The notes under the pieces: model-generated
The model's input: the letters and a program-made list of their open reading frames with translations, nothing else
What the model was told of the DNA's origin: nothing
Databases searched by the model: none
In this document: in pieces, positions 1 through 45,194 of the stretch
How the letters are laid out: every line of letters begins with the position of its first letter
How positions within the stretch are numbered: the first letter of the stretch is position 1
Position numbers and translations under genes: made by a program
Source: an uncultured Candidatus Saccharibacteria bacterium
GTDB lineage: Bacteria; Patescibacteriota; Minisyncoccia; Minisyncoccales; PEYH01
Direction of reading: 5' to 3'
Length of the DNA stretch: 45,194 bases
Assembly: GCA_964388775.1 (NCBI GenBank)
Contig: CAYMBW010000003.1
Location: forward strand, 1 to 45,194

Positions 1-54
1 GCAGCACAGAAACTTGTGGAGTTTCCAGAGGCGGTTCGAGTCCGCTTAGCCACC
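1..54 (+). tRNA. tRNA-His(GTG), 5' part cut by window edge
   Basis: Anticodon arm GAAAC-TTGTGGA-GTTTC (GTG). T-arm GGCGG-TTCGAGT-CCGCT. 3' acceptor TAGCCAC plus discriminator C, as in tRNA-His. Confidence 0.7.
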
Positions 55-302
55 CAAAATACCAGAAACCCTTGTACAATAGGGGTTTTTGGGTATAATG
101 AAAATACGAAAAACGATGCATTGTTTTGTGCTGGACAAAAAGCCATTATTGAAAAAGATGGCAAGGGTTTAATCCTTAATGACCCCATTGAGGAGTTAGA
201 TTATCCTGGAGGGAAAATACAAATTAGTAAACAGAATTCCGCTTGCGGGTTTTTATTAAAATCTTGTTTTAAGGCTTTAAAAATGATAATCTTATTTTAA
301 AA

Positions 303-374
303 GCCCCCATAGTTCAAGGGACAGAACAAGAGACTCCTAAGCTCTAGATCCAGGTTCGAGTCCTGGCGGGGGCA
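303..374 (+). tRNA. tRNA-Arg(CCT)
   Basis: Hand-folded cloverleaf: acceptor GCCCCCA/CGGGGGC (one A-C mismatch), anticodon loop CTCCTAA, T-arm CCAGG-TTCGAGT-CCTGG, discriminator A. Confidence 0.85.
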
Positions 375-392
375 CAGGCGAATCAATGTGGC

Positions 393-413
393 TGTTAGGG
401 TCGCACCCTAACA
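393..413. repeat. GC-rich palindrome TGTTAGGGT-CGC-ACCCTAACA (family copy 1)
   Basis: Perfect 9-bp inverted repeat with a 3-nt loop. The same core recurs at 24277, 32894 and 45110. Confidence 0.9.
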
Positions 414-420
414 ATTAATG

Positions 421-465
421 GGCCCATAGTCTAGTGGCAAAACACGCCCCGCCCATTTATGGGCC
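421..465 (+). other. tRNA 5'-half-like fragment (Glu-like acceptor plus D-arm), probable remnant
   Basis: GGCCCATAGTCTAGTGGCAAAACACGCCCC resembles the 5' half of a Glu-type tRNA (compare 28955). No T-arm follows. Ends GGCCCATA/TATGGGCC can pair and overlap the start of tRNA-Ala. Confidence 0.3.
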
Positions 466-533
466 GTTGGCGCAGTTGGTAGCGCGCCTCTATGGCATAG
501 AGGAGGTCGCCGGTTCAAGTCCGGCACGGTCCA
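461..533 (+). tRNA. tRNA-Ala(GGC)
   Basis: Acceptor GGGCCGT/ACGGTCC (one G-U pair), D-arm GCGC-AGTTGGT-AGCGC, anticodon arm CCTCT-ATGGCAT-AGAGG, T-arm GCCGG-TTCAAGT-CCGGC. Confidence 0.85.
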
Positions 534-535
534 CA

Positions 536-606
536 ATAATCACTAATCACTAATTAATAATTAATAGTCAATAACCAATAATCAGTTATCAATGATTAAT
601 TATTAA
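536..606 (-). repeat. Period-7 TGATWAN heptamer array (about 10 units, minus orientation)
   Basis: AATCACT AATCACT AATTAAT AATTAAT AGTCAAT AACCAAT AATCAGT TATCAAT GATTAAT, read in phase. Confidence 0.8.
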
Positions 607-613
607 ACTTATT

Positions 614-1825
614 ATGAAAATTGATTCTAAAAAAATAGATGAAATTTTAACAAGAGGCGTTGAGAAGATTGCCGATAAAGAGCATCTCAAAAAAGCTCTT
701 GTTTCGGGTAAAAAATTAAGAATTAAGCTTGGCATTGACCCTACCGGAGACAAGATTCATATTGGCCGGGCGATTCAACTTTGGAAGCTTAAGGCGCTTC
801 AGGACTTAGGGCATAAAATCGTTTTGATTATCGGCGATTTTACCGCCCGCATCGGCGATCCCTCGGACAAGCCAGAGGGCCGAAAAGGCCTTAAAGATGA
901 GGATATAAAAAAGAACGTCAAATCATATTCAGCTCAAATTGGCAAAATTCTTGATTTAAAGAAAACAGAAATTAGATATAACAGCGAATGGTTTGATAAG
1001 ATGCCTCTTGGCGATTTTTTACACTTAGCCGGAAATTTTTCCGTCCAACAATTAGTCCAGAGAAGAAATTTTAACGAAAGATGGAAAAAAGGAGAACCGA
1101 TTTCCTTAAAAGAAATCTGTTATCCCCTTTTACAGGGTTATGATTCCGTGGCAGTTAAGGCAGACATGGAATTGGGCGGTTATGACCAGCTTTTTAATCT
1201 TAATGCCGGCAGAGATATTCAGCGATTATTCGGGCTTCCTCCGCAGGACATAATGACTCTTAAAATGCTTTCAGGTCTTGATGGCAGAAAAATGTCCACC
1301 AGCTGGGGCAACGTGGTCAATATTGTTGATAAACCGGAAGATATGTATGGTAAATTGATGTCTATGCGGGACGAAATGATTTTTGATTATTTTGAGCTCT
1401 GCACGCTTGTTTGTGATAAGGAATTAAGCGAAATTCAGAAAGAGCTAAAAAGAAAAGACGTTAATCCGAAAGATATCAAGGCGAGATTAGCCAGAGAAAT
1501 AGTTTCTTTGTATTATGGAGAGAAATCGGCGCAGAAAGCAGAACAGGAGTTCAGCAAAATATTTAAAGAAAAGAGCTTGCCTTCCAAAATGCCGGTGTTT
1601 TTTACCCCAAAACCGAGTTATCCGATTACCGAGCTTTTGTTTCATTTGGGGCTGGCCGGTTCTAAGAGTGAAGGAAAAAGATTGGTAATTCAGGGAGGGG
1701 TTAAGGTTGATTCTAATGTGGTCAAAGATTTTAAGCAGGAAATAAAAGTGAGAGATGAAATGATTATTCAGGTTGGCAAAAGAAAATTTGCCAAACTGAT
1801 TACTCACGATGGCAGGTGCGAATAA
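614..1825 (+). CDS. tyrS: Tyrosyl-tRNA synthetase
   Basis: Class I HIGH motif (HIGRAIQ), KMSKS-type motif (KMSTS), and a C-terminal S4-like domain (GSKSEGKRLVIQGGVKVD). Confidence 0.85.
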   Translation: MKIDSKKIDEILTRGVEKIADKEHLKKALVSGKKLRIKLGIDPTGDKIHIGRAIQLWKLKALQDLGHKIVLIIGDFTARIGDPSDKPEGRKGLKDEDIKKNVKSYSAQIGKILDLKKTEIRYNSEWFDKMPLGDFLHLAGNFSVQQLVQRRNFNERWKKGEPISLKEICYPLLQGYDSVAVKADMELGGYDQLFNLNAGRDIQRLFGLPPQDIMTLKMLSGLDGRKMSTSWGNVVNIVDKPEDMYGKLMSMRDEMIFDYFELCTLVCDKELSEIQKELKRKDVNPKDIKARLAREIVSLYYGEKSAQKAEQEFSKIFKEKSLPSKMPVFFTPKPSYPITELLFHLGLAGSKSEGKRLVIQGGVKVDSNVVKDFKQEIKVRDEMIIQVGKRKFAKLITHDGRCE

Positions 1826-2777
1826 AGAAAAAGTCGCTATTATTGGCGCGGGAATTATAGGGCTTTATTTGGCTTGGCGTTTAAGGCAGAAGGGTCATAG
1901 CGTTGTCGTTTTTGAGCAAAAGAGCAATATTGGAGGCAAGCCATGCAGCGCATTAATATCAGAACGAATTAAAGAATATTTGCCCATAAGCGATAACGTT
2001 TACCAAAAAAGAGCGGAATCAGTTTTAGTCCATTTTTCTAAAAAAGATATTAGGATTAAAGTACGCCCTGCTTATCTTGTTTTTGAAAGAGAGGTTTTGG
2101 ATAATTTTGTCTATAATTTGGCCAAAAACGCCGGAGTAGAGATAGTTTTTAATCATGAGATTAAACAAATCCCGGACGGTTTTGATAGAATTATCGGATG
2201 TGATGGGGCTTTGTCTCAGACAAGACAACTATTATCTCTACCAAGGCCTGTCTGCCGTTTGGGGATACAATATTTTGTTAGCAACACTGATGTGTCGGGA
2301 GAAACTATTGAAGTTTGGCCCCAGAAATTCGTTTGTCATCCCAGATATGGCTTTACATGGAAGGTTTTGAAAAAGGGAAAAATTGAATATGGGATTATTG
2401 GTCCGAGCCAAGAAGCCAAGAAAAAATTTGATGTATTTTTAGATAAATCAGGAGTAAATTTTGAAGAAAGTGATTTTCAAGCAGCGATAATCCCTCAAGG
2501 ATTGCGGCTTCCAAAATCAGACAGCATTACTCTGCTTGGGGATTCCGCCGGGATGACTAAGCCGACAACCGGTGGAGGAATTATTTGGGGACTCAAAGCA
2601 GGAGATATTTTAGCGGATTCTTTCCCTGATTTTGACAAATACCGAAGAAAAGCCAAAAGATTTTTCATTCCCAAAATTTTAAAAGGCAAAATAGCGGTTT
2701 CTGTCAGTTATTACTTGGGGCGTTATTTCCCTTTTCTGCTTCCTAAACAAATATCAATTGACCCGGATTTGTTTTAG
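1809..2777 (+). CDS. FAD-dependent oxidoreductase, geranylgeranyl reductase-like
   Basis: N-terminal Rossmann motif VAIIGAGIIGLYLA...VVVFE. Motifs GCDGALS and GDSAGMTKPTTGGGI are typical of this family. Overlaps tyrS by 17 nt. Confidence 0.65.
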   Translation: MAGANKEKVAIIGAGIIGLYLAWRLRQKGHSVVVFEQKSNIGGKPCSALISERIKEYLPISDNVYQKRAESVLVHFSKKDIRIKVRPAYLVFEREVLDNFVYNLAKNAGVEIVFNHEIKQIPDGFDRIIGCDGALSQTRQLLSLPRPVCRLGIQYFVSNTDVSGETIEVWPQKFVCHPRYGFTWKVLKKGKIEYGIIGPSQEAKKKFDVFLDKSGVNFEESDFQAAIIPQGLRLPKSDSITLLGDSAGMTKPTTGGGIIWGLKAGDILADSFPDFDKYRRKAKRFFIPKILKGKIAVSVSYYLGRYFPFLLPKQISIDPDLF

Positions 2778-2824
2778 TCCTAATCTTTTTATTTTTAGAA
2801 TAACGAACAGCGAGATAATAATTT

Positions 2825-2909
2825 GGAGGGGTGTCTGAGTGGCTGAAAGAGATGGTTTCGAAAACCATTGTAGCTATTGCTACCGTGAGTTCGAATCTCA
2901 CCCCCTCCG
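2825..2909 (+). tRNA. tRNA-Ser(CGA)
   Basis: Acceptor GGAGGGG/CCCCTCC, anticodon arm ATGGT-TTCGAAA-ACCAT, long variable arm TGTAGCTATTGCTACC, T-arm GTGAG-TTCGAAT-CTCAC, discriminator G. Confidence 0.9.
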
Positions 2910-2935
2910 CATTTATCCCTAACTACAAATTATTC
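2908..2935 (+). repeat. Direct repeat, left copy (CGCATTTATCCCTAACTACAAATTATTC)
   Basis: Matches 5788-5815 at 24 of 28 positions. Starts in the last 2 nt of tRNA-Ser(CGA). Confidence 0.75.
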
Positions 2936-3045
2936 ACACAAATTACGAAAATGATAACGAATTATAAAAGATATAGTTTTTCCCTTCCCGCTAATGTGGA
3001 AATTTGCTAACATATAATTATAAAAGTTTTTTAATCAACGCAACC

Positions 3046-3735
3046 ATGAATAGTGAATTATACGAAGTGATAAAAACGTATGCCACTAAATCTCACAAAG
3101 AATTGGCTTCTTTGCTTTTGGATAAGTCCAAGGATCAATTAATCGCGCTTTTGAATGGCCTAATCACTATCTATATTAATGACAGAAATTCGTCGCTTCT
3201 CAGAGAATATATTACTGTCTCTCTTGCTGGCTATGTTCCGACCGATACTAAAATCGGCTATAATGGTTTTAAGCAATCAACTCAAATTGGTGGCGAAACT
3301 ATAGCATGTGAAGCAAAACCTCAAAATTTAAACACAGAGGACAATAGCAAAAGAAAAAATCCTCGCCGTTTGAATGGCGGAGGTAATTTTACCGACTATA
3401 CGTACAAACGATTGGCGAGAGATAAGAAAGAAAGTCTTAATATGTTGATTAGCGGTTTTGTTGACGGAGAGCTTGTTTATGTTTTAGAATTTCCGTTCAG
3501 TTGCCAGTCTTTTGTTAAGAGATTAAATATCCAACTTAAAAGGAGATTTCCGGATGGAGATAAATCCGGTGAATTTTTACGTAGCGCTAACTTTGTTTTT
3601 GAACATTATAAAAATTGTAAGGAATTAAAAATAGTTTATCTAGAAAGAGAAAAATTAGAAAAGAATAAGAAATATCTTACTAAAAAATATTACGATTTTT
3701 TATTGAAAAGGATAAACAATGAAACCAAAAGATAA
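3046..3735 (+). CDS. Hypothetical protein, candidate type II restriction endonuclease
   Basis: Overlaps the downstream DNA methyltransferase by 17 nt. Has a possible PD-(D/E)xK-like segment (TDTK...GGETIACEAK). ATG at 3046 is preferred over the TTG at 3004. No family was recognised from sequence alone. Confidence 0.4.
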   Translation: MNSELYEVIKTYATKSHKELASLLLDKSKDQLIALLNGLITIYINDRNSSLLREYITVSLAGYVPTDTKIGYNGFKQSTQIGGETIACEAKPQNLNTEDNSKRKNPRRLNGGGNFTDYTYKRLARDKKESLNMLISGFVDGELVYVLEFPFSCQSFVKRLNIQLKRRFPDGDKSGEFLRSANFVFEHYKNCKELKIVYLEREKLEKNKKYLTKKYYDFLLKRINNETKR

Positions 3736-4564
3736 AATTATTCAGGGCGATGCCCTTGATGTTTTAAAAAAAATTGATGATAGTTTTATTGATTTAAGCA
3801 TCACATCACCACCTTATAATAAGGGCGAAAAACATAAGGGCTGGTTGGTTAAGAATGTTAAATATAACATAGCGAGCGACAGCGTTCCTGAAGAAATCTA
3901 TCAAGAGCAACAAATTAAAGTATTGGATGAAGTTTTTAGGGTTACAAAACCGGGTGGTTCATTTTTCTATAATCATAAAATAAGATGGACGCGAGGTAAA
4001 ATGTTGCACCCAGTTGAATGGGTTCAAAAAACAAAATGGACAATTAGACAGGAAATAACTTGGGACAGAATGATTGCAGCGAATATTAGGGGTTGGCGTT
4101 TTTGGCAGATTGACGAAAGAATTTATTGGCTTTATAAACCAATTGACGGTAATAAAATTGGAAAGGAGTTAAAATCTAAACACGCACTGCTAACTTCAAT
4201 TTGGCGATTTCCTCCTGAAAGAAAAAATGGGCATCCTGCCCCATTCCCGTTGATTCTACCAGCGAGAATAATTTATTCTATTTTAGACGACAAGAAAGGA
4301 GTGGTTTTGGATCCGTATGTTGGCAGCGGAACGACTTGTTTGGCTGCAAAATTATTAGCTTCAAATTATATTGGTATAGATATTTCAAAAGAATACGTAA
4401 AAGACGCGGAAAATAGATTAAAAAATTATCTAAACTATAAAAAAATAGTAGATGAAGAAATATCTAAACATATTGTAGAAAAGACGTTTGAAGAGAGAAA
4501 AAATAATAATAGCAATACTGGAAAATTTCGTAATGGAACCATGATTCAATCAAAATTTTTATAA
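3719..4564 (+). CDS. DNA methyltransferase, N4-cytosine/N6-adenine beta class
   Basis: Catalytic motif IV SPPYN (DLSITSPPYN) lies upstream of the AdoMet motif I DPYVGSGTT. That motif order is beta-class. Confidence 0.8.
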   Translation: MKPKDKIIQGDALDVLKKIDDSFIDLSITSPPYNKGEKHKGWLVKNVKYNIASDSVPEEIYQEQQIKVLDEVFRVTKPGGSFFYNHKIRWTRGKMLHPVEWVQKTKWTIRQEITWDRMIAANIRGWRFWQIDERIYWLYKPIDGNKIGKELKSKHALLTSIWRFPPERKNGHPAPFPLILPARIIYSILDDKKGVVLDPYVGSGTTCLAAKLLASNYIGIDISKEYVKDAENRLKNYLNYKKIVDEEISKHIVEKTFEERKNNNSNTGKFRNGTMIQSKFL

Positions 4565-4657
4565 TTATATTTTAGCAAATTGCTTCGCGATTAAAGAATC
4601 ATACATTAACCAATGCGGCATATCTGGCTCCGCTGCGCCAGGGAAATTTGTTATCGG

Positions 4658-5749
4658 ATGAGTAAGATGCTTAAAAAGAAAATTGAAAATAGAATAACTC
4701 AAGCAATCCAAGAAAAAGTATTTCCGGGTTGTGTGATTGGTATTATCAAGAAAAATAAGGAGCGCATTGTCGTTCCATTTGGTTATTTTACTTACGAAAA
4801 TGATGCGCCCATAGTACAGGAAGATTCTATTTTTGATGTGGCATCTATTACCAAATCTATTCCTACGGCTTCGTTAGCTCTGAAATTAATAGATGAAGGC
4901 AAATTAAACTTGAACGATAAACTGGTCGATTTTATACCCGAGTTCAGAAATTCTGCGAGGAATGCTGTCCTTATTAAACATCTCCTTACTCAAACCCTTG
5001 TTTTTAGGTCGAATTCTCCCGAAGGGAAATTTAGGCTCTCGGCTTACAAAAATCGTAGCCCCGAAGAAATTTTGGATATTATTTTTACTGCCGAATTTGA
5101 ATCGCCTCCTGGAACAAAGTTTTTTTATACTAACGCAACAAGCATTCTTTTGGGGTTAGTGGTTGAGAGAATTTTTAATGAATCTCTCGACAAACTTGGC
5201 GGAATCTATTTTTTTAGACCCTTAGACATGGAACATACTTTATTTGAGCCATTAGACAAATTCCCAAAAGAAGAAATTGTGCCTACAGAAATTCAGGAGT
5301 GGAGACATGGGGTAATCCAAGGAGAGGTGCATGATGAAAGCGCTTATACCTTAAAACAAATGACAAATGTTGGCTCGGCGGGTTTGTTCTCCACCGTTTC
5401 GGATCTCCTTACCTTTTTAGAGATGCTTTTAAATAAGGGCGTGTTTAACGGCCGACGCTATTTTTCTTCAGAAATCGTAGAGCAAATGTACACCAACCAA
5501 CTTTTAGACATAGGTCAATGTACGGGCTTGGGGTGGGAATTAAATCAACCTCGGTATATGGGCCAAAAATGCGCAGAAACAACCTTTGGAAAAACAGGAT
5601 TTACAGGTTGTGCTGTAATTTGTGATATTGAAAGGGAAATTGGTATTGTTATTCTTTCAAATTGCGCATTTCCCAAAAGAAAACAGGATGCGATGTTAAT
5701 TAATAAGCTTAGGAGCGATATTGCTGATTTGGTATTTGAAACTTTATAA
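4658..5749 (+). CDS. Serine hydrolase, beta-lactamase/penicillin-binding family
   Basis: SxxK motif (ASITKS), a later YTN motif, and a C-terminal KTGFTG (KTG box). ATG at 4658 is preferred over 4613. Confidence 0.7.
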   Translation: MSKMLKKKIENRITQAIQEKVFPGCVIGIIKKNKERIVVPFGYFTYENDAPIVQEDSIFDVASITKSIPTASLALKLIDEGKLNLNDKLVDFIPEFRNSARNAVLIKHLLTQTLVFRSNSPEGKFRLSAYKNRSPEEILDIIFTAEFESPPGTKFFYTNATSILLGLVVERIFNESLDKLGGIYFFRPLDMEHTLFEPLDKFPKEEIVPTEIQEWRHGVIQGEVHDESAYTLKQMTNVGSAGLFSTVSDLLTFLEMLLNKGVFNGRRYFSSEIVEQMYTNQLLDIGQCTGLGWELNQPRYMGQKCAETTFGKTGFTGCAVICDIEREIGIVILSNCAFPKRKQDAMLINKLRSDIADLVFETL

Positions 5750-5787
5750 CAGATGGCAGTACATAATGTCAGGTGATAGTTTCGTTG

Positions 5788-5815
5788 CGCTTTTATCCCT
5801 AACTGTAAATTACTC
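5788..5815 (+). repeat. Direct repeat, right copy (CGCTTTTATCCCTAACTGTAAATTACTC)
   Basis: Matches 2908-2935 at 24 of 28 positions. Confidence 0.75.
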
Positions 5816-5916
5816 GCCTGAATTGTGATTTAAAATAAGACAAGATACCGCAGGAGGCGGTTTTTTCTTGAAAAATAGCGAGATTCGGTGTATTATTCCT
5901 ATTACTCGGTTTATTT

Positions 5917-7410
5917 ATGAAACAATCAAAACAAGACAATTTAAAGGAACGGGCGCCGATAGTGGTGGTTATAGGCCATGTTGACCATGGCAAGTCCTCG
6001 CTTTTGGAAGCGATTAAGGATTTTCGAATTACTCAAAAAGAATCAGGCGGGATTACTCAGCACATCGGAGCCTATGAGGTAGAATACAAAGGAAAGAAAA
6101 TTACTTTTATTGATACGCCCGGGCATGAAGCGTTTTGCGCTATGCGTTCAAGGGGCGTCAATATTGCCGATATAGCCGTTTTAGTAGTGGCTGCCGAAGA
6201 GGGGGTAAAACCGCAGACAAAGGAATCGATAGATTGTATTCAAGAAGCAGGGATTCAGGCCATTGTGGCGATTAATAAAATAGATAAGCCGGAAGCCAAT
6301 CCCCAGAAAGTTAAAGGCGAATTGGCAAAGGCGGGCATAACTACAGAAGATATGGGAGGAGATGTTCCCTGTGTGCTTACTTCCGCTCTTAAAAAGACAG
6401 GAATTGACGACTTATTGGAAATGATTCTGTTGCTTGCCGAGATGCAAGGGATTAAGGGCAGATATGAAAAGCCGGCAGAAGGAGTAGTTATTGAAACCTA
6501 CTTAGACGAGAAAAGGGGGTATGTAGCAACGCTTTTAGCCAAAAATGGAATTCTGGAGACGCAGGATTTTGTGGCCACGCCGTCAGCGATTGGCAAAATA
6601 AAAAACATGGAGGATTTTCAAGGCAAGCATCTTGTGCAAGCGATTCCCTCTCAGCCGGTTTCAATATTGGGATTTGAGAAGATACCTTTTGTGGGAGAGG
6701 TTTTTAAAAGTTTTTCTGACATTGAAAAGGCAAGAGAATATGTTATAAAAGAAGGCAGAGAAACACCGGAAGAATCTTCTCAAGTTAAGGAAGGACAGAA
6801 ATTTTTGAATATCATTTTGAAGACAGATGTAGTCGGCTCACTAGATGCTTTAGAGGGGATGATTAAAATTCTTCCCAAACAGGATATGGCGGTCCATATT
6901 CTTAAATCAGGGGTAGGAATCATTACAGAGGATGATATCCAGACAGCGGCTGCGGGAAAGGCCAAAATATTTGCCTTTAGGACAAAGCCATCTGTTCGCG
7001 CTCTAAGGATAGCCGACCAGAAGAAAATAACCATTTTACACTATGAGGTTGTATATGAGCTGATTCAGGATCTTCGTCGCTTGATGAAACATGAGGCGGA
7101 GCAAGAAATTGTGCGCAGAGATATCGGGAAAATGCAGATATTAAAAGTTTTTATGACTGATAAGAATAGCCAGATTGTGGGAGGCAGAGTGGTGGAAGGA
7201 GAGATTACCAAAAATGCCAAGTTAGAGATATTCAGGAACAATGAGCTAATCGGCAAAGGGACAATTTCCGGAATCCAAAAAGAGAAAAAAACGGTTGAGA
7301 GAGGAGTTTTGGATGACGAAATAGGAATACTCTACCGCGGGGCAACCAAGATCGAGGAGGACGATATTTTATCTTTTTATGTGGAAGAGAAAAAGCAAGT
7401 GGATATTTAA
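5917..7410 (+). CDS. infB: Translation initiation factor IF-2 (short form, no long N-terminal region)
   Basis: GTPase motifs [17 protein letters not shown] and NKID. Followed by rbfA, as in the conserved operon. Confidence 0.9.
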
Positions 7411-7421
7411 ACATAATACAA

Positions 7422-7766
7422 ATGTTTTCAAGAATAGACCGGCTTAATGAGCTTTTAAAAAGAGAAATAGGAAATATTCTTTTAAGAGAGGAGGGGTTTG
7501 ATAGGAATATTTTAGTGACAATAACTAAAGTGGATATTTCAGGCGATTTAAGCGAAGCGAAAGTGTTTGTAAGCGTGATGCCGGCGGATAGGAGGCAGGA
7601 GATAATGAGTTCTCTTAAGGGAGATATATATAACATCCAGAAAATATTGGACAGAAAGATGCGTATAAAAAAGATTCCTAAAATAATCTTTTGTGAGGAA
7701 AAACAAGTGGAAGAGGCGGGCAGGATTGAAGAGTTATTGTCAGGAATCCATAAGAATGGCAAATGA
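7422..7766 (+). CDS. rbfA: Ribosome-binding factor A
   Basis: About 114 aa. N-terminal RLNELLKREIGNIL signature. Lies directly after infB. Confidence 0.8.
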   Translation: MFSRIDRLNELLKREIGNILLREEGFDRNILVTITKVDISGDLSEAKVFVSVMPADRRQEIMSSLKGDIYNIQKILDRKMRIKKIPKIIFCEEKQVEEAGRIEELLSGIHKNGK

Positions 7767-7847
7767 TAACTAATAACTAATAACTAATAACTAATAATTA
7801 ATCATTGATAATTGATAACTAATACTTGATTATTGATAATTGATTAT
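7764..7847 (+). repeat. Period-7 heptamer array, 12 in-phase units
   Basis: TGATAAC TAATAAC x3 TAATAAT TAATCAT TGATAAT TGATAAC TAATACT TGATTAT TGATAAT TGATTAT. The first TGA is the rbfA stop codon. Confidence 0.9.
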
Positions 7848-7851
7848 TTTG

Positions 7852-7923
7852 GGCCAGGTAGCCAAGCAGCAAGGCAGCGGTTTGCAAAACCGCTATACGT
7901 GGGTGCAACTCCCGCCCTGGCCT
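7852..7923 (+). tRNA. tRNA-Cys(GCA) with non-canonical D- and T-loops
   Basis: Acceptor GGCCAGG/CCTGGCC, anticodon arm GCGGT-TTGCAAA-ACCGC, T-arm GTGGG-TGCAACT-CCCGC. The D-loop AAGCAGCAA lacks GG. Confidence 0.75.
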
Positions 7924-7938
7924 CTCAAGAGAAAACAT

Positions 7939-8021
7939 GCCGGAGTGTTGGAATAGCAGACAATCAGGACTTAAAATCCTGTGGGCTTATGCCCGTGAGG
8001 GTGCAAATCCCTCCTCCGGCA
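7939..8021 (+). tRNA. tRNA-Leu(TAA) with non-canonical D- and T-loops
   Basis: Acceptor GCCGGAG/CTCCGGC, anticodon arm CAGGA-CTTAAAA-TCCTG, long variable arm, T-arm GAGGG-TGCAAAT-CCCTC. The D-loop GAATAGCAGA lacks GG. Confidence 0.8.
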
Positions 8022-8033
8022 TAAATTTGTTTT

Positions 8034-8807
8034 ATGGGAAGAATATCGATAAAAAAAATAAATAGAGACTTTTTTAAGACATGGAACCATGAAATGGCAT
8101 ATGTTTTGGGATATATTGTGGCAGATGGATGTGTTTATAAACGGAAAGATCGTAAAAACAGTTATGTTCTTAATATAACCTCAAAAGATAGGCAACATTT
8201 ATTAAATATTGGGTTAAACATAGTAGCCAATTGCTCTATAAGCACAAAACGCAATTCTACAGGAGATCAATATTGTCAAATCCAAGTATGCAGTAGGGAA
8301 ATTTGTGAAGACTTGATGGGGATAGGAATATTCCCCAGGAAAACGCATAATTTAGATTCTATAGAAGTTCCAGAAAAATATTTTTCTGATTTCGCTCGCG
8401 GATTTTTTGACGGAGATGGAACAGTATATATTTATGAAGTAAATAATACACAACAGATTAAGGCAGGTTTCGTAAGTTCTAGTTTGCCGTTTATAACAAG
8501 ATTTAATCAATCGCTTTGTCATAGATTAGCCATTCCAACAAAGTTTATTCATCAAACAATAGACAGGAAAGGAGTCAAAATTCCAAAATACGATATTTGT
8601 TTTTATGTTGACGATTGTGAAAAATTGTTTAGACTTATGTATAGAGATAATCCGAAGTTGTTTCTTTTTCGCAAGTACGAAATTTTTGAAAAATGGAATT
8701 TTGTCAAAAGGAGACACTATAAGAAGCAGAATTATCCTTCTAAAATCGGATGGCATTTAAATAAAAATAAAGGGGCGGTTAGCTCAGTTGGTAGAGCGCA
8801 TACTTGA
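8034..8807 (+). CDS. LAGLIDADG-family homing endonuclease-like protein (two-motif, monomeric type)
   Basis: Two LAGLIDADG motifs: YVLGYIVADGCV and FARGFFDGDGTV. The ORF fills the tRNA-Leu/tRNA-Val spacer, and its last 35 nt overlap tRNA-Val. Confidence 0.8.
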   Translation: MGRISIKKINRDFFKTWNHEMAYVLGYIVADGCVYKRKDRKNSYVLNITSKDRQHLLNIGLNIVANCSISTKRNSTGDQYCQIQVCSREICEDLMGIGIFPRKTHNLDSIEVPEKYFSDFARGFFDGDGTVYIYEVNNTQQIKAGFVSSSLPFITRFNQSLCHRLAIPTKFIHQTIDRKGVKIPKYDICFYVDDCEKLFRLMYRDNPKLFLFRKYEIFEKWNFVKRRHYKKQNYPSKIGWHLNKNKGAVSSVGRAHT

Positions 8808-8845
8808 CGTGTATGAGGTCATAGGTTCGAGTCCTATACCGCCCA
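8773..8845 (+). tRNA. tRNA-Val(GAC)
   Basis: Acceptor GGGCGGT/ACCGCCC, anticodon arm CATAC-TTGACGT-GTATG, T-arm ATAGG-TTCGAGT-CCTAT. Confidence 0.9.
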
Positions 8846-8992
8846 TATTAGGATAAGTTAATGAGCAAAGCGAATTTACTTATTCTTATATCCTGAGGAG
8901 CGAAGAGACGAGGGGTACCAGTAGTCCTTCGGACTCTATCCTCAGGACATAAGAAAATATAAGCATCGCTTCGCTCGCCAATATTTTCTAAT
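8846..8992 (+). repeat. tRNA-trailer structured repeat, copy R1
   Basis: Starts with TATTAGGATAAGTTAATGAGCAAAGCGAA. Forms a long imperfect hairpin (TCCTGAGGA 8891-8899 pairs with TCCTCAGGA 8939-8947, and flanks extend the stem). Has an inner hairpin AGTCC-TTC-GGACT. Confidence 0.75.
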
Positions 8993-9064
<72 letters not shown>

Positions 9065-9184
9065 CACAATAGAACAACTTAGCGAGCAGAGCGAGCTTTA
9101 GTTGTTATTATGTCCCGAGGAGTCCCGAACGAATGTGAGGGGCGACGAGGGATAGAGCTTATTTGCTTGCTAAGAAAGATTAAT
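9065..9184 (+). repeat. tRNA-trailer structured repeat, copy R2
   Basis: Box AATAGAACAACTTAGCGAGCAGAGCGAGC, central CCCGAGGAG...GAGGGGCGACGAGGG, and a distal GAGCTTATTTGCTTGCTAAG that is complementary to the box. Confidence 0.7.
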
Positions 9185-9258
9185 GCGGGTGTAGTTCAGT
9201 TGGTTAGAACGCGACATTGCCAATGTCGAGATCGGCGGTTCGAGTCCGCTCACCCGCT
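9185..9258 (+). tRNA. tRNA-Gly(GCC)
   Basis: Acceptor GCGGGTG/CACCCGC, anticodon arm CGACA-TTGCCAA-TGTCG, T-arm GGCGG-TTCGAGT-CCGCT. Confidence 0.9.
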
Positions 9259-9339
9259 CCAAAGATTCGCCAATTTGGCGTTTTTTTGTTGAAAAATTCT
9301 AAAACCGCACTATGTGTGTGCATATATTACCTAAAACCC

Positions 9340-9369
9340 TTGACAAAGGGGGGGTAAAAATGATATGAT
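9340..9369 (+). promoter_or_regulatory. Sigma-70-like promoter with extended -10
   Basis: TTGACA (9340-9345), 18-nt spacer, then TGATATGAT with -10 TATGAT at 9364-9369. Lies about 45 nt upstream of the 9413 start. Confidence 0.55.
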
Positions 9370-9412
9370 ATAGACAGATTTCGACGATACACGATAAATA
9401 TACGATAAATAT

Positions 9413-9922
9413 ATGAGAACCAAAATTCAAGGATACGTTGAATTTTTTATTATCTGGGGCGTTGTTGGCGGGGTAGTTTTTTCCCTGTCAAGCGTTTTAG
9501 CTGTCTCTCAAGTAAATCCCTTGTCCGGCAATCACCTTGAACCAGAAGGCGGTTTGTCGTTAATCCAAGGGAATAGCGTCATTCCCAACGTAGAGTATTA
9601 TCTGCCGAAGATAGACAATCCCATTGATTCAAACGTAATCAGAGTGGTTGTTACGGCTTATTCTTCTTCTCCCACAGAAACCGATGATGACCCTTTCATA
9701 ACCGCTTCGGGGGAGTGGGTACATGATGGCGTGGTAGCGGCAAATTTTCTTCCTTTCGGGACAGAGATAAGAATCCCAGAGATATATGGAAATAAAATTT
9801 TTGTTATCAAAGATAGGATGCACCCCAGAAAAACACAGCAAGTGGACATTTGGTTTTCCTCTAAACAAGAAGCTCTTAATTTTGGAGCGCATTATAGTTA
9901 CATAGAGGTTCTGGATATTTAA
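9413..9922 (+). CDS. 3D-domain protein (MltA/RlpA-like cell-wall-binding or lytic fold) with N-terminal TM/signal
   Basis: VVVTAYSSSPTETDDDPFITASG...VAAN...FGTEIRIPE...VIKDRM...VDIWF matches the 3D (three-Asp) domain pattern. The N-terminus has a hydrophobic helix. Confidence 0.65.
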   Translation: MRTKIQGYVEFFIIWGVVGGVVFSLSSVLAVSQVNPLSGNHLEPEGGLSLIQGNSVIPNVEYYLPKIDNPIDSNVIRVVVTAYSSSPTETDDDPFITASGEWVHDGVVAANFLPFGTEIRIPEIYGNKIFVIKDRMHPRKTQQVDIWFSSKQEALNFGAHYSYIEVLDI

Positions 9923-9963
9923 ATCCCGGACAATTATTTAAGAGACATTTGATTGAATAGAAA

Positions 9964-10008
9964 AAGCAAAAAATCGCCCTGAGTTTATCGAAGGACGATT
10001 TTTTGCTT
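9964..10008. terminator. Bidirectional intrinsic terminator hairpin
   Basis: AAGCAAAAAATCG (9964-9976) is perfectly complementary to CGATTTTTTGCTT (9996-10008). The A-run and T-run inside the stem arms supply a U-tract in either orientation. Lies between convergent transcription units. Confidence 0.6.
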
Positions 10009-10026
10009 TCAGGCATTAGAGTGTTG

Positions 10027-10110
10027 TGCCGAGAGTGGGAGTTGAACCCACACGCCATTGCTGGCACATCCCCCTCAAGGATGCGAGTCTGCCTATTCCT
10101 CCACCTCGGC
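10027..10110 (-). tRNA. tRNA-Leu(GAG)
   Basis: The reverse complement folds with acceptor GCCGAGG/TCTCGGC, anticodon arm CATCC-TTGAGGG-GGATG, a long variable arm, and T-arm GTGGG-TTCAACT-CCCAC. Confidence 0.85.
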
Positions 10111-10130
10111 TTTCAACTAACAGTCCCTCC

Positions 10131-10589
10131 TTATTTATTTTCCTTTTCCGGCTCTTGTGTCGGACCTTCTTCGTTCTCAACAGCCGTCGGAGTTTCTTCA
10201 ACAGAAATCTCGGGTATAAATTCTTTGGCTTTGAGCCGCGCCTTTCTGCCACTGGCCCGTCGAAGATAAAAAAGTTTGGCCCTTCTCACTTTTCCTCTTC
10301 TTATAATTTCTATTTTTTTGATAGTAGGGGAAAAGATAGGGAAAATCCTTTCGACCCCTATTCTATCTATTACCTTTCTTACGGTAATAGTGGCGCCGAT
10401 TTCTTTGTGCCTTCTTTTCGCCAAGACAATCCCCTCAAAGACCTGTATTTTCTCTTTTTCTTCTCCGTGTTTTGAAGTCCCGGGGTTCGGAATGATTTGG
10501 TAAACTTTAATCGTATCTCCGGGCCTGATATCCGGGATTGATTCTGCTTTTTGTTCTTGGCTTATTGCGGTTTCGTTTTCTTGTGTCAT
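10131..10589 (-). CDS. rplS: 50S ribosomal protein L19 with charged C-terminal extension
   Basis: IRPGDTIKV...[11 protein letters not shown]...[38 protein letters not shown] is the L19 core. An acidic tail of about 40 aa follows. Confidence 0.9.
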
Positions 10590-11269
10590 AGGTTTTTTAA
10601 TAATTGTTTCAATTCATCCGGCAAGGGAGAAGAAAATGTTTTTTTCTCGCCATCCATTAATTTAATTGTTAGTTCGCTGGCATGGAGGAATTGCCTTTCC
10701 AATCCCTTCATTACTGTCTGATGCTTGAAGGAATACAGCTTGTCTCCTACTATCGGGTGTCCCAGATAAGCAAAATGAACTCGTATTTGATGTCTTCGGC
10801 CTGTTTTTGGAATCGCCTCTATCAAAGTATATTTATCATATTCCTTTATTGCCTGCCATCGCGTTTCCGCTAATCTTGAGCCCTTTTTTTTAATTAAAGG
10901 CCCTAAACAAGGGTAGGCCCTTTGTTTTTTCCCATCCCTATCTCTGTTAATCAGGGTTTTAATAACCCCTTCTTTTTCTTGGATTTTTCCCCAGACCAGC
11001 GCAATATACTTTTTATGCGTCTCTCTTGTTCTAAACTGTTTTTGGAAAAAAGACAAGGCCTGATTGTTTTTTGCCACTAATAATATACCGGAAGTATCTT
11101 TGTCTAAGCGGTGAATCAATCCATATCTTGGTGGCTCGCCAACATTTTTAAGTTCAGGATTAGATTGCGTTAATTCGACCATCAGCCCGGAATTATTATC
11201 TGAAAAAACAGCGACTCCTGCCGGTTTGTCTAAAACTATAATATTTTCATCTTCATAAATAATTTTCAT
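10586..11269 (-). CDS. RluA-family pseudouridine synthase (no S4 domain)
   Basis: Catalytic motif [16 protein letters not shown] plus the C-terminal RRHQIRVH motif. Confidence 0.85.
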
Positions 11270-11305
11270 AATGTGGCGTATTCGCCCTGATGCTGCGCCG
11301 ATGGG

Positions 11306-11378
11306 TGGGCGAGAGAGGATTTGAACCTCTGACCTGCCGCGTGTAAGGCGGATGCTCTAGCCACTGAGCTACTCGCCC
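11306..11378 (-). tRNA. tRNA-Val(TAC)
   Basis: The reverse complement reads GGGCGAG TA GCTC AGTGGCT AGAGC A TCCGC CTTACAC GCGGC AGGTC AGAGG TTCAAAT CCTCT CTCGCCC A. Confidence 0.85.
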
Positions 11379-11482
11379 GCAATGTTTGTCAAAATCTTTG
11401 ATTTTGCAAGAAATATTAGCGTCCTGAGTGAAGCGAAGGACTACTTATAAATTCATTTCACTCATTAACTTGTTCTAATGTA
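11379..11482 (-). repeat. tRNA-trailer structured repeat, copy R4
   Basis: On the minus strand, directly after tRNA-Ile: ATTAGAACAAGTTAATGAGTGAAATGAATTTA...AGTAGTCCTTCGCTTCACTCAGGAC. This aligns with the R1 box and centre. Confidence 0.65.
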
Positions 11483-11556
11483 TGGGCATGGATGGACTCG
11501 AACCATCGACCTTCCGATTATAAGTCGGATGCTCTAACCAACTGAGCTACATGCCC
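11483..11556 (-). tRNA. tRNA-Ile(TAT)
   Basis: The reverse complement reads GGGCATG TA GCTC AGTTGGTT AGAGC A TCCGA CTTATAA TCGGA AGGTC GATGG TTCGAGT CCATC CATGCCC A. The anticodon is UAU. Confidence 0.85.
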
Positions 11557-11558
11557 GC

Positions 11559-13415
11559 TTATTCTTTTTGTTTTTGCTTTCTACTGATTTTGAGAATTTT
11601 TTCAATCTCTTCTCTTTCCAAAGTTTCTTTTTCCATTAATTCTTTGGAAAGCTTTTCTAGAAGATTACTCTTTGCTTTGAGGATTTTTATTGCCTGGCTT
11701 GTCGCTTGTTTAATTATTTTTGCAACCTCTTCGTCTATCGTCTGGGCGATTTTTTCGGAGTAATTTCTTTCTTCACCGAACTCCTTGCCCAAGAACTGAA
11801 GTTCATTTCTCTCTCCGAAAACAATGGGTCCGAGTTTCTCTGACATCCCGTAATCCTTAATTAATCTCCGAGCTAATTCAGAGGCAACCTTCAGGTCGTT
11901 GCTGGCCCCGGTGCTGACTTCTTTAAATTTTATTTTCTCCGCAAAGTATCCTCCGAGTAAAGTAGCTATATCTGCCAAGAAATCAGATTTTGCTTTGATG
12001 CTTTTTTCTTCCATCGGCGATTTAATGGTATATCCGGCTGCCATTCCCCTTGAGACAATAGAGACCTTTCTTACCGGTTCTCCTTTATTAGTGAAAGACG
12101 CCACTAAAACATGACCGGCTTCATGATAGGCGGAAATTTTCTTTTCCCTCGGCGATAGTACATGGCTTTTTCTTTCCGGACCCAGAAGGACTTTTTCAAT
12201 TGATTCCGTTAATTCTGTTTGGTCAATCTGCCGCTTGTTCCTTCTGGCAGCCAAAATAGCGGCTTCATTTAAAAGGTTTTCCAAGTCAGCCCCGGAAAAG
12301 CCAGCTGTTCTTTCTGCGATTTCTCTAAGGTTAGCGTTCTCTACCAACGGTTTGCCGCGAGCGTGAATTTTAAGAATTGCTTCCCTATCTTCTATGCTCG
12401 GCAAACTTAAGACAACTTGTCTGTCAAATCTTCCCGGCCTTAATAGGGCAGGGTCCAGAATATCCGGGCGATTCGTAGCTGCGACGACGATTGTTTTTGA
12501 ATCTCTTTCAAATCCATCCATTTCAACCAGTATTTGGTTCAAGGTTTGTTCCCTCTCATCATGGCCTCCGCCGATTCCGATTCCTCTTGTCCTTCCGATA
12601 GCGTCCAATTCATCAATGAAAATAATTGCCTTGTTGTGTTTTTTCGCTTCCTGGAATAAAGACCTTACTCTTCCGCTTCCCACGCCCACAAACATTTCTA
12701 TAAACTCGGAACCAGCAACAGAGAAAAACGGAACATTGCTTTCTCCCGCAGTCGCCCTTGCCAATAATGTTTTACCGACGCCCGGGGGACCTAATAATAA
12801 AACGCCTCTGGGGATTTTTGCCCCCATATCCAAGAATTTTTTAGGGGTCTTTAAGAATTCAACAATTTCTTTCAATTCTTCTTTCGCCTCTTTTAGGCCA
12901 GCCACATCCTGAAAGGTTATTTTCTGCCTTGGATGGCCTTCTGCCCCGAAAACACGAGCCCTTGCTTTAGAGAAATTAAATGTCTGCATTGCTCCCATTT
13001 TGGCTTGTCGGGCGAATGACCAAAAGAAAAAACCGAAAAGCAATAATGGAATGACAAATAATAACACTGAACCGATTTGCCCCCAGCCCGCCTTGGGCTC
13101 TTGAACCGCAAGGTTTACTTTTTCTAATTTTTCTTTTGCTACTCCGTAGTTAGCCAAAGATTCTGAAAGAGCCAATTCGGTTTCTTTCCTGCTCTGCGAT
13201 TGAGTGTTGTCAATATAGGTGACAAGAATATCGTTTCCAACAACAACTATTTCCTTAACTTTTTCTTGAATTATTTCTTGGCCAAGTTGGCTTATAGAAA
13301 TTTCTTTTTTGACAGGAGAAACCGGGGAAAGAAAAGTGAAAACGGCCGATATTCCTAAAAAAATCAGCACGATAACAAAAAAGTTTTTCGCTAAGTTTTG
13401 CGTTGCTTTTTTCAT
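11559..13415 (-). CDS. ftsH: ATP-dependent zinc metalloprotease FtsH
   Basis: N-terminal TM helices, Walker A GPPGVGKT, Walker B IIFIDELD, second region of homology, and zinc motif HEAGH. Confidence 0.95.
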   Translation of the reverse strand: MKKATQNLAKNFFVIVLIFLGISAVFTFLSPVSPVKKEISISQLGQEIIQEKVKEIVVVGNDILVTYIDNTQSQSRKETELALSESLANYGVAKEKLEKVNLAVQEPKAGWGQIGSVLLFVIPLLLFGFFFWSFARQAKMGAMQTFNFSKARARVFGAEGHPRQKITFQDVAGLKEAKEELKEIVEFLKTPKKFLDMGAKIPRGVLLLGPPGVGKTLLARATAGESNVPFFSVAGSEFIEMFVGVGSGRVRSLFQEAKKHNKAIIFIDELDAIGRTRGIGIGGGHDEREQTLNQILVEMDGFERDSKTIVVAATNRPDILDPALLRPGRFDRQVVLSLPSIEDREAILKIHARGKPLVENANLREIAERTAGFSGADLENLLNEAAILAARRNKRQIDQTELTESIEKVLLGPERKSHVLSPREKKISAYHEAGHVLVASFTNKGEPVRKVSIVSRGMAAGYTIKSPMEEKSIKAKSDFLADIATLLGGYFAEKIKFKEVSTGASNDLKVASELARRLIKDYGMSEKLGPIVFGERNELQFLGKEFGEERNYSEKIAQTIDEEVAKIIKQATSQAIKILKAKSNLLEKLSKELMEKETLEREEIEKILKISRKQKQKE

Positions 13416-13453
13416 TATCTTTTGATTATTCTATAAAAGGGAACTGCCGTTTT

Positions 13454-14611
13454 TTAGTCGTTTTTCAGGCGCAAACCCATACGATGAGTGTCTGCGTCAA
13501 GAACAATGATTTCAAATTTATACTTTTTACCTTCTTGGAGGCCCTCTTTTACTTTATCTTGATTGAATTCAGAGAGATGAACCAATCCTCTGATTTTGGG
13601 CTCAATTTCAATAAACGCTCCTAATTGATTTATCTTTACGACTTCTCCATCCACAATATCGCCCTTCTTGTACTTTGTGTCTATGTCTTTCCAAGGGTCT
13701 TCTTTTAATGCTTTCAAAGACAAAGAAACCCTCCCATCCCGAGAAACATCGGTAATTTTCGCTTTGACCACATCGCCTACTTTGATTATATCAGAAACAT
13801 CATCTATCAATTGCCAGTCAAGCTCTGATATATGGATAAGGCCTTCGGCTTGAACTTTTTCCAATTCCGCTTCTTTTACTTCGTTTTCTTTTAGCAAGGG
13901 GAATTTTATAAACGCGCCGAAGTTCGCAAGTCCGGTGATTTTTCCTTCCACTATATCTCCGGCTTTGTATCGTTCCAAGAGTTCACTTATTGCTTTTGAA
14001 GTAACCGCCTTTTCAGAGAAGATGAGCTTGTTATCCTGCGAAGAAACATCAATAATTTTTACTTCTAATTGTTGACCGACTAATTCCTGCAGATGTTTCA
14101 ATATTTCAGTCGAGTCCCCATTTTTAACCCGAGGATAATTTTTGATTGAAAGCTGTGATAAGGGGAGGAATCCTTTAACTCCCTCCATTTCAGCCAAAAG
14201 TCCACCTTTGTTCGCTCCCGCGATATTGACCATAACCGTCTGGGACGCTCGTTCGGTTTCTTTCAGATTTTCCCAACTTACCTCTCTTTGAGCATCAGTA
14301 AGAGATAATTCTAAATAGCCATCTTCATTATCCACTTCTACCACCTTTGCTTTTATCGTGGCCTCGGGCTCAAGGCGTTTTATAATATCCTTGGCCGAAT
14401 AATATTCTCTCCCATAAATCACGCCCACGCCGATAGGGCCCAAATCAACATAAACGGCGAAATGGTCGGTTCCGATAATTTTACCCGTTATGGTTTGCCC
14501 TTTTTTCGGCGGAGAGGCAATATTCTGCAAATCATCTTTTAATTGGATTGTTTTTTCGATTATTTTAATCATAGTAGAATAAAGAGTATCATAAGATTCC
14601 GGATAAGGCAA
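13454..14611 (-). CDS. rpsA: S1 RNA-binding domain protein (ribosomal protein S1-like, four S1 domains)
   Basis: Four repeats of the S1 OB-fold pattern (G.I.G.V......G.FV.L....G..H.SE). The start is uncertain: TTG at 14611 or ATG at 14572. Confidence 0.7.
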   Translation of the reverse strand: MPYPESYDTLYSTMIKIIEKTIQLKDDLQNIASPPKKGQTITGKIIGTDHFAVYVDLGPIGVGVIYGREYYSAKDIIKRLEPEATIKAKVVEVDNEDGYLELSLTDAQREVSWENLKETERASQTVMVNIAGANKGGLLAEMEGVKGFLPLSQLSIKNYPRVKNGDSTEILKHLQELVGQQLEVKIIDVSSQDNKLIFSEKAVTSKAISELLERYKAGDIVEGKITGLANFGAFIKFPLLKENEVKEAELEKVQAEGLIHISELDWQLIDDVSDIIKVGDVVKAKITDVSRDGRVSLSLKALKEDPWKDIDTKYKKGDIVDGEVVKINQLGAFIEIEPKIRGLVHLSEFNQDKVKEGLQEGKKYKFEIIVLDADTHRMGLRLKND

Positions 14612-14719
14612 GAGGAGTTAAAAGTTAAAAGTTAAAAATCCCAAAGCCAAAATTTTTTCCATTCTTAGATTTTCATTTGTCATTTTTCGTTTTACATTTT
14701 TATTTTTTGGTTTTTGGCG

Positions 14720-14748
14720 TTGAAAATGATAGGAATAGATGATATGAT
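14720..14748 (+). promoter_or_regulatory. Sigma-70-like promoter with extended -10
   Basis: TTGAAA (14720-14725), 17-nt spacer, then TGATATGAT with -10 TATGAT at 14743-14748. This is the same extended -10 string as at 9361-9369. Confidence 0.55.
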
Positions 14749-14789
14749 AATAATAGAAAAGCAAATAAAAATTTATTATATTTAGATAT

Positions 14790-15443
14790 ATGGACATACT
14801 TTGGCACGGTCAATCGTGTTTTGAAGTAAGGGTGCCCCTGCATCAAAACGAAAAGAAAACAATTATTATAGACCCATTTTCGCCGGAATATACCGGCTTT
14901 AAAATGCCCTCGCTTACGGCGGATATTTTGTTAGTTACCCATCAGCATCTTGACCATAATAATGTTAAAGCGATAAAAGGTTTGCCGTTTTTGATTGAGG
15001 GTCCCGGGGAATACGAGGTAGGAGGAATTTCTATCCAAGGCATCCCGGCTTCTCACGGGAGTATCGGAGAAGAAGATTTAGGCGAGATTACGATTTATAC
15101 GATTGAAGCAGAAGGCCTTAGGCTATGCCACTTAAGCGATCTGAACCAGAATGAACTTACCTCCGAACAGGTTGAGACGATAGGAGACATTGACATATTA
15201 ATGATTCCGATAGGAGGCACTTACACTATTGACGGAGTCGGCGCTTCTAAGATTATTAATCAGATAGAGCCGAAAATAGTGATACCGATGCATTACAAGT
15301 TGCCGGGCGCAAAAGCGAATTTGAAAGATATTGAGAGTTTTTTTAAGGTGATGGGACAGGAAAATATCGAGGCGCAGCCATCATTAAAAATAAAGAAACA
15401 AGGTTTGCCGGCGGAAACGAAAATAGTAGTTTTGAAGCCATAG
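14790..15443 (+). CDS. Metallo-beta-lactamase-fold hydrolase (UPF0173-like)
   Basis: HxHxDH motif (THQHLDHNN) plus downstream His/Asp ligand positions. About 217 aa. Confidence 0.75.
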   Translation: MDILWHGQSCFEVRVPLHQNEKKTIIIDPFSPEYTGFKMPSLTADILLVTHQHLDHNNVKAIKGLPFLIEGPGEYEVGGISIQGIPASHGSIGEEDLGEITIYTIEAEGLRLCHLSDLNQNELTSEQVETIGDIDILMIPIGGTYTIDGVGASKIINQIEPKIVIPMHYKLPGAKANLKDIESFFKVMGQENIEAQPSLKIKKQGLPAETKIVVLKP

Positions 15444-15446
15444 AAA

Positions 15447-15647
15447 ATGAAATTTTTACAAAAGATTCGAGCATTATCTTTAGAAAAAAGAAAAATGGTT
15501 TTATGGGCGTCGGTGGCAATCATTGGATTGATTCTTTTGCTTATTTTTTTTGCAGTGATTACTTTCAGGTTCAAGTCATTTGATTTTCGGAATTTTGGGA
15601 AGCAGCTTAATATTCCTTCCTTTGAAATTCCTGATTCTAACGAATAA
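15447..15647 (+). CDS. Small membrane protein, hypothetical
   Basis: 66-aa ORF with one clear TM helix (VLWASVAIIGLILLLIFFAVITF), packed tightly between flanking genes. Confidence 0.4.
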   Translation: MKFLQKIRALSLEKRKMVLWASVAIIGLILLLIFFAVITFRFKSFDFRNFGKQLNIPSFEIPDSNE

Positions 15648-15660
15648 TTTTTATTAAATT

Positions 15661-18600
15661 ATGCCAAAATTAAATCCGGAAAAAAATAACAAGAATAAGA
15701 AGGCCGTTCACGAAAATAGCGAAGAGGTGTCAAATAATATAGGGTATATAAAGCCCAGAGAGGTTAGCGAGGAGATGAAAGAGAGCTACATTGATTATGC
15801 GATGTCGGTAATTGTTTCCCGCGCGCTGCCTGATGTAAGAGATGGATTGAAGCCGGTCCACCGGAGAATCCTTTATGCGATGGGAGAGGAGGGTCTTTAT
15901 TATAACGCAAGGTTTAGAAAGTCAGCCACGGTGGTTGGCGCAGTGCTTGGGCGATACCATCCCCACAGCGATACTGCGGTTTATGATTCTTTGGTAAGGA
16001 TGGCGCAGGATTTCTCTTTAAGATATATGCTGGTAAAAGGTCAAGGCAATTTTGGATGTTTCACGGGAGATACCGAAATCAAATTATGTGACGGACGAAA
16101 TTTAAACTTTGAGGATTTGGTTAAAGAACAAAAGAACGGCAAAAGGCATTGGGGATTTGCGTTTAATCATGAAAGCGGAGAAATAGAGATAGCAGAAATC
16201 AAAAAAGCCAGATTAACCAGAAAAAAAGAAAAGATTATGGAAGTGGCCCTGGACAACGGAGAAAAGATTAGGTGTACAATAGATCACCGCTTTATGTTGA
16301 GGAATGGCAGCTACAGACAGGCTCAAGATTTAGCAAAGGGAGATTCCTTGATGCCACTCTATATCAAGCATTATGATGGGGCGGAGGATTTGAATGTTAA
16401 AGGATATGAAATGGCGTATCAGCCGACTAAAAACCATTGGGATTTTATTCATAGATTATCAGATGAGTGGAATTTAAAGAATGGAATTTATAAAGTTGGC
16501 GCTGGAAGAATAAGGCACCATAAGGATTTTAATAAATTTAATAATAACCCAGACAATATTTTACGGATACAATGGGAAGATCATTGGAAAAAACATAAAG
16601 AAATTGCCTCTTCTCGTCACAAAAATGATGCGGAATATGTTGCTAAAATTGCAGAGGGAAGAGAGAAATTTTGGAGTAATCCAAAAAATAGAGAGGCCTA
16701 CTCACGACGAATGTCAGAATCAAATAGAAAGATGTGGAAAAATGTGGGTCGCAGAGCAATATGGATAGAAGCAATGATGAAAAAATGGCGGAACCCGGAA
16801 TACAAGGAATTTATGAGGCAAATGTCAAGCGAAAATCTGAAAAGATTATGGGGAAAAAAGGATTTTCAAGAATTAATGAGCAACCTTAAATCGGCAGAGA
16901 TGAAAGAAAGGTGGCAAGACGAAAAATACAGGGCTCAAATGGCAGAGTATACGAGAATGCTTTCTTTGAAACTATGGGCCAATCCAAAACATAGAGAGCA
17001 TATTTCAAAATTGATGAAGGAGAAATTCCAAGACCCAGCGGTTAGAGAAGGATTGAGCTACCGAGCTAAGAAGCTATGGGCTAACCCTGAATATCGTGCT
17101 AAATATCCTCCAGACCATTTCAAGAAAATGCACGATAAATTGTGGAGTAATCCCGAAATACGCAAATTACACAGAGAGAAAGCTATTAAGCAATGGCAGG
17201 CCCAGGACTTCAGGGATAAATTTATACAAGGCGTAATAAGAGCGAATAAGTATAGGATAGCAGAGAATCCGGAGTATATGAATAATTTAGCAGATAAGGC
17301 CCGGATTTCTCTAAAAAATAAATGGAAAGACCCCCTCTATCAAGAAAGAGTTATTAAGAGTAGGATTTTGGGCTATGCGCATTCTCTTTATCAGAAATAC
17401 GGCAAGATTACTCCGGAGATTTACGAAGAGAAGAGGAGTTTCTCTATTCCGAAAATAGAAAACGCTCTGAATTATTTTAATGATTTTTCAGAGATTGCAG
17501 AGAAAGCCCAAATATATAATCATAAAATAGTTAAAACAAAGATTCTTCGTAGGAGGGAAGACGTCTATGATGTGAGTGTTGATTGTTACCATAATTTTGC
17601 TTTGGGAGCTGGTGTTTTTGTCCATAACTCGATTGATGGGGACCCTCCATCTGCAATGAGATATTCGGAGGCGAAATTGTCCAAAATCGGGCAAGAGATG
17701 TTGAGAGACATAAACAAAGGCACGGTTGATTTCATAGACAATTATGATTCTACCAGAAAAGAACCGACGGTCTTGCCGTCTCCCCTTCCCCAACTTCTAT
17801 TAAACGGCTCATTGGGAATTGCAGTCGGTATGGCGACAAGCATCCCTCCTCACAATCTTGTGGAGACATGTGATGCAGCCATATATTTAATTGATAATCC
17901 GGAAGCGACAACCGAGGAATTGTTTCAATTTATAAAAGGTCCTGATTTTCCAACCGGAGGCATTATTTTCAATCAAAAAGAAATAATCTCTGCTTATGCC
18001 CAAGGAAAGGGGCCTGTTTTGATTCGGGGCAAGGCGGAGATTGTCGAGGAGAAAAAAGGGGGGTGGAAGATTATTATTAATGAAATACCTTATCAGGTTA
18101 ATAAGGCCACTTTGGTAGGTCAGATAGCCAAACTGATTCAGGAAAAGAAAATTAAAGGGGTGAGAGACGCCAGAGATGAATCAGATAGAGAAGGCATCAG
18201 AATCGTTATAGAATTGAAGAAAGAAGCGTTTCCTCAGAAGGTTTTGAATTGCTTATACAAAGCCACCGACTTGCAGAAAAAATTCCATCTTAATATGTTA
18301 GCCCTGGTTGATGGAATTCAACCCAAGGTTTTATCTTTGGCGGAAATGCTCGGATATTTCTTAAAACACCGTCAGGAGGTGGTTTTGAGGAGAGCCAAAT
18401 TTGATTTAGCCAAAGCCAAGGCAAGAGAGCATATTCTTTTGGGGTTGGCAAAATGTTTGGCAAATATTGACCAAGTTATTGAAACCATTAAGAAATCCAA
18501 AAACCGGGAAGACGCCAAGAGTAATCTTAAGAAAAAATTCAAACTTACCGACATTCAGGCAGAAGCCATTTTAGAGACCAAACTTTCTGCCTTAGCCCGG

Positions 18601-19737
18601 CTTGAGAGGCAAAAAATAGAAGCAGAGCTTAAGGAGATACAAGCCAAAATTGAAGAATTGTCTGAAGTTATTAAAAGTCCGGCAAAGATAAAGGCAGTTA
18701 TTAAACAAGAACTCAAAGAATTAAAAGAATCCTATCCTGACGCGCGCCGAACCAAGGTGTATAGGAAAAACGCGGAAGAAATATCAGAAGAGGACTTGGT
18801 AGCGGAAGAAGAGGTTTTAATTACTCTTACCAATAAGGGCTATGTCAAAAGAGTGAGCCCTTCTTCCTATAAGATTCAAAAGAGAGGCGGGAAAGGCATT
18901 GCCGGCATTAAGACCCATGATGATGATTTTGTAGAACATTTTTTCTTGGCGAATACGCTTGATAAATTATTGGTTTTTACCGATTCGGGCAAGGTTTTTT
19001 CAATGCCCGCTTATGAAGTGCCTTCCGCGACCAGAATTTCAAAAGGCAGAGCATTGGTCAATTTTCTGGAAATCAGCCCGGAAGATAAAATTTTAGCGGT
19101 TTTGTCTCTTGGGAAGAAGGACGACAGCGAACAGATGAAATATTTAGTGATGGCGACCAAGAATGGTATAATTAAAAGAACCGCGCTTGAAGAGTTCCGC
19201 AATTTGAGGAGTTCCGGTTTGATAGCGATTCGGCTTAAGAAGGGCGATTCTTTGAGGTCTGTTAAAAAGACAAGCGGTAAAAGCGAAATAATTTTAGTAA
19301 GCAAGCAGGCCCAGTCAATCAGATTCAAAGAAGAACAGATAAGGCCGATGCAGAGAAGCGCTGCCGGCAACAAGGGAATGCATCTCAAGAAAGATGATGA
19401 GGTAATCGGAATGGAGGCGGTTGAGCAAGACCAAGACAAGGATTATATTTTAATAGTGACTAGCAAAGGATACGGGAAGAGAAGTAGAATCTCCACTTAT
19501 CGCCAGCAAAGCAGAGGAGGGACCGGGATTATGACAGCCAAATTGACCGCCAAGACAGGGGATTTGGTTAAGGCGGAAATCGTTAAAGGAGATGAAGAGT
19601 TAATATTCATATCAAGAAAAGGTCAGGTTATAAGGACTACGGCCAAAGGGATATCCGTGCTCGGCAGAGCGACTCAAGGAGTTAGGATAATGCGCTTAGA
19701 CGAGGGCGACAAAGTCATTTCATTAATAAAATTGTAG
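15661..19737 (+). CDS. gyrA: DNA gyrase subunit A, interrupted by a 524-aa intein
   Basis: Exteins carry the GyrA signatures [27 protein letters not shown] / [17 protein letters not shown], and C-terminal beta-pinwheel repeats. Exteins total 834 aa. Confidence 0.95.
16057..17628 (+). mobile_element. Intein (Hint splicing domain plus HNH-type endonuclease plus tandem W-x-NPEYR repeat array)
   Basis: Starts [10 protein letters not shown] (block A). Has the TxxH block CTIDHRF. Ends [22 protein letters not shown], followed by +1 Ser. HNH-like segment [27 protein letters not shown] at about 16504-16600. Confidence 0.9.
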
Positions 19738-19744
19738 TTTTATT

Positions 19745-20269
19745 ATGGTTGATTTTTTGGAGCCGGAAAAAATAATAGAGCAGATTCCTTTAAGTCAGGA
19801 TTGGCAGACAGCGGAGTTTGGCTGTGGTCCGGGCGGTTTTGCCATTGCTTTGGCAAGGCGGGTGCCGAAAGGAATGGTTTATGCCTTGGATATCCAGGAA
19901 GAACCGCTTTCCGCTTTAAAAGGAAGAGCCAAGGGAGAGGGCTTGCCCAATATCAAAACAATACAAGGCGATTTAGAGGAGCCCAAGGGCTCTACCCTCA
20001 AAGACGAGTCAATGGATTTGGTGCTGATTGCGAATACCTTATTCCAAATAGAGGACAAGGAAGCGTTTTTAAAAGAAGCCAAGCGGGCGCTTAAGCGGAA
20101 AGGAAACTTAGTGATAATTGATTGGAACCCGGATTCTCCTTTTGGGCCCGAAGAAAAAAGGATTTCTTTTGAAGAAGCGCATAAAATAGTCAAGTTTATG
20201 GACATTAAGCTGGTAAAAGAATTAGAGGCCGGCACTTATCATTGGGGAGCAATTTTCGTGAAGCTGTAA
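19745..20269 (+). CDS. Class I SAM-dependent methyltransferase
   Basis: Motif I EFGCGPGGFAIALA, an acidic residue after beta-2 (YALDIQ), and a small size of 174 aa. Confidence 0.7.
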   Translation: MVDFLEPEKIIEQIPLSQDWQTAEFGCGPGGFAIALARRVPKGMVYALDIQEEPLSALKGRAKGEGLPNIKTIQGDLEEPKGSTLKDESMDLVLIANTLFQIEDKEAFLKEAKRALKRKGNLVIIDWNPDSPFGPEEKRISFEEAHKIVKFMDIKLVKELEAGTYHWGAIFVKL

Positions 20270-20283
20270 ATTTTTTTAGCGAA

Positions 20284-21264
20284 ATGAAAAAAAAGATTAT
20301 TTTTTTAAGCTTGATTCTGCTGGGAGTGTTTTTTGTCCAGAATATAATCTATGCTGCTTCGGCCAGTAATGGCCTTTATAGTATTAGCTTAATTTCTTCT
20401 AACAATAATCCGATTGTGGGGCAAGCAATTGATTTAACAGCCCAGGTGATAGAAGGAGGAGGCGCTTGGTGCACACTTACTTTTGGGGATAGCACAGCAA
20501 CAGGAATTTTACAATGTCAGCAAACCGAATGCCATGCTGACCCTAATTGCACTTGGTCTATTCCTACTCTCCCTGGCGACCCTGGGAGTTGTTCTTATTT
20601 TTTTAGCCATACATATAATACAAGCGGACCCAAAACAGCCCTTTTCCATTGTGAAATACCTACTTGGCCTCTTGATGTGACCTTAGGCCTGGATGTTAGT
20701 AATGCGCCCCCGGTTTGCGCGCCTGACGGGTGTAATGGTATTTGTCCGGCAAATTGCGATGTGAACCAGGACCCTGATTGCGGATGTTTGGGGGGCAATG
20801 CCTGTTGTCCTCTTGGTTGTGATAACGGTTCTGACAGCGATTGTCCGCCTTCCCCGGCCTGCAATGATTTTGTTTGTAATCAAATATGCGGGGACAATTG
20901 CGATGTGAGCCAGGACCCTGATTGTGGATGTTTGGGAGGAAATGGGTGTTGTCCTCATGGTTGCGCCAACGCTTCTGACAGCGATTGTCCGCTCGTATCT
21001 GTTGACAGCTATGATAATCCCATAGTGGCTAATAATATAGTAGAGTTTATCCAGCAAGCAGTAATCCTTCTTTTTACCATTACTTTTCCCCTTGTTATTC
21101 TGCTGATTATAATCGGCGGATATGTAATGGTAACTTCGGGCGGGATTCCTTCCAGATTTGATAAGGGGAAGAAGATAGTTATTTGGGCTTTAGTTGGATT
21201 TGCTATAGCCGCCGCTTCTCGGGGAATTATCGCTTTGGTTGAGATGATTATAGGAAGACAATAA
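20284..21264 (+). CDS. Secreted PKD-like plus tandem Cys-rich repeat protein with C-terminal TrbC/VirB2-like membrane hairpin (paralogue 1)
   Basis: Signal peptide MKKKIIFLSLILLGVFF. Degenerate PKD signature FGD...FSHTYNTSGP. Two 48-aa Cys-rich repeats. C-terminus NPIV...IIGGYVMVTSGGIPSRFDKGKKIVIWALVGFAIAAASRGIIAL. ATG at 20284 is preferred over 20242. Confidence 0.7.
   Translation: MKKKIIFLSLILLGVFFVQNIIYAASASNGLYSISLISSNNNPIVGQAIDLTAQVIEGGGAWCTLTFGDSTATGILQCQQTECHADPNCTWSIPTLPGDPGSCSYFFSHTYNTSGPKTALFHCEIPTWPLDVTLGLDVSNAPPVCAPDGCNGICPANCDVNQDPDCGCLGGNACCPLGCDNGSDSDCPPSPACNDFVCNQICGDNCDVSQDPDCGCLGGNGCCPHGCANASDSDCPLVSVDSYDNPIVANNIVEFIQQAVILLFTITFPLVILLIIIGGYVMVTSGGIPSRFDKGKKIVIWALVGFAIAAASRGIIALVEMIIGRQ
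20713..21000 (+). repeat. Tandem 144-nt (48-aa) intragenic duplication
   Basis: TGCGATGTGAACCAGGACCCTGATTGCGGATGTTTGGGGGG at 20755 versus TGCGATGTGAGCCAGGACCCTGATTGTGGATGTTTGGGAGG at 20899. The offset is exactly 144 nt. Confidence 0.9.
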
Positions 21265-21271
21265 AAATAAT

Positions 21272-22051
21272 ATGAGAATTAAAAAAAATTCAATAAAATT
21301 ATTTTCCACAATGATTCTCTTCTTTTTTATTTTTGCGCCTTTTATTGCATTCGCTATCAATATAAACGATATGTATGTGGAGGTTTCAGTGGACCCGGTA
21401 TTTTTAGGAAGTTCAAGCCAAATTGAAATCAAGGTCAATCAAAATCCTCCCACTGCAACTCATTGGGATATATCTGTGGATTTTGGTGACGGGCAGCCGG
21501 CGCATAGTGGTGCATGCATAGTCGACTGGAATCTGTTACATTGCAGCGTAAGTTTTTCACATCAATATGGTAGTCCTGGAAGTTATACTGTTGTTGCAAC
21601 GGTTTGTGACGGTTCGGATGCTACACAGTGCAAAACCGGTTCTAAAAATGCTGTTGTGAATTCTCCTCCTGTCTGTGGAAATGGAACACTGGAGCCACCT
21701 AACGAACAATGTGATGACGGTAATACTGTTTCCGGAGACGGATGCAGCGGGAATTGCCGGATAGAGGGACCACCGCAACCGCCCACTACCAACAATGATT
21801 TGAATCCCCTTAATGCCGCTACTTTTGGAGAACTATTCAGGGATATTGCGAATATGATTTTTTGGGTGGCAATAGTTTTAGGGCCCTTGTTGATAATTGT
21901 CGGCGGATTTATGATAATTTTCGCCGGTTTGGAAACGGGCAAGATTATTTTGGGAAAGAAAATTATTCTATACACTGCCGTAATTCTTGGTATAATATTA
22001 ATAATAAAGGCAATGACTTCTTTCTTCGCGCCTGATATAACTTTTCAATAA
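21272..22051 (+). CDS. Secreted PKD-like plus CGNG..CDDGN..GDGC Cys-rich repeat protein with C-terminal TrbC/VirB2-like hairpin (paralogue 2)
   Basis: Signal peptide. PKD signature WDISVDFGDG...FSHQYGSPGSYTVVATV. Repeat CGNGTLEPPNEQCDDGNTVSGDGCSGNC. C-terminus NPLNAATF...IIVGGFMIIFAG...GKKIILYTAVILG. Confidence 0.7.
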   Translation: MRIKKNSIKLFSTMILFFFIFAPFIAFAININDMYVEVSVDPVFLGSSSQIEIKVNQNPPTATHWDISVDFGDGQPAHSGACIVDWNLLHCSVSFSHQYGSPGSYTVVATVCDGSDATQCKTGSKNAVVNSPPVCGNGTLEPPNEQCDDGNTVSGDGCSGNCRIEGPPQPPTTNNDLNPLNAATFGELFRDIANMIFWVAIVLGPLLIIVGGFMIIFAGLETGKIILGKKIILYTAVILGIILIIKAMTSFFAPDITFQ

Positions 22052-22056
22052 AAATT

Positions 22057-22644
22057 ATGAAAAAAGCAACCTTAATTTTTTCTTTAGTTCTGACAATCCT
22101 TTTTCTGTTTGTGATTGCGAGCCAAACCCAGGCGCAAATCACTATTAGCAATCCTTTGACGCCGGGGAATATAAGCTTTGATGAAATGCTTACCAGGGTC
22201 TTGAGCTGGATTTTTGGTTTCGCTTTGGCAATTGGCGTTTTAATGATTATAATCGGCGGTTATATGATGGTCGTTTCCGCCGGAGACCCCCAGAAATTTT
22301 CCACCGGCAGAAAAGTGGTTGTTTACGCTTTGTCAGGCATTGCCATTGTGGCAATATCAAGAGGGATAATCGCTTTGACAGAACAAATATTTCCCCAAGG
22401 AGTGGAAGCAGGCACGGCTTTGTCTAATATAATCAATTATGCTTTCGGAGCTTTATTGGCAGTAGCTGTCCTGATGTTTATTGTGGCTGCTTATCTTTTG
22501 GCAACAGCAGGCGGAAATCCGGAACAAATGAAACAAGCCAGGAGCTGGCTGATATATGCTGCCATAGGTTTAGCTGTGGCAGTAATTAGCAGGGGCTTGG
22601 TTGCTTTGGTTGGCGTAATCATCGGCGCCGACACAACCATTTAA
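22057..22644 (+). CDS. Secreted protein with two tandem TrbC/VirB2-like hairpin domains (paralogue 3)
   Basis: Signal peptide ending QTQAQ. First hairpin: NPLTPG...IIGGYMMVVSAGDPQKFSTGRKVVVYALSGIAIVAISRGIIAL. Second hairpin: INYAFG...AAYLLATAGGNPEQMKQARSWLIYAAIGLAVAVISRGLVAL. Confidence 0.7.
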   Translation: MKKATLIFSLVLTILFLFVIASQTQAQITISNPLTPGNISFDEMLTRVLSWIFGFALAIGVLMIIIGGYMMVVSAGDPQKFSTGRKVVVYALSGIAIVAISRGIIALTEQIFPQGVEAGTALSNIINYAFGALLAVAVLMFIVAAYLLATAGGNPEQMKQARSWLIYAAIGLAVAVISRGLVALVGVIIGADTTI

Positions 22645-22675
22645 TTAACATTTAGTTAAAATAAAGTAGGTTTTT

Positions 22676-23434
22676 ATGAGAAAACACCATTTTACTATTA
22701 TTTTATTAATAATCCTATTTTCCACTCCAAACTTGGCGTATGCCATAACTTATTCTATCGCCAATGTTTTTATTTCTGAAATTAGTCCTACAAATTTATC
22801 AATAGGACAAACCGTAAATGGGCAGCTTGTTATTGAAGTGACTTGTTTAAATGACCAGTATTCAGGTACTCCGAGTATAGATTTCGGAGATGGTTCGGTT
22901 GAAGAGCAATCGGGTGGTTCTTGCCTTTGTGTATCCGTAAGTTCCAGTTCCGGCTCTGGGCCTCTTGGGTTAGGAGATGCTGAGGTCAAAAAAGTGAGGT
23001 GCAGTTATCCTTTTAGCCATGCCTATAATAATGCCGGAACATTTACAGTAATTCCAAAAACTACTAGCTCAACTATTGGCGGAAGTGTAACAACCGGAAG
23101 TTCTTCTACGGGACAAAGAGAAACCGTGACTGTCGCCGAAAGAGCAACACCGGCTCCGATTCCGGGGGGGAGTATTAATCCCTTAGTGGCAACCACCACA
23201 GTGGGACTTATAAAAGATATCACGGACAGGATTTTCATATATTTAAGCGCATTAGCGGTTTTGTTTGTGATGATAGGCGGATTTAATATCCTTACCGCCG
23301 CCGGAAGCCCGACACAGGTTACCAAGGGAAGAAAAATTATTGTCTTTACTATTATCGGCTATGCGTTGATTTTACTGGCAAGGGGGATTGCTTTGCTTAT
23401 CGTGAGAATCTTGGGTATTAATGTTGTGTTTTAG
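22676..23434 (+). CDS. Secreted PKD-like protein with Ser/Thr/Gly-rich linker and C-terminal TrbC/VirB2-like hairpin (paralogue 4)
   Basis: Signal peptide ending NLAYA. PKD signature IDFGDG...FSHAYNNAGTFTV. C-terminus NPLVATTT...MIGGFNILTAAGSPTQVTKGRKIIVFTIIGYALILLARGIALL. Confidence 0.7.
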   Translation: MRKHHFTIILLIILFSTPNLAYAITYSIANVFISEISPTNLSIGQTVNGQLVIEVTCLNDQYSGTPSIDFGDGSVEEQSGGSCLCVSVSSSSGSGPLGLGDAEVKKVRCSYPFSHAYNNAGTFTVIPKTTSSTIGGSVTTGSSSTGQRETVTVAERATPAPIPGGSINPLVATTTVGLIKDITDRIFIYLSALAVLFVMIGGFNILTAAGSPTQVTKGRKIIVFTIIGYALILLARGIALLIVRILGINVVF

Positions 23435-23547
23435 AGACCTGTGGACAAATCGCTTGCTTTTTTTTACTTGTGGACTAAAATAGGATAATGAAACAAAACT
23501 TTAAAGGTCGGTTAATTAAGAAAAAATAATAAACAAATTAAAAAACA

Positions 23548-23907
23548 ATGAATAAGAAAATATTGGGAATAATGAGCTTAGTCACTGTTGTGGGAATGTT
23601 TGCAATGCCGGTTTTGGCGCAGACCGTTGCTGTCACCCCAACGTCGCCGCCATCATACACGGCTACCCAAGCGCTTGGCATAATAGGTACGCTCATTAAT
23701 TATGCTTTTGGATTTCTTTTGGCAATAGCGGTTCTGATGCTTATCTTCGCTGCTTATATGTATGTTACCGCCGGGGGGAACCCTGAAACAGTTGGCAAAG
23801 CAAACAAAATGTTGATGTATGCTTTAATCGGCATAGCAATTGCGGTTATTGTTAGAGGATTAATCGCATTAGTTGGCGCATTGCTCGGTCAAACTATCAG
23901 CGTATAA
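23548..23907 (+). CDS. Minimal TrbC/VirB2-like pilin-type protein (signal peptide plus hairpin only; paralogue 5)
   Basis: Signal peptide ending PVLAQ, then INYAFGFLLAIAVLMLIFAAYMYVTAGGNPETVGKANKMLMYALIGIAIAVIVRGLIAL. It has its own upstream gap and a strong terminator. Confidence 0.7.
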   Translation: MNKKILGIMSLVTVVGMFAMPVLAQTVAVTPTSPPSYTATQALGIIGTLINYAFGFLLAIAVLMLIFAAYMYVTAGGNPETVGKANKMLMYALIGIAIAVIVRGLIALVGALLGQTISV

Positions 23908-23937
23908 GTGTTTATCGGTTATATAGATTATCTATTA

Positions 23938-23978
23938 AACAACTCCCACCATGCTCTTGAAGGCGGGAGTTGTTTTTG
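23938..23978 (+). terminator. Rho-independent terminator
   Basis: AACAACTCCCACC pairs with GGCGGGAGTTGTT (13 bp, one A-C mismatch) around an 11-nt loop, followed by TTTT. Confidence 0.75.
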
Positions 23979-23993
23979 TTAGTATTGGAGTAT

Positions 23994-24166
23994 GCCCCTG
24001 TGGCGGAATTGGCGACTTGCCCTCCACCAATGTGCTGGGATGGCGAAATTGGCAAACGCACTGGGTTTAGGACCCAGCGGGGAGACCCTTGAGAGTTCGA
24101 ATCTCTCTCCCAGCACATTGGTGGGGGGTCTCGTAAGAGGTGCAGGTTCAACTCCTGCCGGGGGCA
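23994..24166 (+). ncRNA. Composite nested tRNA: outer type-II tRNA-like scaffold whose anticodon loop is replaced by a whole tRNA-Leu
   Basis: Outer acceptor GCCCCTG (23994-24000) pairs with CGGGGGC (24159-24165), then discriminator A. D-arm with GG loop. 13-bp helix 24021-24033 with 24115-24127. Variable hairpin TCTC-GTAA-GAGG. T-arm GCAGG-TTCAACT-CCTGC. Confidence 0.6.
24034..24115 (+). tRNA. tRNA-Leu(TAG), nested inside the outer tRNA-like scaffold
   Basis: GCTGGGA TG GCG AAATTGGCAAA CGC A CTGGG TTTAGGA CCCAG CGGGGAGACCCTT GAGAG TTCGAAT CTCTC TCCCAGC A. Confidence 0.9.
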
Positions 24167-24220
24167 TATTCGTTGCGCTCAAATTAAAAGTTAAAAAATA
24201 AAAATTAAAAATAAAAAAAA

Positions 24221-24241
24221 CTATCCACTCTGGGCGGATAG
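24221..24241 (-). terminator. Probable intrinsic terminator for the minus-strand gene ending at 24320
   Basis: The minus strand reads CTATCCGCCCAGAGTGGATAG (6-bp stem plus inner pair) followed by TTTTTTTT. Confidence 0.45.
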
Positions 24242-24276
24242 CGAATATAGCTGTTAATTTGTTAGTGTCAGAGTGG

Positions 24277-24297
24277 TGTTAGGGTGCGACCCTAACA
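24277..24297. repeat. GC-rich palindrome TGTTAGGGT-GCG-ACCCTAACA (family copy 2)
   Basis: Perfect 9-bp stem. This is the reverse-complement version of copy 1 (loop GCG versus CGC). A partial left arm TTGTTAGTGTCAGA lies at 24258-24272. Confidence 0.9.
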
Positions 24298-24319
24298 AAT
24301 TGCCTCTAATAATAACAAG

Positions 24320-26317
24320 TTAAAGATTTTGGACATCAAAAGATTTTTGAAGCTTGGGGGCTATGTCTGGGATAATCTCAATTGCTTCTATTGTTTTTTC
24401 TTTTGCCATAGCTTGTTCGTTGATATTTCTCAACAGATTGATTAGAAAAATGTGAGCGTATTCCAATTTTGGTTCCAACTCAACGGCTTTTTCCGCCATT
24501 TTTTTTGCTTCGTCATTTTTAGAGAGCAAAAGTTCGGTTTTTGATAATTCCCAATAAGCGTTTTGATTATCAGGCGACATACTTATTGCTTTTCCAAGGA
24601 TTGCCTCTGCCTGTGAAAGCTTATTTTTTTCTCCGAATAATCTGGCTTGAAGATTATAAATTTTAGCCAAATTTAAATAGCTGTAGTAATCAAGAGGCGA
24701 GTTCTTAACGCTTTTTCCCAACTCTTGTCCAATAATATTTGTCACTTGAGCTAAGGCCTCTTTTTTATAGTCGTCATCTTTCGCCTGGTTGATTATAATT
24801 TCCGCTAAATTCCTTCTCGTCTCAAATTGATTCATCGGAGAAGAAAAAAGCGCTTGATTATGATTTACTATTAATGTGGATTTATCGTCCGCGATTGTTA
24901 TTTTTAACAGAGCGTGATTCGCTATGGCTGGTTTTTGGATAAAGAAATAAAAGCAGAACGCAAACCCGGCGCAAGAGAGAATCGCGATTATTACGAGGAG
25001 GGAATTTGTTTGTTGATTAGCGCTTTTGGACTCTTGAGTTTCTTGTATAGACGACGCAATAAAGCCGAGCAAAAATGCGAACATAATAAAGCTTGCGGTT
25101 GTGTCAAATACGCTCAAGTTTCCCATAAAATGCGCTATCAGAAGAGCCGAGGGGACGGCTGCTGTCCAGAAACTTATTTTTTTACGAAGATATTGTTTCC
25201 ATAGCAGGTAAATAGAAAACCCGATAAGGGAAAAATATCCTGCGAATCCCAAAGCTCCCGCGTCAACCAAATTATCAAAGATAATATTATGGGCTCTGTC
25301 AAACGTATATTCCTCGATATATAAGAGGCGTGGATTAAAGCTTTTGTTCGTAGCTATAATAAAATTTTCCAGGCCCCAGCCAAGCGCGGGTCTTTCTAAA
25401 AAAGCATCCCACGCTTCTTGCCAAACAATGGTTCGGGCTCCATTTGTTTTGCTGTCAAATTCTTTTTGAATTACACTGTGAGGAATGAGAAGCAATGTTA
25501 CAATTATTATGAATGCTAAGGCCCATAGCAACAAACCAACTCTTCCAAGGACAATAGTCCTCCTTTTTCTTCCCTTAAAACTTAACCATAGAAGAAAAAG
25601 CAAAGGCAAGGTGGCGAGAAAAGACACGGCAGAAGCTCTGCCTCCGCTATCAATCAAGGTAGCGGAGATTATTATTACGCTGATACCCATTAGACAGCGG
25701 AAAGCGCCTCTTGCTTTATCTATAAGCCAAAACTTGAATTCCTTTTTTTCTTTTAAGGCAAAAAAAGCGTAAATGGCGAAATAAACATTGAAAAGCAGAT
25801 AGCTTGCGAGAAAAGAACTGTTGCCAATAAATGAACCGCATCTTATGGAGGGTAATCCTGGAAGTCCGGTTTTATCAAACCAAAATATGAGAGAGCCGAT
25901 GGTGGCGAAAAGTACGGAGCAGACTATAAAGGTCAGCCATTTTTGTCTTTTAAAAACAGAAGTGATAACCACAAAAAAAGCAAATAGATGGAGCCACATT
26001 AATAGTCCTCCCGTTCTCCCGAAATTAGACCAAAAGCTTCGGAAGGCATCTACTCCGAAAATTGTTGCCAATATCAGGACTAAGATGAAAGAAGAGAACA
26101 ACAACAGAACAATATTTTTTTTGGGGCGGTATTGAGGAGAGAAAGCGATTAAAATTAGCCAAGTAAAAAAAATGACTTCGGTAAAGAAGTTAAAGAATAA
26201 GGCCTTGCTCATACTGAAAGGATAAATCAATCCGGGGATGATAATAAGAGGACTTAAGAGGATTAAATAAAAAGAAGTCCGAATAATTTTTATACAGACA
26301 GATTCAAGTTTTATCAT
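24320..26317 (-). CDS. O-antigen ligase/polymerase (Wzy_C)-like polytopic membrane protein with C-terminal TPR repeats
   Basis: More than 10 predicted TM helices. Motif RAHNIIFDNLVDAGALGFAGY (the H-N...G..G loop of Wzy_C). The C-terminal 180 aa or so have TPR-like periodicity. Confidence 0.6.
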   Translation of the reverse strand: MIKLESVCIKIIRTSFYLILLSPLIIIPGLIYPFSMSKALFFNFFTEVIFFTWLILIAFSPQYRPKKNIVLLLFSSFILVLILATIFGVDAFRSFWSNFGRTGGLLMWLHLFAFFVVITSVFKRQKWLTFIVCSVLFATIGSLIFWFDKTGLPGLPSIRCGSFIGNSSFLASYLLFNVYFAIYAFFALKEKKEFKFWLIDKARGAFRCLMGISVIIISATLIDSGGRASAVSFLATLPLLFLLWLSFKGRKRRTIVLGRVGLLLWALAFIIIVTLLLIPHSVIQKEFDSKTNGARTIVWQEAWDAFLERPALGWGLENFIIATNKSFNPRLLYIEEYTFDRAHNIIFDNLVDAGALGFAGYFSLIGFSIYLLWKQYLRKKISFWTAAVPSALLIAHFMGNLSVFDTTASFIMFAFLLGFIASSIQETQESKSANQQTNSLLVIIAILSCAGFAFCFYFFIQKPAIANHALLKITIADDKSTLIVNHNQALFSSPMNQFETRRNLAEIIINQAKDDDYKKEALAQVTNIIGQELGKSVKNSPLDYYSYLNLAKIYNLQARLFGEKNKLSQAEAILGKAISMSPDNQNAYWELSKTELLLSKNDEAKKMAEKAVELEPKLEYAHIFLINLLRNINEQAMAKEKTIEAIEIIPDIAPKLQKSFDVQNL

Positions 26318-26333
26318 AAAATCTCTAAGGTTC

Positions 26334-26741
26334 TTATTTATCCTTTACAACAATGTTTTTTTTGGAAACGGTTTGGGCCTTGGGGATTCTCAAAGTAAGC
26401 ACTCCATTTTTGACCTCCGCCTTAGCAGAAGTGATTTTCGCTTTTTCAGGCAAAATGATTTTTTTGGAAAAGGGTCCCCAATAGCACTCCTGTTGAAAGT
26501 AATTTTTTATGCCCTCGTTTTCCGGCCGTTGGCGGGAGCCCTTGATAATCAACATATCGTCTTCGGCGGAAATATCCAAGTCGCTGGCGCTGATGCCCGC
26601 TATTGTTGATTGAATGACAATTTCCTTTTCGGTTTCATAAGCGTCAATCGCCAATTCGCCTTCGCTGTTTTGAGAGAACCATTGTTCTTGGGGCTGTTTT
26701 TCTTTCTGCTCTGCTTGTTTTATTTTTGATTTTTTAAACAT
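26334..26741 (-). CDS. Hsp20/alpha-crystallin small heat-shock protein
   Basis: Alpha-crystallin domain with A.DAYETEKE..I....AG......I......L.I.G.R and the terminal GVLTLRIPK motif. Confidence 0.85.
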   Translation of the reverse strand: MFKKSKIKQAEQKEKQPQEQWFSQNSEGELAIDAYETEKEIVIQSTIAGISASDLDISAEDDMLIIKGSRQRPENEGIKNYFQQECYWGPFSKKIILPEKAKITSAKAEVKNGVLTLRIPKAQTVSKKNIVVKDK

Positions 26742-26745
26742 GTTA

Positions 26746-27465
26746 TTATTGGAGTGGTTGGCGCATGCCGTAAATTTTTAATTTGTTAATCTTTTTGAAT
26801 TCGTATAGGACAACAAGGAACAAGCCGAAAAGCATTGATATTATAATTACTGCCTTAGACCATCCTTCTATTGTTATAGCAAGATTATATACCCCGTGCA
26901 AGACAATTGAAGCAGTTAATCCGAGGAGAAAAAGAAATGTATTTTTCTTTTTTTTGATAAGAGAGAGGGCTAAAAAGAATCCGATGTTTGCCGAACAAAG
27001 AGCATGCAGAAAAGTGGCGCCAATAAATCTTCCGCTTAAAGCCAGAACCGTTTTTTGTAAAAGTTCCGGTTCCTGTAGAGTACAGAGGACCAGGATATTC
27101 TCTAACGCGGCGAATCCCAGTCCGGCGATAATCATATAAATCATCGCGTCTATCGGTTCGTCAAACGCGGGGTCCTTCAGTATTCTGAACTTTATGATTA
27201 AATATTTTGCCACTTCTTCAACCAAAGCGACCCCCAGCAGAAAATAGATTGCCAGCATTACGGCAGAGGACAGGTCAAAGTTTTTGAGTACATTTACAAA
27301 GCCCCATTCTATCAGAGCGACCGGGAGAGTAATTGCCATTCCGTAAATAAATATTTTTATGACCATTTCGTTCGGCTCGGGCCTCTTGTCTTTTCTAAGA
27401 TAAAATAGCAGCCAGACAACGCTGGGGACAAGGCCGAGAATTACGAAAATAGGGTATTGGAACAT
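26746..27465 (-). CDS. PrsW-family intramembrane protease
   Basis: Polytopic membrane protein with EEVAKY (the EExxK motif) and HALCSAN (the HxxxxxN motif). Confidence 0.6.
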   Translation of the reverse strand: MFQYPIFVILGLVPSVVWLLFYLRKDKRPEPNEMVIKIFIYGMAITLPVALIEWGFVNVLKNFDLSSAVMLAIYFLLGVALVEEVAKYLIIKFRILKDPAFDEPIDAMIYMIIAGLGFAALENILVLCTLQEPELLQKTVLALSGRFIGATFLHALCSANIGFFLALSLIKKKKNTFLFLLGLTASIVLHGVYNLAITIEGWSKAVIIISMLFGLFLVVLYEFKKINKLKIYGMRQPLQ

Positions 27466-27467
27466 AA

Positions 27468-27598
27468 TTTAATTAATAATCAGTTATCACTTATCACTAA
27501 TCATTTATCAATGATCAATTATCGGTTATTAATGATTAATGATCAGTTGTCAGTTATCAGTTATCAATTATCAATGATTAATGATCAGTTATCACTGA
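27468..27598 (-). repeat. Period-7 heptamer array, about 18 in-phase units (largest in window)
   Basis: The plus strand reads ATCAGTT ATCACTT ATCACTA ATCATTT ATCAATG ATCAATT ATCGGTT ATTAATG ATTAATG ATCAGTT GTCAGTT ATCAGTT ATCAATT ATCAATG ATTAATG ATCAGTT ATCACTG. The tsaD stop and its last 4 codons lie inside the array. Confidence 0.9.
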
Positions 27599-28814
27599 TG
27601 CGGAGGTTTGGCTCTGCCTTGATTTTTTCCCATTTCATCGCTCTTTTGCCGGGGGTTTGCAGATACGCAGCCATCGCTATCATCGCTGCGTTATCAGTGC
27701 AAAATTTATTGATAGAAACAATAAATTTGGCCTTTGGGTTGTATTCTTGAACCTTTCTCTCAAATTGTATTCTTAATTCTTTGTTCGCTGCCACGCCCCC
27801 GCCAAGCATAATTGTTTCTACCCTATAATCCTTTACTGCTTTAATGGTTTTTTTTATCAAGACATCAATAACCGATTGCTGGGCCTCTTTCGCCATTGCC
27901 TGAATATATTTTTTTGATTTTCTAATTTTAGGGCTTCGCTTTAGATAATCATACAATACTGCGGTTTTAAGTCCAGAGAAGCTAAAGTCATAATCCTTAG
28001 TCCTAAACATCGGTCTTGGCAGTTTTATTGATAATTGATTGTTTGCCCGCCTCGGGCGGGTTGATAATTTTTCGGCTTGTTGAGCGATAATTGGTCCTCC
28101 CGGATAGCCAAGGCCGAGGATTCTTGCTATCTTATCAAACGCTTCGCCAGCGGCATCATCTCTTGTTTCCCCTAATATTTTGTATTGCCCGATTTTTTTG
28201 ATGAGAATAATCTGCGTGTGCCCCCCGCTTACGATTAAGGCAATGGCCGGAAATTTTATTATATTTTTGGCAGATTGTTTTGCATTTTTCGTTTTGCATT
28301 TTGTGTTCTCGCCAATTTTTGGTAAAAAATTGGCGAGGATGTGTCCCTCAATATGGTTGACGGGAATTATCGGGATGTTCCACCAATAGGCGAGCGTTTT
28401 GGCGAAATTGACTCCGGTCCACAAACAAGGGTCAAGTCCGGGCCCTATTGTCACTGCGATATAATCAATCCTCGGCTTCTGATATTTCGCCAGAAATTTT
28501 GTTGTTTTTTCAAGCAAGATTTTTTCTCTTCCTAATATTTCTTTTATTTTTGAATTTTTATCTGTAATTTTTAATTTTTCACTTTTAACTTTTAATTTAA
28601 GCATATTCGTTTCCGTTAAGCTTTGCTCTAAAAGCATAATCAGGTTTTTCTGATGTTCTCTCTTTGCCAGGGTCGGATACACTCCTCCCCATTTTTTATG
28701 AATTTTTACTTGCGACGAGATGAGATTAGACAGCAATTTAAAATCTTTGGCAGAACCGTCTGCCAAAGCAATACAAGTATCATCGCAAGATGTTTCAATG
28801 GCTAAAATTTTCAT
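27585..28814 (-). CDS. tsaD: tRNA N6-adenosine threonylcarbamoyltransferase TsaD with repeat-derived insertions
   Basis: MKILAIETSCDDT start, HIEGHI metal motif, LIVSGGHTQ, and YPGGP. At 409 aa it is longer than the roughly 340 aa typical of the family. Confidence 0.9.
   Translation of the reverse strand: MKILAIETSCDDTCIALADGSAKDFKLLSNLISSQVKIHKKWGGVYPTLAKREHQKNLIMLLEQSLTETNMLKLKVKSEKLKITDKNSKIKEILGREKILLEKTTKFLAKYQKPRIDYIAVTIGPGLDPCLWTGVNFAKTLAYWWNIPIIPVNHIEGHILANFLPKIGENTKCKTKNAKQSAKNIIKFPAIALIVSGGHTQIILIKKIGQYKILGETRDDAAGEAFDKIARILGLGYPGGPIIAQQAEKLSTRPRRANNQLSIKLPRPMFRTKDYDFSFSGLKTAVLYDYLKRSPKIRKSKKYIQAMAKEAQQSVIDVLIKKTIKAVKDYRVETIMLGGGVAANKELRIQFERKVQEYNPKAKFIVSINKFCTDNAAMIAMAAYLQTPGKRAMKWEKIKAEPNLRISDN
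28046..28060. repeat. GC palindrome CCCGCC-TCG-GGCGGG inside tsaD
   Basis: Perfect 6-bp stem with a 3-nt loop, flanked by TTGATAATTGATTG and TTGATAATT. The same 16-mer GCCCGCCTCGGGCGGG occurs at 44494. Confidence 0.85.
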
Positions 28815-28873
28815 TGTTTATTTAGGATATCAAGACCCTTGAATTTTTACAACTTTTTATCTATCATAAAGCC

Positions 28874-28951
28874 ATTATCAATGATCAGTTATTAGTTATT
28901 AGTTATTATTGATTAGTGATAAGTGATTAGTTATTATTGATTAGTGATTAA
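28874..28951 (+). repeat. Period-7 heptamer array (about 11 units)
   Basis: ATTATCA ATGATCA GTTATTA GTTATTA GTTATTA TTGATTA GTGATAA GTGATTA GTTATTA TTGATTA GTGATTA. Confidence 0.85.
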
Positions 28952-28954
28952 CTT

Positions 28955-29026
28955 GGCCCTATCGTCTAATGGTTAGGACATCAGGTTTTCAACCTGACGA
29001 CCGGGGTTCGACTCCCCGTAGGGCCG
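28955..29026 (+). tRNA. tRNA-Glu(TTC)
   Basis: Acceptor GGCCCTA/TAGGGCC, anticodon arm TCAGG-TTTTCAA-CCTGA, T-arm CGGGG-TTCGACT-CCCCG, discriminator G. Confidence 0.9.
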
Positions 29027-29129
29027 TATTAGAAGAAGTTAGCGAGCAAAGCGAGCTTACTTATTTTTATACCACGCCGAAGCCCCGAGCTGAAGGCGAG
29101 GGGCGAAGGAGGGTTATCCCTACTTTTCT
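29027..29129 (+). repeat. tRNA-trailer structured repeat, copy R3
   Basis: TATTAGAAGAAGTTAGCGAGCAAAGCGAGCTTACTTATTTTTATA...CCCCGAGCTGAAGGCGAGGGGCGAAGGAGGG shares its box and centre with R1 and R2. Confidence 0.7.
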
Positions 29130-30704
29130 ATGTCCGATAAATACTATCTAAGAATTGCTTTTGCCTCTGATTTGAAAAAGACAAGGGAGCGGCTTTTCTA
29201 CCGTTTTTTAGAAATGTTGCCCGGCTTAATGACTTGGGCAAGTTTCGTTGGCGCCATTTTGCTCTCTTATTTCAAACCCATTTGGGTCTCTATTTTTATT
29301 ATTGTTTTTGTAATATATTGGCTCTCTAAAACAATATATTTTTCATTCCATATGAGAGTAAGCTACCGAAGGATGAAACAGAACAAGAAGATCGATTGGC
29401 CGGACAAACTAAATGGGCTCAATATTTTTTCTAAAGATTTATCGATAAATCATTGGCAAGAGATTTACCACTTAGTAGTGCTGCCAATGTATAAAGAGCC
29501 ATATGAGGTGGTGCGGGACTCCCTAAAATCGCTTTTGGCGACCGATTATCCCAAAGAGAAAATGATTGTTTTTTTGGCCCAAGAGGAAAGGGCTGGAAGC
29601 GATTTTAATAATGAATTGGCGCAGAAGATAAATCAGGAATTCCAAAACAGCTTTTGTCGATTTTCTATTACTGTCCACCCAAAAGACCGGCCCGGGGAGA
29701 TAGCGGCCAAATCTTCAAATGAAACCTGGGCAGCCAGAAAGGGCGAAGAGTTGATATCTGGACTCAATATCCCTTTTGAAAAGATTATTTTTTCGTCTTT
29801 TGACATAGACACGGTTGTTTCCCCCAATTATTTCAGTTGTCTTACCTATCACTATCTCACCACCCCGAAGCCGCTGCGAACCAGCTTTCAGCCAATACCT
29901 TTATTTTTGAATAATGTCTGGCAGGCCCCGGGGATATCAAGGATTTTTTCTTTTTCTTCAAGTTTTTGGCATCTGATTAATCAGGAAAGGCCTGAAAAGT
30001 TGATAACCTTTTCATCGCACTCAATGCCTTTTAGGGCGTTAGTGGATGTTGGATTTAAACAGACAGATGTTGTTTCTGATGATTCCCGGATTTTTTGGCA
30101 ATGTTTTTTATTCTACGATGGCGATTACCGCGTCGAGCCGTTGCATTGCTCCATATCAATGGATGCCAACGCAGCGGAAACATTTCCCAGAACAATTATT
30201 AATATGTATAAACAACAGCGGAGATGGGCTTATGGCGCAGGAGAAATCGCTTATTTTATTTTTGGTTTTTGGAAGAATAAAAAAATATCTCTCAAAAGAA
30301 AGATTACTTTGGCGTTTGAAATTATAGAAGGGCACTGGAACTGGGCTTGCGCCCCTATCCTTATCTTCGTCCTTGGTTGGCTGCCGATTTATTTTGGCGG
30401 GGCGGAATTCACTCAGACCGTTTTTTCCTATAATCTACCCAAGATACTCGGCAGAATTTTGACCGTCTCAATGTTTGGTCTGGTTCTATCTATGTATTAC
30501 AGCTTTTATCTCTTGCCCCCAAAGCCCGACACGAAGAAGCAAAAACTGAATCTTTTATGGGCTTGCTCACAGTGGGTGCTATTGCCTCTTACAATGATAT
30601 TTCTTACCGCTTTCCCGGCCATAGATGCCCAGACAAGATTGCTTTTAGGAAAATATATGGGGTTTTGGCCTACCCCAAAGCACAGAAAAATAATTAATAA
30701 TTAA
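29130..30704 (+). CDS. Membrane-bound family-2 glycosyltransferase (processive, cellulose/chitin-synthase-like)
   Basis: N- and C-terminal TM helices flank a GT-A domain that carries the QQRRW (QxxRW) motif. Confidence 0.7.
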   Translation: MSDKYYLRIAFASDLKKTRERLFYRFLEMLPGLMTWASFVGAILLSYFKPIWVSIFIIVFVIYWLSKTIYFSFHMRVSYRRMKQNKKIDWPDKLNGLNIFSKDLSINHWQEIYHLVVLPMYKEPYEVVRDSLKSLLATDYPKEKMIVFLAQEERAGSDFNNELAQKINQEFQNSFCRFSITVHPKDRPGEIAAKSSNETWAARKGEELISGLNIPFEKIIFSSFDIDTVVSPNYFSCLTYHYLTTPKPLRTSFQPIPLFLNNVWQAPGISRIFSFSSSFWHLINQERPEKLITFSSHSMPFRALVDVGFKQTDVVSDDSRIFWQCFLFYDGDYRVEPLHCSISMDANAAETFPRTIINMYKQQRRWAYGAGEIAYFIFGFWKNKKISLKRKITLAFEIIEGHWNWACAPILIFVLGWLPIYFGGAEFTQTVFSYNLPKILGRILTVSMFGLVLSMYYSFYLLPPKPDTKKQKLNLLWACSQWVLLPLTMIFLTAFPAIDAQTRLLLGKYMGFWPTPKHRKIINN

Positions 30705-30744
30705 TGATTAGTGATTAATTATTATTAATTACTGATTAATCATT
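30691..30744 (+). repeat. Period-7 heptamer array between convergent genes
   Basis: ...AATGATT AGTGATT AATTATT ATTAATT ACTGATT AATCATT. Contains the GT2 stop codon and abuts the recG stop codon. Confidence 0.8.
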
Positions 30745-32877
30745 TTATTCCAGGTGGATGTTTTGGCGGAAAGAAATTAATCTCTGCCTTAAGAAAGGGA
30801 GATTTTTTAGTTCCGGGTCGCGCGTTAAAATGTCCTGCGCCGTTTCTCTGGTTTTTTCCACCAAAGAAAAATCATCCAAGGCGTTCATTGCGATATCGGG
30901 CAGTCCCCATTGTTTTGTTCCTAAAAATTGTCCGGGTCCTCTTATCTTCAAGTCCTTCTCCGCCAGCTTCAGGCCATTATCTATAGTGGCTAACGCCTTG
31001 AGTCGGGCATAAGCGTTTTTAGAGCGAGCGTTGTAAAATAACAGGCAATATGCCTGGTCGCCTTGTCTGCCTATTCTGCCCCTAAACTGATGGAGTTGCG
31101 CCATGCCGAATCTTTCCGCTCCCTCAATAACCATTACGGTTGCGTTGGGGATGTCTATTCCCACTTCAACCACAGAAGTGGAAACCAAAATATTGGTTTT
31201 CTGCCTCTTAAAATCTTTCATAATTTTGTTTTTCTCGGTTGACGACATTTTACCGTGAAGCATTGCGATTTTAAATTGGGGAAACACTTCTTTAGAGAGC
31301 CGCTCGTATTCCTCTTTAACCGCTTTTACTTCCGACCATCCGGATTTATCTTCCTCGCCCTCTTCTAATTTCTTTTCTTCAATGCGGGGGCAGATTACAA
31401 ACGCCTGTCGGCCCTTGTTTACTTCTTCTTCAATCAGTTTATAGATTTTTTTTCTGTCTTTTTGAGGAACCAAAAGGGTTTTAACCTTTCTTTGCCCTTT
31501 CGGCATTTGGTCGATTAAAGACAAATCCAAGTCCCCATAAATTGTTAGGGCTAGGGTTCGGGGGATAGGAGTGGCTGTCATTGATAATAGATGAGGAATA
31601 ATGGTTTTGCCGGCGCGATGTAATTTGGCTCGCTGTTCCACGCCGAATCGATGCTGTTCGTCTAAAATAACCAGGCCTAATTTAAGGAATTTTACTTTGT
31701 CCTGAATTAAAGAATGGGTGCCTATCAAAATATCTATGTCTCCCTTTAGGGTATTTTCTAAAAGTTTTTTTCTGGATATTTCCACTATCTGTCTTTTGAG
31801 TTTTTTGGAAATAAATTTGTCTGTTTTGGAAGTAAGAAGTCCGATGTTTATTTTACAATCCTGCAACAGAGCGCCGAGGGTCTCAAAATGTTGTTTGGAA
31901 AGAATCTCGGTGGGGGCCATAAAGGCAACCTGGTTCCCGGACTTTATTACATTTAATCCGGCCATGGCAGCTACGACGGTTTTACCGGACCCGACATCTC
32001 CCTGCAACAGACGTGACATAGGCCTGCTGCGTTCCATATCTTTTAAGATTCTCCAGGCGACTTTTTTCTGCGAATCAGTGAGCTTAAAGGGAAGCGATTC
32101 CACAAATCGCTGGATTATTTCCACTTTAATCGGCATAGGAACCGTTTTGAGCCGGGAAATTTCTTTTTTCTTGCCCAAAACAAATAATTCCAGCAGCAGT
32201 AATTCTTCAAAGGCAAACCGGTATTTTGCTTTTTCCGCCATTTTGGCAGCGCTTGGAAAATGGATTTCAGAAATAGCTTTTTTAATAGGCAAGAGATTGT
32301 TTTCTTTTACAATATCCTCTGGCAGGGTTTCTGAAATTTTATTAGAAAATTCTTTTAGTAATGGTTTGATAATAAATCTTAGCCATCGAGAAGAAACACC
32401 CCTGATTTCAGGATAAACAGGAATTATTCTGCCGGTGTGGGTGAATCCGTTTTGTTCATTGTTTTGCCCGACCCAAATTTTTTCATAGACCGGATTGGAG
32501 AAATAAGCGCCCTCTTTGCCAATAGAGATTTTTCCGGCCAAACAAATGATGTCGCCGGACTTGATTGATTGAACTAAATATGGCTGGTTAAACCAAGTGG
32601 CTTGCATCATCCCGCTTGAATCCTTGATTACTGCTTTTGTAAGAGAAAACCTTCTTTTAAATGTGGTTTGGTTTTCAATTTTTATAATTTCGCCCTTGAT
32701 ACAGGCAGTTTCGTTTATTTTCAACTGGGATATTTTTTTGAGATTGGAGAAATCCTCATAGCGATTGGGGAAATAAAAAAGAAGGTCGCGAATAGTCCTG
32801 ACCCCCATTTTTTCAAGCTTTTTTACATAAACTGGCCCGACTTTTGGGATCTCTCCTACCGAAGTGGATAATTGCAT
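30745..32877 (-). CDS. recG: ATP-dependent DNA helicase RecG
   Basis: Wedge/OB N-terminal domain plus helicase motifs GDVGSGKT, DEQHRFG, SMTATPIPRT and QLHQFRGRIGR. The start is set at the internal ATG 32877, because the ORF upstream of it crosses the 32894-32916 palindrome. Confidence 0.9.
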   Translation of the reverse strand: MQLSTSVGEIPKVGPVYVKKLEKMGVRTIRDLLFYFPNRYEDFSNLKKISQLKINETACIKGEIIKIENQTTFKRRFSLTKAVIKDSSGMMQATWFNQPYLVQSIKSGDIICLAGKISIGKEGAYFSNPVYEKIWVGQNNEQNGFTHTGRIIPVYPEIRGVSSRWLRFIIKPLLKEFSNKISETLPEDIVKENNLLPIKKAISEIHFPSAAKMAEKAKYRFAFEELLLLELFVLGKKKEISRLKTVPMPIKVEIIQRFVESLPFKLTDSQKKVAWRILKDMERSRPMSRLLQGDVGSGKTVVAAMAGLNVIKSGNQVAFMAPTEILSKQHFETLGALLQDCKINIGLLTSKTDKFISKKLKRQIVEISRKKLLENTLKGDIDILIGTHSLIQDKVKFLKLGLVILDEQHRFGVEQRAKLHRAGKTIIPHLLSMTATPIPRTLALTIYGDLDLSLIDQMPKGQRKVKTLLVPQKDRKKIYKLIEEEVNKGRQAFVICPRIEEKKLEEGEEDKSGWSEVKAVKEEYERLSKEVFPQFKIAMLHGKMSSTEKNKIMKDFKRQKTNILVSTSVVEVGIDIPNATVMVIEGAERFGMAQLHQFRGRIGRQGDQAYCLLFYNARSKNAYARLKALATIDNGLKLAEKDLKIRGPGQFLGTKQWGLPDIAMNALDDFSLVEKTRETAQDILTRDPELKNLPFLRQRLISFRQNIHLE

Positions 32878-32893
32878 AGTTATTCTATTTAAT

Positions 32894-32916
32894 TTGTTAG
32901 GGTCAGACCCTAACAA
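32894..32916. repeat. GC-rich palindrome TTGTTAGGGT-CAG-ACCCTAACAA (family copy 3)
   Basis: Perfect 10-bp stem with a 3-nt loop. Confidence 0.9.
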
Positions 32917-32934
32917 TCTAATAATTGTCGCCAC

Positions 32935-33012
32935 CCGACCGGGGCGGGTAATTTTTCTTTAGGATATAATAGCGAGTAACGCTTATTGCGTTCGCTAACT
33001 CGCTCTAATATG
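32935..33012 (-). repeat. tRNA-trailer repeat, copy R5 (shorter)
   Basis: On the minus strand, after tRNA-Arg: ATATTAGAGCGAGTTAGCGAACGCAATAAGCGTTACTCGCTATTATATCC. It shares the TATTAGA..AGCGAG..TTAGCGA box and self-pairs (GAGCGAGTTAGCGAACGC with GCGTTACTCGC). Confidence 0.55.
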
Positions 33013-33085
33013 TGTCCCCGGGAGGAATCGAACCTCCAAGCTTCTGGTCCGCAACCAGACATTCTATCCGTTGAACTACGGGGAC
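33013..33085 (-). tRNA. tRNA-Arg(GCG)
   Basis: The reverse complement reads GTCCCCG TA GTTC AACGGAT AGAAT G TCTGG TTGCGGA CCAGA AGCTT GGAGG TTCGATT CCTCC CGGGGAC A. Confidence 0.85.
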
Positions 33086-33170
33086 ATGGCTTTAATTTAT
33101 CATAAAATGAGCTTAATTTCAATTTCTGCGTTGACTAAATAAGATTATCAATTAGAATAAAAAGAAGCAA

Positions 33171-33259
33171 GGAGAGGTGACTGAGTGGTCGAAAGTGGCA
33201 CACTGCTAATGTGTTAGAGGAGTAATATCCTCTCGTGGGTTCGAATCCCACCCTCTCCG
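33171..33259 (+). tRNA. tRNA-Ser(GCT)
   Basis: Acceptor GGAGAGG/CCTCTCC, anticodon arm GCACA-CTGCTAA-TGTGT, long variable arm TAGAGGAGTAATATCCTCTC, T-arm GTGGG-TTCGAAT-CCCAC. Confidence 0.9.
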
Positions 33260-33302
33260 CAGAGACGATTTCTTATCGGATAGAGACCCGAGTGCCTCGC
33301 TG

Positions 33303-33366
33303 AATAAATAGTGCCAGGTACTAATTTTCTAGAAAAAATAAATAGTGCCAGGTACTAATTTTCTAG
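33303..33366 (+). repeat. Tandem direct repeat, 2 x 30 nt (period 34)
   Basis: AATAAATAGTGCCAGGTACTAATTTTCTAG occurs at 33303-33332 and again, identically, at 33337-33366. Each copy holds the imperfect palindrome AGTgCCaGGtACT. Confidence 0.9.
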
Positions 33367-33383
33367 TAGACTTCAAGAGACAT

Positions 33384-33470
33384 GGAGGAGTCGCATAGTG
33401 GTTTAGTGCACCGGTTTTGAAAACCGGCGTCCGCAAGGACTCGTGGGTTCGAATCCCACCTCCTCCGCCA
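33384..33470 (+). tRNA. tRNA-Ser(TGA), CCA encoded
   Basis: Acceptor GGAGGAG/CTCCTCC, anticodon arm CCGGT-TTTGAAA-ACCGG, long variable arm, T-arm GTGGG-TTCGAAT-CCCAC, then G plus CCA. Confidence 0.9.
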
Positions 33471-33519
33471 TGACAATTTATTATCGGTATGACCCGAATG
33501 GTCCGCCAATCATTTCATT

Positions 33520-34212
33520 TCAATCTCGTGCGACAACCGCGCCCCAGACCCGGCAAGCGCGGTTTTGTTTTAGGATGCGGGCACATTCCTCCATTGTGGC
33601 TCCGGTGGTGAAAACATCGTCTATGAGCAATACCTCTTTATTTTCAACCAGCTGCCCAAACAGGGGATTTATTTCAAAAACATTGAGGATATTTTTTGCG
33701 CGCTCTTCTTTTATCAGCTCTGCTTGAGGCAAGGTCGTTTTTGTTTTGAGAAGCAACTCGGGAACAAATGGCAAGTCGAGTTCTTCACAAAAACATTTAG
33801 CGATTTCTTCGGATTGGTTAAAGCCCCTATTTTTCAGTTTTTTTCTATGCATCGGCACACTGCAGACAATCAAATCAAAGCAGGGTTGATTTCCAGACAG
33901 TATCTGGTTGGCTAAAAGCGTTTGATTGTCCAATAATTTAAAATGGGCTATAATTAAATCAGCTAAATGGCGCGACAATTCTCTAATGCGATTGTATTTG
34001 CATAAATGGATGATTGATTTGACCATTTTGTCATTGTAAGCAGTGGCGGCATGCAGGCCGTCGAGATACCGAAATTTTTCGTAAGACGGCTCCCTGAAAA
34101 TATCTATTAATGAAAAGCAATCATTGCAGAGACATTGTCCGAACTTGTTGCAATTCACGCAACGCTTTGGCCAGAAGGCGTCCAAAATAGTTTCTTTTAG
34201 AGTTTTCCACAT
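33520..34212 (-). CDS. comFC: ComF-family protein (phosphoribosyltransferase domain with N-terminal zinc finger)
   Basis: N-terminal CVNCNK...CNDC Cys cluster and C-terminal PRTase motif VLLIDDVFTTGATM. Confidence 0.8.
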   Translation of the reverse strand: MWKTLKETILDAFWPKRCVNCNKFGQCLCNDCFSLIDIFREPSYEKFRYLDGLHAATAYNDKMVKSIIHLCKYNRIRELSRHLADLIIAHFKLLDNQTLLANQILSGNQPCFDLIVCSVPMHRKKLKNRGFNQSEEIAKCFCEELDLPFVPELLLKTKTTLPQAELIKEERAKNILNVFEINPLFGQLVENKEVLLIDDVFTTGATMEECARILKQNRACRVWGAVVARD

Positions 34213-34299
34213 TGTGTTTTCAAAAATAATAGCAAAAAAAGTAAAACAGGGGTAAAATAAATTAATCGCAATAACATTATATCATTTTACCAATATTAA

Positions 34300-35358
34300 A
34301 TGTCATTATTTTCTAAAAGTTTTTTAGGGATTGATGTGGGGACTTCTTCTATCAAAATAGTGGAGTTGCAAAAAGGCAAGGGCATCGTTTTATCTAACTA
34401 CGCTGTTTTAGGCGCTGATTATTTTGACAAAGGCGATTTTCAGACCAGGGAGAAGGGAATGCTTTCTATTTCTGAAGACAACATCTCCGAGGCGCTTAAA
34501 GCTATGTTGAAAGAAGCAGGGATAAAATCAAAACAAGCATTTTTTTCTATCCCCGATTACGCAACCTTTTTTACCACTTTCGACCTGCCCTCAATGTCTG
34601 TCGAAGAAATCCCGGAAGCGGTGAAATACGAAGCGCCGCGCCGTATCCCTTTGCCTTTATCAGAAGTAATTCTTGATTGGCAGCTTATTAAGGGCGGTCC
34701 TTCTGAAGAAGGCCGGACGCCGTTGCGAATTTTGTTGGTAGCGGTGCCTAAAGAGGTAATTAACCAATATCAGAACATAGCGCTGTCGGTAGGGCTTAAA
34801 GTAATTGCCTTGGAAGCGGAGGTATTTGCCCTGATGAGGGCTTTGGTTAAATATCAGGACAAGAGCAACATTATTTGCCTGGTTGATGTCGGCGAAAGAA
34901 GCACCACAATTAATATCGTGGCTCAAGGAATTTTAAAGGTCTCCCATAGCTTCGATGTGGCCGGAGAAGATTTCACAAAGGCGTTTTCCGATGCTCTGCA
35001 GATTGATAAAAGAAAAGCGGAAACAATAAAAAGGATGTATGGACTTACTGATAAGAATCCGGGCATTAAAGAGATAGTCAAGCCGGAAGCAGAAGCGATT
35101 CTTAAAAAGATTCAAAACATTAGAGACGAATTGTATTTAGAAGATAAGGAGAAGATAGGGAAGGTCATTATTTCGGGCGGAGGAGCTATGCTGGCCGGCG
35201 GGGCAGATTATTTTTCCAAAAGATTGGATTTGCCGGTAGAGTTGGCTGACCCGTTTATAGATATTTCTTTCCCCCCGACACTCAGCGAGGCATTGAAAAA
35301 AATCAGTTCTGGATTTACAATAGCAATAGGGATGGCTCTTCGCGGTTTTAACAAGTAA
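34300..35358 (+). CDS. pilM: Type IV pilus assembly protein PilM (actin-like ATPase fold)
   Basis: N-terminal GIDVGTSSIKIVEL phosphate-1 motif, later DVGERSTTINI and ISGGGAML. First gene of the pilMNO block. Confidence 0.8.
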   Translation: MSLFSKSFLGIDVGTSSIKIVELQKGKGIVLSNYAVLGADYFDKGDFQTREKGMLSISEDNISEALKAMLKEAGIKSKQAFFSIPDYATFFTTFDLPSMSVEEIPEAVKYEAPRRIPLPLSEVILDWQLIKGGPSEEGRTPLRILLVAVPKEVINQYQNIALSVGLKVIALEAEVFALMRALVKYQDKSNIICLVDVGERSTTINIVAQGILKVSHSFDVAGEDFTKAFSDALQIDKRKAETIKRMYGLTDKNPGIKEIVKPEAEAILKKIQNIRDELYLEDKEKIGKVIISGGGAMLAGGADYFSKRLDLPVELADPFIDISFPPTLSEALKKISSGFTIAIGMALRGFNK

Positions 35359-35375
35359 AATTATTATTTTTTCTT

Positions 35376-35915
35376 ATGGTGCAGGTAATCCCTAGAAAAG
35401 TCGCTCCTCAAGAGTCCTTGGTCAAAAAGATATTGCCCTGGCTTTCTTTGTTATTGATTGCAATAATGGTTATCCTTTATTTCGTCTTTAATTTTCAACA
35501 CCAAGAGGCAGCGACTTCTTTAGAAGAAGTCAAAAATGAGCTGGCCGGGACCCAAACACAAGAACAAACAGAGCTCCAGAATACCGTTTTGGGTTTTCAA
35601 AGAAGAATTGATGACGTTGCCATTCTATTAAAGGGCAGGGAAAAAGTTTCAGGCATATTGACATTTCTTGAGATATACATCCATCCGAAAGTATATTTTG
35701 ATTTAATGTCTCTAAACTTTGAAAATAGATTGTTGAATCTGCAAGGGATTGCCGAAGATTTTACCAGTTTAGGCCAGCAGATTTTTGCCTTCCAGCAGGA
35801 TGCTTTTATTAAGGAAATAAAATTATCTAATGTCGCCCTTTCAGAAGAGGGAGGAGTAAAATTTGCCATAGAATTATCTTTACCGGATAAAAACGAGAAT
35901 ACGACTAAGAAATAA
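35376..35915 (+). CDS. pilN: PilN-like bitopic pilus alignment protein
   Basis: Short cytoplasmic N-terminus, a single TM (LPWLSLLLIAIMVILYFVF), a coiled-coil and then a ferredoxin-like region. Assignment rests on its position after pilM. Confidence 0.5.
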   Translation: MVQVIPRKVAPQESLVKKILPWLSLLLIAIMVILYFVFNFQHQEAATSLEEVKNELAGTQTQEQTELQNTVLGFQRRIDDVAILLKGREKVSGILTFLEIYIHPKVYFDLMSLNFENRLLNLQGIAEDFTSLGQQIFAFQQDAFIKEIKLSNVALSEEGGVKFAIELSLPDKNENTTKK

Positions 35916-35920
35916 TTATA

Positions 35921-36445
35921 ATGAAATACGCTATTATTATTGTCGCCATAAGCATATTGATTTCCCTGATATTGGGCGTTTTCTTAGTTTGGCCCAGCTA
36001 TCGGGGTTTCAGCGAAACCCAGAATCAGTTAGTTCAGAGAAAATTGCAATTAGAAAATCAGAACAAATACATTCAATCGCTGAAAACCGCTAAACAAGAA
36101 ATGGACGAGCGAGGGGAAATAGTTTCTAAGGTTGAGAGTGCTCTCCCTATTGGTCCCGATATGCCTTCTTTGCTTGAGTTTTTGCAAAATGCCGCTGTTT
36201 CATCAGGCGTTAGCTTGGATAAGATTAGTTGGGAGGATACTTCTCCGCGCAACGAAAAAGATAGAATCAAGGAGCATTTTTTTAGTGTCGAAGTGGCTGC
36301 TTCATATTTTTCATTCAAAAACTTTTTATTTGCCCTTGAGACAAGCTCCCGATTGATAAATATAGAAGAAGTGAATTTTAATGTGCCAGTCGCCGAAGGG
36401 CAGTCATCCTTAATTAAGATTAGAGCAAGCATTAGTTCGTACTGA
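35921..36445 (+). CDS. pilO: PilO-like bitopic pilus alignment protein
   Basis: N-terminal TM, a coiled-coil (QLVQRKLQLENQNKYIQSLK) and a C-terminal globular part. Assignment rests on its position after pilN. Confidence 0.5.
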   Translation: MKYAIIIVAISILISLILGVFLVWPSYRGFSETQNQLVQRKLQLENQNKYIQSLKTAKQEMDERGEIVSKVESALPIGPDMPSLLEFLQNAAVSSGVSLDKISWEDTSPRNEKDRIKEHFFSVEVAASYFSFKNFLFALETSSRLINIEEVNFNVPVAEGQSSLIKIRASISSY

Positions 36446-36491
36446 TAACTGATAACTGATAACTGATAAATGATTAATAATAAGTGATTAA
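36443..36491 (+). repeat. Period-7 heptamer array, 7 units
   Basis: TGATAAC x3 TGATAAA TGATTAA TAATAAG TGATTAA. The first TGA is the pilO stop, and the array ends 2 nt before the next ATG. Confidence 0.9.
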
Positions 36492-36493
36492 TT

Positions 36494-36781
36494 ATGGCCA
36501 TAGTGTTTTATCAAAAAAAGAAAAAAGAAATTTATATAGCAATTGCTGGATTGCTTTTGATTACCGCGCTTATTTTTGTTCTCATTAAAATTAAAGGAGG
36601 CGGATTTGTTGCAAAAGAATCAACCTTATCTGTTCCGGAAGCCAAGGAAGTAAAGATAGATTTTCAAAAGATAGAGGAGGAAATTTGGAACGACCTGAAA
36701 ACATTTACTCCGATTTCTCCTTCTCCAGAGGGCATGGGGAGGGATAATCCTTTTGCTCCTCCGCTTCCAGCAGCAAAGTGA
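36494..36781 (+). CDS. Small bitopic protein of the pilus locus (possible PilP-like role)
   Basis: 95 aa, one TM (IAIAGLLLITALIFVLI), and a C-terminal GRDNPFAPP motif reminiscent of R-[DN]-P-F motifs in pilus accessory proteins. Confidence 0.35.
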   Translation: MAIVFYQKKKKEIYIAIAGLLLITALIFVLIKIKGGGFVAKESTLSVPEAKEVKIDFQKIEEEIWNDLKTFTPISPSPEGMGRDNPFAPPLPAAK

Positions 36782-36854
36782 TGACCGCGCCATTATCAGA
36801 GAAAATTTTTATAGCTTTTTATAGTCCACTCGTGCGGGTGGCTTTCTTCTTAAA

Positions 36855-38588
36855 ATGAATTTAATAAACCAGCTGTTAAAACAAAAGCTTGTTAATAAAA
36901 AGACGGCCGATGCTTTGGTGGAAGAATCCGAGGCCTCCGGACGAACCGTTGAGGAGATGATATTAAGCAAGCAACTATTGCCGGAGAACAAGCTATTTCG
37001 GATAAAGAGCGACATTTTGGCTATTCCTTTAAAAGAAATTATCTCGCAAGATATCCCTGCTGATATTTTAGAGCTTATCCCGCAGGATTCCGCTGAACAT
37101 TATAAGATGGTTCCTTTGGAAAAGAAACAGAATATGCTGGAAGTGGCAATGGTTTATCCGGAAGACCTAAAGGCCCAAGAGGCCTTAAATTTTTTAGCCC
37201 GGCAGCGAGGATTCAATTATCGAGTGAGTTTGATTACTCTTAGCGGGTTTCAAGATTTTTTAAAAAAATATCAAAATTTAGGAAGAGAGGTCAAAACCGC
37301 TCTTCAAGAATTAGAGAGCCAGCTTCAACCCGGACCCCGGGAATCCACACTAAGAAGCACAAAAGAAATAATTCAAAAGAGGAGTGAAGCGCCTATTAGC
37401 AAGACCGTTGCTGTTATTTTAAAGCACGCGGTTGAAGGCAGAGCGTCAGATATACATATAGAGCCAATGTCGGAGAGGAGCAGAGTAAGATTTCGGTTAG
37501 ATGGCATCCTGCATTCCAGCTTATTTCTTCCCAAAGAGGTTCATCCTTCTATCGTGGCCAGGATTAAGATTATTTCTAAGTTAAAAATAGACGAAACGCG
37601 TATTCCTCAAGACGGCAGATTTTCTGTTAATATAGATAATCAAAATATTGATTTTAGGGTTTCAACATTTCCAACGACTCTGGGCGAAAAAGTGGTAATG
37701 AGGGTGCTTAATCCTGATTTAAGGGTTTCCACTTTTGAAGAATTAGGGCTTGCCGGAAGGAATCTGGAGATTTTGAAAAGAGCGGCCAAAAGGCCTTATG
37801 GTATGATTCTGTCAACCGGGCCGACTGGCTCCGGTAAAACCACTACCCTGTATGTGGTTCTGGACTCTGTTAATAAAGAAGGCGTCAATATCGTTACCCT
37901 GGAAGACCCGGTGGAATATTTTATTAGCGGGGTAAGTCAATCGCAAGTCAAACCGGAAATTGGTTATAGCTTCGCCACAGGGTTAAGACATGTTTTGAGG
38001 CAGGACCCTGATATAATCATGGTCGGAGAGATTCGCGACAATGAAACTGCGGAATTGGCTACACACTCAGCGCTTACCGGTCATTTAGTCCTTTCTACTA
38101 TTCATACTAATAATGCTTTGGGCGCAATTCCAAGAATGATTGATTTGGGCGTTAGGGCGTTCTTACTGCCTTCCAGCATCAATGTGATAATGGCCCAGAG
38201 ATTAGTGAGACGGCTTTGTCCCCATTGCAAGAAAAAGATAGCAGCAAGCGAAAAAGTGAAGGAATTGATTACTGAAGAGATGAAGAATCTGCCAGCTTGG
38301 GCCAAGGATGAATATGGAACCGGAACAAATATTCAAATTTGGGAACCGGTCGGTTGCAGTCAGTGCGGAGAAAGCGGGTATATCGGAAGAGTTGGAATAT
38401 TTGAGATTTTAGAAATGACCAAAGGGCTTGGAGATATAATTATGTCCGAGCCGAGCGAGAAGAGTATGTCAGTCGAGGCCCACAATCAAGGAATGATAAA
38501 TATGAGACAGGACGGAGTATTAAAAGTTTTGAAAGGGGTGACTTCCATAGAGGAAGTTGTTAGAAGCACTTCAGAAGACAGAGATTAA
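36855..38588 (+). CDS. pilB: Type IV pilus assembly ATPase PilB (GspE family)
   Basis: N-terminal GSPII_E-N-like domain, Walker A GPTGSGKTT, Asp/His boxes, Walker B IIMVGEIRD, and a tetracysteine CPHC...CSQC motif. Confidence 0.9.
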   Translation: MNLINQLLKQKLVNKKTADALVEESEASGRTVEEMILSKQLLPENKLFRIKSDILAIPLKEIISQDIPADILELIPQDSAEHYKMVPLEKKQNMLEVAMVYPEDLKAQEALNFLARQRGFNYRVSLITLSGFQDFLKKYQNLGREVKTALQELESQLQPGPRESTLRSTKEIIQKRSEAPISKTVAVILKHAVEGRASDIHIEPMSERSRVRFRLDGILHSSLFLPKEVHPSIVARIKIISKLKIDETRIPQDGRFSVNIDNQNIDFRVSTFPTTLGEKVVMRVLNPDLRVSTFEELGLAGRNLEILKRAAKRPYGMILSTGPTGSGKTTTLYVVLDSVNKEGVNIVTLEDPVEYFISGVSQSQVKPEIGYSFATGLRHVLRQDPDIIMVGEIRDNETAELATHSALTGHLVLSTIHTNNALGAIPRMIDLGVRAFLLPSSINVIMAQRLVRRLCPHCKKKIAASEKVKELITEEMKNLPAWAKDEYGTGTNIQIWEPVGCSQCGESGYIGRVGIFEILEMTKGLGDIIMSEPSEKSMSVEAHNQGMINMRQDGVLKVLKGVTSIEEVVRSTSEDRD

Positions 38589-38614
38589 TAATTGATAATT
38601 AATTATTGGAAGAT

Positions 38615-38977
38615 ATGAAAAAAGTACTTTTAGTGGAAGATGACCCGTTTTTAATAGATATTTATTCTACCAAACTTAACGAATCCGGTTTTGAGGTTCA
38701 TTCGGCAAAGGATGGAGGAGAAGTGTTGGATACTTCCAAAAAACTTAAGCCGGATGTAATCATTCTGGACATTGTTTTGCCCCAGATGGATGGGTGGCAG
38801 ATATTAAAGCAACTGAAGGCAGAAGAGGGATTGAAAGCGACGAGGATTATCATCCTGTCTAATTTAAGCCAGAAAGAAGAAGTGGAAAAAGGGCTTTCTC
38901 TGGGAGCTGATAAATATTTAATTAAATCCGATTACACTCCCACTCAAGTTATCGAAGAGATTGGCAAAATGTTTTGA
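38615..38977 (+). CDS. Stand-alone response-regulator receiver domain (CheY-like)
   Basis: The acidic pocket VEDD, the phospho-acceptor context ILDIVLPQMDG, and the conserved Lys in KYLIKS are all present. ATG at 38615 is preferred over the TTG at 38606. Confidence 0.8.
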   Translation: MKKVLLVEDDPFLIDIYSTKLNESGFEVHSAKDGGEVLDTSKKLKPDVIILDIVLPQMDGWQILKQLKAEEGLKATRIIILSNLSQKEEVEKGLSLGADKYLIKSDYTPTQVIEEIGKMF

Positions 38978-39013
38978 TTTAAGAATTTCTGATTAGCGTT
39001 ATTGCCCAATAAA

Positions 39014-40105
39014 ATGATTAAAGACCACAAAATTTTTTTAAACAACTTGTTGACCCTTGCTATCAAGAAAGGCGCTTCTGACATTCATTTTTCTTCTTCC
39101 AAAAGTCCAATTTTCCGGATAGCCAGCCGGTTGGTTCCCCTTATAAAAGAAGTGGAACTTAAATCAGACGACATTGTTTCTATGGTCAAGATTTTATTAT
39201 CACAGGGCTATTCTCAAGAGAGGTTCGACAAATTTTTAAGAGAAAGGGAAATCGATTTTTCCTACGATTTAGGCAATCAAGGCAGATTCAGGGGCAATGC
39301 CTATTTTCAGCAGGGGAAGGTGAGTTGCGCGCTCCGTTTTCTCTCTAGAAATATTTCAACCATTGAAGAGCTTAATCTCCCCCCGGTTCTTAATTTATTC
39401 AGCGAAGCCCATCAGGGATTTGTTTTGATAACCGGTCCTTCCAGCCAAGGGAAATCAACTACTTTAGCGGCGCTGATAGATTCTATCAATCATTCTCGGA
39501 GTTGTCACATCATAACCATTGAGGACCCTATTGAATATGTTTTTGAAGATGATTTGGCGATTATTGACCAAAGGGAGGTTTTCAGCGATACCTTGTCATT
39601 TGCCAGAGCTCTACGCTCCACCTTTCGTCAAGACCCGGATGTGATTATGTTGGGGGAAATGCGCGACCCGGAAACAATCGCAACTGCTCTTTCAGCAGCC
39701 GAGACAGGGCATTTGGTTTTTGCCACCCTGCATACCAATTCTGCCGCGCAAACAATACACCGAATCGTTGATAGCTTTGAGGACAACAGGCAGAAGCAAA
39801 TTCGCGCCCAGCTATCCGGAGCGCTTTTAGGTATTATTTCGCAACGGCTTATTCCTCGGGTTAAGGGAGGGCTTATTCCGGCCACAGAAATAATTTTTAA
39901 TAATTCGGCGATAGCTAACCTTATCAGAGAGGGCAAGATTCACGAGATTCCAATAGTAATAGAAACATCTTCTGAAGAGGGAATGATTTCCTTGAACAAA
40001 TCATTAGCGATTTTAGTCAAAAATAATGAGATTACCAGAAATGCCGCCTTTAAGTTTACTGTGAATCCCGATGGGTTGAGGACATTATTGGGGGGTAAAT
40101 TTTAG
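39014..40105 (+). CDS. pilT: Twitching-motility retraction ATPase PilT
   Basis: ASDIHF N-terminal motif, Walker A GPSSQGKST, Walker B VIMLGEMRD, His box ATLHTN, and an AIANLIREGK-type C-terminal motif. Confidence 0.9.
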   Translation: MIKDHKIFLNNLLTLAIKKGASDIHFSSSKSPIFRIASRLVPLIKEVELKSDDIVSMVKILLSQGYSQERFDKFLREREIDFSYDLGNQGRFRGNAYFQQGKVSCALRFLSRNISTIEELNLPPVLNLFSEAHQGFVLITGPSSQGKSTTLAALIDSINHSRSCHIITIEDPIEYVFEDDLAIIDQREVFSDTLSFARALRSTFRQDPDVIMLGEMRDPETIATALSAAETGHLVFATLHTNSAAQTIHRIVDSFEDNRQKQIRAQLSGALLGIISQRLIPRVKGGLIPATEIIFNNSAIANLIREGKIHEIPIVIETSSEEGMISLNKSLAILVKNNEITRNAAFKFTVNPDGLRTLLGGKF

Positions 40106-40148
40106 TAAATCTGCTAAAATTAAATTTTTCATTAAATAACTTAATTCA

Positions 40149-41363
40149 ATGCAATTTAACTATCAAGCGAGAACAAAAAATGGATTAGTTCAGGTCGGGG
40201 TGATAGAGGTTTCGTCCCGCAAGGACGCCGTATCCCTTTTGCAGAAAGAGGGGCTTTATGTTACTCATTTAGAGGAAGTGATGTCTAAGCCCTTTTATTT
40301 CCGCCAGGTTGGCTTGCTTAATAAGGCGGGCAAAAAAGACATTATGATGTTTTGCAGGGAGCTTGCTTTAATGTTGAAATCAGGAGTCGGATTAGTAGAG
40401 TCGCTGAAAGCATTGGCCGAGCAAACCGGAAAATCTGTTTTCCGAGGGCAGATTGTTGAAGTATCAGCAGACGTGGAGGGAGGCGTATATTTTTCAGAGG
40501 CCTTGGCAAGATTCCCAAAAGTTTTTTCTAATTTTTTTATTAATATTATAAAAGCCGGCGAAGCGTCCGGGAGATTATCGGAGAGCTTGAGCTATTTGGC
40601 CCAGCATCTTGAAAGAGAATATAATCTAATTAATAAAATTAAAAGCGGAATGACTTATCCGGCATTTATTCTTGTGGTATTTTTAGGAATAGGCGGGTTG
40701 GGAATATTTATGGTGCTGCCGTCGTTTAAAGAGACACTTTCGTCCCTTGATGTAGAATTGCCTTTTTTGACACTGGCAGTTCTCGGATTCGGCGATATAG
40801 TGAGGGTATGGTGGTGGGCGTTCTTGATAGGCACTATTTTAATAATAGTTTTGGCTTGGAGATATTTTAAAACCGATGAAGGAAGAGAAATAATGGGAAG
40901 AATTGCCTTGAGAATACCTATTTTAGGCAAGACCCTTCGGAGAATATATCTTACCAGATTTACCGAAAATCTTTCCACTTTGATTTTGGCTGGTTTGCCT
41001 ATCACTCAAGCCCTGGACATAGTAAGCGGCACAACGGGCAATAAAACATATCAGGCAATAATAATGGAGGCGCAGGAAGGGGTTAGGAGGGGAGAATTAA
41101 TGAGTTCGGTTTTAGAAAAATATCCCAAAGATATGCCGGGATTAGTAACCCAAATGATTAAAGTCGGGGAGAGGACAGGGCGGCTTGATGAATCCTTGAT
41201 GAACGTCGCTAATTTTTACGAAACAGAGGTCAACCGCAATATTGATGCTTTGGTTGATATTATTGAGCCGGTGTTGATAGTTGTATTGGGCGGATTGGTT
41301 GCCGTATTGATGATTTCTATTATAGTTCCCGTATATAAAGGAATGTCTTCTTTCGGGCTTTAA
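40149..41363 (+). CDS. pilC: Type IV pilus platform protein PilC (GspF family)
   Basis: Two GspF repeats, each followed by TM helices. 404 aa. Lies directly downstream of pilT. Confidence 0.9.
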   Translation: MQFNYQARTKNGLVQVGVIEVSSRKDAVSLLQKEGLYVTHLEEVMSKPFYFRQVGLLNKAGKKDIMMFCRELALMLKSGVGLVESLKALAEQTGKSVFRGQIVEVSADVEGGVYFSEALARFPKVFSNFFINIIKAGEASGRLSESLSYLAQHLEREYNLINKIKSGMTYPAFILVVFLGIGGLGIFMVLPSFKETLSSLDVELPFLTLAVLGFGDIVRVWWWAFLIGTILIIVLAWRYFKTDEGREIMGRIALRIPILGKTLRRIYLTRFTENLSTLILAGLPITQALDIVSGTTGNKTYQAIIMEAQEGVRRGELMSSVLEKYPKDMPGLVTQMIKVGERTGRLDESLMNVANFYETEVNRNIDALVDIIEPVLIVVLGGLVAVLMISIIVPVYKGMSSFGL

Positions 41364-41400
41364 TGATTCCCGCCTTACCTAAGTTATTCACATATTTCCA

Positions 41401-41429
41401 TTGATAGAATTTCTTTTTTGGTGTAAAAT
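41401..41429 (+). promoter_or_regulatory. Sigma-70-like promoter for the pilin genes
   Basis: TTGATA (41401-41406), 17-nt spacer, TAAAAT (41424-41429). This implies a 5' leader of about 110-120 nt before the pilin ATG at 41549. Confidence 0.5.
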
Positions 41430-41548
41430 AAAGGTAGGCAAAAATTCAAGATAATTCCCATGCTAAAGTTGCGAGTATAGGAGAGAAATCGTAAGTTTGG
41501 CAGGGAGAAAGGTCGCAAAAGTAAATATTTAACATATAAACAAGGGTT

Positions 41549-41998
41549 ATGAAATCAAAAAAAGGATTTACTTTAATTGAACTTTTAGTGGTTATTGCCA
41601 TTATTGGTATTTTGGCATCCATTGTGTTGGTTTCCTTAAGGGGAGCGCCGGCTCGGGCAAATGATGCGAGAATCAAATCAGACGTCAATCAATCGAGAAC
41701 CCAAGCTGAGTTAATTTGGGCGGATGAATCCAATTATACTAATTTATGCGCTTCAGACACCTTGAATGAGGCCCATGCCACTTATGGTAGCCAGCTTGCT
41801 ACTTTGGAAAATGACATTGCAGATAGACAAGGGGAGACGGCTCCTATAATGCACTGCAAGGCAGGCTCTAATACCTATTGTGTGAGCGCACAACTTATCA
41901 GTCCCGCCACGACAACTTATTTTTGTGTTGATAGCGACGGATTAGCAAAAGACGATGCCACGGCGAGTGCTTGCACCACTTCTATAAATTGCCAGTAA
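41549..41998 (+). CDS. Type IV pilin (prepilin with class III signal)
   Basis: MKSKKG/FTLIELLVVIAIIGILASI cleavage-methylation motif with Glu at +5. The C-terminal domain has 6 Cys. Confidence 0.9.
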   Translation: MKSKKGFTLIELLVVIAIIGILASIVLVSLRGAPARANDARIKSDVNQSRTQAELIWADESNYTNLCASDTLNEAHATYGSQLATLENDIADRQGETAPIMHCKAGSNTYCVSAQLISPATTTYFCVDSDGLAKDDATASACTTSINCQ

Positions 41999-42020
41999 TT
42001 AATTGTTCTCGTTTTGTCCT

Positions 42021-42464
42021 ATGAAAGTTTTGACCAAAACAAAAAAGGGGTTTACTTTAATTGAGCTGCTTATAGTGGTGGCTATTATTGGTATTTTAGC
42101 AACCATTGTTATTGTCTCTTTAAGGGAGGCGTCTGATAGGGCGAGAAATACTAAGATAATCACAAGTATCACGCAGATTAGAAAAGTGGCCGAAGATATG
42201 TATCTTCAAGAACCAGGTGGGTATGAATCCTTATGTTTAGGCGGAGCTTTAAATGAGGCCTATAGCGATATTTTGATTATCTTGAAAAATGATGTAGGAA
42301 AATATGGAGGAGCGGTTGTCGGTTGTTATTCTTCTCACTACAGCTACTGTGTAAGCGCTCAGTTTACTGGCAGCGCCACGAAATACTTTTGCATTGATGG
42401 CCAAGGGAACAACATTGAGGCGATAACCAATGCCTGCAGCGCAAGCAATATTGCCTGTGAATAA
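42021..42464 (+). CDS. Type IV pilin, paralogue
   Basis: MKVLTKTKKG/FTLIELLIVVAIIGILATI. Shares the YCVSAQ and YFC.D motifs with the upstream pilin. ATG at 42021 is preferred over the TTG at 42003. Confidence 0.9.
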   Translation: MKVLTKTKKGFTLIELLIVVAIIGILATIVIVSLREASDRARNTKIITSITQIRKVAEDMYLQEPGGYESLCLGGALNEAYSDILIILKNDVGKYGGAVVGCYSSHYSYCVSAQFTGSATKYFCIDGQGNNIEAITNACSASNIACE

Positions 42465-42488
42465 AATGGTTATAATTTAGACTCGAAA

Positions 42489-42520
42489 AAGAAACCTCCT
42501 CTATTTTGAGGAGGTTTCTT
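42489..42520 (+). terminator. Strong hairpin after the pilin pair
   Basis: AAGAAACCTCCTC (42489-42501) is perfectly complementary to GAGGAGGTTTCTT (42508-42520) across the loop TATTTT. No long T-tract follows. Confidence 0.6.
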
Positions 42521-42531
42521 GCCCAAGGCAT

Positions 42532-42566
42532 TGATTACTGATTATTGATTAATGATTATTTATTAT
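42532..42566 (+). repeat. Period-7 heptamer array containing the pilD start codon
   Basis: TGATTAC TGATTAT TGATTAA TGATTAT TTATTAT. The ATG at 42552 spans a unit junction (TGATTA-A TG-ATTAT). Confidence 0.85.
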
Positions 42567-43337
42567 TTATCTATTTTCATATTCGGTCTTATTGTGGGTT
42601 CTTTTTTGAACTGCGTGATTTACCGGCTGGAAAAAAAAGAGAGTTTTTTGCGAGGCCGGTCATATTGCCCTCATTGCAAACACCCTCTGGCTTGGTATGA
42701 CTTGATTCCCTTATTAAGTTTTATTTTTTTAAGGCGCCGATGCCGTTATTGCCATAAGCCCATCTCTTGGCAGTATCCCATCGTAGAACTGGCTACAGGA
42801 TTTTTATTTACCCTCCCCCTCTTCTCCTCCCCCTCCCAATGGGAGGGGGAGGTTTGGTGGGGGTGGTTTTTTTATTTATTGATTGCCTGTTTCTTGATTA
42901 TTATTTTCGTTTATGACTTGAAGCACTTTACTATTCTGGATAAGGTTTTGATTCCGGCAATCATATTGTCAGTTTTTTATCGCGTCTTGGAGCTAATAAT
43001 TAATAATCAATTATCAATTATCAATTATTTTTGCGCTGCTTTGGGAGCGGCCGGATTTTTTCTTTTAATATACTTAATCTCCAAAGGGAAATGGATTGGA
43101 TTTGCCGATGTTAAATTAGCAATACTTTTAGGGCTAATCTTGGGTTGGCCTAAAATAGGCCTGTCTTTGTTTTTAAGTTTTTTTATCGGTGCTATAATAG
43201 GAATAGGCCTGGTGGTTTTCTCGGACAAAAAGTTTAAAAGTGAAATTCCTTTTGCTCCATTTTTGATAACAGGCGCGTTAATTTCGCTTTTTTGGGGACA
43301 AGGCCTGATTAATTGGTATCTTTCATTGATTTTCTAA
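42552..43337 (+). CDS. pilD: Prepilin peptidase PilD (A24 family) with repeat-derived in-frame segments
   Basis: N-terminal CPHC...CRYC zinc-binding region, the first catalytic Asp context VYDLKH, and the second catalytic Asp in GFADVKL. Polytopic membrane protein. Confidence 0.85.
   Translation: MIIYYLSIFIFGLIVGSFLNCVIYRLEKKESFLRGRSYCPHCKHPLAWYDLIPLLSFIFLRRRCRYCHKPISWQYPIVELATGFLFTLPLFSSPSQWEGEVWWGWFFYLLIACFLIIIFVYDLKHFTILDKVLIPAIILSVFYRVLELIINNQLSIINYFCAALGAAGFFLLIYLISKGKWIGFADVKLAILLGLILGWPKIGLSLFLSFFIGAIIGIGLVVFSDKKFKSEIPFAPFLITGALISLFWGQGLINWYLSLIF
42826..42852. repeat. Perfect 12-bp palindrome CCTCCCCCTCCC-AAT-GGGAGGGGGAGG inside pilD
   Basis: Read directly. It is in frame and encodes part of SSPSQWEGEVW. 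Confidence 0.9.
42993..43030 (-). repeat. Heptamer array segment inside the pilD coding sequence
   Basis: AATAATT AATAATC AATTATC AATTATC AATTATT encodes LIINNQLSIINYF. Confidence 0.8.
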
Positions 43338-43340
43338 TTT

Positions 43341-43392
43341 TTGATTATTGATAAATTATTACTGATAAATTATTATTGATTAGTGATTAATG
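43341..43392 (+). repeat. Period-7 heptamer array containing the next start codon
   Basis: TGATTAT TGATAAA TTATTAC TGATAAA TTATTAT TGATTAG TGATTAA TG. The ATG at 43390 is formed by the array. Confidence 0.85.
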
Positions 43393-43938
43393 ACAAATAA
43401 TTACCGGCAAACAATTAGCAAAGAAAAAGGGATGACCCTGATTGAAATTTTGGTAACTACGGCGATAATAGGAACTCTGTTGGCAGTTAGTTTTTTAAGC
43501 TATCGGCCGAGAGGGCAGGAGCTTGCTTTGCAAAGGTCTGCCTTTAAAATCGCGGCCGACATAGAAAGCGTCAGAGAAATGGCAATGTCAGCCCAAAAGG
43601 ACTCCAGCGGAGATATCCCTGCTGGCGGTTATGGCATTTATTTTGACACCACAAACCCCTTTAACTACATTCTTTTTGCTGACTTAGATGCCAGCAAAAG
43701 CAGAAAGTCGGACGGCTCTGAAGACGTGAAAAGTGTGGAAATAGAAAAAGGGTTGGTGTTAAAAACGCTTTCCCCGTCTAATCCCGCAAATATTACATTT
43801 GTTCCGCCGTCGCCGAATGTTTATCTGCAAGGAGGCACAATCATCGGCCAAGTTGACATCATAATAGCTATACAAACAGACCCTTCTAAAACAAAGACAA
43901 TCATTGTGAACAAGGCGGGTCTGATTTCCACGAATTAA
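43390..43938 (+). CDS. Minor pilin / pseudopilin (GspH/FimT-like)
   Basis: Leader ...SKEKG/MTLIEILVTTAIIGTLLAV, a class III signal with Glu at +5. Confidence 0.7.
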   Translation: MTNNYRQTISKEKGMTLIEILVTTAIIGTLLAVSFLSYRPRGQELALQRSAFKIAADIESVREMAMSAQKDSSGDIPAGGYGIYFDTTNPFNYILFADLDASKSRKSDGSEDVKSVEIEKGLVLKTLSPSNPANITFVPPSPNVYLQGGTIIGQVDIIIAIQTDPSKTKTIIVNKAGLISTN

Positions 43939-43945
43939 TTATTCT

Positions 43946-43966
43946 TGATTAATGATTAATGATAAC
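43946..43966 (+). repeat. Three exact-phase heptamers containing a start codon
   Basis: TGATTAA TGATTAA TGATAAC. The ATG at 43952 gives the N-terminus MINDN. Confidence 0.85.
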
Positions 43967-44485
43967 GGATTTACATTAATAGAAATGCTCATCACTATTA
44001 CCGTAGTGAGCGTTGGTATTATGGGCGTCTTTATCGCAGTCCAACAGGGAATTATTGCCGTTGATTATTCTAGCTCTCGTTTTACCGCCGCCCTTTTGGC
44101 GCAGGAAGGAGTGGAGATTATTAAGAACATAAGAGACACTAATCTTTTGGAATATAACTATGTCTCCGCAAGCACTATTTGGAGCGAGGGACTTGGCGCA
44201 GGAGATTTTGAAGTTCAATATACTGACCCCACAACAGCAAACCCTGTCTTAGGTCAACCAATATGTAGTCCCAGCTGCGGGCCCGATGGCCTAAGATTGC
44301 TCAAGAGATCCATCTCCGGTTTTTATAATTATGATTCCGGAGAGGATACAAGGTTTAAAAGATTAATTCATATAGAATCACCAAACGCTGACCAGTTAGA
44401 TGCAACTATCACTGTCTATTGGAAAAAGAGAGGGGGAGGATATTACAGCATTTCCCTACTCCAGCATTTATATAATTGGTGGTAG
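43952..44485 (+). CDS. Minor pilin / pseudopilin (PilV-like)
   Basis: MINDNG/FTLIEMLITITVVSVGIMG class III signal. Confidence 0.7.
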   Translation: MINDNGFTLIEMLITITVVSVGIMGVFIAVQQGIIAVDYSSSRFTAALLAQEGVEIIKNIRDTNLLEYNYVSASTIWSEGLGAGDFEVQYTDPTTANPVLGQPICSPSCGPDGLRLLKRSISGFYNYDSGEDTRFKRLIHIESPNADQLDATITVYWKKRGGGYYSISLLQHLYNWW

Positions 44486-44493
44486 GTTTCCTC

Positions 44494-44510
44494 GCCCGCC
44501 TCGGGCGGGC
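44494..44510. repeat. GC palindrome GCCCGCC-TCG-GGCGGGC (second copy)
   Basis: Perfect 7-bp stem. Shares the 16-mer GCCCGCCTCGGGCGGG with 28045-28060. Confidence 0.85.
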
Positions 44511-44546
44511 TCGGTCAAACTAAAAATGTAAAATGAAAAATATAAA

Positions 44547-45098
44547 ATGAGAGACAGAATATATAGGAACAAAAATAATAAGGAGAAGGGCTTTACGCTG
44601 ATTGAAATTATTGTTGTGACAGGGATATTCAGTGTTTTAATGATAGCCATTTCCGGGATTTTTATTGCCGCCCTTCGGGCAGAGAGGAATGTACTTGCAT
44701 CTAAAAAGGTTTTGGGCGAATTGAGCTATGTCACGGAATATATGACCCGCGCCTTGAGAATGGCCGATAAAGACAGCTCTGGTTCTTGTATTCCTGTCGG
44801 CTCTAATTATCAATTAACAGCAAGAGGCGGTATAAAATTTGTTAATGCTCTTCAATTGGACGCCTGCCAAGAATTTTTTGTAGATGGCACGATAATCAAG
44901 TATCAGACAGGGACGGAAGAGCTTGACCTAACTTCTTCCGATATAAATATTTCAGCGTTAAATTTCGAGATTATTAACGAAACAGAGTCAGACAATCTTC
45001 AGCCATTTGTAACTATGCAGATAGAGGCGAGCGCGCCCAATAGCGCTACTCTTCATCTTCAGACCAGCGTTTCCCAAAGAAACCCGGATATTAGATAA
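44547..45098 (+). CDS. Minor pilin / pseudopilin (PilW-like)
   Basis: ...NNKEKG/FTLIEIIVVTGIFSVLMIAISGIF class III signal. Confidence 0.7.
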   Translation: MRDRIYRNKNNKEKGFTLIEIIVVTGIFSVLMIAISGIFIAALRAERNVLASKKVLGELSYVTEYMTRALRMADKDSSGSCIPVGSNYQLTARGGIKFVNALQLDACQEFFVDGTIIKYQTGTEELDLTSSDINISALNFEIINETESDNLQPFVTMQIEASAPNSATLHLQTSVSQRNPDIR

Positions 45099-45109
45099 TA
45101 ATCACTAAT

Positions 45110-45132
45110 CTGTTAGGGTCTGACCCTAACAG
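45110..45132. repeat. GC-rich palindrome CTGTTAGGGT-CTG-ACCCTAACAG (family copy 4)
   Basis: Perfect 10-bp stem. This is the reverse-complement version of copy 3 (loop CTG versus CAG), flanked by heptamer-like sequence. Confidence 0.9.
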
Positions 45133-45152
45133 CCAACAATTATCAATAATAA

Positions 45153-45194
45153 ATGATTAATAATTCGGAAAAAGGAGCCACTCTATATTTTGCT
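45153..45194 (+). CDS. Start of a further ORF (possible additional minor pilin), truncated by window end
   Basis: ATG inside a heptamer unit (AAATGATTAATAATT) gives MINNSEKGATLYFA. Only 14 codons are visible. Confidence 0.25.
   Translation, partial: MINNSEKGATLYFA

Follow-up and report, generated by a model that had tools for sequence, protein, structure and literature searches.

The window analysed here, a 45,194-nt stretch of a Paceibacteria/Parcubacteria genome, carries a chromosomal array of five anciently diverged pilin-like genes of the VirB2/TrbC superfamily (PF18895), which we call P1 to P5. Our preferred reading, to which we assign a probability of roughly 55%, is that of a pilin array in which P5 and P3 would supply the bulk of an oligomer or filament, P1, P2 and P4 would be sparse head-bearing subunits, and the T4SS would lie elsewhere. 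All five co-oriented ORFs (20284-23907) were confirmed, the ATG start of P1 being backed by orthologues, and the successive gaps from the upstream methyltransferase gene through P5 are 14, 7, 5, 31, and 113 nt (Table 1). The ORFs and profile comparisons agree with the original prediction of a tandem array whose members each combine a signal peptide with a common C-terminal module. In each signal peptide, a basic n-region is followed by a hydrophobic h-region and a site of the AxA type (IYA, AFA, TQA, AYA, and VLA in P1-P5), from which the products are predicted to be exported by Sec with cleavage of the signal peptide.

Table 1. Features of the array and its surroundings (positions in the window; aa positions in each protein).
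Feature	Residues (aa)	Position (nt)	Strand	Basis or remark
SAM-methyltransferase gene		19745..20269	+	14 nt upstream of P1; Pfam methyltransferase matches
P1		20284..21264	+	ORF, 326 aa
P1 signal peptide	1-24	20284-20355	+	sequence
P1 Ig-like head	~25-142		+	AF2, Foldseek
P1 two 48-aa Cys-rich repeats	145-192, 193-240	20716-21003	+	79% identical
P1 hairpin module, VirB2-like	~241-326	21004-21264	+	PF18895 28.8 bits
P2		21272..22051	+	ORF, 259 aa
P2 signal peptide	1-28		+	sequence
P2 PKD domain	~42-121		+	Pfam 26 bits, cut-off 23.5
P2 myxococcal-type Cys-rich acidic repeat	134-165	21671-21766	+	TIGR02232, DUF4215
P2 divergent hairpin module, ending FFAPDITFQ	~174-259		+	37 bits, leave-one-out profile
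P3		22057..22644	+	ORF, 195 aa
P3 signal peptide	1-26		+	sequence
P3 hairpin module a	27-~107		+	PF18895
P3 short linker, predicted outside	108-119		+	between modules a and b
P3 hairpin module b	to 195		+	PF18895
P4		22676..23434	+	ORF, 252 aa
P4 signal peptide	1-23		+	sequence
P4 PKD-like head	~24-126		+	PKD E 0.04, sub-threshold
P4 Ser/Thr/Gly linker	127-166	23054-23173	+	sequence
P4 hairpin module	167-252		+	PF18895 29.1 bits
A/T-rich gap before P5, 113 nt		23435..23547	+	measured; proposed internal promoter
P5		23548..23907	+	ORF, 119 aa
P5 signal peptide	1-24		+	rest of protein is hairpin module only
Intrinsic-terminator-like hairpin and U-run, array end		23938..23978	+	fold energy, terminator scan
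tRNA-Leu		24034-24116		downstream of terminator hairpin

The module spans ∼85 aa and consists of two hydrophobic helices joined by a basic loop (KGKK, TGRK, KGRK), for which AF2 models predict helical hairpins. Because P3 carries two, there are six copies in five genes, aligning at 24-43% identity. In leave-one-out tests, every copy matches the profile built from the other five, P2 at 37 bits (E 1e-13) and the remaining copies at 61-81 bits; judged by these scores, the copies are related far beyond chance. The P2 module departs from the motif originally described: it is divergent and lacks (S/A)RG. By the positive-inside rule, the module would be a cytoplasmic-membrane hairpin with its basic loop in the cytoplasm and both termini outside, so that anything fused at either end would be extracellular.

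Several lines of evidence connect this module with TrbC/VirB2-like pilins. PF18895 (T4SS_pilin) scores above its cut-off in P1, P3 (53.7 bits in two stretches, in line with the claim that P3 carries the module twice), and P4; P5 is borderline (26.3 bits, cut-off 26.6), and Pfam gives no PF18895 match for the P2 module. Pfam likewise reports no match of PF04956 (TrbC/VirB2) to any of P1-P5 themselves; homologues of P3 exceed the PF04956 cut-off (P0168, 28.1 bits; P0169, 31.5 bits), as does the top family match (P0001, 54.9 bits). An hhalign comparison with canonical VirB2 genes adjoining virB1 and virB3 gives a score of 23.7 (P 5.5e-4) in register over helix alpha1 and TM1, with reversed controls at 10-13. 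No pilin was found among the structural matches of the P3 model via Foldseek or among PDB sequences by profile search. A failure of HMMs to detect this relationship had been named beforehand as a possible refutation; the relationship was detected, and the idea is not refuted. A profile of the window modules retrieves 42,586 cluster representatives, in agreement with the statement that a T4SS-pilin-like Pfam family is abundant in CPR genomes.

The heads differ from one another. The AF2 model of P1 contains a beta-sandwich at aa 23-140 (pLDDT 70-83) ahead of a helical hairpin at aa 249-323, and Foldseek identifies the former only as a generic Ig-like fold. The two Cys-rich repeats noted in P1 are 79% identical over 39 aa, and the myxobacterial-type repeat of P2 is borne out by TIGR02232 (myxo_disulf_rpt, 50.6 bits) and DUF4215 (35 bits); the Ser/Thr/Gly linker of P4 was also located. 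A PKD-like signature had been claimed for three heads. It holds for P2, while P4 stays below threshold and Pfam detects no PKD in P1. An orthologue of P4 (L041) has an additional N-terminal Ig-like domain, which matches PKD above the cut-off (29.1 bits, aa 33-122). P3 has no head; its AF2 model shows two hairpins from four long helices, and 10 two-module orthologues were found. P5 is, as proposed, a signal peptide and module with nothing else. Heads have been swapped, as the first gene at locus L010 joins a P2-like head to a P1-like module. Cargo occurs at either hairpin end among family members; in one relative, a P2-type module is followed C-terminally by 1,100 aa of cargo (Peptidase_C1, 123.7 bits; PA14).

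The order gyrA-methyltransferase-array, with the methyltransferase gene as conserved left anchor, recurs in the genomes of ∼24 related Patescibacteria species. All five paralogues are matched by 1:1 orthologues in unchanged gene order, even between species with no more than 46-66% identity in housekeeping proteins; loss of co-conservation in relatives, the other possible refutation named in advance, was thus not what we found. Such constancy supports a set of subunits that would be fixed. In two distant relatives, a gene for an extracellular solute-binding protein lies between the methyltransferase gene and the array. P5 is the last gene in every array examined and the best conserved member (93% identity to its L006 orthologue), among the slowest-evolving sequence of a region whose flanks are 69-91% identical; the heads, at 38-56% identity to the nearest species, evolve fastest. 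This pattern, together with cargo at either end, would fit a minimal major subunit accompanied by head-bearing minor subunits. The conservation of the head-less P5 and the frequency of family proteins with 2-8 tandem hairpins support a function that would be intrinsic to the module. The suggestion that P5 has its own promoter in the 113-nt gap is unsupported, as a consensus scan reported no site there. The terminator proposed at the array end is real as a hairpin (ΔG -19.5 kcal/mol, z -3.9) ahead of a U-run, with a terminator scan match at 23953-23970.

Taken as a whole, the original interpretation is partly supported. In the mechanism we favor, the hairpins would associate with one another like VirB2/TraA subunits, and P5 together with P3 would make up most of an oligomer or filament derived from the membrane. 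P1, P2, and P4 would be sparse subunits whose Ig/PKD-like heads, raised on Cys-rich or Ser/Thr-rich stalks, project outward as host- or glycan-binding adhesins, a role suggested by the domains found on family members (PKD, TIG, fn3, He_PIG, NPCBM_assoc, and MopE), by the Ig-like head of P1, and by head swapping. A VirB4-type T4SS with its genes at another genomic locus would probably carry out assembly. Partner specificity would depend on the heads, which diverge rapidly and shuffle, and conserved hairpins would keep the subunits mutually compatible. A bulky head on every subunit would not be accommodated in a VirB2-type helical lattice; we therefore infer, and only infer, the stoichiometry. 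To our knowledge, a pilus of the VirB2-like array type has never been seen in any Patescibacterium. The built-in heads could let these ultrasmall cells recognize hosts.

The hairpin could instead be a mere two-helix membrane anchor for secreted adhesins or enzymes, mostly C-terminal, with neither filament nor T4SS, which we consider unlikely. The module nearly always sits at the extreme terminus of family proteins, and its cargo is diverse (PKD, TIG, fn3, He_PIG, and the papain-like protease). The surroundings also suit an anchor and count against our preferred reading: as predicted, the window has no VirB4/VirD4-type ATPase gene, and genes for VirB4, VirB6, VirB3, and VirD4 are absent from the window and from the adjoining 10 kb on its left and 6 kb on its right; about 30 kb on the left and 27 kb on the right of the array are free of T4SS ATPase genes, and in about 30 related loci none of the four genes was found in the 8-10 kb around the array. 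In the published tabulation, VirB4 occurs in about 2,400 of 3,026 assemblies, and two relatives with a syntenic array (L074, L079) have MAGs listed as VirB4-positive (Table S1), which favors the pilin reading; 13 of 14 listed Wildermuthbacteria and the closest tabulated relative (L007, a 463 kb MAG), listed as VirB4-negative, weigh against it (Quiñonero-Coronel et al. 2025, PMC12102498). An anchor, however, leaves P5 and the two-module P3 with nothing to hold, although P5 is the most conserved; nor does it account well for frequent proteins made of tandem hairpins alone, for homology to polymerising pilins, or for five distinct modules maintained as 1:1 orthologues.

VirB2 arrays of Bartonella and Anaplasma have been proposed to serve antigenic or host-range variation, and the paralogues might by analogy be interchangeable major pilins of one pilus, as has been suggested for Patescibacteria (PMC12102498). 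The low identity among paralogues and the fast head evolution are compatible with this, but it seems to us quite improbable: each paralogue keeps its own orthologue and place, neither recent duplication nor gene conversion nor cassette-like repeats were apparent, the architectures (bare, double, headed) are qualitatively unlike, and spacings of 5-31 nt resemble an operon rather than switchable cassettes. Very doubtful is a T4SS-independent membrane oligomer serving as a pore or conduit for host-cell uptake, with the heads docking the partner. Polypeptides with 5-8 fused hairpins exist in the family and could close into a ring, and several related lineages are tabulated without VirB4, which may nevertheless reflect MAG incompleteness; the solute-binding protein linkage occurs in two loci only, and neither a transporter ATPase nor a permease is encoded nearby.

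The pilin-array reading invites comparison with known systems. Type IV pilus tip and minor pilins offer a functional analogy, pairing a conserved polymerisation module with few adhesive subunits, but their fold and machinery are unrelated; PF07963, the N-methylation motif present in the pilins of the type IV cluster confirmed downstream (41549-45098), was absent from P1-P5 in a Pfam search. In NCBIfam, P3 and P5 score highest with NF045849 (80 positions), the profile of the Mycoplasma ICE pilin-like conjugal transfer proteins Mbov_0395 and MMCAP2_0565, at 27.6 and 30.4 bits, respectively, below the 40-bit cut-off; these small pilin-like hairpin proteins of monoderm conjugation systems are encoded within ICE conjugation modules, unlike the array. 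With TrbC/VirB2/TraA (PF04956), the array shares a signal peptide ahead of a hairpin whose two helices are joined by a basic loop, and profile-level homology through family members; it differs in its monoderm host, in the missing direct PF04956 match, and in the lack of adjoining virB1, virB3, and virB4. We know of no canonical VirB2 or TraA with large N- or C-terminal extracellular domains or tandem hairpins, whereas here such domains are N-terminal and in relatives also C-terminal. In the F pilus, the TraA termini are outside and the loop is in the lumen (Costa et al. 2016, PMC5018250), so that fused heads would sit on the surface.

Tandem VirB2-like arrays of Patescibacteria are already published, and the locus therefore belongs among them: 441 arrays of 2-11 genes, with paralogue identity averaging 25%, are most abundant in Microgenomatia and Saccharimonadia, and adhesins such as PrgB were not detected in that dataset (PMC12102498). 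In Southlakia epibionticum, the pilin array at the T4SS locus (SEML1_0006-0019 region) is essential (Wang et al. 2023, PMC10633639). Our array shares with these the phylum, PF18895, and tandem genes for small, signal-peptide-bearing hairpin proteins of similarly low identity. It differs in its Paceibacteria/Parcubacteria lineage, in its gyrA-methyltransferase locus outside a T4SS gene cluster, in the 100-210-aa Ig-like or Cys-rich heads of three of its five members, and in the fused double pilin P3. The searchable papers on Patescibacteria arrays make no mention of domains fused to array pilins; apparently undescribed are thus the adhesin-like heads (in relatives, a papain-like protease) fused to a pilin module, the multi-hairpin polypeptides, and a conserved array locus away from virB4.

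The five tandem paralogues P1 to P5 are co-oriented genes that start 14 nt downstream of a SAM-methyltransferase gene (MT) and are spaced by gaps of 7, 5, 31, and 113 nt. On inspection of the sequences, each N-terminus has a basic n-region, a hydrophobic core, and an AxA-type cleavage site, and each C-terminus has a short basic loop between two hydrophobic helices. The hydropathy pattern, the AxA sites, and the basic loops, which are found in 6/6 modules, match a pilin-type signal peptide plus a two-TM hairpin. The five proteins are predicted to be exported by Sec, with a topology predicted to place the fused domains outside. The C-terminal ∼85 aa (the module) yields six alignable copies, two of them contributed by P3, that are 24-43% identical, and in leave-one-out tests a profile built from five copies recovers the sixth in every case. 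The P2 module scores 37 bits (E 1e-13) in this test, and the remaining copies score 61-81 bits. The original prediction of five co-oriented genes with a signal peptide and a conserved C-terminal module is therefore borne out by the ORFs, the alignment, and the profiles; all six copies belong to the common module, but its SRG motif is absent from the P2 copy, which is the most divergent. The strong terminator placed behind P5 is also found, as an intrinsic-terminator-like hairpin. The further suggestion that P5 has its own promoter was not supported, as a consensus scan finds none in the 113-nt gap.

Coordinates of the pilin-like array and of the features downstream of it
Feature	Position	Strand	Description
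P1	20284-21264	+	ORF
P2	21272-22051	+	ORF
P3	22057-22644	+	ORF
P4	22676-23434	+	ORF
P5	23548-23907	+	ORF
Intrinsic-terminator-like hairpin	23938-23978		dG -19.5 kcal/mol, z -3.9, then U-run
Type IV pilus cluster	34300-45098		complete

Membership in PF18895 (T4SS_pilin) was judged at the gathering cut-off of 26.6 bits. P1 (28.8 bits), P3 (53.7 bits, two stretches), and P4 (29.1 bits) score above it, P5 lies slightly under it at 26.3 bits, and P2 gives no match to this family. For both P3 and P5, the NCBIfam family that matches best, with a score below cut-off, describes a pilin-like conjugal transfer protein of Mycoplasma ICEs (NF045849). At E<=1e-3, the six-module profile matches 42,586 of 1.84 billion cluster representatives (50% identity clustering), and in sampled family members PF18895 is present in 44/48 and PF04956 (TrbC/VirB2) also in 9/48. 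None of P1-P5 matches PF04956 at E<1; the P3 homologues P0168 (28.1 bits) and P0169 (31.5 bits) exceed its cut-off of 27.9 bits, and the seven-module family protein P0001 reaches 54.9 bits. When small family members were compared by hhalign with annotated VirB2/TrbC genes flanked by virB1 and virB3 on plasmids of Alphaproteobacteria, the match was in register across helix alpha1 and TM1 with a score of 23.7 (P 5.5e-4, probability 30%), and reversed controls scored 10-13 (P 0.1-0.3).

Other searches were negative: the six-module profile finds nothing at E<=10 among all PDB sequences, tblastn of P5 and P0169 against 72,556 plasmids gives nothing or one chance match, and a homologue search with the P2 module alone returned none. 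Pairwise and structure searches find nothing, and the tie to canonical conjugative pilins, as read from the sequences, appears to be real but at profile level only. With this qualification, the HMM check agrees with the proposed relationship to TrbC/VirB2-like pilins, and we consider the classification probably correct: by profile, P1-P5 would form a VirB2/TrbC-superfamily pilin-like array. Type IV pilins can be eliminated as the identity of these proteins, as the PF07963 N_methyl motif is absent from P1-P5 and present in the true type IV pilins at 41549-42464. The published description of a patescibacterial VirB2 array, with at least two pilin genes in tandem or one non-pilin gene apart, low mutual identity, and a Patescibacteria genome (PMC12102498), applies to these five adjacent genes with modules 24-43% identical.

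The heads are the Ig/PKD-like outer parts of P1, P2, and P4, in all three of which a PKD-like signature had been proposed. Taking as PKD a PF00801 score of at least 23.5 bits or an Ig-like beta-sandwich fold, the signature holds for P2 (26 bits), falls below the cut-off in P4 (14.3 bits, E 0.04), and is not detected by Pfam in P1. In the AF2 model of P1 (mean pLDDT 61), aa 23-140 form a beta-sandwich (pLDDT 70-83) with Foldseek matches to the Ig-like domains of ICAM-1, VNAR, and CARDB, aa 249-323 form a helical hairpin (pLDDT 75-82), and the Cys-rich aa 143-248 are unmodelled. The model thus suggests that the P1 head is Ig-like and not specifically PKD. The accessory elements were recovered as described: two Cys-rich repeats of 48 aa in P1, 79% identical across 39 aa, to which no Pfam family matched; a repeat of the myxobacterial type at P2 aa 134-165 (TIGR02232, myxococcal cysteine-rich acidic repeat, 50.6 bits, cut-off 20.8; DUF4215, 35.4 bits, cut-off 27); and a Ser/Thr/Gly linker in P4. 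The AF2 model of P3 (mean pLDDT 67) has one helix for the signal peptide and four long ones that pair up as two hairpins. Its Foldseek search as a monomer against the PDB gives no significant match (best E ∼1, generic helical bundles), which we take as neutral on a VirB2 fold, neither for nor against, because a helical hairpin is poorly discriminating.

The window covers chromosomal housekeeping sequence from a Patescibacterium, with tyrS, infB, ftsH, rpsA, tsaD, recG, gyrA with an intein, and 16 tRNA genes. The type IV pilus (T4P) that had been noted downstream of the array is a complete cluster with pilMNO, pilB, a response regulator, pilT, pilC, five pilins, and a prepilin peptidase. Just left of the window, a second T4P cluster lies at L033:1-8815 (ERZ27248936 k141_511643), with pilB-like and pilC genes, pilM, and two large N_methyl proteins (603 and 335 aa); the two clusters are separate, with ∼45 kb between them. 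As had been stated for VirB4/VirD4-type ATPases in the window, none of VirB4, VirD4, VirB6, or VirB3 is found in the 45-kb window, in the 10 kb leftward, or in the 6 kb rightward, and no components of a type IV secretion system (T4SS) occur within 8-10 kb of the array at related loci. A mobile element or a recent duplication was ruled out by the lack of DNA repeats, the conserved synteny, and the housekeeping flanks. The same 20 kb recurs at 99.995-100% identity in several lake metagenomes, and the five metagenome copies give no signal of strain-level head diversity.

Three further observations concern the flanks. GyrA (15661-19737; 1,358 aa) is split into two DNA_topoisoIV halves by an intein (PF14890). 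Long GyrA ORFs are also seen in the closest relatives, L006 (1,246 aa, a stop-to-stop ORF) and L007 (1,056 aa), and GyrA is ∼830 aa in more distant ones; the intein has therefore been gained or lost within the clade. A dense tRNA cluster holds a LAGLIDADG homing-endonuclease-like ORF at 8034-8807 (PF14528, E 2.6e-10) between tRNA-Leu (7938-8022) and tRNA-Val (8773-8845), the start of which it overlaps. In the interval 3004-4564, an N6/N4 DNA methylase gene (3719-4564) is overlapped at its start by a 243-aa ORF without a Pfam match; together they could constitute a small restriction-modification pair.

GTDB species genomes were scanned three times, with the methyltransferase, P5 orthologues, and a methyltransferase alignment as seeds. 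About 24 genomes of Patescibacteria have the order ftsH - S1 - MBL - gyrA - MT - array. The nearest are Patescibacteria/Parcubacteria MAGs, and the linkage of MT and array persists to ∼40% methyltransferase identity. In the near clade, the order is fixed as P1-type, P2-type, P3-type, sometimes P4-type, and P5 invariably last, with a separate orthologue for every paralogue. The array is kept as a five-part set, and the check on its co-conservation in relatives came out in favor of a cluster. Against the nearest species, L006, the flanking proteins are 69-91% identical, P5 is 93% identical, P3 is 84% identical, and the modules of P1, P2, and P4 are 69-84% identical; the heads, at 49%, 56%, and 38%, are the lowest of the region. 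The heads are thus the fastest-evolving parts, and P5 is slow.

Judged from their sequences, heads are also shuffled and variable in size among relatives: the first gene of L010 has a P1-like module carrying a P2-like head, the P2 orthologue of the same genome has no head, and the P4 orthologue of L008 has an additional PKD domain. Distant syntenic arrays consist of 2-4 pilins, all head-less, and heads are therefore a clade-level elaboration. In two distant syntenic genomes, one a Portnoybacteria and the other a Paceibacterota MAG, a gene for an extracellular solute-binding protein (SBP_bac_1) sits between MT and array (L016:9796-11112 and L017:10519-11823), with no ABC permease noted beside it. 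Across the wider family, ∼28 of the 150 best representatives have at least 110 aa ahead of the first module, 118/178 proteins scored with the module HMM have 2-8 tandem modules, and the module is almost always terminal. Two family proteins, P0001 (606 aa) and P0002 (820 aa), have 7-8 tandem hairpin copies in one polypeptide, or 14-16 helices.

The gene at the P2 position of a further relative (L039:5475-9206, CAYYED010000024.1) encodes 1,244 aa with a signal peptide and an N-terminal P2-type hairpin, followed by Peptidase_C1 (papain family, 123.7 bits), Ig-like/PKD domains, PA14, an InlB B-repeat, and FlgD_ig. This would be an enzyme tethered C-terminally to a VirB2-like module. Cargo is therefore possible at either end of the hairpin, which fits a topology with both termini outside; in the F pilus, the two ends of TraA lie on the exterior of the filament, and the lumen is lined by the basic loop that joins the helices (PMC5018250). 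The first array gene of Yanofskybacteria CG10_big_fil_rev_8_21_14_0_10_46_23 (L079:8991-10040) is a further case of cargo C-terminal to the hairpin, which lies near its N-terminus; no Pfam family is recognised in the ∼200-aa C-terminal domain, and its assignment as a cell-wall peptidase was dropped for lack of Pfam support.

We tentatively propose, at a probability of roughly 0.3, that in this Paceibacteria clade the VirB2-like hairpin is a general display scaffold, in which a housekeeping locus encodes a fixed five-subunit heteromeric surface filament or oligomer with swappable Ig-like adhesins outside (in relatives, a papain-like protease and PA14), perhaps with no need of a T4SS. In our main reading, held with moderate confidence, the hairpins would co-assemble, with P5 together with P3 making up the bulk of the assembly and P1, P2, and P4 acting as sparse adhesin-displaying subunits. 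That the hairpin is a pure membrane anchor is unlikely in our estimate, as this fails to account for the head-less P5 being the best-conserved member and for proteins made up of several hairpin modules and nothing else. Simple antigenic variation as the role of the paralogues is more doubtful still, being at odds with the 1:1 orthology and the operon-like packing.

In the main reading, assembly would probably be driven by a T4SS encoded elsewhere. Table S1 of PMC12102498 gives VirB4 as present in two syntenic relatives, L074 (Portnoybacteria CG10_..._36_7) and L079 (Yanofskybacteria CG10_..._46_23, with a five-gene headed array). The same table gives VirB4 as absent from L007, the nearest tabulated relative and a small MAG (463 kb), and from 13/14 listed assemblies of Wildermuthbacteria, whereas neighbouring Paceibacteria groups are mostly positive. 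We note that this five-gene array is also present in L042, a MAG that bears the label Wildermuthbacteria. The location of the arrays away from virB4, along with the several VirB4-negative related lineages, leads us to question whether the hairpins need a T4SS; a T4SS-independent oligomer is conceivable but of low probability in our estimate.

Patescibacteria make up a large part of bacterial diversity, and the cultivated members live attached to host cells. If the headed paralogues are adhesins, they are concrete candidates for host-specificity determinants. Pilin arrays in CPR bacteria are, as a class, already published. Wang et al. (2023), to our knowledge the sole genetic study of a patescibacterial T4SS, described a predicted pilin series within the T4SS cluster of Southlakia epibionticum and found both the cluster and its pilin array to be essential (PMC10633639), and a 2025 review leaves it open whether Patescibacteria have a T4SS pilus. 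Searching with PF18895 and PF04956, Quiñonero-Coronel et al. (2025) found VirB4 in about 2,400/3,026 assemblies, VirB2-like pilins in 1,948 VirB4-containing assemblies (near virB4 in 1,135), and 441 VirB2-like arrays of 2-11 genes with a mean identity of 25% (PMC12102498). Their survey of 3,035 genomes reported no T4SS adhesins such as PrgB, and its text makes no mention of domains fused to pilins (PMC12102498). If some pilin paralogues bear fast-evolving Ig-like heads, the missing T4SS adhesin may reside in the pilin set. What appears to be new, within the literature searched, is the fusion of adhesin or enzyme domains to the pilin module, the tandem-hairpin polypeptides, the conserved array locus away from virB4, and the contrast in conservation between head and module. 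Should the display-scaffold reading be true, this would be the first family of conjugative-type pilins into which adhesin or enzyme domains are built, and a candidate determinant of host specificity in uncultured episymbionts.

Follow-up and report, generated by a model that had tools for sequence, protein, structure and literature searches.

The window, by which we mean the whole 45,194-nt stretch of DNA analysed, is a piece of a Patescibacteria (CPR) chromosome encoding type IV pilus/competence-type proteins and RecG together with 16 tRNAs. One of these, a tRNA-Leu(UAG), lies between a pilin gene and a convergent O-antigen-ligase gene, inside a 173-nt unit (23994–24166, plus strand) whose outer parts belong to a second tRNA. 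A promoter-like site precedes the unit on the same strand (23957–23985), with TTGAAG at 23957–23962, a 17-nt spacer and TAGTAT at 23980–23985. This putative promoter, recognised by reading the sequence and not listed by a simple consensus promoter scan, overlaps and trails the terminator hairpin that ends the pilin gene upstream, and its predicted start at about 23992 coincides with the outer 5' end. The intergenic region ends at the terminator hairpin of the ligase gene (24220–24242, minus strand), which has no T-run on the plus strand. A phage origin, suspected from the 16 tRNAs, was rejected: the short phage BLAST matches fell on the inner tRNA alone, and the gene content is that of a CPR chromosome.

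tRNA genes are repeats that can break or mis-join assemblies, and several related contigs stop at tRNA clusters (L023), as would suit an assembly chimera or sequencing artefact that fused two tRNA-Leu genes. Against such an artefact, the window agrees over the full 430-nt intergenic region, at 100% identity, with JGI and ENA assemblies of other samples (L011 and L012), made with different assemblers, so that the nested unit is identical across three independent assemblies. The nestings found in L033 and L023 (see below) were likewise recovered in independent assemblies, L167 and L172, and a perfect 13-bp inverted repeat is not expected from a chimera. We regard the artefact as having a negligible probability and as effectively refuted.

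The inner gene (24034–24115, plus strand) is a complete type-II tRNA-Leu(UAG), identified by ARAGORN as Leu(tag), by Rfam and by its identity to genes of relatives. Its anticodon loop is TTTAGGA, its discriminator is A24115 and CCA is not encoded. The RF00005 model matches it with 60.1 bits over model positions 1–71, a full-length match above the gathering score, and it is the working gene of the nested unit.

The outer molecule, also on the plus strand, begins with the acceptor 5' strand GCCCCTG (23994–24000), identical to positions 1–7 of the tRNA-Leu(UAG) of the distant relative L007, and continues with U8-G9 and a D-arm, GCGG-AATTGGCGAC-TTGC (24001–24020). Beyond the insert it resumes with a variable region (24128–24141) consisting of a G, the hairpin TCTC-GTAA-GAGG and a T, followed by a perfect T-arm, GCAGG-TTCAACT-CCTGC (24142–24158), assigned from a partial RF00005 match and comparison with L007. 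The acceptor 3' strand CGGGGGC and discriminator A24166 (24159–24166) close the molecule, with CCA again not encoded. All seven positions of the two acceptor strands (23994–24000 and 24159–24165) are paired, one as U-G, and the G18G19-type D-loop, long variable arm and A73 are intact. The D-stem GCGG/TTGC is weak, containing two G-U pairs, and its 3' strand differs from that of L007 (CGC).

Homology to the L007 gene stops after 24013 and resumes at 24129. The two outer halves match that gene at 20/20 and 37/38 positions (57/58 overall), the sole mismatch lying in the loop of the variable hairpin, and the outer 5' end and the L007 gene stand at an equal distance from the -10 element. Because the halves match the resident gene of L007 and share its promoter and position, the outer molecule is the gene originally at the locus, itself a tRNA-Leu(UAG). 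As this comparison shows, a 108-nt cassette has taken the place of its segment from about position 21 to position 43, which runs from the 3' side of the D-arm to the end of the anticodon arm. Within the cassette, a complete second tRNA-Leu(UAG) gene is bracketed by a 13-bp inverted repeat.

The outer gene therefore has no anticodon loop and is unable to decode. When inner-deleted constructs were submitted to ARAGORN, a tRNA was called in 108 of 210, always from the same start base and with an 'anticodon' set by the position of the cut; since the anticodon follows the cut point, the outer body is tRNA-shaped without an anticodon of its own. Searching with RF00005, as the first-pass annotation had proposed, gave the full match to the inner gene described above; for the outer molecule with the insert in place only the T-arm matched (14.1 bits, E 2.9), and no full-length match including an anticodon stem-loop was obtained. 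ARAGORN in intron mode called the inner gene alone and not the outer one. A hidden anticodon or intron in the outer gene was rejected, since no register yields a consistent 7-nt loop with U33 and a purine at 37 in the window, L022 or L023. Also rejected were a coding function, as none of the three ORFs that overlap the region matches a Pfam family, and other RNA families: Rfam searches at the gathering score and at E up to 10 gave tRNA alone, the mascRNA and plastid matches being noise.

The first-pass annotation had suggested that the outer halves persist as a stable, possibly leucine-chargeable split tRNA. Held together by the 12–13-bp helix and tailed with CCA, they would act in trans as an anticodon-less leucine carrier, charged by LeuRS and used outside the ribosome. 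The intact acceptor stem, A73, T-arm, long variable arm and D-loop are in keeping with this idea, as is the readiness of ARAGORN to take the outer body as a tRNA, and the anticodon plays no part in recognition by the E. coli LeuRS. The weakened D-stem and the lack of a partner enzyme nearby speak against it and, together with the comparative evidence given below, lead us to consider it very improbable.

The bracketing helix is formed by CCTCCACCAATGT (24021–24033, plus strand), which with its five leading bases stands where the outer anticodon stem would be, and ACATTGGTGGGGG (24115–24127), which pair over 13 consecutive positions, 12 of them Watson-Crick and one G-U (T24023-G24125). The 3' arm outside the inner gene is CATTGGTGGGGG (24116–24127, plus strand); the thirteenth and innermost pair joins T24033 to the inner discriminator, A24115. 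Extension to 15 pairs is possible through C24020-G24128 and G24019-T24129, both of which compete with the outer D-stem. When the 173 nt are folded, the structure of minimum free energy is exactly the nested double cloverleaf, at -95.6 kcal/mol (z = -6.8 relative to shuffled sequences). The anatomy set out in the first-pass annotation was thus borne out in its coordinates and sequences, from the helix to the outer acceptor, T-arm and variable hairpin, and the fold of the full unit agrees with it. Such a helix goes far beyond what chance would give: leader-trailer pairing at the 15 other tRNAs of the window reaches at most five consecutive pairs, and at least 12 consecutive pairs were found at three of the 1141 distinct tRNAs compared, two of the three being nested. 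Both arms are single-copy within the 45-kb window.

In the predicted fold, the 13 pairs of the helix and the seven of the inner acceptor stem stack into 20 pairs, or about two helical turns. A 20-pair duplex is of sufficient length for RNase III. As in the precursor scaffold also considered in the first-pass annotation, the outer shell and helix might have been selected in the window lineage for helping expression of the inner tRNA in cis, either by protecting the precursor in the manner of an engineered 'tRNA scaffold' or as an RNase III stalk of the kind found around rRNAs. The clean fold of the whole unit and the adequate length of its stack favour such a role, as does a topology which is that described in the literature for the engineered scaffold, with an RNA in the place of the anticodon loop; moreover, neither the outer halves nor the helix show decay in the window although the insertion is apparently old. 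Other observations make the role improbable. A leader-trailer helix is present at 0/15 of the other window tRNAs, outer copies are decaying in other lineages, and the closest relatives, L003 and L001, express the inner-type tRNA (identical in L003) from the same promoter with no shell around it.

In each of five lineages a single tRNA-Leu(UAG), preceded by the promoter-like site described above, occupies the space between the pilin and O-antigen-ligase genes, and TTGAAG/TTGAAA-17-TAnnnT is kept ahead of the tRNA-Leu in L001, L003, L007 and L013. The tree given by protein identities is ((window, L001), L003), (L007, L013). The inner gene is identical to the L003 gene at 82/82 positions and to the L001 gene at 80/82, and matches the L007 gene at only 53/88, whereas the adjoining tRNA-Glu retains 62/73 between the window and L007; the disparity indicates that the Leu gene at this locus was replaced and did not merely diverge. 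In L001 and L003 the inner-type tRNA stands alone at the locus, with no recognisable outer halves or helix, and vertical inheritance of the inner type by these two and the window would make the insertion older than their split. The proposed split tRNA fares badly in this comparison, being absent altogether from relatives that keep the inner-type tRNA by itself. In L009, an inter-lineage recombination breakpoint lies within the tRNA-Leu gene at this locus. No homologue of the ligase with between 73% and 100% identity to it was present in the protein collection, and a scan of GTDB species with the inner tRNA core returned three species, none of them nested, the species of the window lying outside the GTDB representatives.

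In L001, GGCAGTATTCGTT upstream of the tRNA resembles the outer 3' end and flank of the window unit (p ~0.004 before correction, with 8 comparisons). The resemblance consists of one 13-nt match located on the wrong side of the tRNA.

A narrow metagenome scan for nested tRNAs, in which the search was anchored on the D- and T-loops, found tRNA-Leu(UAG) within Leu-type halves in L022, L023/L172 and L033/L167. Across the nested examples the acceptor and T stems pair in 96/96 cells, and 16 of the 24 pairs differ on both sides between examples; helix pairs were counted with a hand-anchored script, because the helix columns were misaligned in the MAFFT alignment. Homology to intact tRNAs breaks off after the D-loop and restarts at position 44/45 in all nested cases, and the outer ends of the helices are G+C-rich (CCTCC/GGGGG, CCGCC/GGCGG, TCCCG/CGGGA twice and CCCCG/CGGGG). 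The helices of L022 and L023 contain internal loops, which do not have 3-4-3 geometry. L033 has three layers, with an intact A-type tRNA in B-type halves that themselves sit in A-type halves, and an additional orphan 5' half of the B type; this triple nesting was confirmed by the independent assembly. L168 and L033 form a before/after strain pair in which the B-type gene is whole in L168 and split by an A-type cassette in L033. Damage to outer parts is also evident. L174 has lost the 5' half and helix and has its T-loop split by a 35-nt insert, L168 carries a 70-nt insert in the D-loop and an uncompensated helix mismatch, and the halves of L029 do not match each other. The nested architecture and its junctions thus recur in other, unrelated bacteria and can be stacked, and over time the outer copy is lost. 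Halves that are stacked, orphaned, mismatched or interrupted are a misfit for a selected product, and the dismantled L174 and uncompensated change in L168 go the way that the first-pass annotation had named as telling against a stable split tRNA.

Two further observations were made at these loci. L172 carries a duplicate of a tRNA 3' end resembling an attachment site, and an RtcB gene adjoins its nested cluster, which we read as a probable coincidence. RtcB-mediated splicing was set aside, as exon joining gives an anticodon loop in no case. A scan of viral contigs found no tRNA within a tRNA, only tandem tRNAs and another kind of interrupted tRNA.

The recurrence could instead reflect a minimal selfish element, a bracketed tRNA-Leu moved by a nuclease or recombinase encoded elsewhere or once carried inside it. 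Such a cassette would home to the resident tRNA-Leu gene, enter it at the anticodon arm, destroy it and substitute its own copy, and because that copy replaces the lost tRNA the host could not then lose the cassette. Its proponents could point to the constant junctions, to bracket ends that are alike between lineages, and to the alternating repeated invasions in L033, whose layers are almost undecayed. tRNA-Leu sequences are also shared between lineages far more closely than are adjoining genes, the inserted unit lies between short direct repeats in L168 (GCGAAT) and L033 (ACAT(T)ATTGGAG), and the window contains a free-standing LAGLIDADG-type endonuclease ORF (8034–8807), 12 nt past a different tRNA-Leu gene. 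Yet no nuclease or recombinase is linked to the nested copies in any case, the window copy is not flanked by a target-site duplication, and each of its inverted-repeat arms is found once in 45 kb. The inner tRNAs are moreover typical of their lineages, in base composition and in their identity to the resident genes of relatives, and do not represent one travelling sequence, and none of the three species found in GTDB with the inner sequence is nested. We consider propagation of this kind unlikely. The wider proposition, that several bacterial phyla carry a selfish element of tRNA-Leu and inverted repeat which homes into the resident anticodon arm, kills the gene and takes over its job, leaving tRNA-in-tRNA Russian dolls and an unusually rapid horizontal turnover of this tRNA, is one that we would put forward tentatively, as a possibility that is on balance doubtful.

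The reading that we favour, and think probable though by no means assured, is that the 173-nt unit comprises two tRNA-Leu(UAG) genes, one inside the other, as an intermediate in tRNA gene replacement. The locus seems to have been caught while one tRNA gene takes the place of another, and not to encode a functional RNA of a new kind. The last alternative of the first-pass annotation, a tRNA in decay that had been struck by an insertion the size of a tRNA, is the one that the evidence backs, with the additions that the struck gene was a tRNA-Leu(UAG) and that the event is recurrent. The old promoter would still fire at the outer 5' end, yielding a single precursor of nested cloverleaves. Processing might begin with the opening of the 20-bp coaxial stack of helix and inner acceptor stem by RNase III; RNase P at the 5' end and 3' processing by RNase Z or exonucleases, followed by CCA addition, would release the inner tRNA as the sole functional product, the outer halves being by-products. 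The nested allele probably moves between lineages by recombination, for which the ultra-conserved tRNA halves would act as homology arms in naturally competent cells.

Several points count against gene replacement as we describe it. It names no enzyme and no route of insertion; unequal crossing-over, gene conversion and integrase action were rejected on paper because none of them yields an intact gene flanked by the 5' and 3' halves of another whose middle has been exchanged. The shared junctions and G+C-rich helix ends point to a specific mechanism or constraint that this reading does not name. Leader-trailer pairing that prolongs an acceptor stem is expected to hinder RNase P, and the 13-bp helix should do so here, so that the processing we assume is not trivial. 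A simple nested-then-decayed history does not predict GGCAGTATTCGTT in L001. There is finally a paradox of conservation, in that the outer halves differ from a functional gene at a single position and the helix is perfect, while the flanking intergenic DNA is saturated with change. Such pristine outer parts fit purifying selection, unless the nested allele came recently by recombination.

Introns, splitting and permutation are known to disrupt tRNA genes in archaea and algae, and integrating elements classically target tRNA genes. Full-text literature searching brought up no published example in which an entire tRNA gene stands in place of the anticodon arm of another tRNA gene of the same isoacceptor, and does so repeatedly across several lineages of bacteria, in agreement with the earlier remark that no bacterial gene of such architecture had been described. 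If gene replacement is correct, it offers a concrete way of exchanging an essential single-copy tRNA gene for a foreign one in a cell that is never without that tRNA, and it would explain why the tRNA-Leu(UAG) diverges at one locus far above its neighbours between relatives. It would also be a warning for annotation, as tRNA finders silently give the inner gene only. Given the shared junctions and the undamaged outer halves, there is still scope for a dedicated mechanism or a processing role.

The nested unit resembles several known systems in part. Archaeal split tRNA halves are joined by a G+C-rich helix of ~12-14 bp at the anticodon arm, and the sequences that interrupt archaeal tRNAs are mobile (PMC10714607). 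The likeness to the split and intron-containing tRNAs of Nanoarchaeum, Caldivirga (tri-split) and the Thermoproteales (mobile introns) lies in this complementary helix at the anticodon arm. The nested unit is, however, bacterial, has 13 uninterrupted pairs and lacks a bulge-helix-bulge motif; its insert is a complete tRNA of the same isoacceptor, and removing it restores no anticodon loop. Splicing endonuclease and ligase genes are absent from the 45-kb window, and splicing could not restore function, since the anticodon stem-loop is deleted and not split.

Group I introns occur in bacterial tRNA anticodon loops, for example in the cyanobacterial tRNA-Leu(UAA), where, as in the nested unit, a bacterial tRNA-Leu gene is interrupted at its anticodon arm. 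The present insert is 108 nt long, 82 of them tRNA, as opposed to about 200 nt or more, and consists of a tRNA and an inverted repeat; Rfam gave no match to a group I intron core in 23960–24200 at E up to 10. Attachment-site fragments left by integrases are partial tRNA copies next to an intact tRNA, with tRNA-Leu a favoured target, but they are direct repeats of the 3' part at the ends of islands, whereas here 5' and 3' halves bracket the intact gene and nothing is duplicated. Miniature inverted-repeat transposable elements have terminal inverted repeats, as does the cassette (13 bp, or 20 with the inner acceptor); a target-site duplication and multiple copies are missing, the target sequence having been lost and the arms occurring once in the 45-kb window.

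Among systems in which a helix bears another RNA, the intervening sequences of rRNA and their RNase III stalks are comparable in that a helical extension carries RNA that is cut without religation, the pieces staying paired or being degraded, and the 20 predicted stacked pairs reach the duplex length of such a stalk, about two turns. The host of the nested insert is nonetheless a dead tRNA and not a working rRNA, and cleavage by RNase III is putative. The tRNA-like domain of tmRNA and the engineered 'tRNA scaffolds' similarly combine an acceptor and T-arm with a long helix bearing a foreign RNA domain. Here the outer pair 3-70 is C-G and not G3-U70, there is no tag reading frame, ARAGORN detects no tmRNA, and the outer molecule, on the comparative data, derives from an ordinary tRNA-Leu. 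Free-standing homing endonucleases of tRNA clusters, such as SegB of phage T4, differ in that none is associated with the nested copies, the LAGLIDADG ORF beside the other tRNA-Leu of the window being the only hint, but they offer a parallel in the fate of the gene: the insert destroys its target and brings a resistant replacement, in a cycle of invasion, fixation, decay and re-invasion.

A check of the sequence confirmed that the nested unit (23994–24166) is built exactly as the first-pass annotation had described it. At its centre lies a complete type-II tRNA-Leu(UAG) (24034–24115; called by ARAGORN and scoring 60.1 bits against the full Rfam model), flanked by CCTCCACCAATGT and ACATTGGTGGGGG, which pair without interruption over 13 positions (one G-U), the inner discriminator A24115 taking part in the final pair. 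Beyond this helix lie the 7-bp acceptor stem, U8-G9, D-arm, variable hairpin, perfect T-arm and A73 of an outer molecule, whose D-stem is weak (GCGG/TTGC, with two G-U pairs), a point absent from the annotation; two further helix pairs are possible at the cost of this stem. Folding of the full 173 nt, as the annotation had suggested, gave a nested double cloverleaf (−95.6 kcal/mol, z = −6.8). None of the window's 15 other tRNAs exceeds 5 consecutive leader-trailer pairs, and of 1141 distinct tRNAs across all the DNA retrieved just 3 have 12 or more, two of these being nested cases, so the 13-bp helix is not due to chance. An assembly artefact is ruled out by the identity of the entire intergenic region in a JGI contig and an ENA contig, each from other samples. 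The observation is real and significant.

With the insert present, the outer molecule is not called by ARAGORN in intron mode, and Rfam matches its T-arm alone (14.1 bits, E 2.9). We removed the inner part in 210 alternative deletion constructs and scanned each with ARAGORN, which called 108 of them as tRNA. Because the start remained fixed and the anticodon was dictated by the cut point, the outer molecule is a tRNA body without an anticodon of its own. Neither a group I intron nor a tmRNA was detected in the nested region, no further Rfam family matched it, and ORFs overlapping it matched no family.

The window is a segment of a Patescibacteria (CPR) chromosome encoding an intein-containing GyrA, TsaD, FtsH, IF-2, ribosomal protein L19 and many pilins, together with a type IV pilus/competence-type cluster and RecG. 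The GyrA intein (Intein_splicing, residues 144–656) measures about 510 aa and interrupts a gene spanning 15661–19737 (+). A pilin gene lies on one side of the nested unit and a convergent O-antigen-ligase gene on the other. A promoter-like TTGAAG-17-TAGTAT overlaps and follows the pilin terminator, its predicted start coinciding with the outer 5' end, and this same arrangement is also found upstream of tRNA-Leu in four related lineages.

Elsewhere in the window, a free-standing LAGLIDADG-type endonuclease ORF (8034–8807, +; 257 aa; PF14528, E 2.6e-10), with no sequence relative in the PDB, begins 12 nt past tRNA-Leu(UAA) (7938–8022) and overlaps the start of tRNA-Val (8773–8845). A homing endonuclease adjoining another tRNA-Leu gene may be relevant to tRNA-Leu gene exchange. 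G replaces the near-universal U55 in the T-loops of tRNA-Cys (7852–7924; TGCAACT) and tRNA-Leu(UAA) (TGCAAAT), the two lowest-scoring Rfam hits of the window. The ARAGORN call of tRNA-Leu(GAG) (10026–10110, −) falls below the Rfam gathering threshold and has an unusual D-loop, GGAGGAATAGGCAGACTC. A motif resembling ATTAGAAnAAGTTAGCGAGC starts a few bases 3' of tRNA-Val, Phe, Glu and Arg (8846–8866, 9066–9087, 29028–29047 and 32990–33011 (−)), and the spacers of about 120 nt between tRNA-Val, Phe and Gly resemble related structured repeats.

Synteny around the nested unit is kept in relatives whose O-antigen ligases are 73, 68, 51 and 50% identical, each carrying a single plain tRNA-Leu(UAG) at the locus; a tree based on protein identities reads ((window, L001), L003), (L007, L013). 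The inner tRNA matches that of L003 at 82/82 positions and that of L001 at 80/82, and the outer type is unrecognisable in both. Against L007 the inner tRNA scores 53/88 and the outer halves 20/20 (5') and 37/38 (3'); L007 thus has the outer-type tRNA, at the same promoter distance as in the window. L013 carries a third tRNA-Leu type. The tRNA-Glu genes of the window and these relatives (72/72 with L003, 62/73 with L007) show the divergence ordinary for a neighbouring tRNA. At some point in the evolution of these lineages, therefore, the Leu gene of this locus was replaced, and the window holds old (outer) and new (inner) genes jointly. Homology to the intact old gene ends after the D-loop (24013) and restarts at the variable arm (24129), approximately positions 21–43 having been swapped for the 13-bp inverted repeat and the new tRNA.

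A further contig, L009, encodes the same ligase protein as L007/L008 and shares their DNA without a difference from the variable arm on; its upstream DNA is unrelated, and a compensated change (TATGG/CCATA) is seen in the tRNA-Leu anticodon stem. These features place an inter-lineage recombination breakpoint inside the tRNA-Leu gene.

Nesting recurs in other bacteria. A metagenome scan with one narrow pattern (outer D-loop, 115–145 nt, outer T-loop) returned 28 loci, mostly tandem tRNAs and some nested. In L022, L023 and L033, a tRNA-Leu(UAG) (Rfam 55–57 bits) is enclosed by Leu-type halves with different acceptor stems and different yet complementary brackets. Across four nested units, 96/96 acceptor and T-stem cells are paired and 16 of the 24 pairs have changed on both sides, so every outer shell descends from a real, distinct tRNA. 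The junctions are identical in all nested units, and the outer five bracket pairs, occupying the former anticodon-stem site, are G+C-rich and alike (CCTCC/GGGGG; CCGCC/GGCGG; TCCCG/CGGGA, twice; CCCCG/CGGGG). The hosts of L033 (encoding fumarase, PtsI and a YvcK closest to those of Omnitrophota) and L023 (GGDEF, MiaA) are not CPR; a shared tRNA-Arg/Lys/Leu cluster hints at a possible kinship between the two; the affiliation of L022 is uncertain. A sequence-independent scan of all 1234 tRNAs predicted in the DNA analysed recovered only the known nested cases plus about the number of hits expected by chance. The sample comprises four or five nested lineages, some possibly interrelated, the search having covered one narrow metagenome pattern and one genome scan.

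The nested units also differ in state. L033 (2625–2969), from a high-GC bacterium, is a three-layer 'Russian doll' in which an intact A-type tRNA sits within B-type halves and these within A-type halves, with an extra orphan B 5' half upstream; an independent ENA assembly (L167, 1005–1350) reproduces it, one SNP apart. The middle unit is flanked on both sides by the direct repeat ACAT(T)ATTGGAG. A strain with an identical YvcK protein (L168, 160–460) has the B-type gene intact where L033 has an A-type cassette splitting it, giving a before/after pair for nesting. In L168 a palindromic, G+C-rich element of 70 nt breaks the D-loop of the older outer 5' half, and a mismatch and a wobble in the helix are both uncompensated; a 6-nt repeat (GCGAAT) lies on either side of the inserted unit. 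In L174, of the L023 lineage (GGDEF protein 75% identical), the inner-type tRNA directly follows tRNA-Lys, the outer 5' half and helix are gone and the outer T-arm remains, split by a 35-nt insert. The identical loci L029, L032 and L034 carry a tRNA-Leu(CAG) (L029, about 4000–4220, −) with a 13-bp leader-trailer helix (CCCCGTTAGAAAT/ATTTCTAACGGGG) between 5' and 3' Leu halves with non-matching acceptor strands and G+C-rich palindromic filler, apparently the ruins of two or more nesting layers. On this evidence outer shells can be dispensed with and decay, and nesting is repeatable.

Other interrupted genes were set apart from these. Type-II tRNA-like genes in phage contigs (L047, L051, L056, L071, L072, L086, L093, L109, L112, L114, L131, L135, L141 and L157) have matching acceptor strands and a non-tRNA insert of 90–110 nt. 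In L056, L086 and L135 the insert interrupts the D-loop (bracket GGCAAG/CTTGCC); elsewhere it follows the D-arm. One 162-nt family, TGTAGGA...TCCTACA, is recurrent. None of these is a case of tRNA-in-tRNA. A Leu-type tRNA in L039 (6099–6260, −; GTCGAAG...CTTCGACA) has its simple anticodon arm replaced by some 100 nt of inserted sequence; this insert is no tRNA, and typical group I introns are longer. In L172, an independent assembly of L023, an RtcB RNA-ligase gene (638–1780) lies directly upstream of the tRNA-Arg/Lys/nested-Leu cluster. Downstream, in the stretch 2283–2465, the 3' end of the outer tRNA recurs as an orphan (GTTCAACTCCCACGCTCGGCA) and resembles an integrase attachment-site duplicate bounding about 135 nt of leftover DNA.

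The nested unit is best explained as an intermediate in a way of replacing tRNA-Leu genes that is recurrent and apparently undescribed. The former resident is now the outer gene, with a complete replacement, the inner gene, within it, and the arrangement recurs, stacks and decays. The old promoter would yield a single precursor, from which RNase P and 3' processing would free the inner tRNA for CCA addition. Because a base-paired leader and trailer make a poor RNase P substrate, RNase III acting on the 20 stacked pairs might assist this release, after which the outer halves would be discarded. Given the L009 breakpoint and the competence-type machinery of the organism, recombination may carry the nested allele from one lineage to another, the conserved tRNA halves serving as arms.

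Several observations sit less easily with replacement and keep three rivals alive. The common junctions and bracket ends call for a specific mechanism, such as a dedicated mobile cassette might provide; no enzyme was found with the nested copies, and we consider such a cassette unlikely. In L001, a 13-nt stretch on the upstream side of the tRNA matches the outer 3' end together with its flank. The tree suggests that the inner type should be older than the split of the window, L001 and L003, and the outer halves and helix of the window are pristine beside unalignable intergenic DNA. Either the nested allele arrived recently in this lineage, or the shell is under selection there. Selection would suit a processing scaffold, which, with shells elsewhere in decay, we regard as decidedly improbable. 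The functional reading favoured in the annotation, an anticodon-less split tRNA, is not supported, the outer shells elsewhere being dispensable, and a split product has very little probability in our judgement.

Full-text literature searches found no published account of one bacterial tRNA lying within another, in agreement with the annotation, to which no described bacterial gene of this architecture was known. Archaeal split or intron-bearing tRNAs are near in kind, but the nested unit has neither a BHB motif nor a restorable anticodon; it likewise lacks the ribozyme of the group I introns in tRNA-Leu. Integrase attachment-site fragments, of which L172 contains one, differ in geometry, and the tRNA-like domain of tmRNA and engineered tRNA scaffolds are alike in topology alone. 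Also near in kind are rRNA intervening sequences and processing stalks, and homing-endonuclease cycles, for which no enzyme was found here. Nesting is akin to two known classes, disrupted tRNA genes and tRNA-targeted insertions.

Follow-up and report, generated by a model that had tools for sequence, protein, structure and literature searches.

Gene junctions in this DNA are repeatedly occupied by runs of degenerate 7-nt units, and the longest run lies between tsaD and a PrsW gene (27468–27598, minus strand). The question raised by this locus is whether such arrays are signals that are read by the cell or the residue of a mutational process that supplies stop and start codons in passing. On the evidence from the window, by which we mean the whole 45,194-nt stretch that was analyzed, and from its relatives, the arrays are probably TAACTGA-family heptanucleotide repeats produced by lineage-specific slippage, filtered by selection and retained as permissive spacers. 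We do not think that they are a dedicated regulatory device.

Period-7 arrays at gene junctions

In-phase arrays of a 7-nt unit, T-[G/A]-A-T-[A/T]-A-N, are present at approximately 10 gene junctions of the window. The sequence-only reading of this DNA had counted at least 11 TGATWAN sites; about 10 were recovered by TRF and in a heptamer print-out, but the site at 45096–45170 is weak and two three-unit sites are short. Autocorrelation across the window gave a lag-7 identity of 0.375 for intergenic DNA versus 0.26 for coding DNA, and the intergenic signal was echoed at lags 14, 21, and 28. Dinucleotide-shuffled intergenic segments reached 0.289 ± 0.007 at lag 7 (z = 11.8 for the observed value), and nine single intergenic segments each had z scores of 4.4–9.8 against dinucleotide shuffles. 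With a run defined as at least three uninterrupted units, each with at least five of six matches to TGATWA, the 4.9 kb of intergenic DNA contained 14 runs (81 units) compared with 0.15 in shuffles, whereas the 39 kb of coding DNA contained one, so that intergenic density was approximately 100-fold higher. Non-coding DNA makes up only about 8% of the window.

Exact tandem duplications with a unit length of 7 numbered 27 in the window (4.3 expected) and 13 in the relative L006 (2.0 expected); there was no excess for lengths 8–15, and 7 was the only length in excess. Among non-redundant TRF arrays, 13 of 17 from the window and 8 of 14 from L006 had period 7. In the syntenic relatives L007 and L009, no tandem-duplication excess was found and the TRF calls included zero period-7 arrays. 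The earlier claim that the period is specific and goes beyond AT richness is upheld by the length-restricted duplication excess and by the shuffle statistics. Isolated heptamer duplications outside the arrays showed a weak excess (approximately seven coding sites versus four expected). Across 82 units, positions 1, 3, 4, and 6 are near-fixed (81, 81, 80, and 81 units, respectively; 1.5% change) and positions 2, 5, and 7 vary freely (more than 30% change). TGATAAC is the commonest unit (11 of 82) and one-mismatch units account for 16 of 82, all in phase. TGATWAN predominates among intergenic arrays of the window species, and other heptamers are possible there.

The largest array (27468–27598; TRF 27467–27599) comprises about 18 units and is sense to both tsaD and PrsW (z = 9.8). 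It encodes the C-terminal …SDN of TsaD together with its TGA stop (27585–27587, minus strand), occupies the full 119-nt tsaD→PrsW spacer, and finishes TAATTAAATT-ATG at the PrsW start. Its 42-nt higher-order structure indicates block duplication; another array has a higher-order structure of 28 nt. The first array unit also provides the TGA stops of rbfA and pilO, as had been noted from the sequence for all three genes. The rbfA array (7764–7847; TRF 7764–7848; plus strand) has 12 units with a lag-7 identity of 0.79 (z = 7.7), ends 4 nt short of tRNA-Cys (7852), and is the same in eight sister contigs. Downstream of pilO, the array at 36443–36491 (TRF 36441–36492; plus strand) has seven units, including the sole perfect run, (TGATAAC)x3 at 36443–36463, and finishes TGATTAATT-ATG at the next gene (36494).

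Between tRNA-Ala (461–534) and tyrS (614), an array of about 10 units (536–606; TRF 534–606; minus strand) has a lag-7 identity of 0.72 (z = 7.7) and the same sequence in four sister contigs. It is mostly antisense to tRNA-Ala and tyrS, with TGATTAT and TGATTAG on the minus strand, and its final units switch to sense and make an AU hairpin. The array at 28874–28951 (TRF 28875–28950; plus strand; z = 7.2) has about 10 TGATTAG/TTATTAG units and is flanked by a conserved box, GGCTTTAT[A/G]ATAGA, and by tRNA-Glu (28954). The box is a putative divergent promoter, which would place the array in the presumed pre-tRNA-Glu leader, sense to the tRNA. Its 5′ units are also readable as antisense TAATAAC; a division into two oppositely oriented halves was dropped as ambiguous, since TTATTAG read in sense and TAATAAC are reverse complements of each other. 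An inverted-repeat finder gave no match in 27400–29100. At the convergent GT2→←recG junction, about seven units (30691–30744; TRF 30689–30744; plus strand) adjoin the recG stop and, as previously proposed, contain the GT2 stop (TAA, 30702–30704); the fold of this array is an AU-rich hairpin (−13.2 kcal/mol, z = −4.2).

Most of the remaining arrays lie in or beside pil and pilin genes. Between the stop of pilB and a response-regulator gene lie three units (38585–38607; TRF 38584–38607; plus strand), which are short and weak alone. Five units at 42532–42566 (TRF 42530–42567; plus strand) include the pilD start ATG (42552) and first codons, and about four units within pilD (42996–43028, minus strand) are antisense and stop-free, translated as …LIINNQLSIINY…. 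The pilD→pilin spacer is occupied by about seven units (43341–43392; TRF 43342–43404; plus strand; z = 4.4), the last of which gives the ATG at 43390. Three units at 43946–43966 (TRF 43934–43963; plus strand) supply the start (ATG 43952) and leader peptide of a prepilin, MINDN-G followed by FTLIE. The weak site at 45096–45170 is mixed, with two short heptamer stretches around a GC hairpin, CTGTTAGGGTCTGACCCTAACAG, and contains the start ATG of the next gene (45153). The GC hairpin pattern was found in four copies with a 3-nt loop and in none with a 4-nt loop. The four ATGs that the earlier reading had taken as start codons formed at unit junctions (42552, 43390, 43952, and 45153) do lie in or at the ends of arrays and are matched by gene calls made independently on sister contigs; a 261-aa pilD was called on sister contig L207.

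Array length across relatives and strains

The sequence-only reading had proposed a comparison of array length at orthologous junctions, and a graded series of 2–119 nt was found at tsaD→PrsW. The spacer measures 2 nt in L009, 7 in L007, 36 in L210, 52 in L209, 59 in L006, and 119 in the window; L210, L209, and L006 are heptamer-rich like the window, and L007 and L009 are heptamer-free. Gene order at this junction is the same in the relatives compared, all of which keep the 3′ end TGATTAA(N)TT-ATG. The TsaD C terminus reads …RISDN-stop within the window array versus …RIAD-stop, …RITD-stop, or …RID-stop in relatives. Species with TsaD identities of just 72–78% have kept arrays at shared junctions, and sister species have other heptamers, or none, at the same junctions with the same gene order. 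The TsaD relatives bear the names Patescibacteria or Nealsonbacteria, and a metagenome scan returned relatives at 58% identity or less only.

Within the population, 10 of 11 arrays are invariant (four to eight contigs from different samples). The sole polymorphic array is that downstream of pilO (36443–36491), where (TGATAAC)x3 is replaced by x2 in L002, an exact 7-nt indel between otherwise identical contigs; no effect of this indel on a reading frame or on promoter spacing was found. Independent JGI, ENA, and Logan assemblies contain identical arrays, which rules out an assembly artefact. Together, the indel between strains and the graded lengths at one junction argue for slippage. The earlier suggestion of slippage is supported to this extent; the arrays are not hypervariable.

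Contingency loci of Haemophilus, Neisseria, and Moraxella, built of tetranucleotide or other simple-sequence repeats, also change length by slippage, and the window has one such unit-number polymorphism. It is nevertheless hardly credible that the arrays are phase-variation loci that switch their neighbors, notably type IV pilus and pilin genes. The indel among strains, the presence of five arrays in the pilus gene cluster, and a unit that is not a multiple of 3 are what would be expected of such loci. Unlike contingency loci, the window arrays are population-stable, and their units are degenerate, which suppresses slippage; they lie between ORFs, with the largest at the housekeeping junctions of rbfA, tsaD, tyrS, and recG, and are not placed for shifts of frame or promoter spacing. 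The one observed indel leaves every reading frame unchanged. A phase-variable locus was rejected on these grounds, with a single 7-nt indel at one array and the other arrays identical in four to eight contigs.

Period-7 arrays are not confined to TGATWAN. Within the tsaD coding sequence, a stop-free AAATTAA/AAGTTAA array (28542–28598, minus strand) covers amino acids 73–91, and an AATGCAA-type array (28277–28307, minus strand) covers amino acids 170–180. The latter lies within an 11–14 amino acid insertion that is made up of stop-free heptamer arrays and is missing in L007 and L009; AAAACGC units stand at the same place in L006. A second heptamer family (AAAGTTA) is represented by (TTTAACT)x3 at 14616–14637 (minus strand), which stops 5 nt short of the start of the gene for ribosomal protein S1, on its upstream side, and 5.4 AAATTAA/AAAGTTA-type units lie downstream of tRNA-Leu (24181–24218, plus strand). 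In an AAAATGT-type array (44523–44549, plus strand; 3.9 units), the last unit holds a pilin start ATG (44547). The recG/GT2 junction of L006 has TAAAGCG units, with inverted TAAAGCG/CGCTTTA heptamers, and its tRNA-Glu leader has TTTTGAA-type units.

We infer that slippage is the mechanism and that the arrays are transcribed and nearly neutral. Each array would have originated in place by duplication of a short seed at a gene end or start, such as a stop codon context (e.g., TGA-TAA), an AT-rich leader of the type GATTAATT-ATG, or the …ITD-stop codons of tsaD. Slipped-strand mispairing may have duplicated these seeds, at first by 7 nt at a time and afterwards by blocks of several units, after which point mutation would have blurred the units. 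The lineage would be markedly prone to tandem duplication of many sequences at that length alone, and selection would set where each unit persists. TGATWAN carries TGA and/or TAA and closes three frames within 21 nt, which limits it to spacers or to antisense positions within ORFs; stop-free units (AAGTTAA, AAAACGC, AATTATC) would also be tolerated in variable protein loops. The arrays would then be transcribed, A/U-rich, mostly permissive spacers in operons almost devoid of Shine-Dalgarno sequences, passively providing stops, starts, and terminal residues (…SDN-stop, MIND…, MINN…) and, when long or of mixed orientation, AU hairpins.

Orientation, conservation, and candidate binding factors

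Arrays are in sense orientation at seven of nine co-directional junctions, a small sample; the earlier statement that most point toward the downstream gene is correct, with 536–606 antisense and 45096–45170 weak. They finish 0–10 nt before, or include, the starts of PrsW, the gene at 36494, pilD, and the pilins at 43390 and 43952. Orientation is largely forced, however, because many arrays are anchored by a stop or start codon. An orientation survey of perfect TAACTGA arrays in other phyla gave 17 sense versus 20 antisense, so the bias in the window cannot be generalized, although it could reflect a lineage-specific use. Shine-Dalgarno sequences are absent at every array junction, as previously noted, but also at nearly all 43 genes of the window, and so their absence does not discriminate array junctions. 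Most genes have neither a Shine-Dalgarno sequence nor an array, which means that arrays are not required for initiation. Three arrays adjoin tRNA genes, so that translation cannot be their sole role; one further array occupies a convergent junction.

These observations bear on the hypothesis of MacGregor that sense repeats are RNA-level cis-elements bound by S1, Csp-like, or other RNA-binding proteins, which would recruit or modulate ribosomes or guide 70S re-initiation and scanning in a post-transcriptional network. We consider this possible but unlikely for the window arrays. The sense bias, the short distances to starts, the near-invariant T.AT.A. skeleton, the lack of structure in short pure arrays, and the persistence of arrays across species at genes without Shine-Dalgarno sequences are all consistent with it, as are the hypotheses in the literature and the altered reporter expression that followed deletion of heptamer repeats in Nostoc. 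Against it stand the many genes that manage without either feature, the tRNA-flanking and convergent arrays, the forced orientation, and the sister species in which unrelated or no heptamers occupy the same junction. Long arrays are also more structured than shuffles, which, with the failure of arrays to replace Shine-Dalgarno sequences, counts against the earlier idea of unstructured AT-rich initiation regions.

Double-stranded DNA sites for a multimerizing protein (omega-like, nucleoid-associated, or Fur-like) are a very unlikely alternative, in spite of some suggestive features. Rotated by 1 nt, TNATNAN is its own complement and so has the same appearance on either strand; both orientations occur among the arrays, and some are promoter-proximal, e.g., in the tsaD/tRNA-Glu divergent region. 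There is also a precedent: inc18 plasmids have an omega repressor of the ribbon-helix-helix type that coats 7-bp heptad runs in either orientation, and its operators have at least two, typically 7–10, contiguous WATCACW heptads, direct or inverted. The window arrays resemble these operators in their contiguous 7-bp units, but they are chromosomal, intra-operonic, and dispersed, and the motif differs. Only 12 of approximately 85 units match WATCACW, with at most two in a row, and a Pfam scan of 40 of the 43 window ORFs found no ribbon-helix-helix or Fur gene; omega-type operators were rejected accordingly. Fur/PerR boxes were rejected because neither the 19-bp box (GATAATGATAATCATTATC; up to three mismatches) nor the 7-1-7 box (TGATAATnATTATCA; up to two mismatches) had a match. 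The majority of arrays are operon-internal, with genes of the same direction on either side, and unit identity differs at orthologous sites. The unrelated heptamers at the same sister-species junctions are hard to reconcile with the conserved binding array that the sequence-only reading had entertained.

It is similarly improbable, and if anything more so, that the arrays are transcription signals, either TTGATA/GATAAT promoters or AU-hairpin terminators. A few promoter-like matches do occur in arrays (43348 and 28909; minus strand, 27595/27567), but with a period of 7 the hexamer spacing becomes 15 or 22 nt instead of 17. The overall excess of such matches is modest (62 versus 44 ± 7) and not concentrated in arrays, so the earlier notion of arrays as a source of promoter-like hexamers is not borne out. 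A terminator is suggested by the hairpin at the convergent junction (z = −4.2) and by the inverted TAAAGCG/CGCTTTA heptamers at the same junction in L006; the hairpins, however, have no GC stems or U-tails, and most arrays are operon-internal.

Other identities were tried and rejected. A scan of the window at Rfam gathering thresholds found tRNAs only, with no match at arrays. TIGR-Tas guide arrays occur in CPR bacteria and phages and have units of approximately 36 nt, edge and loop repeats, dual spacers, and an adjoining Nop-domain tas gene; here the period is 7 (and multiples only), more than 10 dispersed junctions are involved, and the window lacks a Nop-domain gene. An oriC/DnaA-box cluster was rejected because the arrays spread over more than 10 junctions and the window contains no dnaA gene; the cumulative GC skew climbs over nearly its full length and nowhere turns as it would at an origin. 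TGA reassignment was rejected because TGA stops eight genes (TAA stops 29 and TAG six of the 43) and translation with table 11 gives full-length proteins. The arrays are unlikely to be mobile elements or MITEs, as they share no termini and grow from local seeds.

Several observations count against our preferred account of slippage filtered by selection: the dominance of TGATWAN, the cross-species persistence of arrays, the sense bias, and the Nostoc reporter effect. The near-invariance of positions 1, 3, 4, and 6 is likewise not predicted by simple neutral decay and hints at constraint by a binding factor, by stop-codon content, or by ongoing homogenization. A sequence-specific factor is still conceivable because the T-x-A-T-x-A-x skeleton is near-invariant and strand-symmetric over 82 units at 10 loci and has been kept while several species diverged. 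More speculatively, and with considerable doubt, we envisage either a lineage-specific factor that reads heptamer arrays as operon punctuation or a property of replisome or repair, shared across these phyla, that duplicates exactly 7 nt. Such punctuation may consist of termination in three frames with subsequent 70S re-initiation, or of RNA processing beside mRNAs and tRNAs, possibly as part of a Shine-Dalgarno-independent expression grammar in ultra-small CPR bacteria that is convergent with Cyanobacteria, Bacteroidetes, and Beggiatoaceae.

If slippage filtered by selection is the correct account, a mutational process that is active and specific for length is tolerated in a streamlined CPR genome and reshapes its gene boundaries, turning 2-nt overlap-type junctions into 119-nt spacers and donating stops, starts, prepilin leader residues, and peptide loops within the essential TsaD. 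The graded series at tsaD→PrsW bears on why 7-nt units prevail among the longer simple-sequence repeats of bacteria. The arrays also mislead gene callers, since they are crossed by spurious antisense ORFs and leave start sites ambiguous.

Relation to published heptanucleotide repeats

Long simple sequence repeats with 5- to 11-nt units are known from prokaryotes (Mrázek et al. 2007, summarised in PMC4679880). As far as that summary goes, the window arrays agree with these and with cyanobacterial repeats in several respects: they are longer than composition predicts, heptamers dominate, the distribution is sporadic and lineage-specific, most repeats are non-coding and near start codons, and polymerase slippage has been proposed. 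The difference lies in the small streamlined genome of the host and in arrays that occupy whole spacers and reach stop and start codons. Cyanobacterial heptamers (STRR) include the TTTTGAA and GACYAAT repeats of Nostoc (bioRxiv 10.1101/2022.06.06.494920), the first of which the TTTTGAA-type units of L006 resemble.

The closer relationship is to the little-studied TAACTGA direct repeats of marine Beggiatoaceae, Thiocystis, Cyanobacteria, and Bacteroidetes (MacGregor 2015, PMC4679880), of which TGATAAC is a rotation; the sequence-only reading had missed this identity. Those repeats occur as at least two tandem copies, sometimes interrupted by related 7-mers (PMC4679880), and the window arrays share both properties, although they are more degenerate than those of BOGUAY and reach about 18 units compared with two to six. 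The intergenic bias is shared as well (14 runs in 4.9 kb versus one in 39 kb of coding DNA). Forward TAACTGA repeats end a few nucleotides from the downstream start codon and overlap ORF ends by up to 18 nt, reading …TDN-stop, whereas repeats within ORFs are reversed (PMC4679880). Window arrays likewise run forward to starts, except that three face tRNAs rather than ORFs, and overlap ORF ends, with …SDN-stop in TsaD and the rbfA and pilO stops in the first unit; the antisense array in pilD reads QLSIINY, and SIINYQL-type peptides are tabulated for the published repeats. Indels of 7 nt between close strains are common to both. Shine-Dalgarno sequences are rare at TAACTGA-bearing junctions (PMC4679880), as they are here, where this is non-discriminating.

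Unlike the published TAACTGA repeats, those of the window lineage are accompanied by several additional heptamer families, including some in coding loops. A horizontal-transfer origin was proposed for TAACTGA (PMC4679880); from one relative to the next, arrays can be followed as they lengthen in place, and the graded series at tsaD→PrsW argues against that proposal and favors independent growth in place. The host, a Parcubacteria-type member of the Patescibacteria, falls outside the known host range, and Patescibacteria were absent from the first 120 matches listed in a genome-wide scan for perfect x4 arrays. A host range records where a repeat has been found and is not part of its definition, so the Patescibacteria host extends it; Parcubacteria-type CPR bacteria are apparently a new lineage for the TAACTGA repeat, the fourth and a very distant one.

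Period-7 arrays and their host

The sequence-only reading had described dispersed arrays of a degenerate in-phase heptamer, TGATWAN. The units were visible when the sites were written out in 7-nt blocks, and Tandem Repeats Finder called period-7 arrays in the window at every named site but the last, together with derived periods of 14, 21, 28, 35 and 42. The last site, 45096-45170, is repetitive only in part, with two short heptamer stretches of mixed orientation flanking a GC hairpin. Autocorrelation, proposed in the same reading, gave a lag-7 identity of 0.375 in 3.8 kb of non-coding sequence, where further peaks stood at lags 14, 21 and 28, compared with 0.26 in coding sequence. Dinucleotide-preserving shuffles of each intergenic segment gave 0.289±0.007 (z=11.8), in line with the argument that the period exceeds plain AT richness; single-segment z was 4.4-9.8 in nine intergenic segments. 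Runs were defined as uninterrupted, in-phase stretches of at least three units, each matching TGATWA at 5/6 positions; there were 14 (81 units) versus 0.15 in shuffles, and 39 kb of coding sequence held one. Independent assemblies of the species from JGI, ENA and Logan contain identical arrays, which rules out an assembly artefact. The arrays are real, and the statistical evidence for them is overwhelming.

The window carries tyrS, infB, rbfA, rplS, ftsH, rpsA, gyrA (with an intein), tsaD, recG, type IV pilus genes and T4SS-pilin-like genes, and the names attached to TsaD homologues are Patescibacteria or Candidatus Nealsonbacteria; names and gene content together identify a Parcubacteria-type CPR genome. 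The genetic code is standard (stops TAA, TGA and TAG in 29, 8 and 6 genes). In the 1358-aa gyrA product (15661-19737) the topoisomerase domain is interrupted by an intein splicing domain; GyrA of the relative L009 is intein-free, at 827 aa. Free-standing LAGLIDADG endonuclease ORFs lie among tRNA genes and differ in number and position between relatives: 8034-8807 in the window, between tRNA-Leu and tRNA-Val and overlapping the tRNA-Val call, 4686-5666 in the sister species L006, 3623-4561 in L007, and 3285-4217 and 4849-5787 in L009. ARAGORN predicted a tRNA-Ile with anticodon UAU at 11483-11556, which is unusual, as AUA decoding in bacteria normally relies on a CAU tRNA modified with lysidine. 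GATC is depleted approximately 8-fold across the window (20 sites versus 164±11 in shuffles), and four sites fall within arrays (27513, 27541, 27583 and 28883). The avoidance may stem from a restriction-modification system, given that a gene for an N6/N4 DNA methylase (3719-4564) overlaps an unknown ORF on its upstream side (3004-3735).

Codons, orientation and possible roles

The arrays supply codons much as had been claimed. The stop codons of rbfA and pilO are the TGA of the first unit of their arrays, the GT2 stop (TAA, 30702-30704) lies inside another, and TsaD ends …R-I-S-D-N-TGA inside the tsaD-PrsW array (27468-27598); in relatives, TsaD ends …RIAD, …RITD or …RID. Four start codons, the ATG of pilD (42552) and those of genes at 43390, 43952 and 45153, fall within arrays or on their borders, and gene calls on sister contigs concur; the array at 43952 encodes the prepilin leader MINDN-G|FTLIE. 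Scored by TGAT versus ATCA counts, arrays mostly point toward the downstream gene, as stated, with sense orientation at 7/9 co-directional junctions; array 536-606 is antisense. Forward units contain TGA, TAA or both and, as 7 is not divisible by 3, close all three frames within 21 nt, whereas the reverse complement can stay open in all frames. Sense orientation is largely forced, since many arrays incorporate a stop or start codon. A crude survey of perfect TAACTGA arrays in other phyla gave 17 sense versus 20 antisense at co-directional junctions, that is, no sense bias, and nine antisense versus no sense inside ORFs. Spurious mechanical ORFs cross arrays on the stop-free antisense strand (27457-27750, plus; 36073-36501, minus). 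Gene callers also differ on identical sequence in the starts of PrsW (206 vs 239 aa), recG (710 vs 729 aa) and a beta-lactamase-family gene at 4613-5749 (360 vs 378 aa). The reported lack of Shine-Dalgarno motifs at array junctions is correct but not array specific; such motifs are missing from nearly all 43 genes.

Three arrays abut tRNAs (534/536, 7847/7852 and 28951/28954). The box GGCTT[T/C]AT[A/G]ATAGA is conserved in all relatives and is probably a divergent promoter; the tRNA-Glu array lies between box and tRNA and is most likely transcribed as a pre-tRNA leader. Another array takes up the whole of a convergent junction and folds as an AU hairpin (z=-4.2). The suggestion that arrays are unstructured fits the short pure ones, but long mixed arrays have more structure than their shuffled counterparts; promoter-like matches were not concentrated in arrays, which gives no support to their proposed role as a source of promoter-like hexamers. 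From this placement, folding and promoter distribution, we infer that the arrays serve as transcribed, permissive A/U-rich spacers, incidentally co-opted for stops, starts, terminal residues and hairpins. Known elements fit poorly: the window has no Fur boxes; Omega-type heptad operators were represented by 12 matching units, at most two contiguous, with no ribbon-helix-helix gene among the 40 of 43 window ORFs scanned with Pfam; TIGR arrays would need 36-nt units and a Nop-domain gene, compared with period 7 here; and an Rfam scan gave tRNAs only.

Unit positions 1, 3, 4 and 6 are near invariant (81, 81, 80 and 81 of 82), positions 2, 5 and 7 vary, and the skeleton TNATNAN is self-complementary upon 1-nt rotation. 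The four fixed positions do not fit simple neutrality and leave room for a recognizing factor, selection on stop content or ongoing homogenization. Heptamer deletion changed reporter output in Nostoc, an effect that would allow a function for the arrays.

Probable growth in place

The arrays probably originated by local 7-nt slippage, as five kinds of evidence indicate. First, the sole difference among otherwise identical strain contigs is (TGATAAC)x3 versus x2 at 36443. Degenerate arrays are invariant in 4-8 contigs and thus stable in the population, and phase variation is down-weighted as an explanation. Second, array length at an orthologous junction, a comparison the sequence-only reading had called for, is graded among relatives with conserved gene order: the tsaD-PrsW spacer is 2 nt in L009 (TsaD identity to the window 63%) and 7 nt in L007 (71%), both without units, 36 nt in L210 (72%, ~3-4 units), 52 nt in L209 (77%, ~7 units), 59 nt in L006 (78%, ~8-9 units) and 119 nt in the window (100%, ~17 units). 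Each array in the series ends in TGATTAA(N)TT-ATG, and array-free relatives carry seed-like sequence, ATAACAGATTAG-ATAATCT-ATG, and GATTAATTAAATT-ATG at pilO. Third, a 42-nt higher-order structure is visible in the largest array, where rows one and two both read (…AAC TGATCAT TAATCAT …), consistent with block duplication. Fourth, other heptamers occupy the corresponding junctions in L006 (TAAAGCG at recG/GT2, TTTTGAA/ATTGAAA in the tRNA-Glu leader), and more distant Parcubacteria have sporadic A-rich heptamer arrays, several within tsaD. Fifth, exact tandem duplications are in excess at unit length 7 only (27 vs 4.3 expected in the window, 13 vs 2.0 in L006), and neither lengths 8-15 nor the relatives L007 and L009 show such an excess; period 7 makes up 13/17 Tandem Repeats Finder arrays in the window, 8/14 in L006 and none in L007 and L009. 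Together these observations favor a duplication process specific to lineage and length, in keeping with the sequence-only reading's argument for a specific generating or selected mechanism. Such a process would act on many sequences, and selection would then determine where each unit can persist.

Upstream of the window, the contig (L205, 1-9500) holds a second type IV pilus cluster of tightly packed genes (pilB, pilC, two large pilin-like proteins, pilM and others) that is free of TGATWAN arrays; two tRNAs there flank a TTAAAAG x5.9 array (L205, 9303-9342). A second dispersed element in the window, the perfect palindromic hairpin GTTAGGGT-NNN-ACCCTAAC, occurs in four copies versus 0 expected (394-412, 24278-24296, 32896-32914 and 45112-45130), all intergenic or at gene edges. 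The copies adjoin tRNAs, precede the start of the shorter recG call or follow a pilin gene, and the element looks REP-like or terminator-like.

Stop-free heptamers (AAGTTAA, AAAACGC and AATGCAA) form arrays inside tsaD, one of them an 11-14-residue insertion missing from L007 and L009. TsaD in this Parcubacteria clade has lineage-variable loops from period-7 DNA repeats, such as KLKVKSEKLKITDKNSKIK and NTKCKTKNAKQ (window tsaD, 27585-28814; L006, 10217-10776; L209, 829-1168; also L130, L132, L135, L137 and L140). The loops translate one heptamer's three reading frames in succession, which argues that DNA slippage creates protein insertions in this essential enzyme.

Relation to TAACTGA repeats

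The commonest unit, TGATAAC (11/82), is a rotation of TAACTGA, an abundant intergenic direct repeat of Candidatus Maribeggiatoa and other Beggiatoaceae that also occurs in Thiocystis, 15 Cyanobacteria and 5 Bacteroidetes (MacGregor 2015, PMC4679880). TAACTGA repeats are classed among the long simple-sequence repeats with heptanucleotide units. They are mostly forward and stop ~1 nt short of start codons; reach only briefly into ORF ends, because forward translation gives LITDN-stop; are reversed within ORFs; sit at junctions with few Shine-Dalgarno sites; differ by 7-nt indels between Cyanothece strains; and are mixed with other heptamers in Microcystis (PMC4679880). All six features are likewise present in the window arrays, and the antisense array inside pilD, read as …QLSIINY…, matches the tabulated reverse reading of TAATTGA (PMC4679880).

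A scan of 185,579 species genomes for perfect (TGATAAC)x4 gave at least 120 stretches. The matches listed were mostly from Cyanobacteria (Microcystis, Okeania, Scytonema, Nostocales), Bacteroidota and Parabeggiatoa, with scattered cases in Acidobacteriota, Chloroflexota, Verrucomicrobiota, Planctomycetota and Desulfobacterales; none of those listed was from Patescibacteria, and our literature search found no paper connecting heptamer repeats with that group. The host lineage therefore appears new for a kind of element that is already known. Perfect (TGATAAC)x4 was also present on 44 IMG/VR viral contigs (L161-L204), several arrays on some, which bears on the idea of horizontal transfer. Compared with the published TAACTGA repeats, the arrays in this apparently new host are longer and more degenerate, and they add a graded growth-in-place series, a duplication excess at k=7 only, heptamer-built insertions in an essential protein and four fixed skeleton positions.
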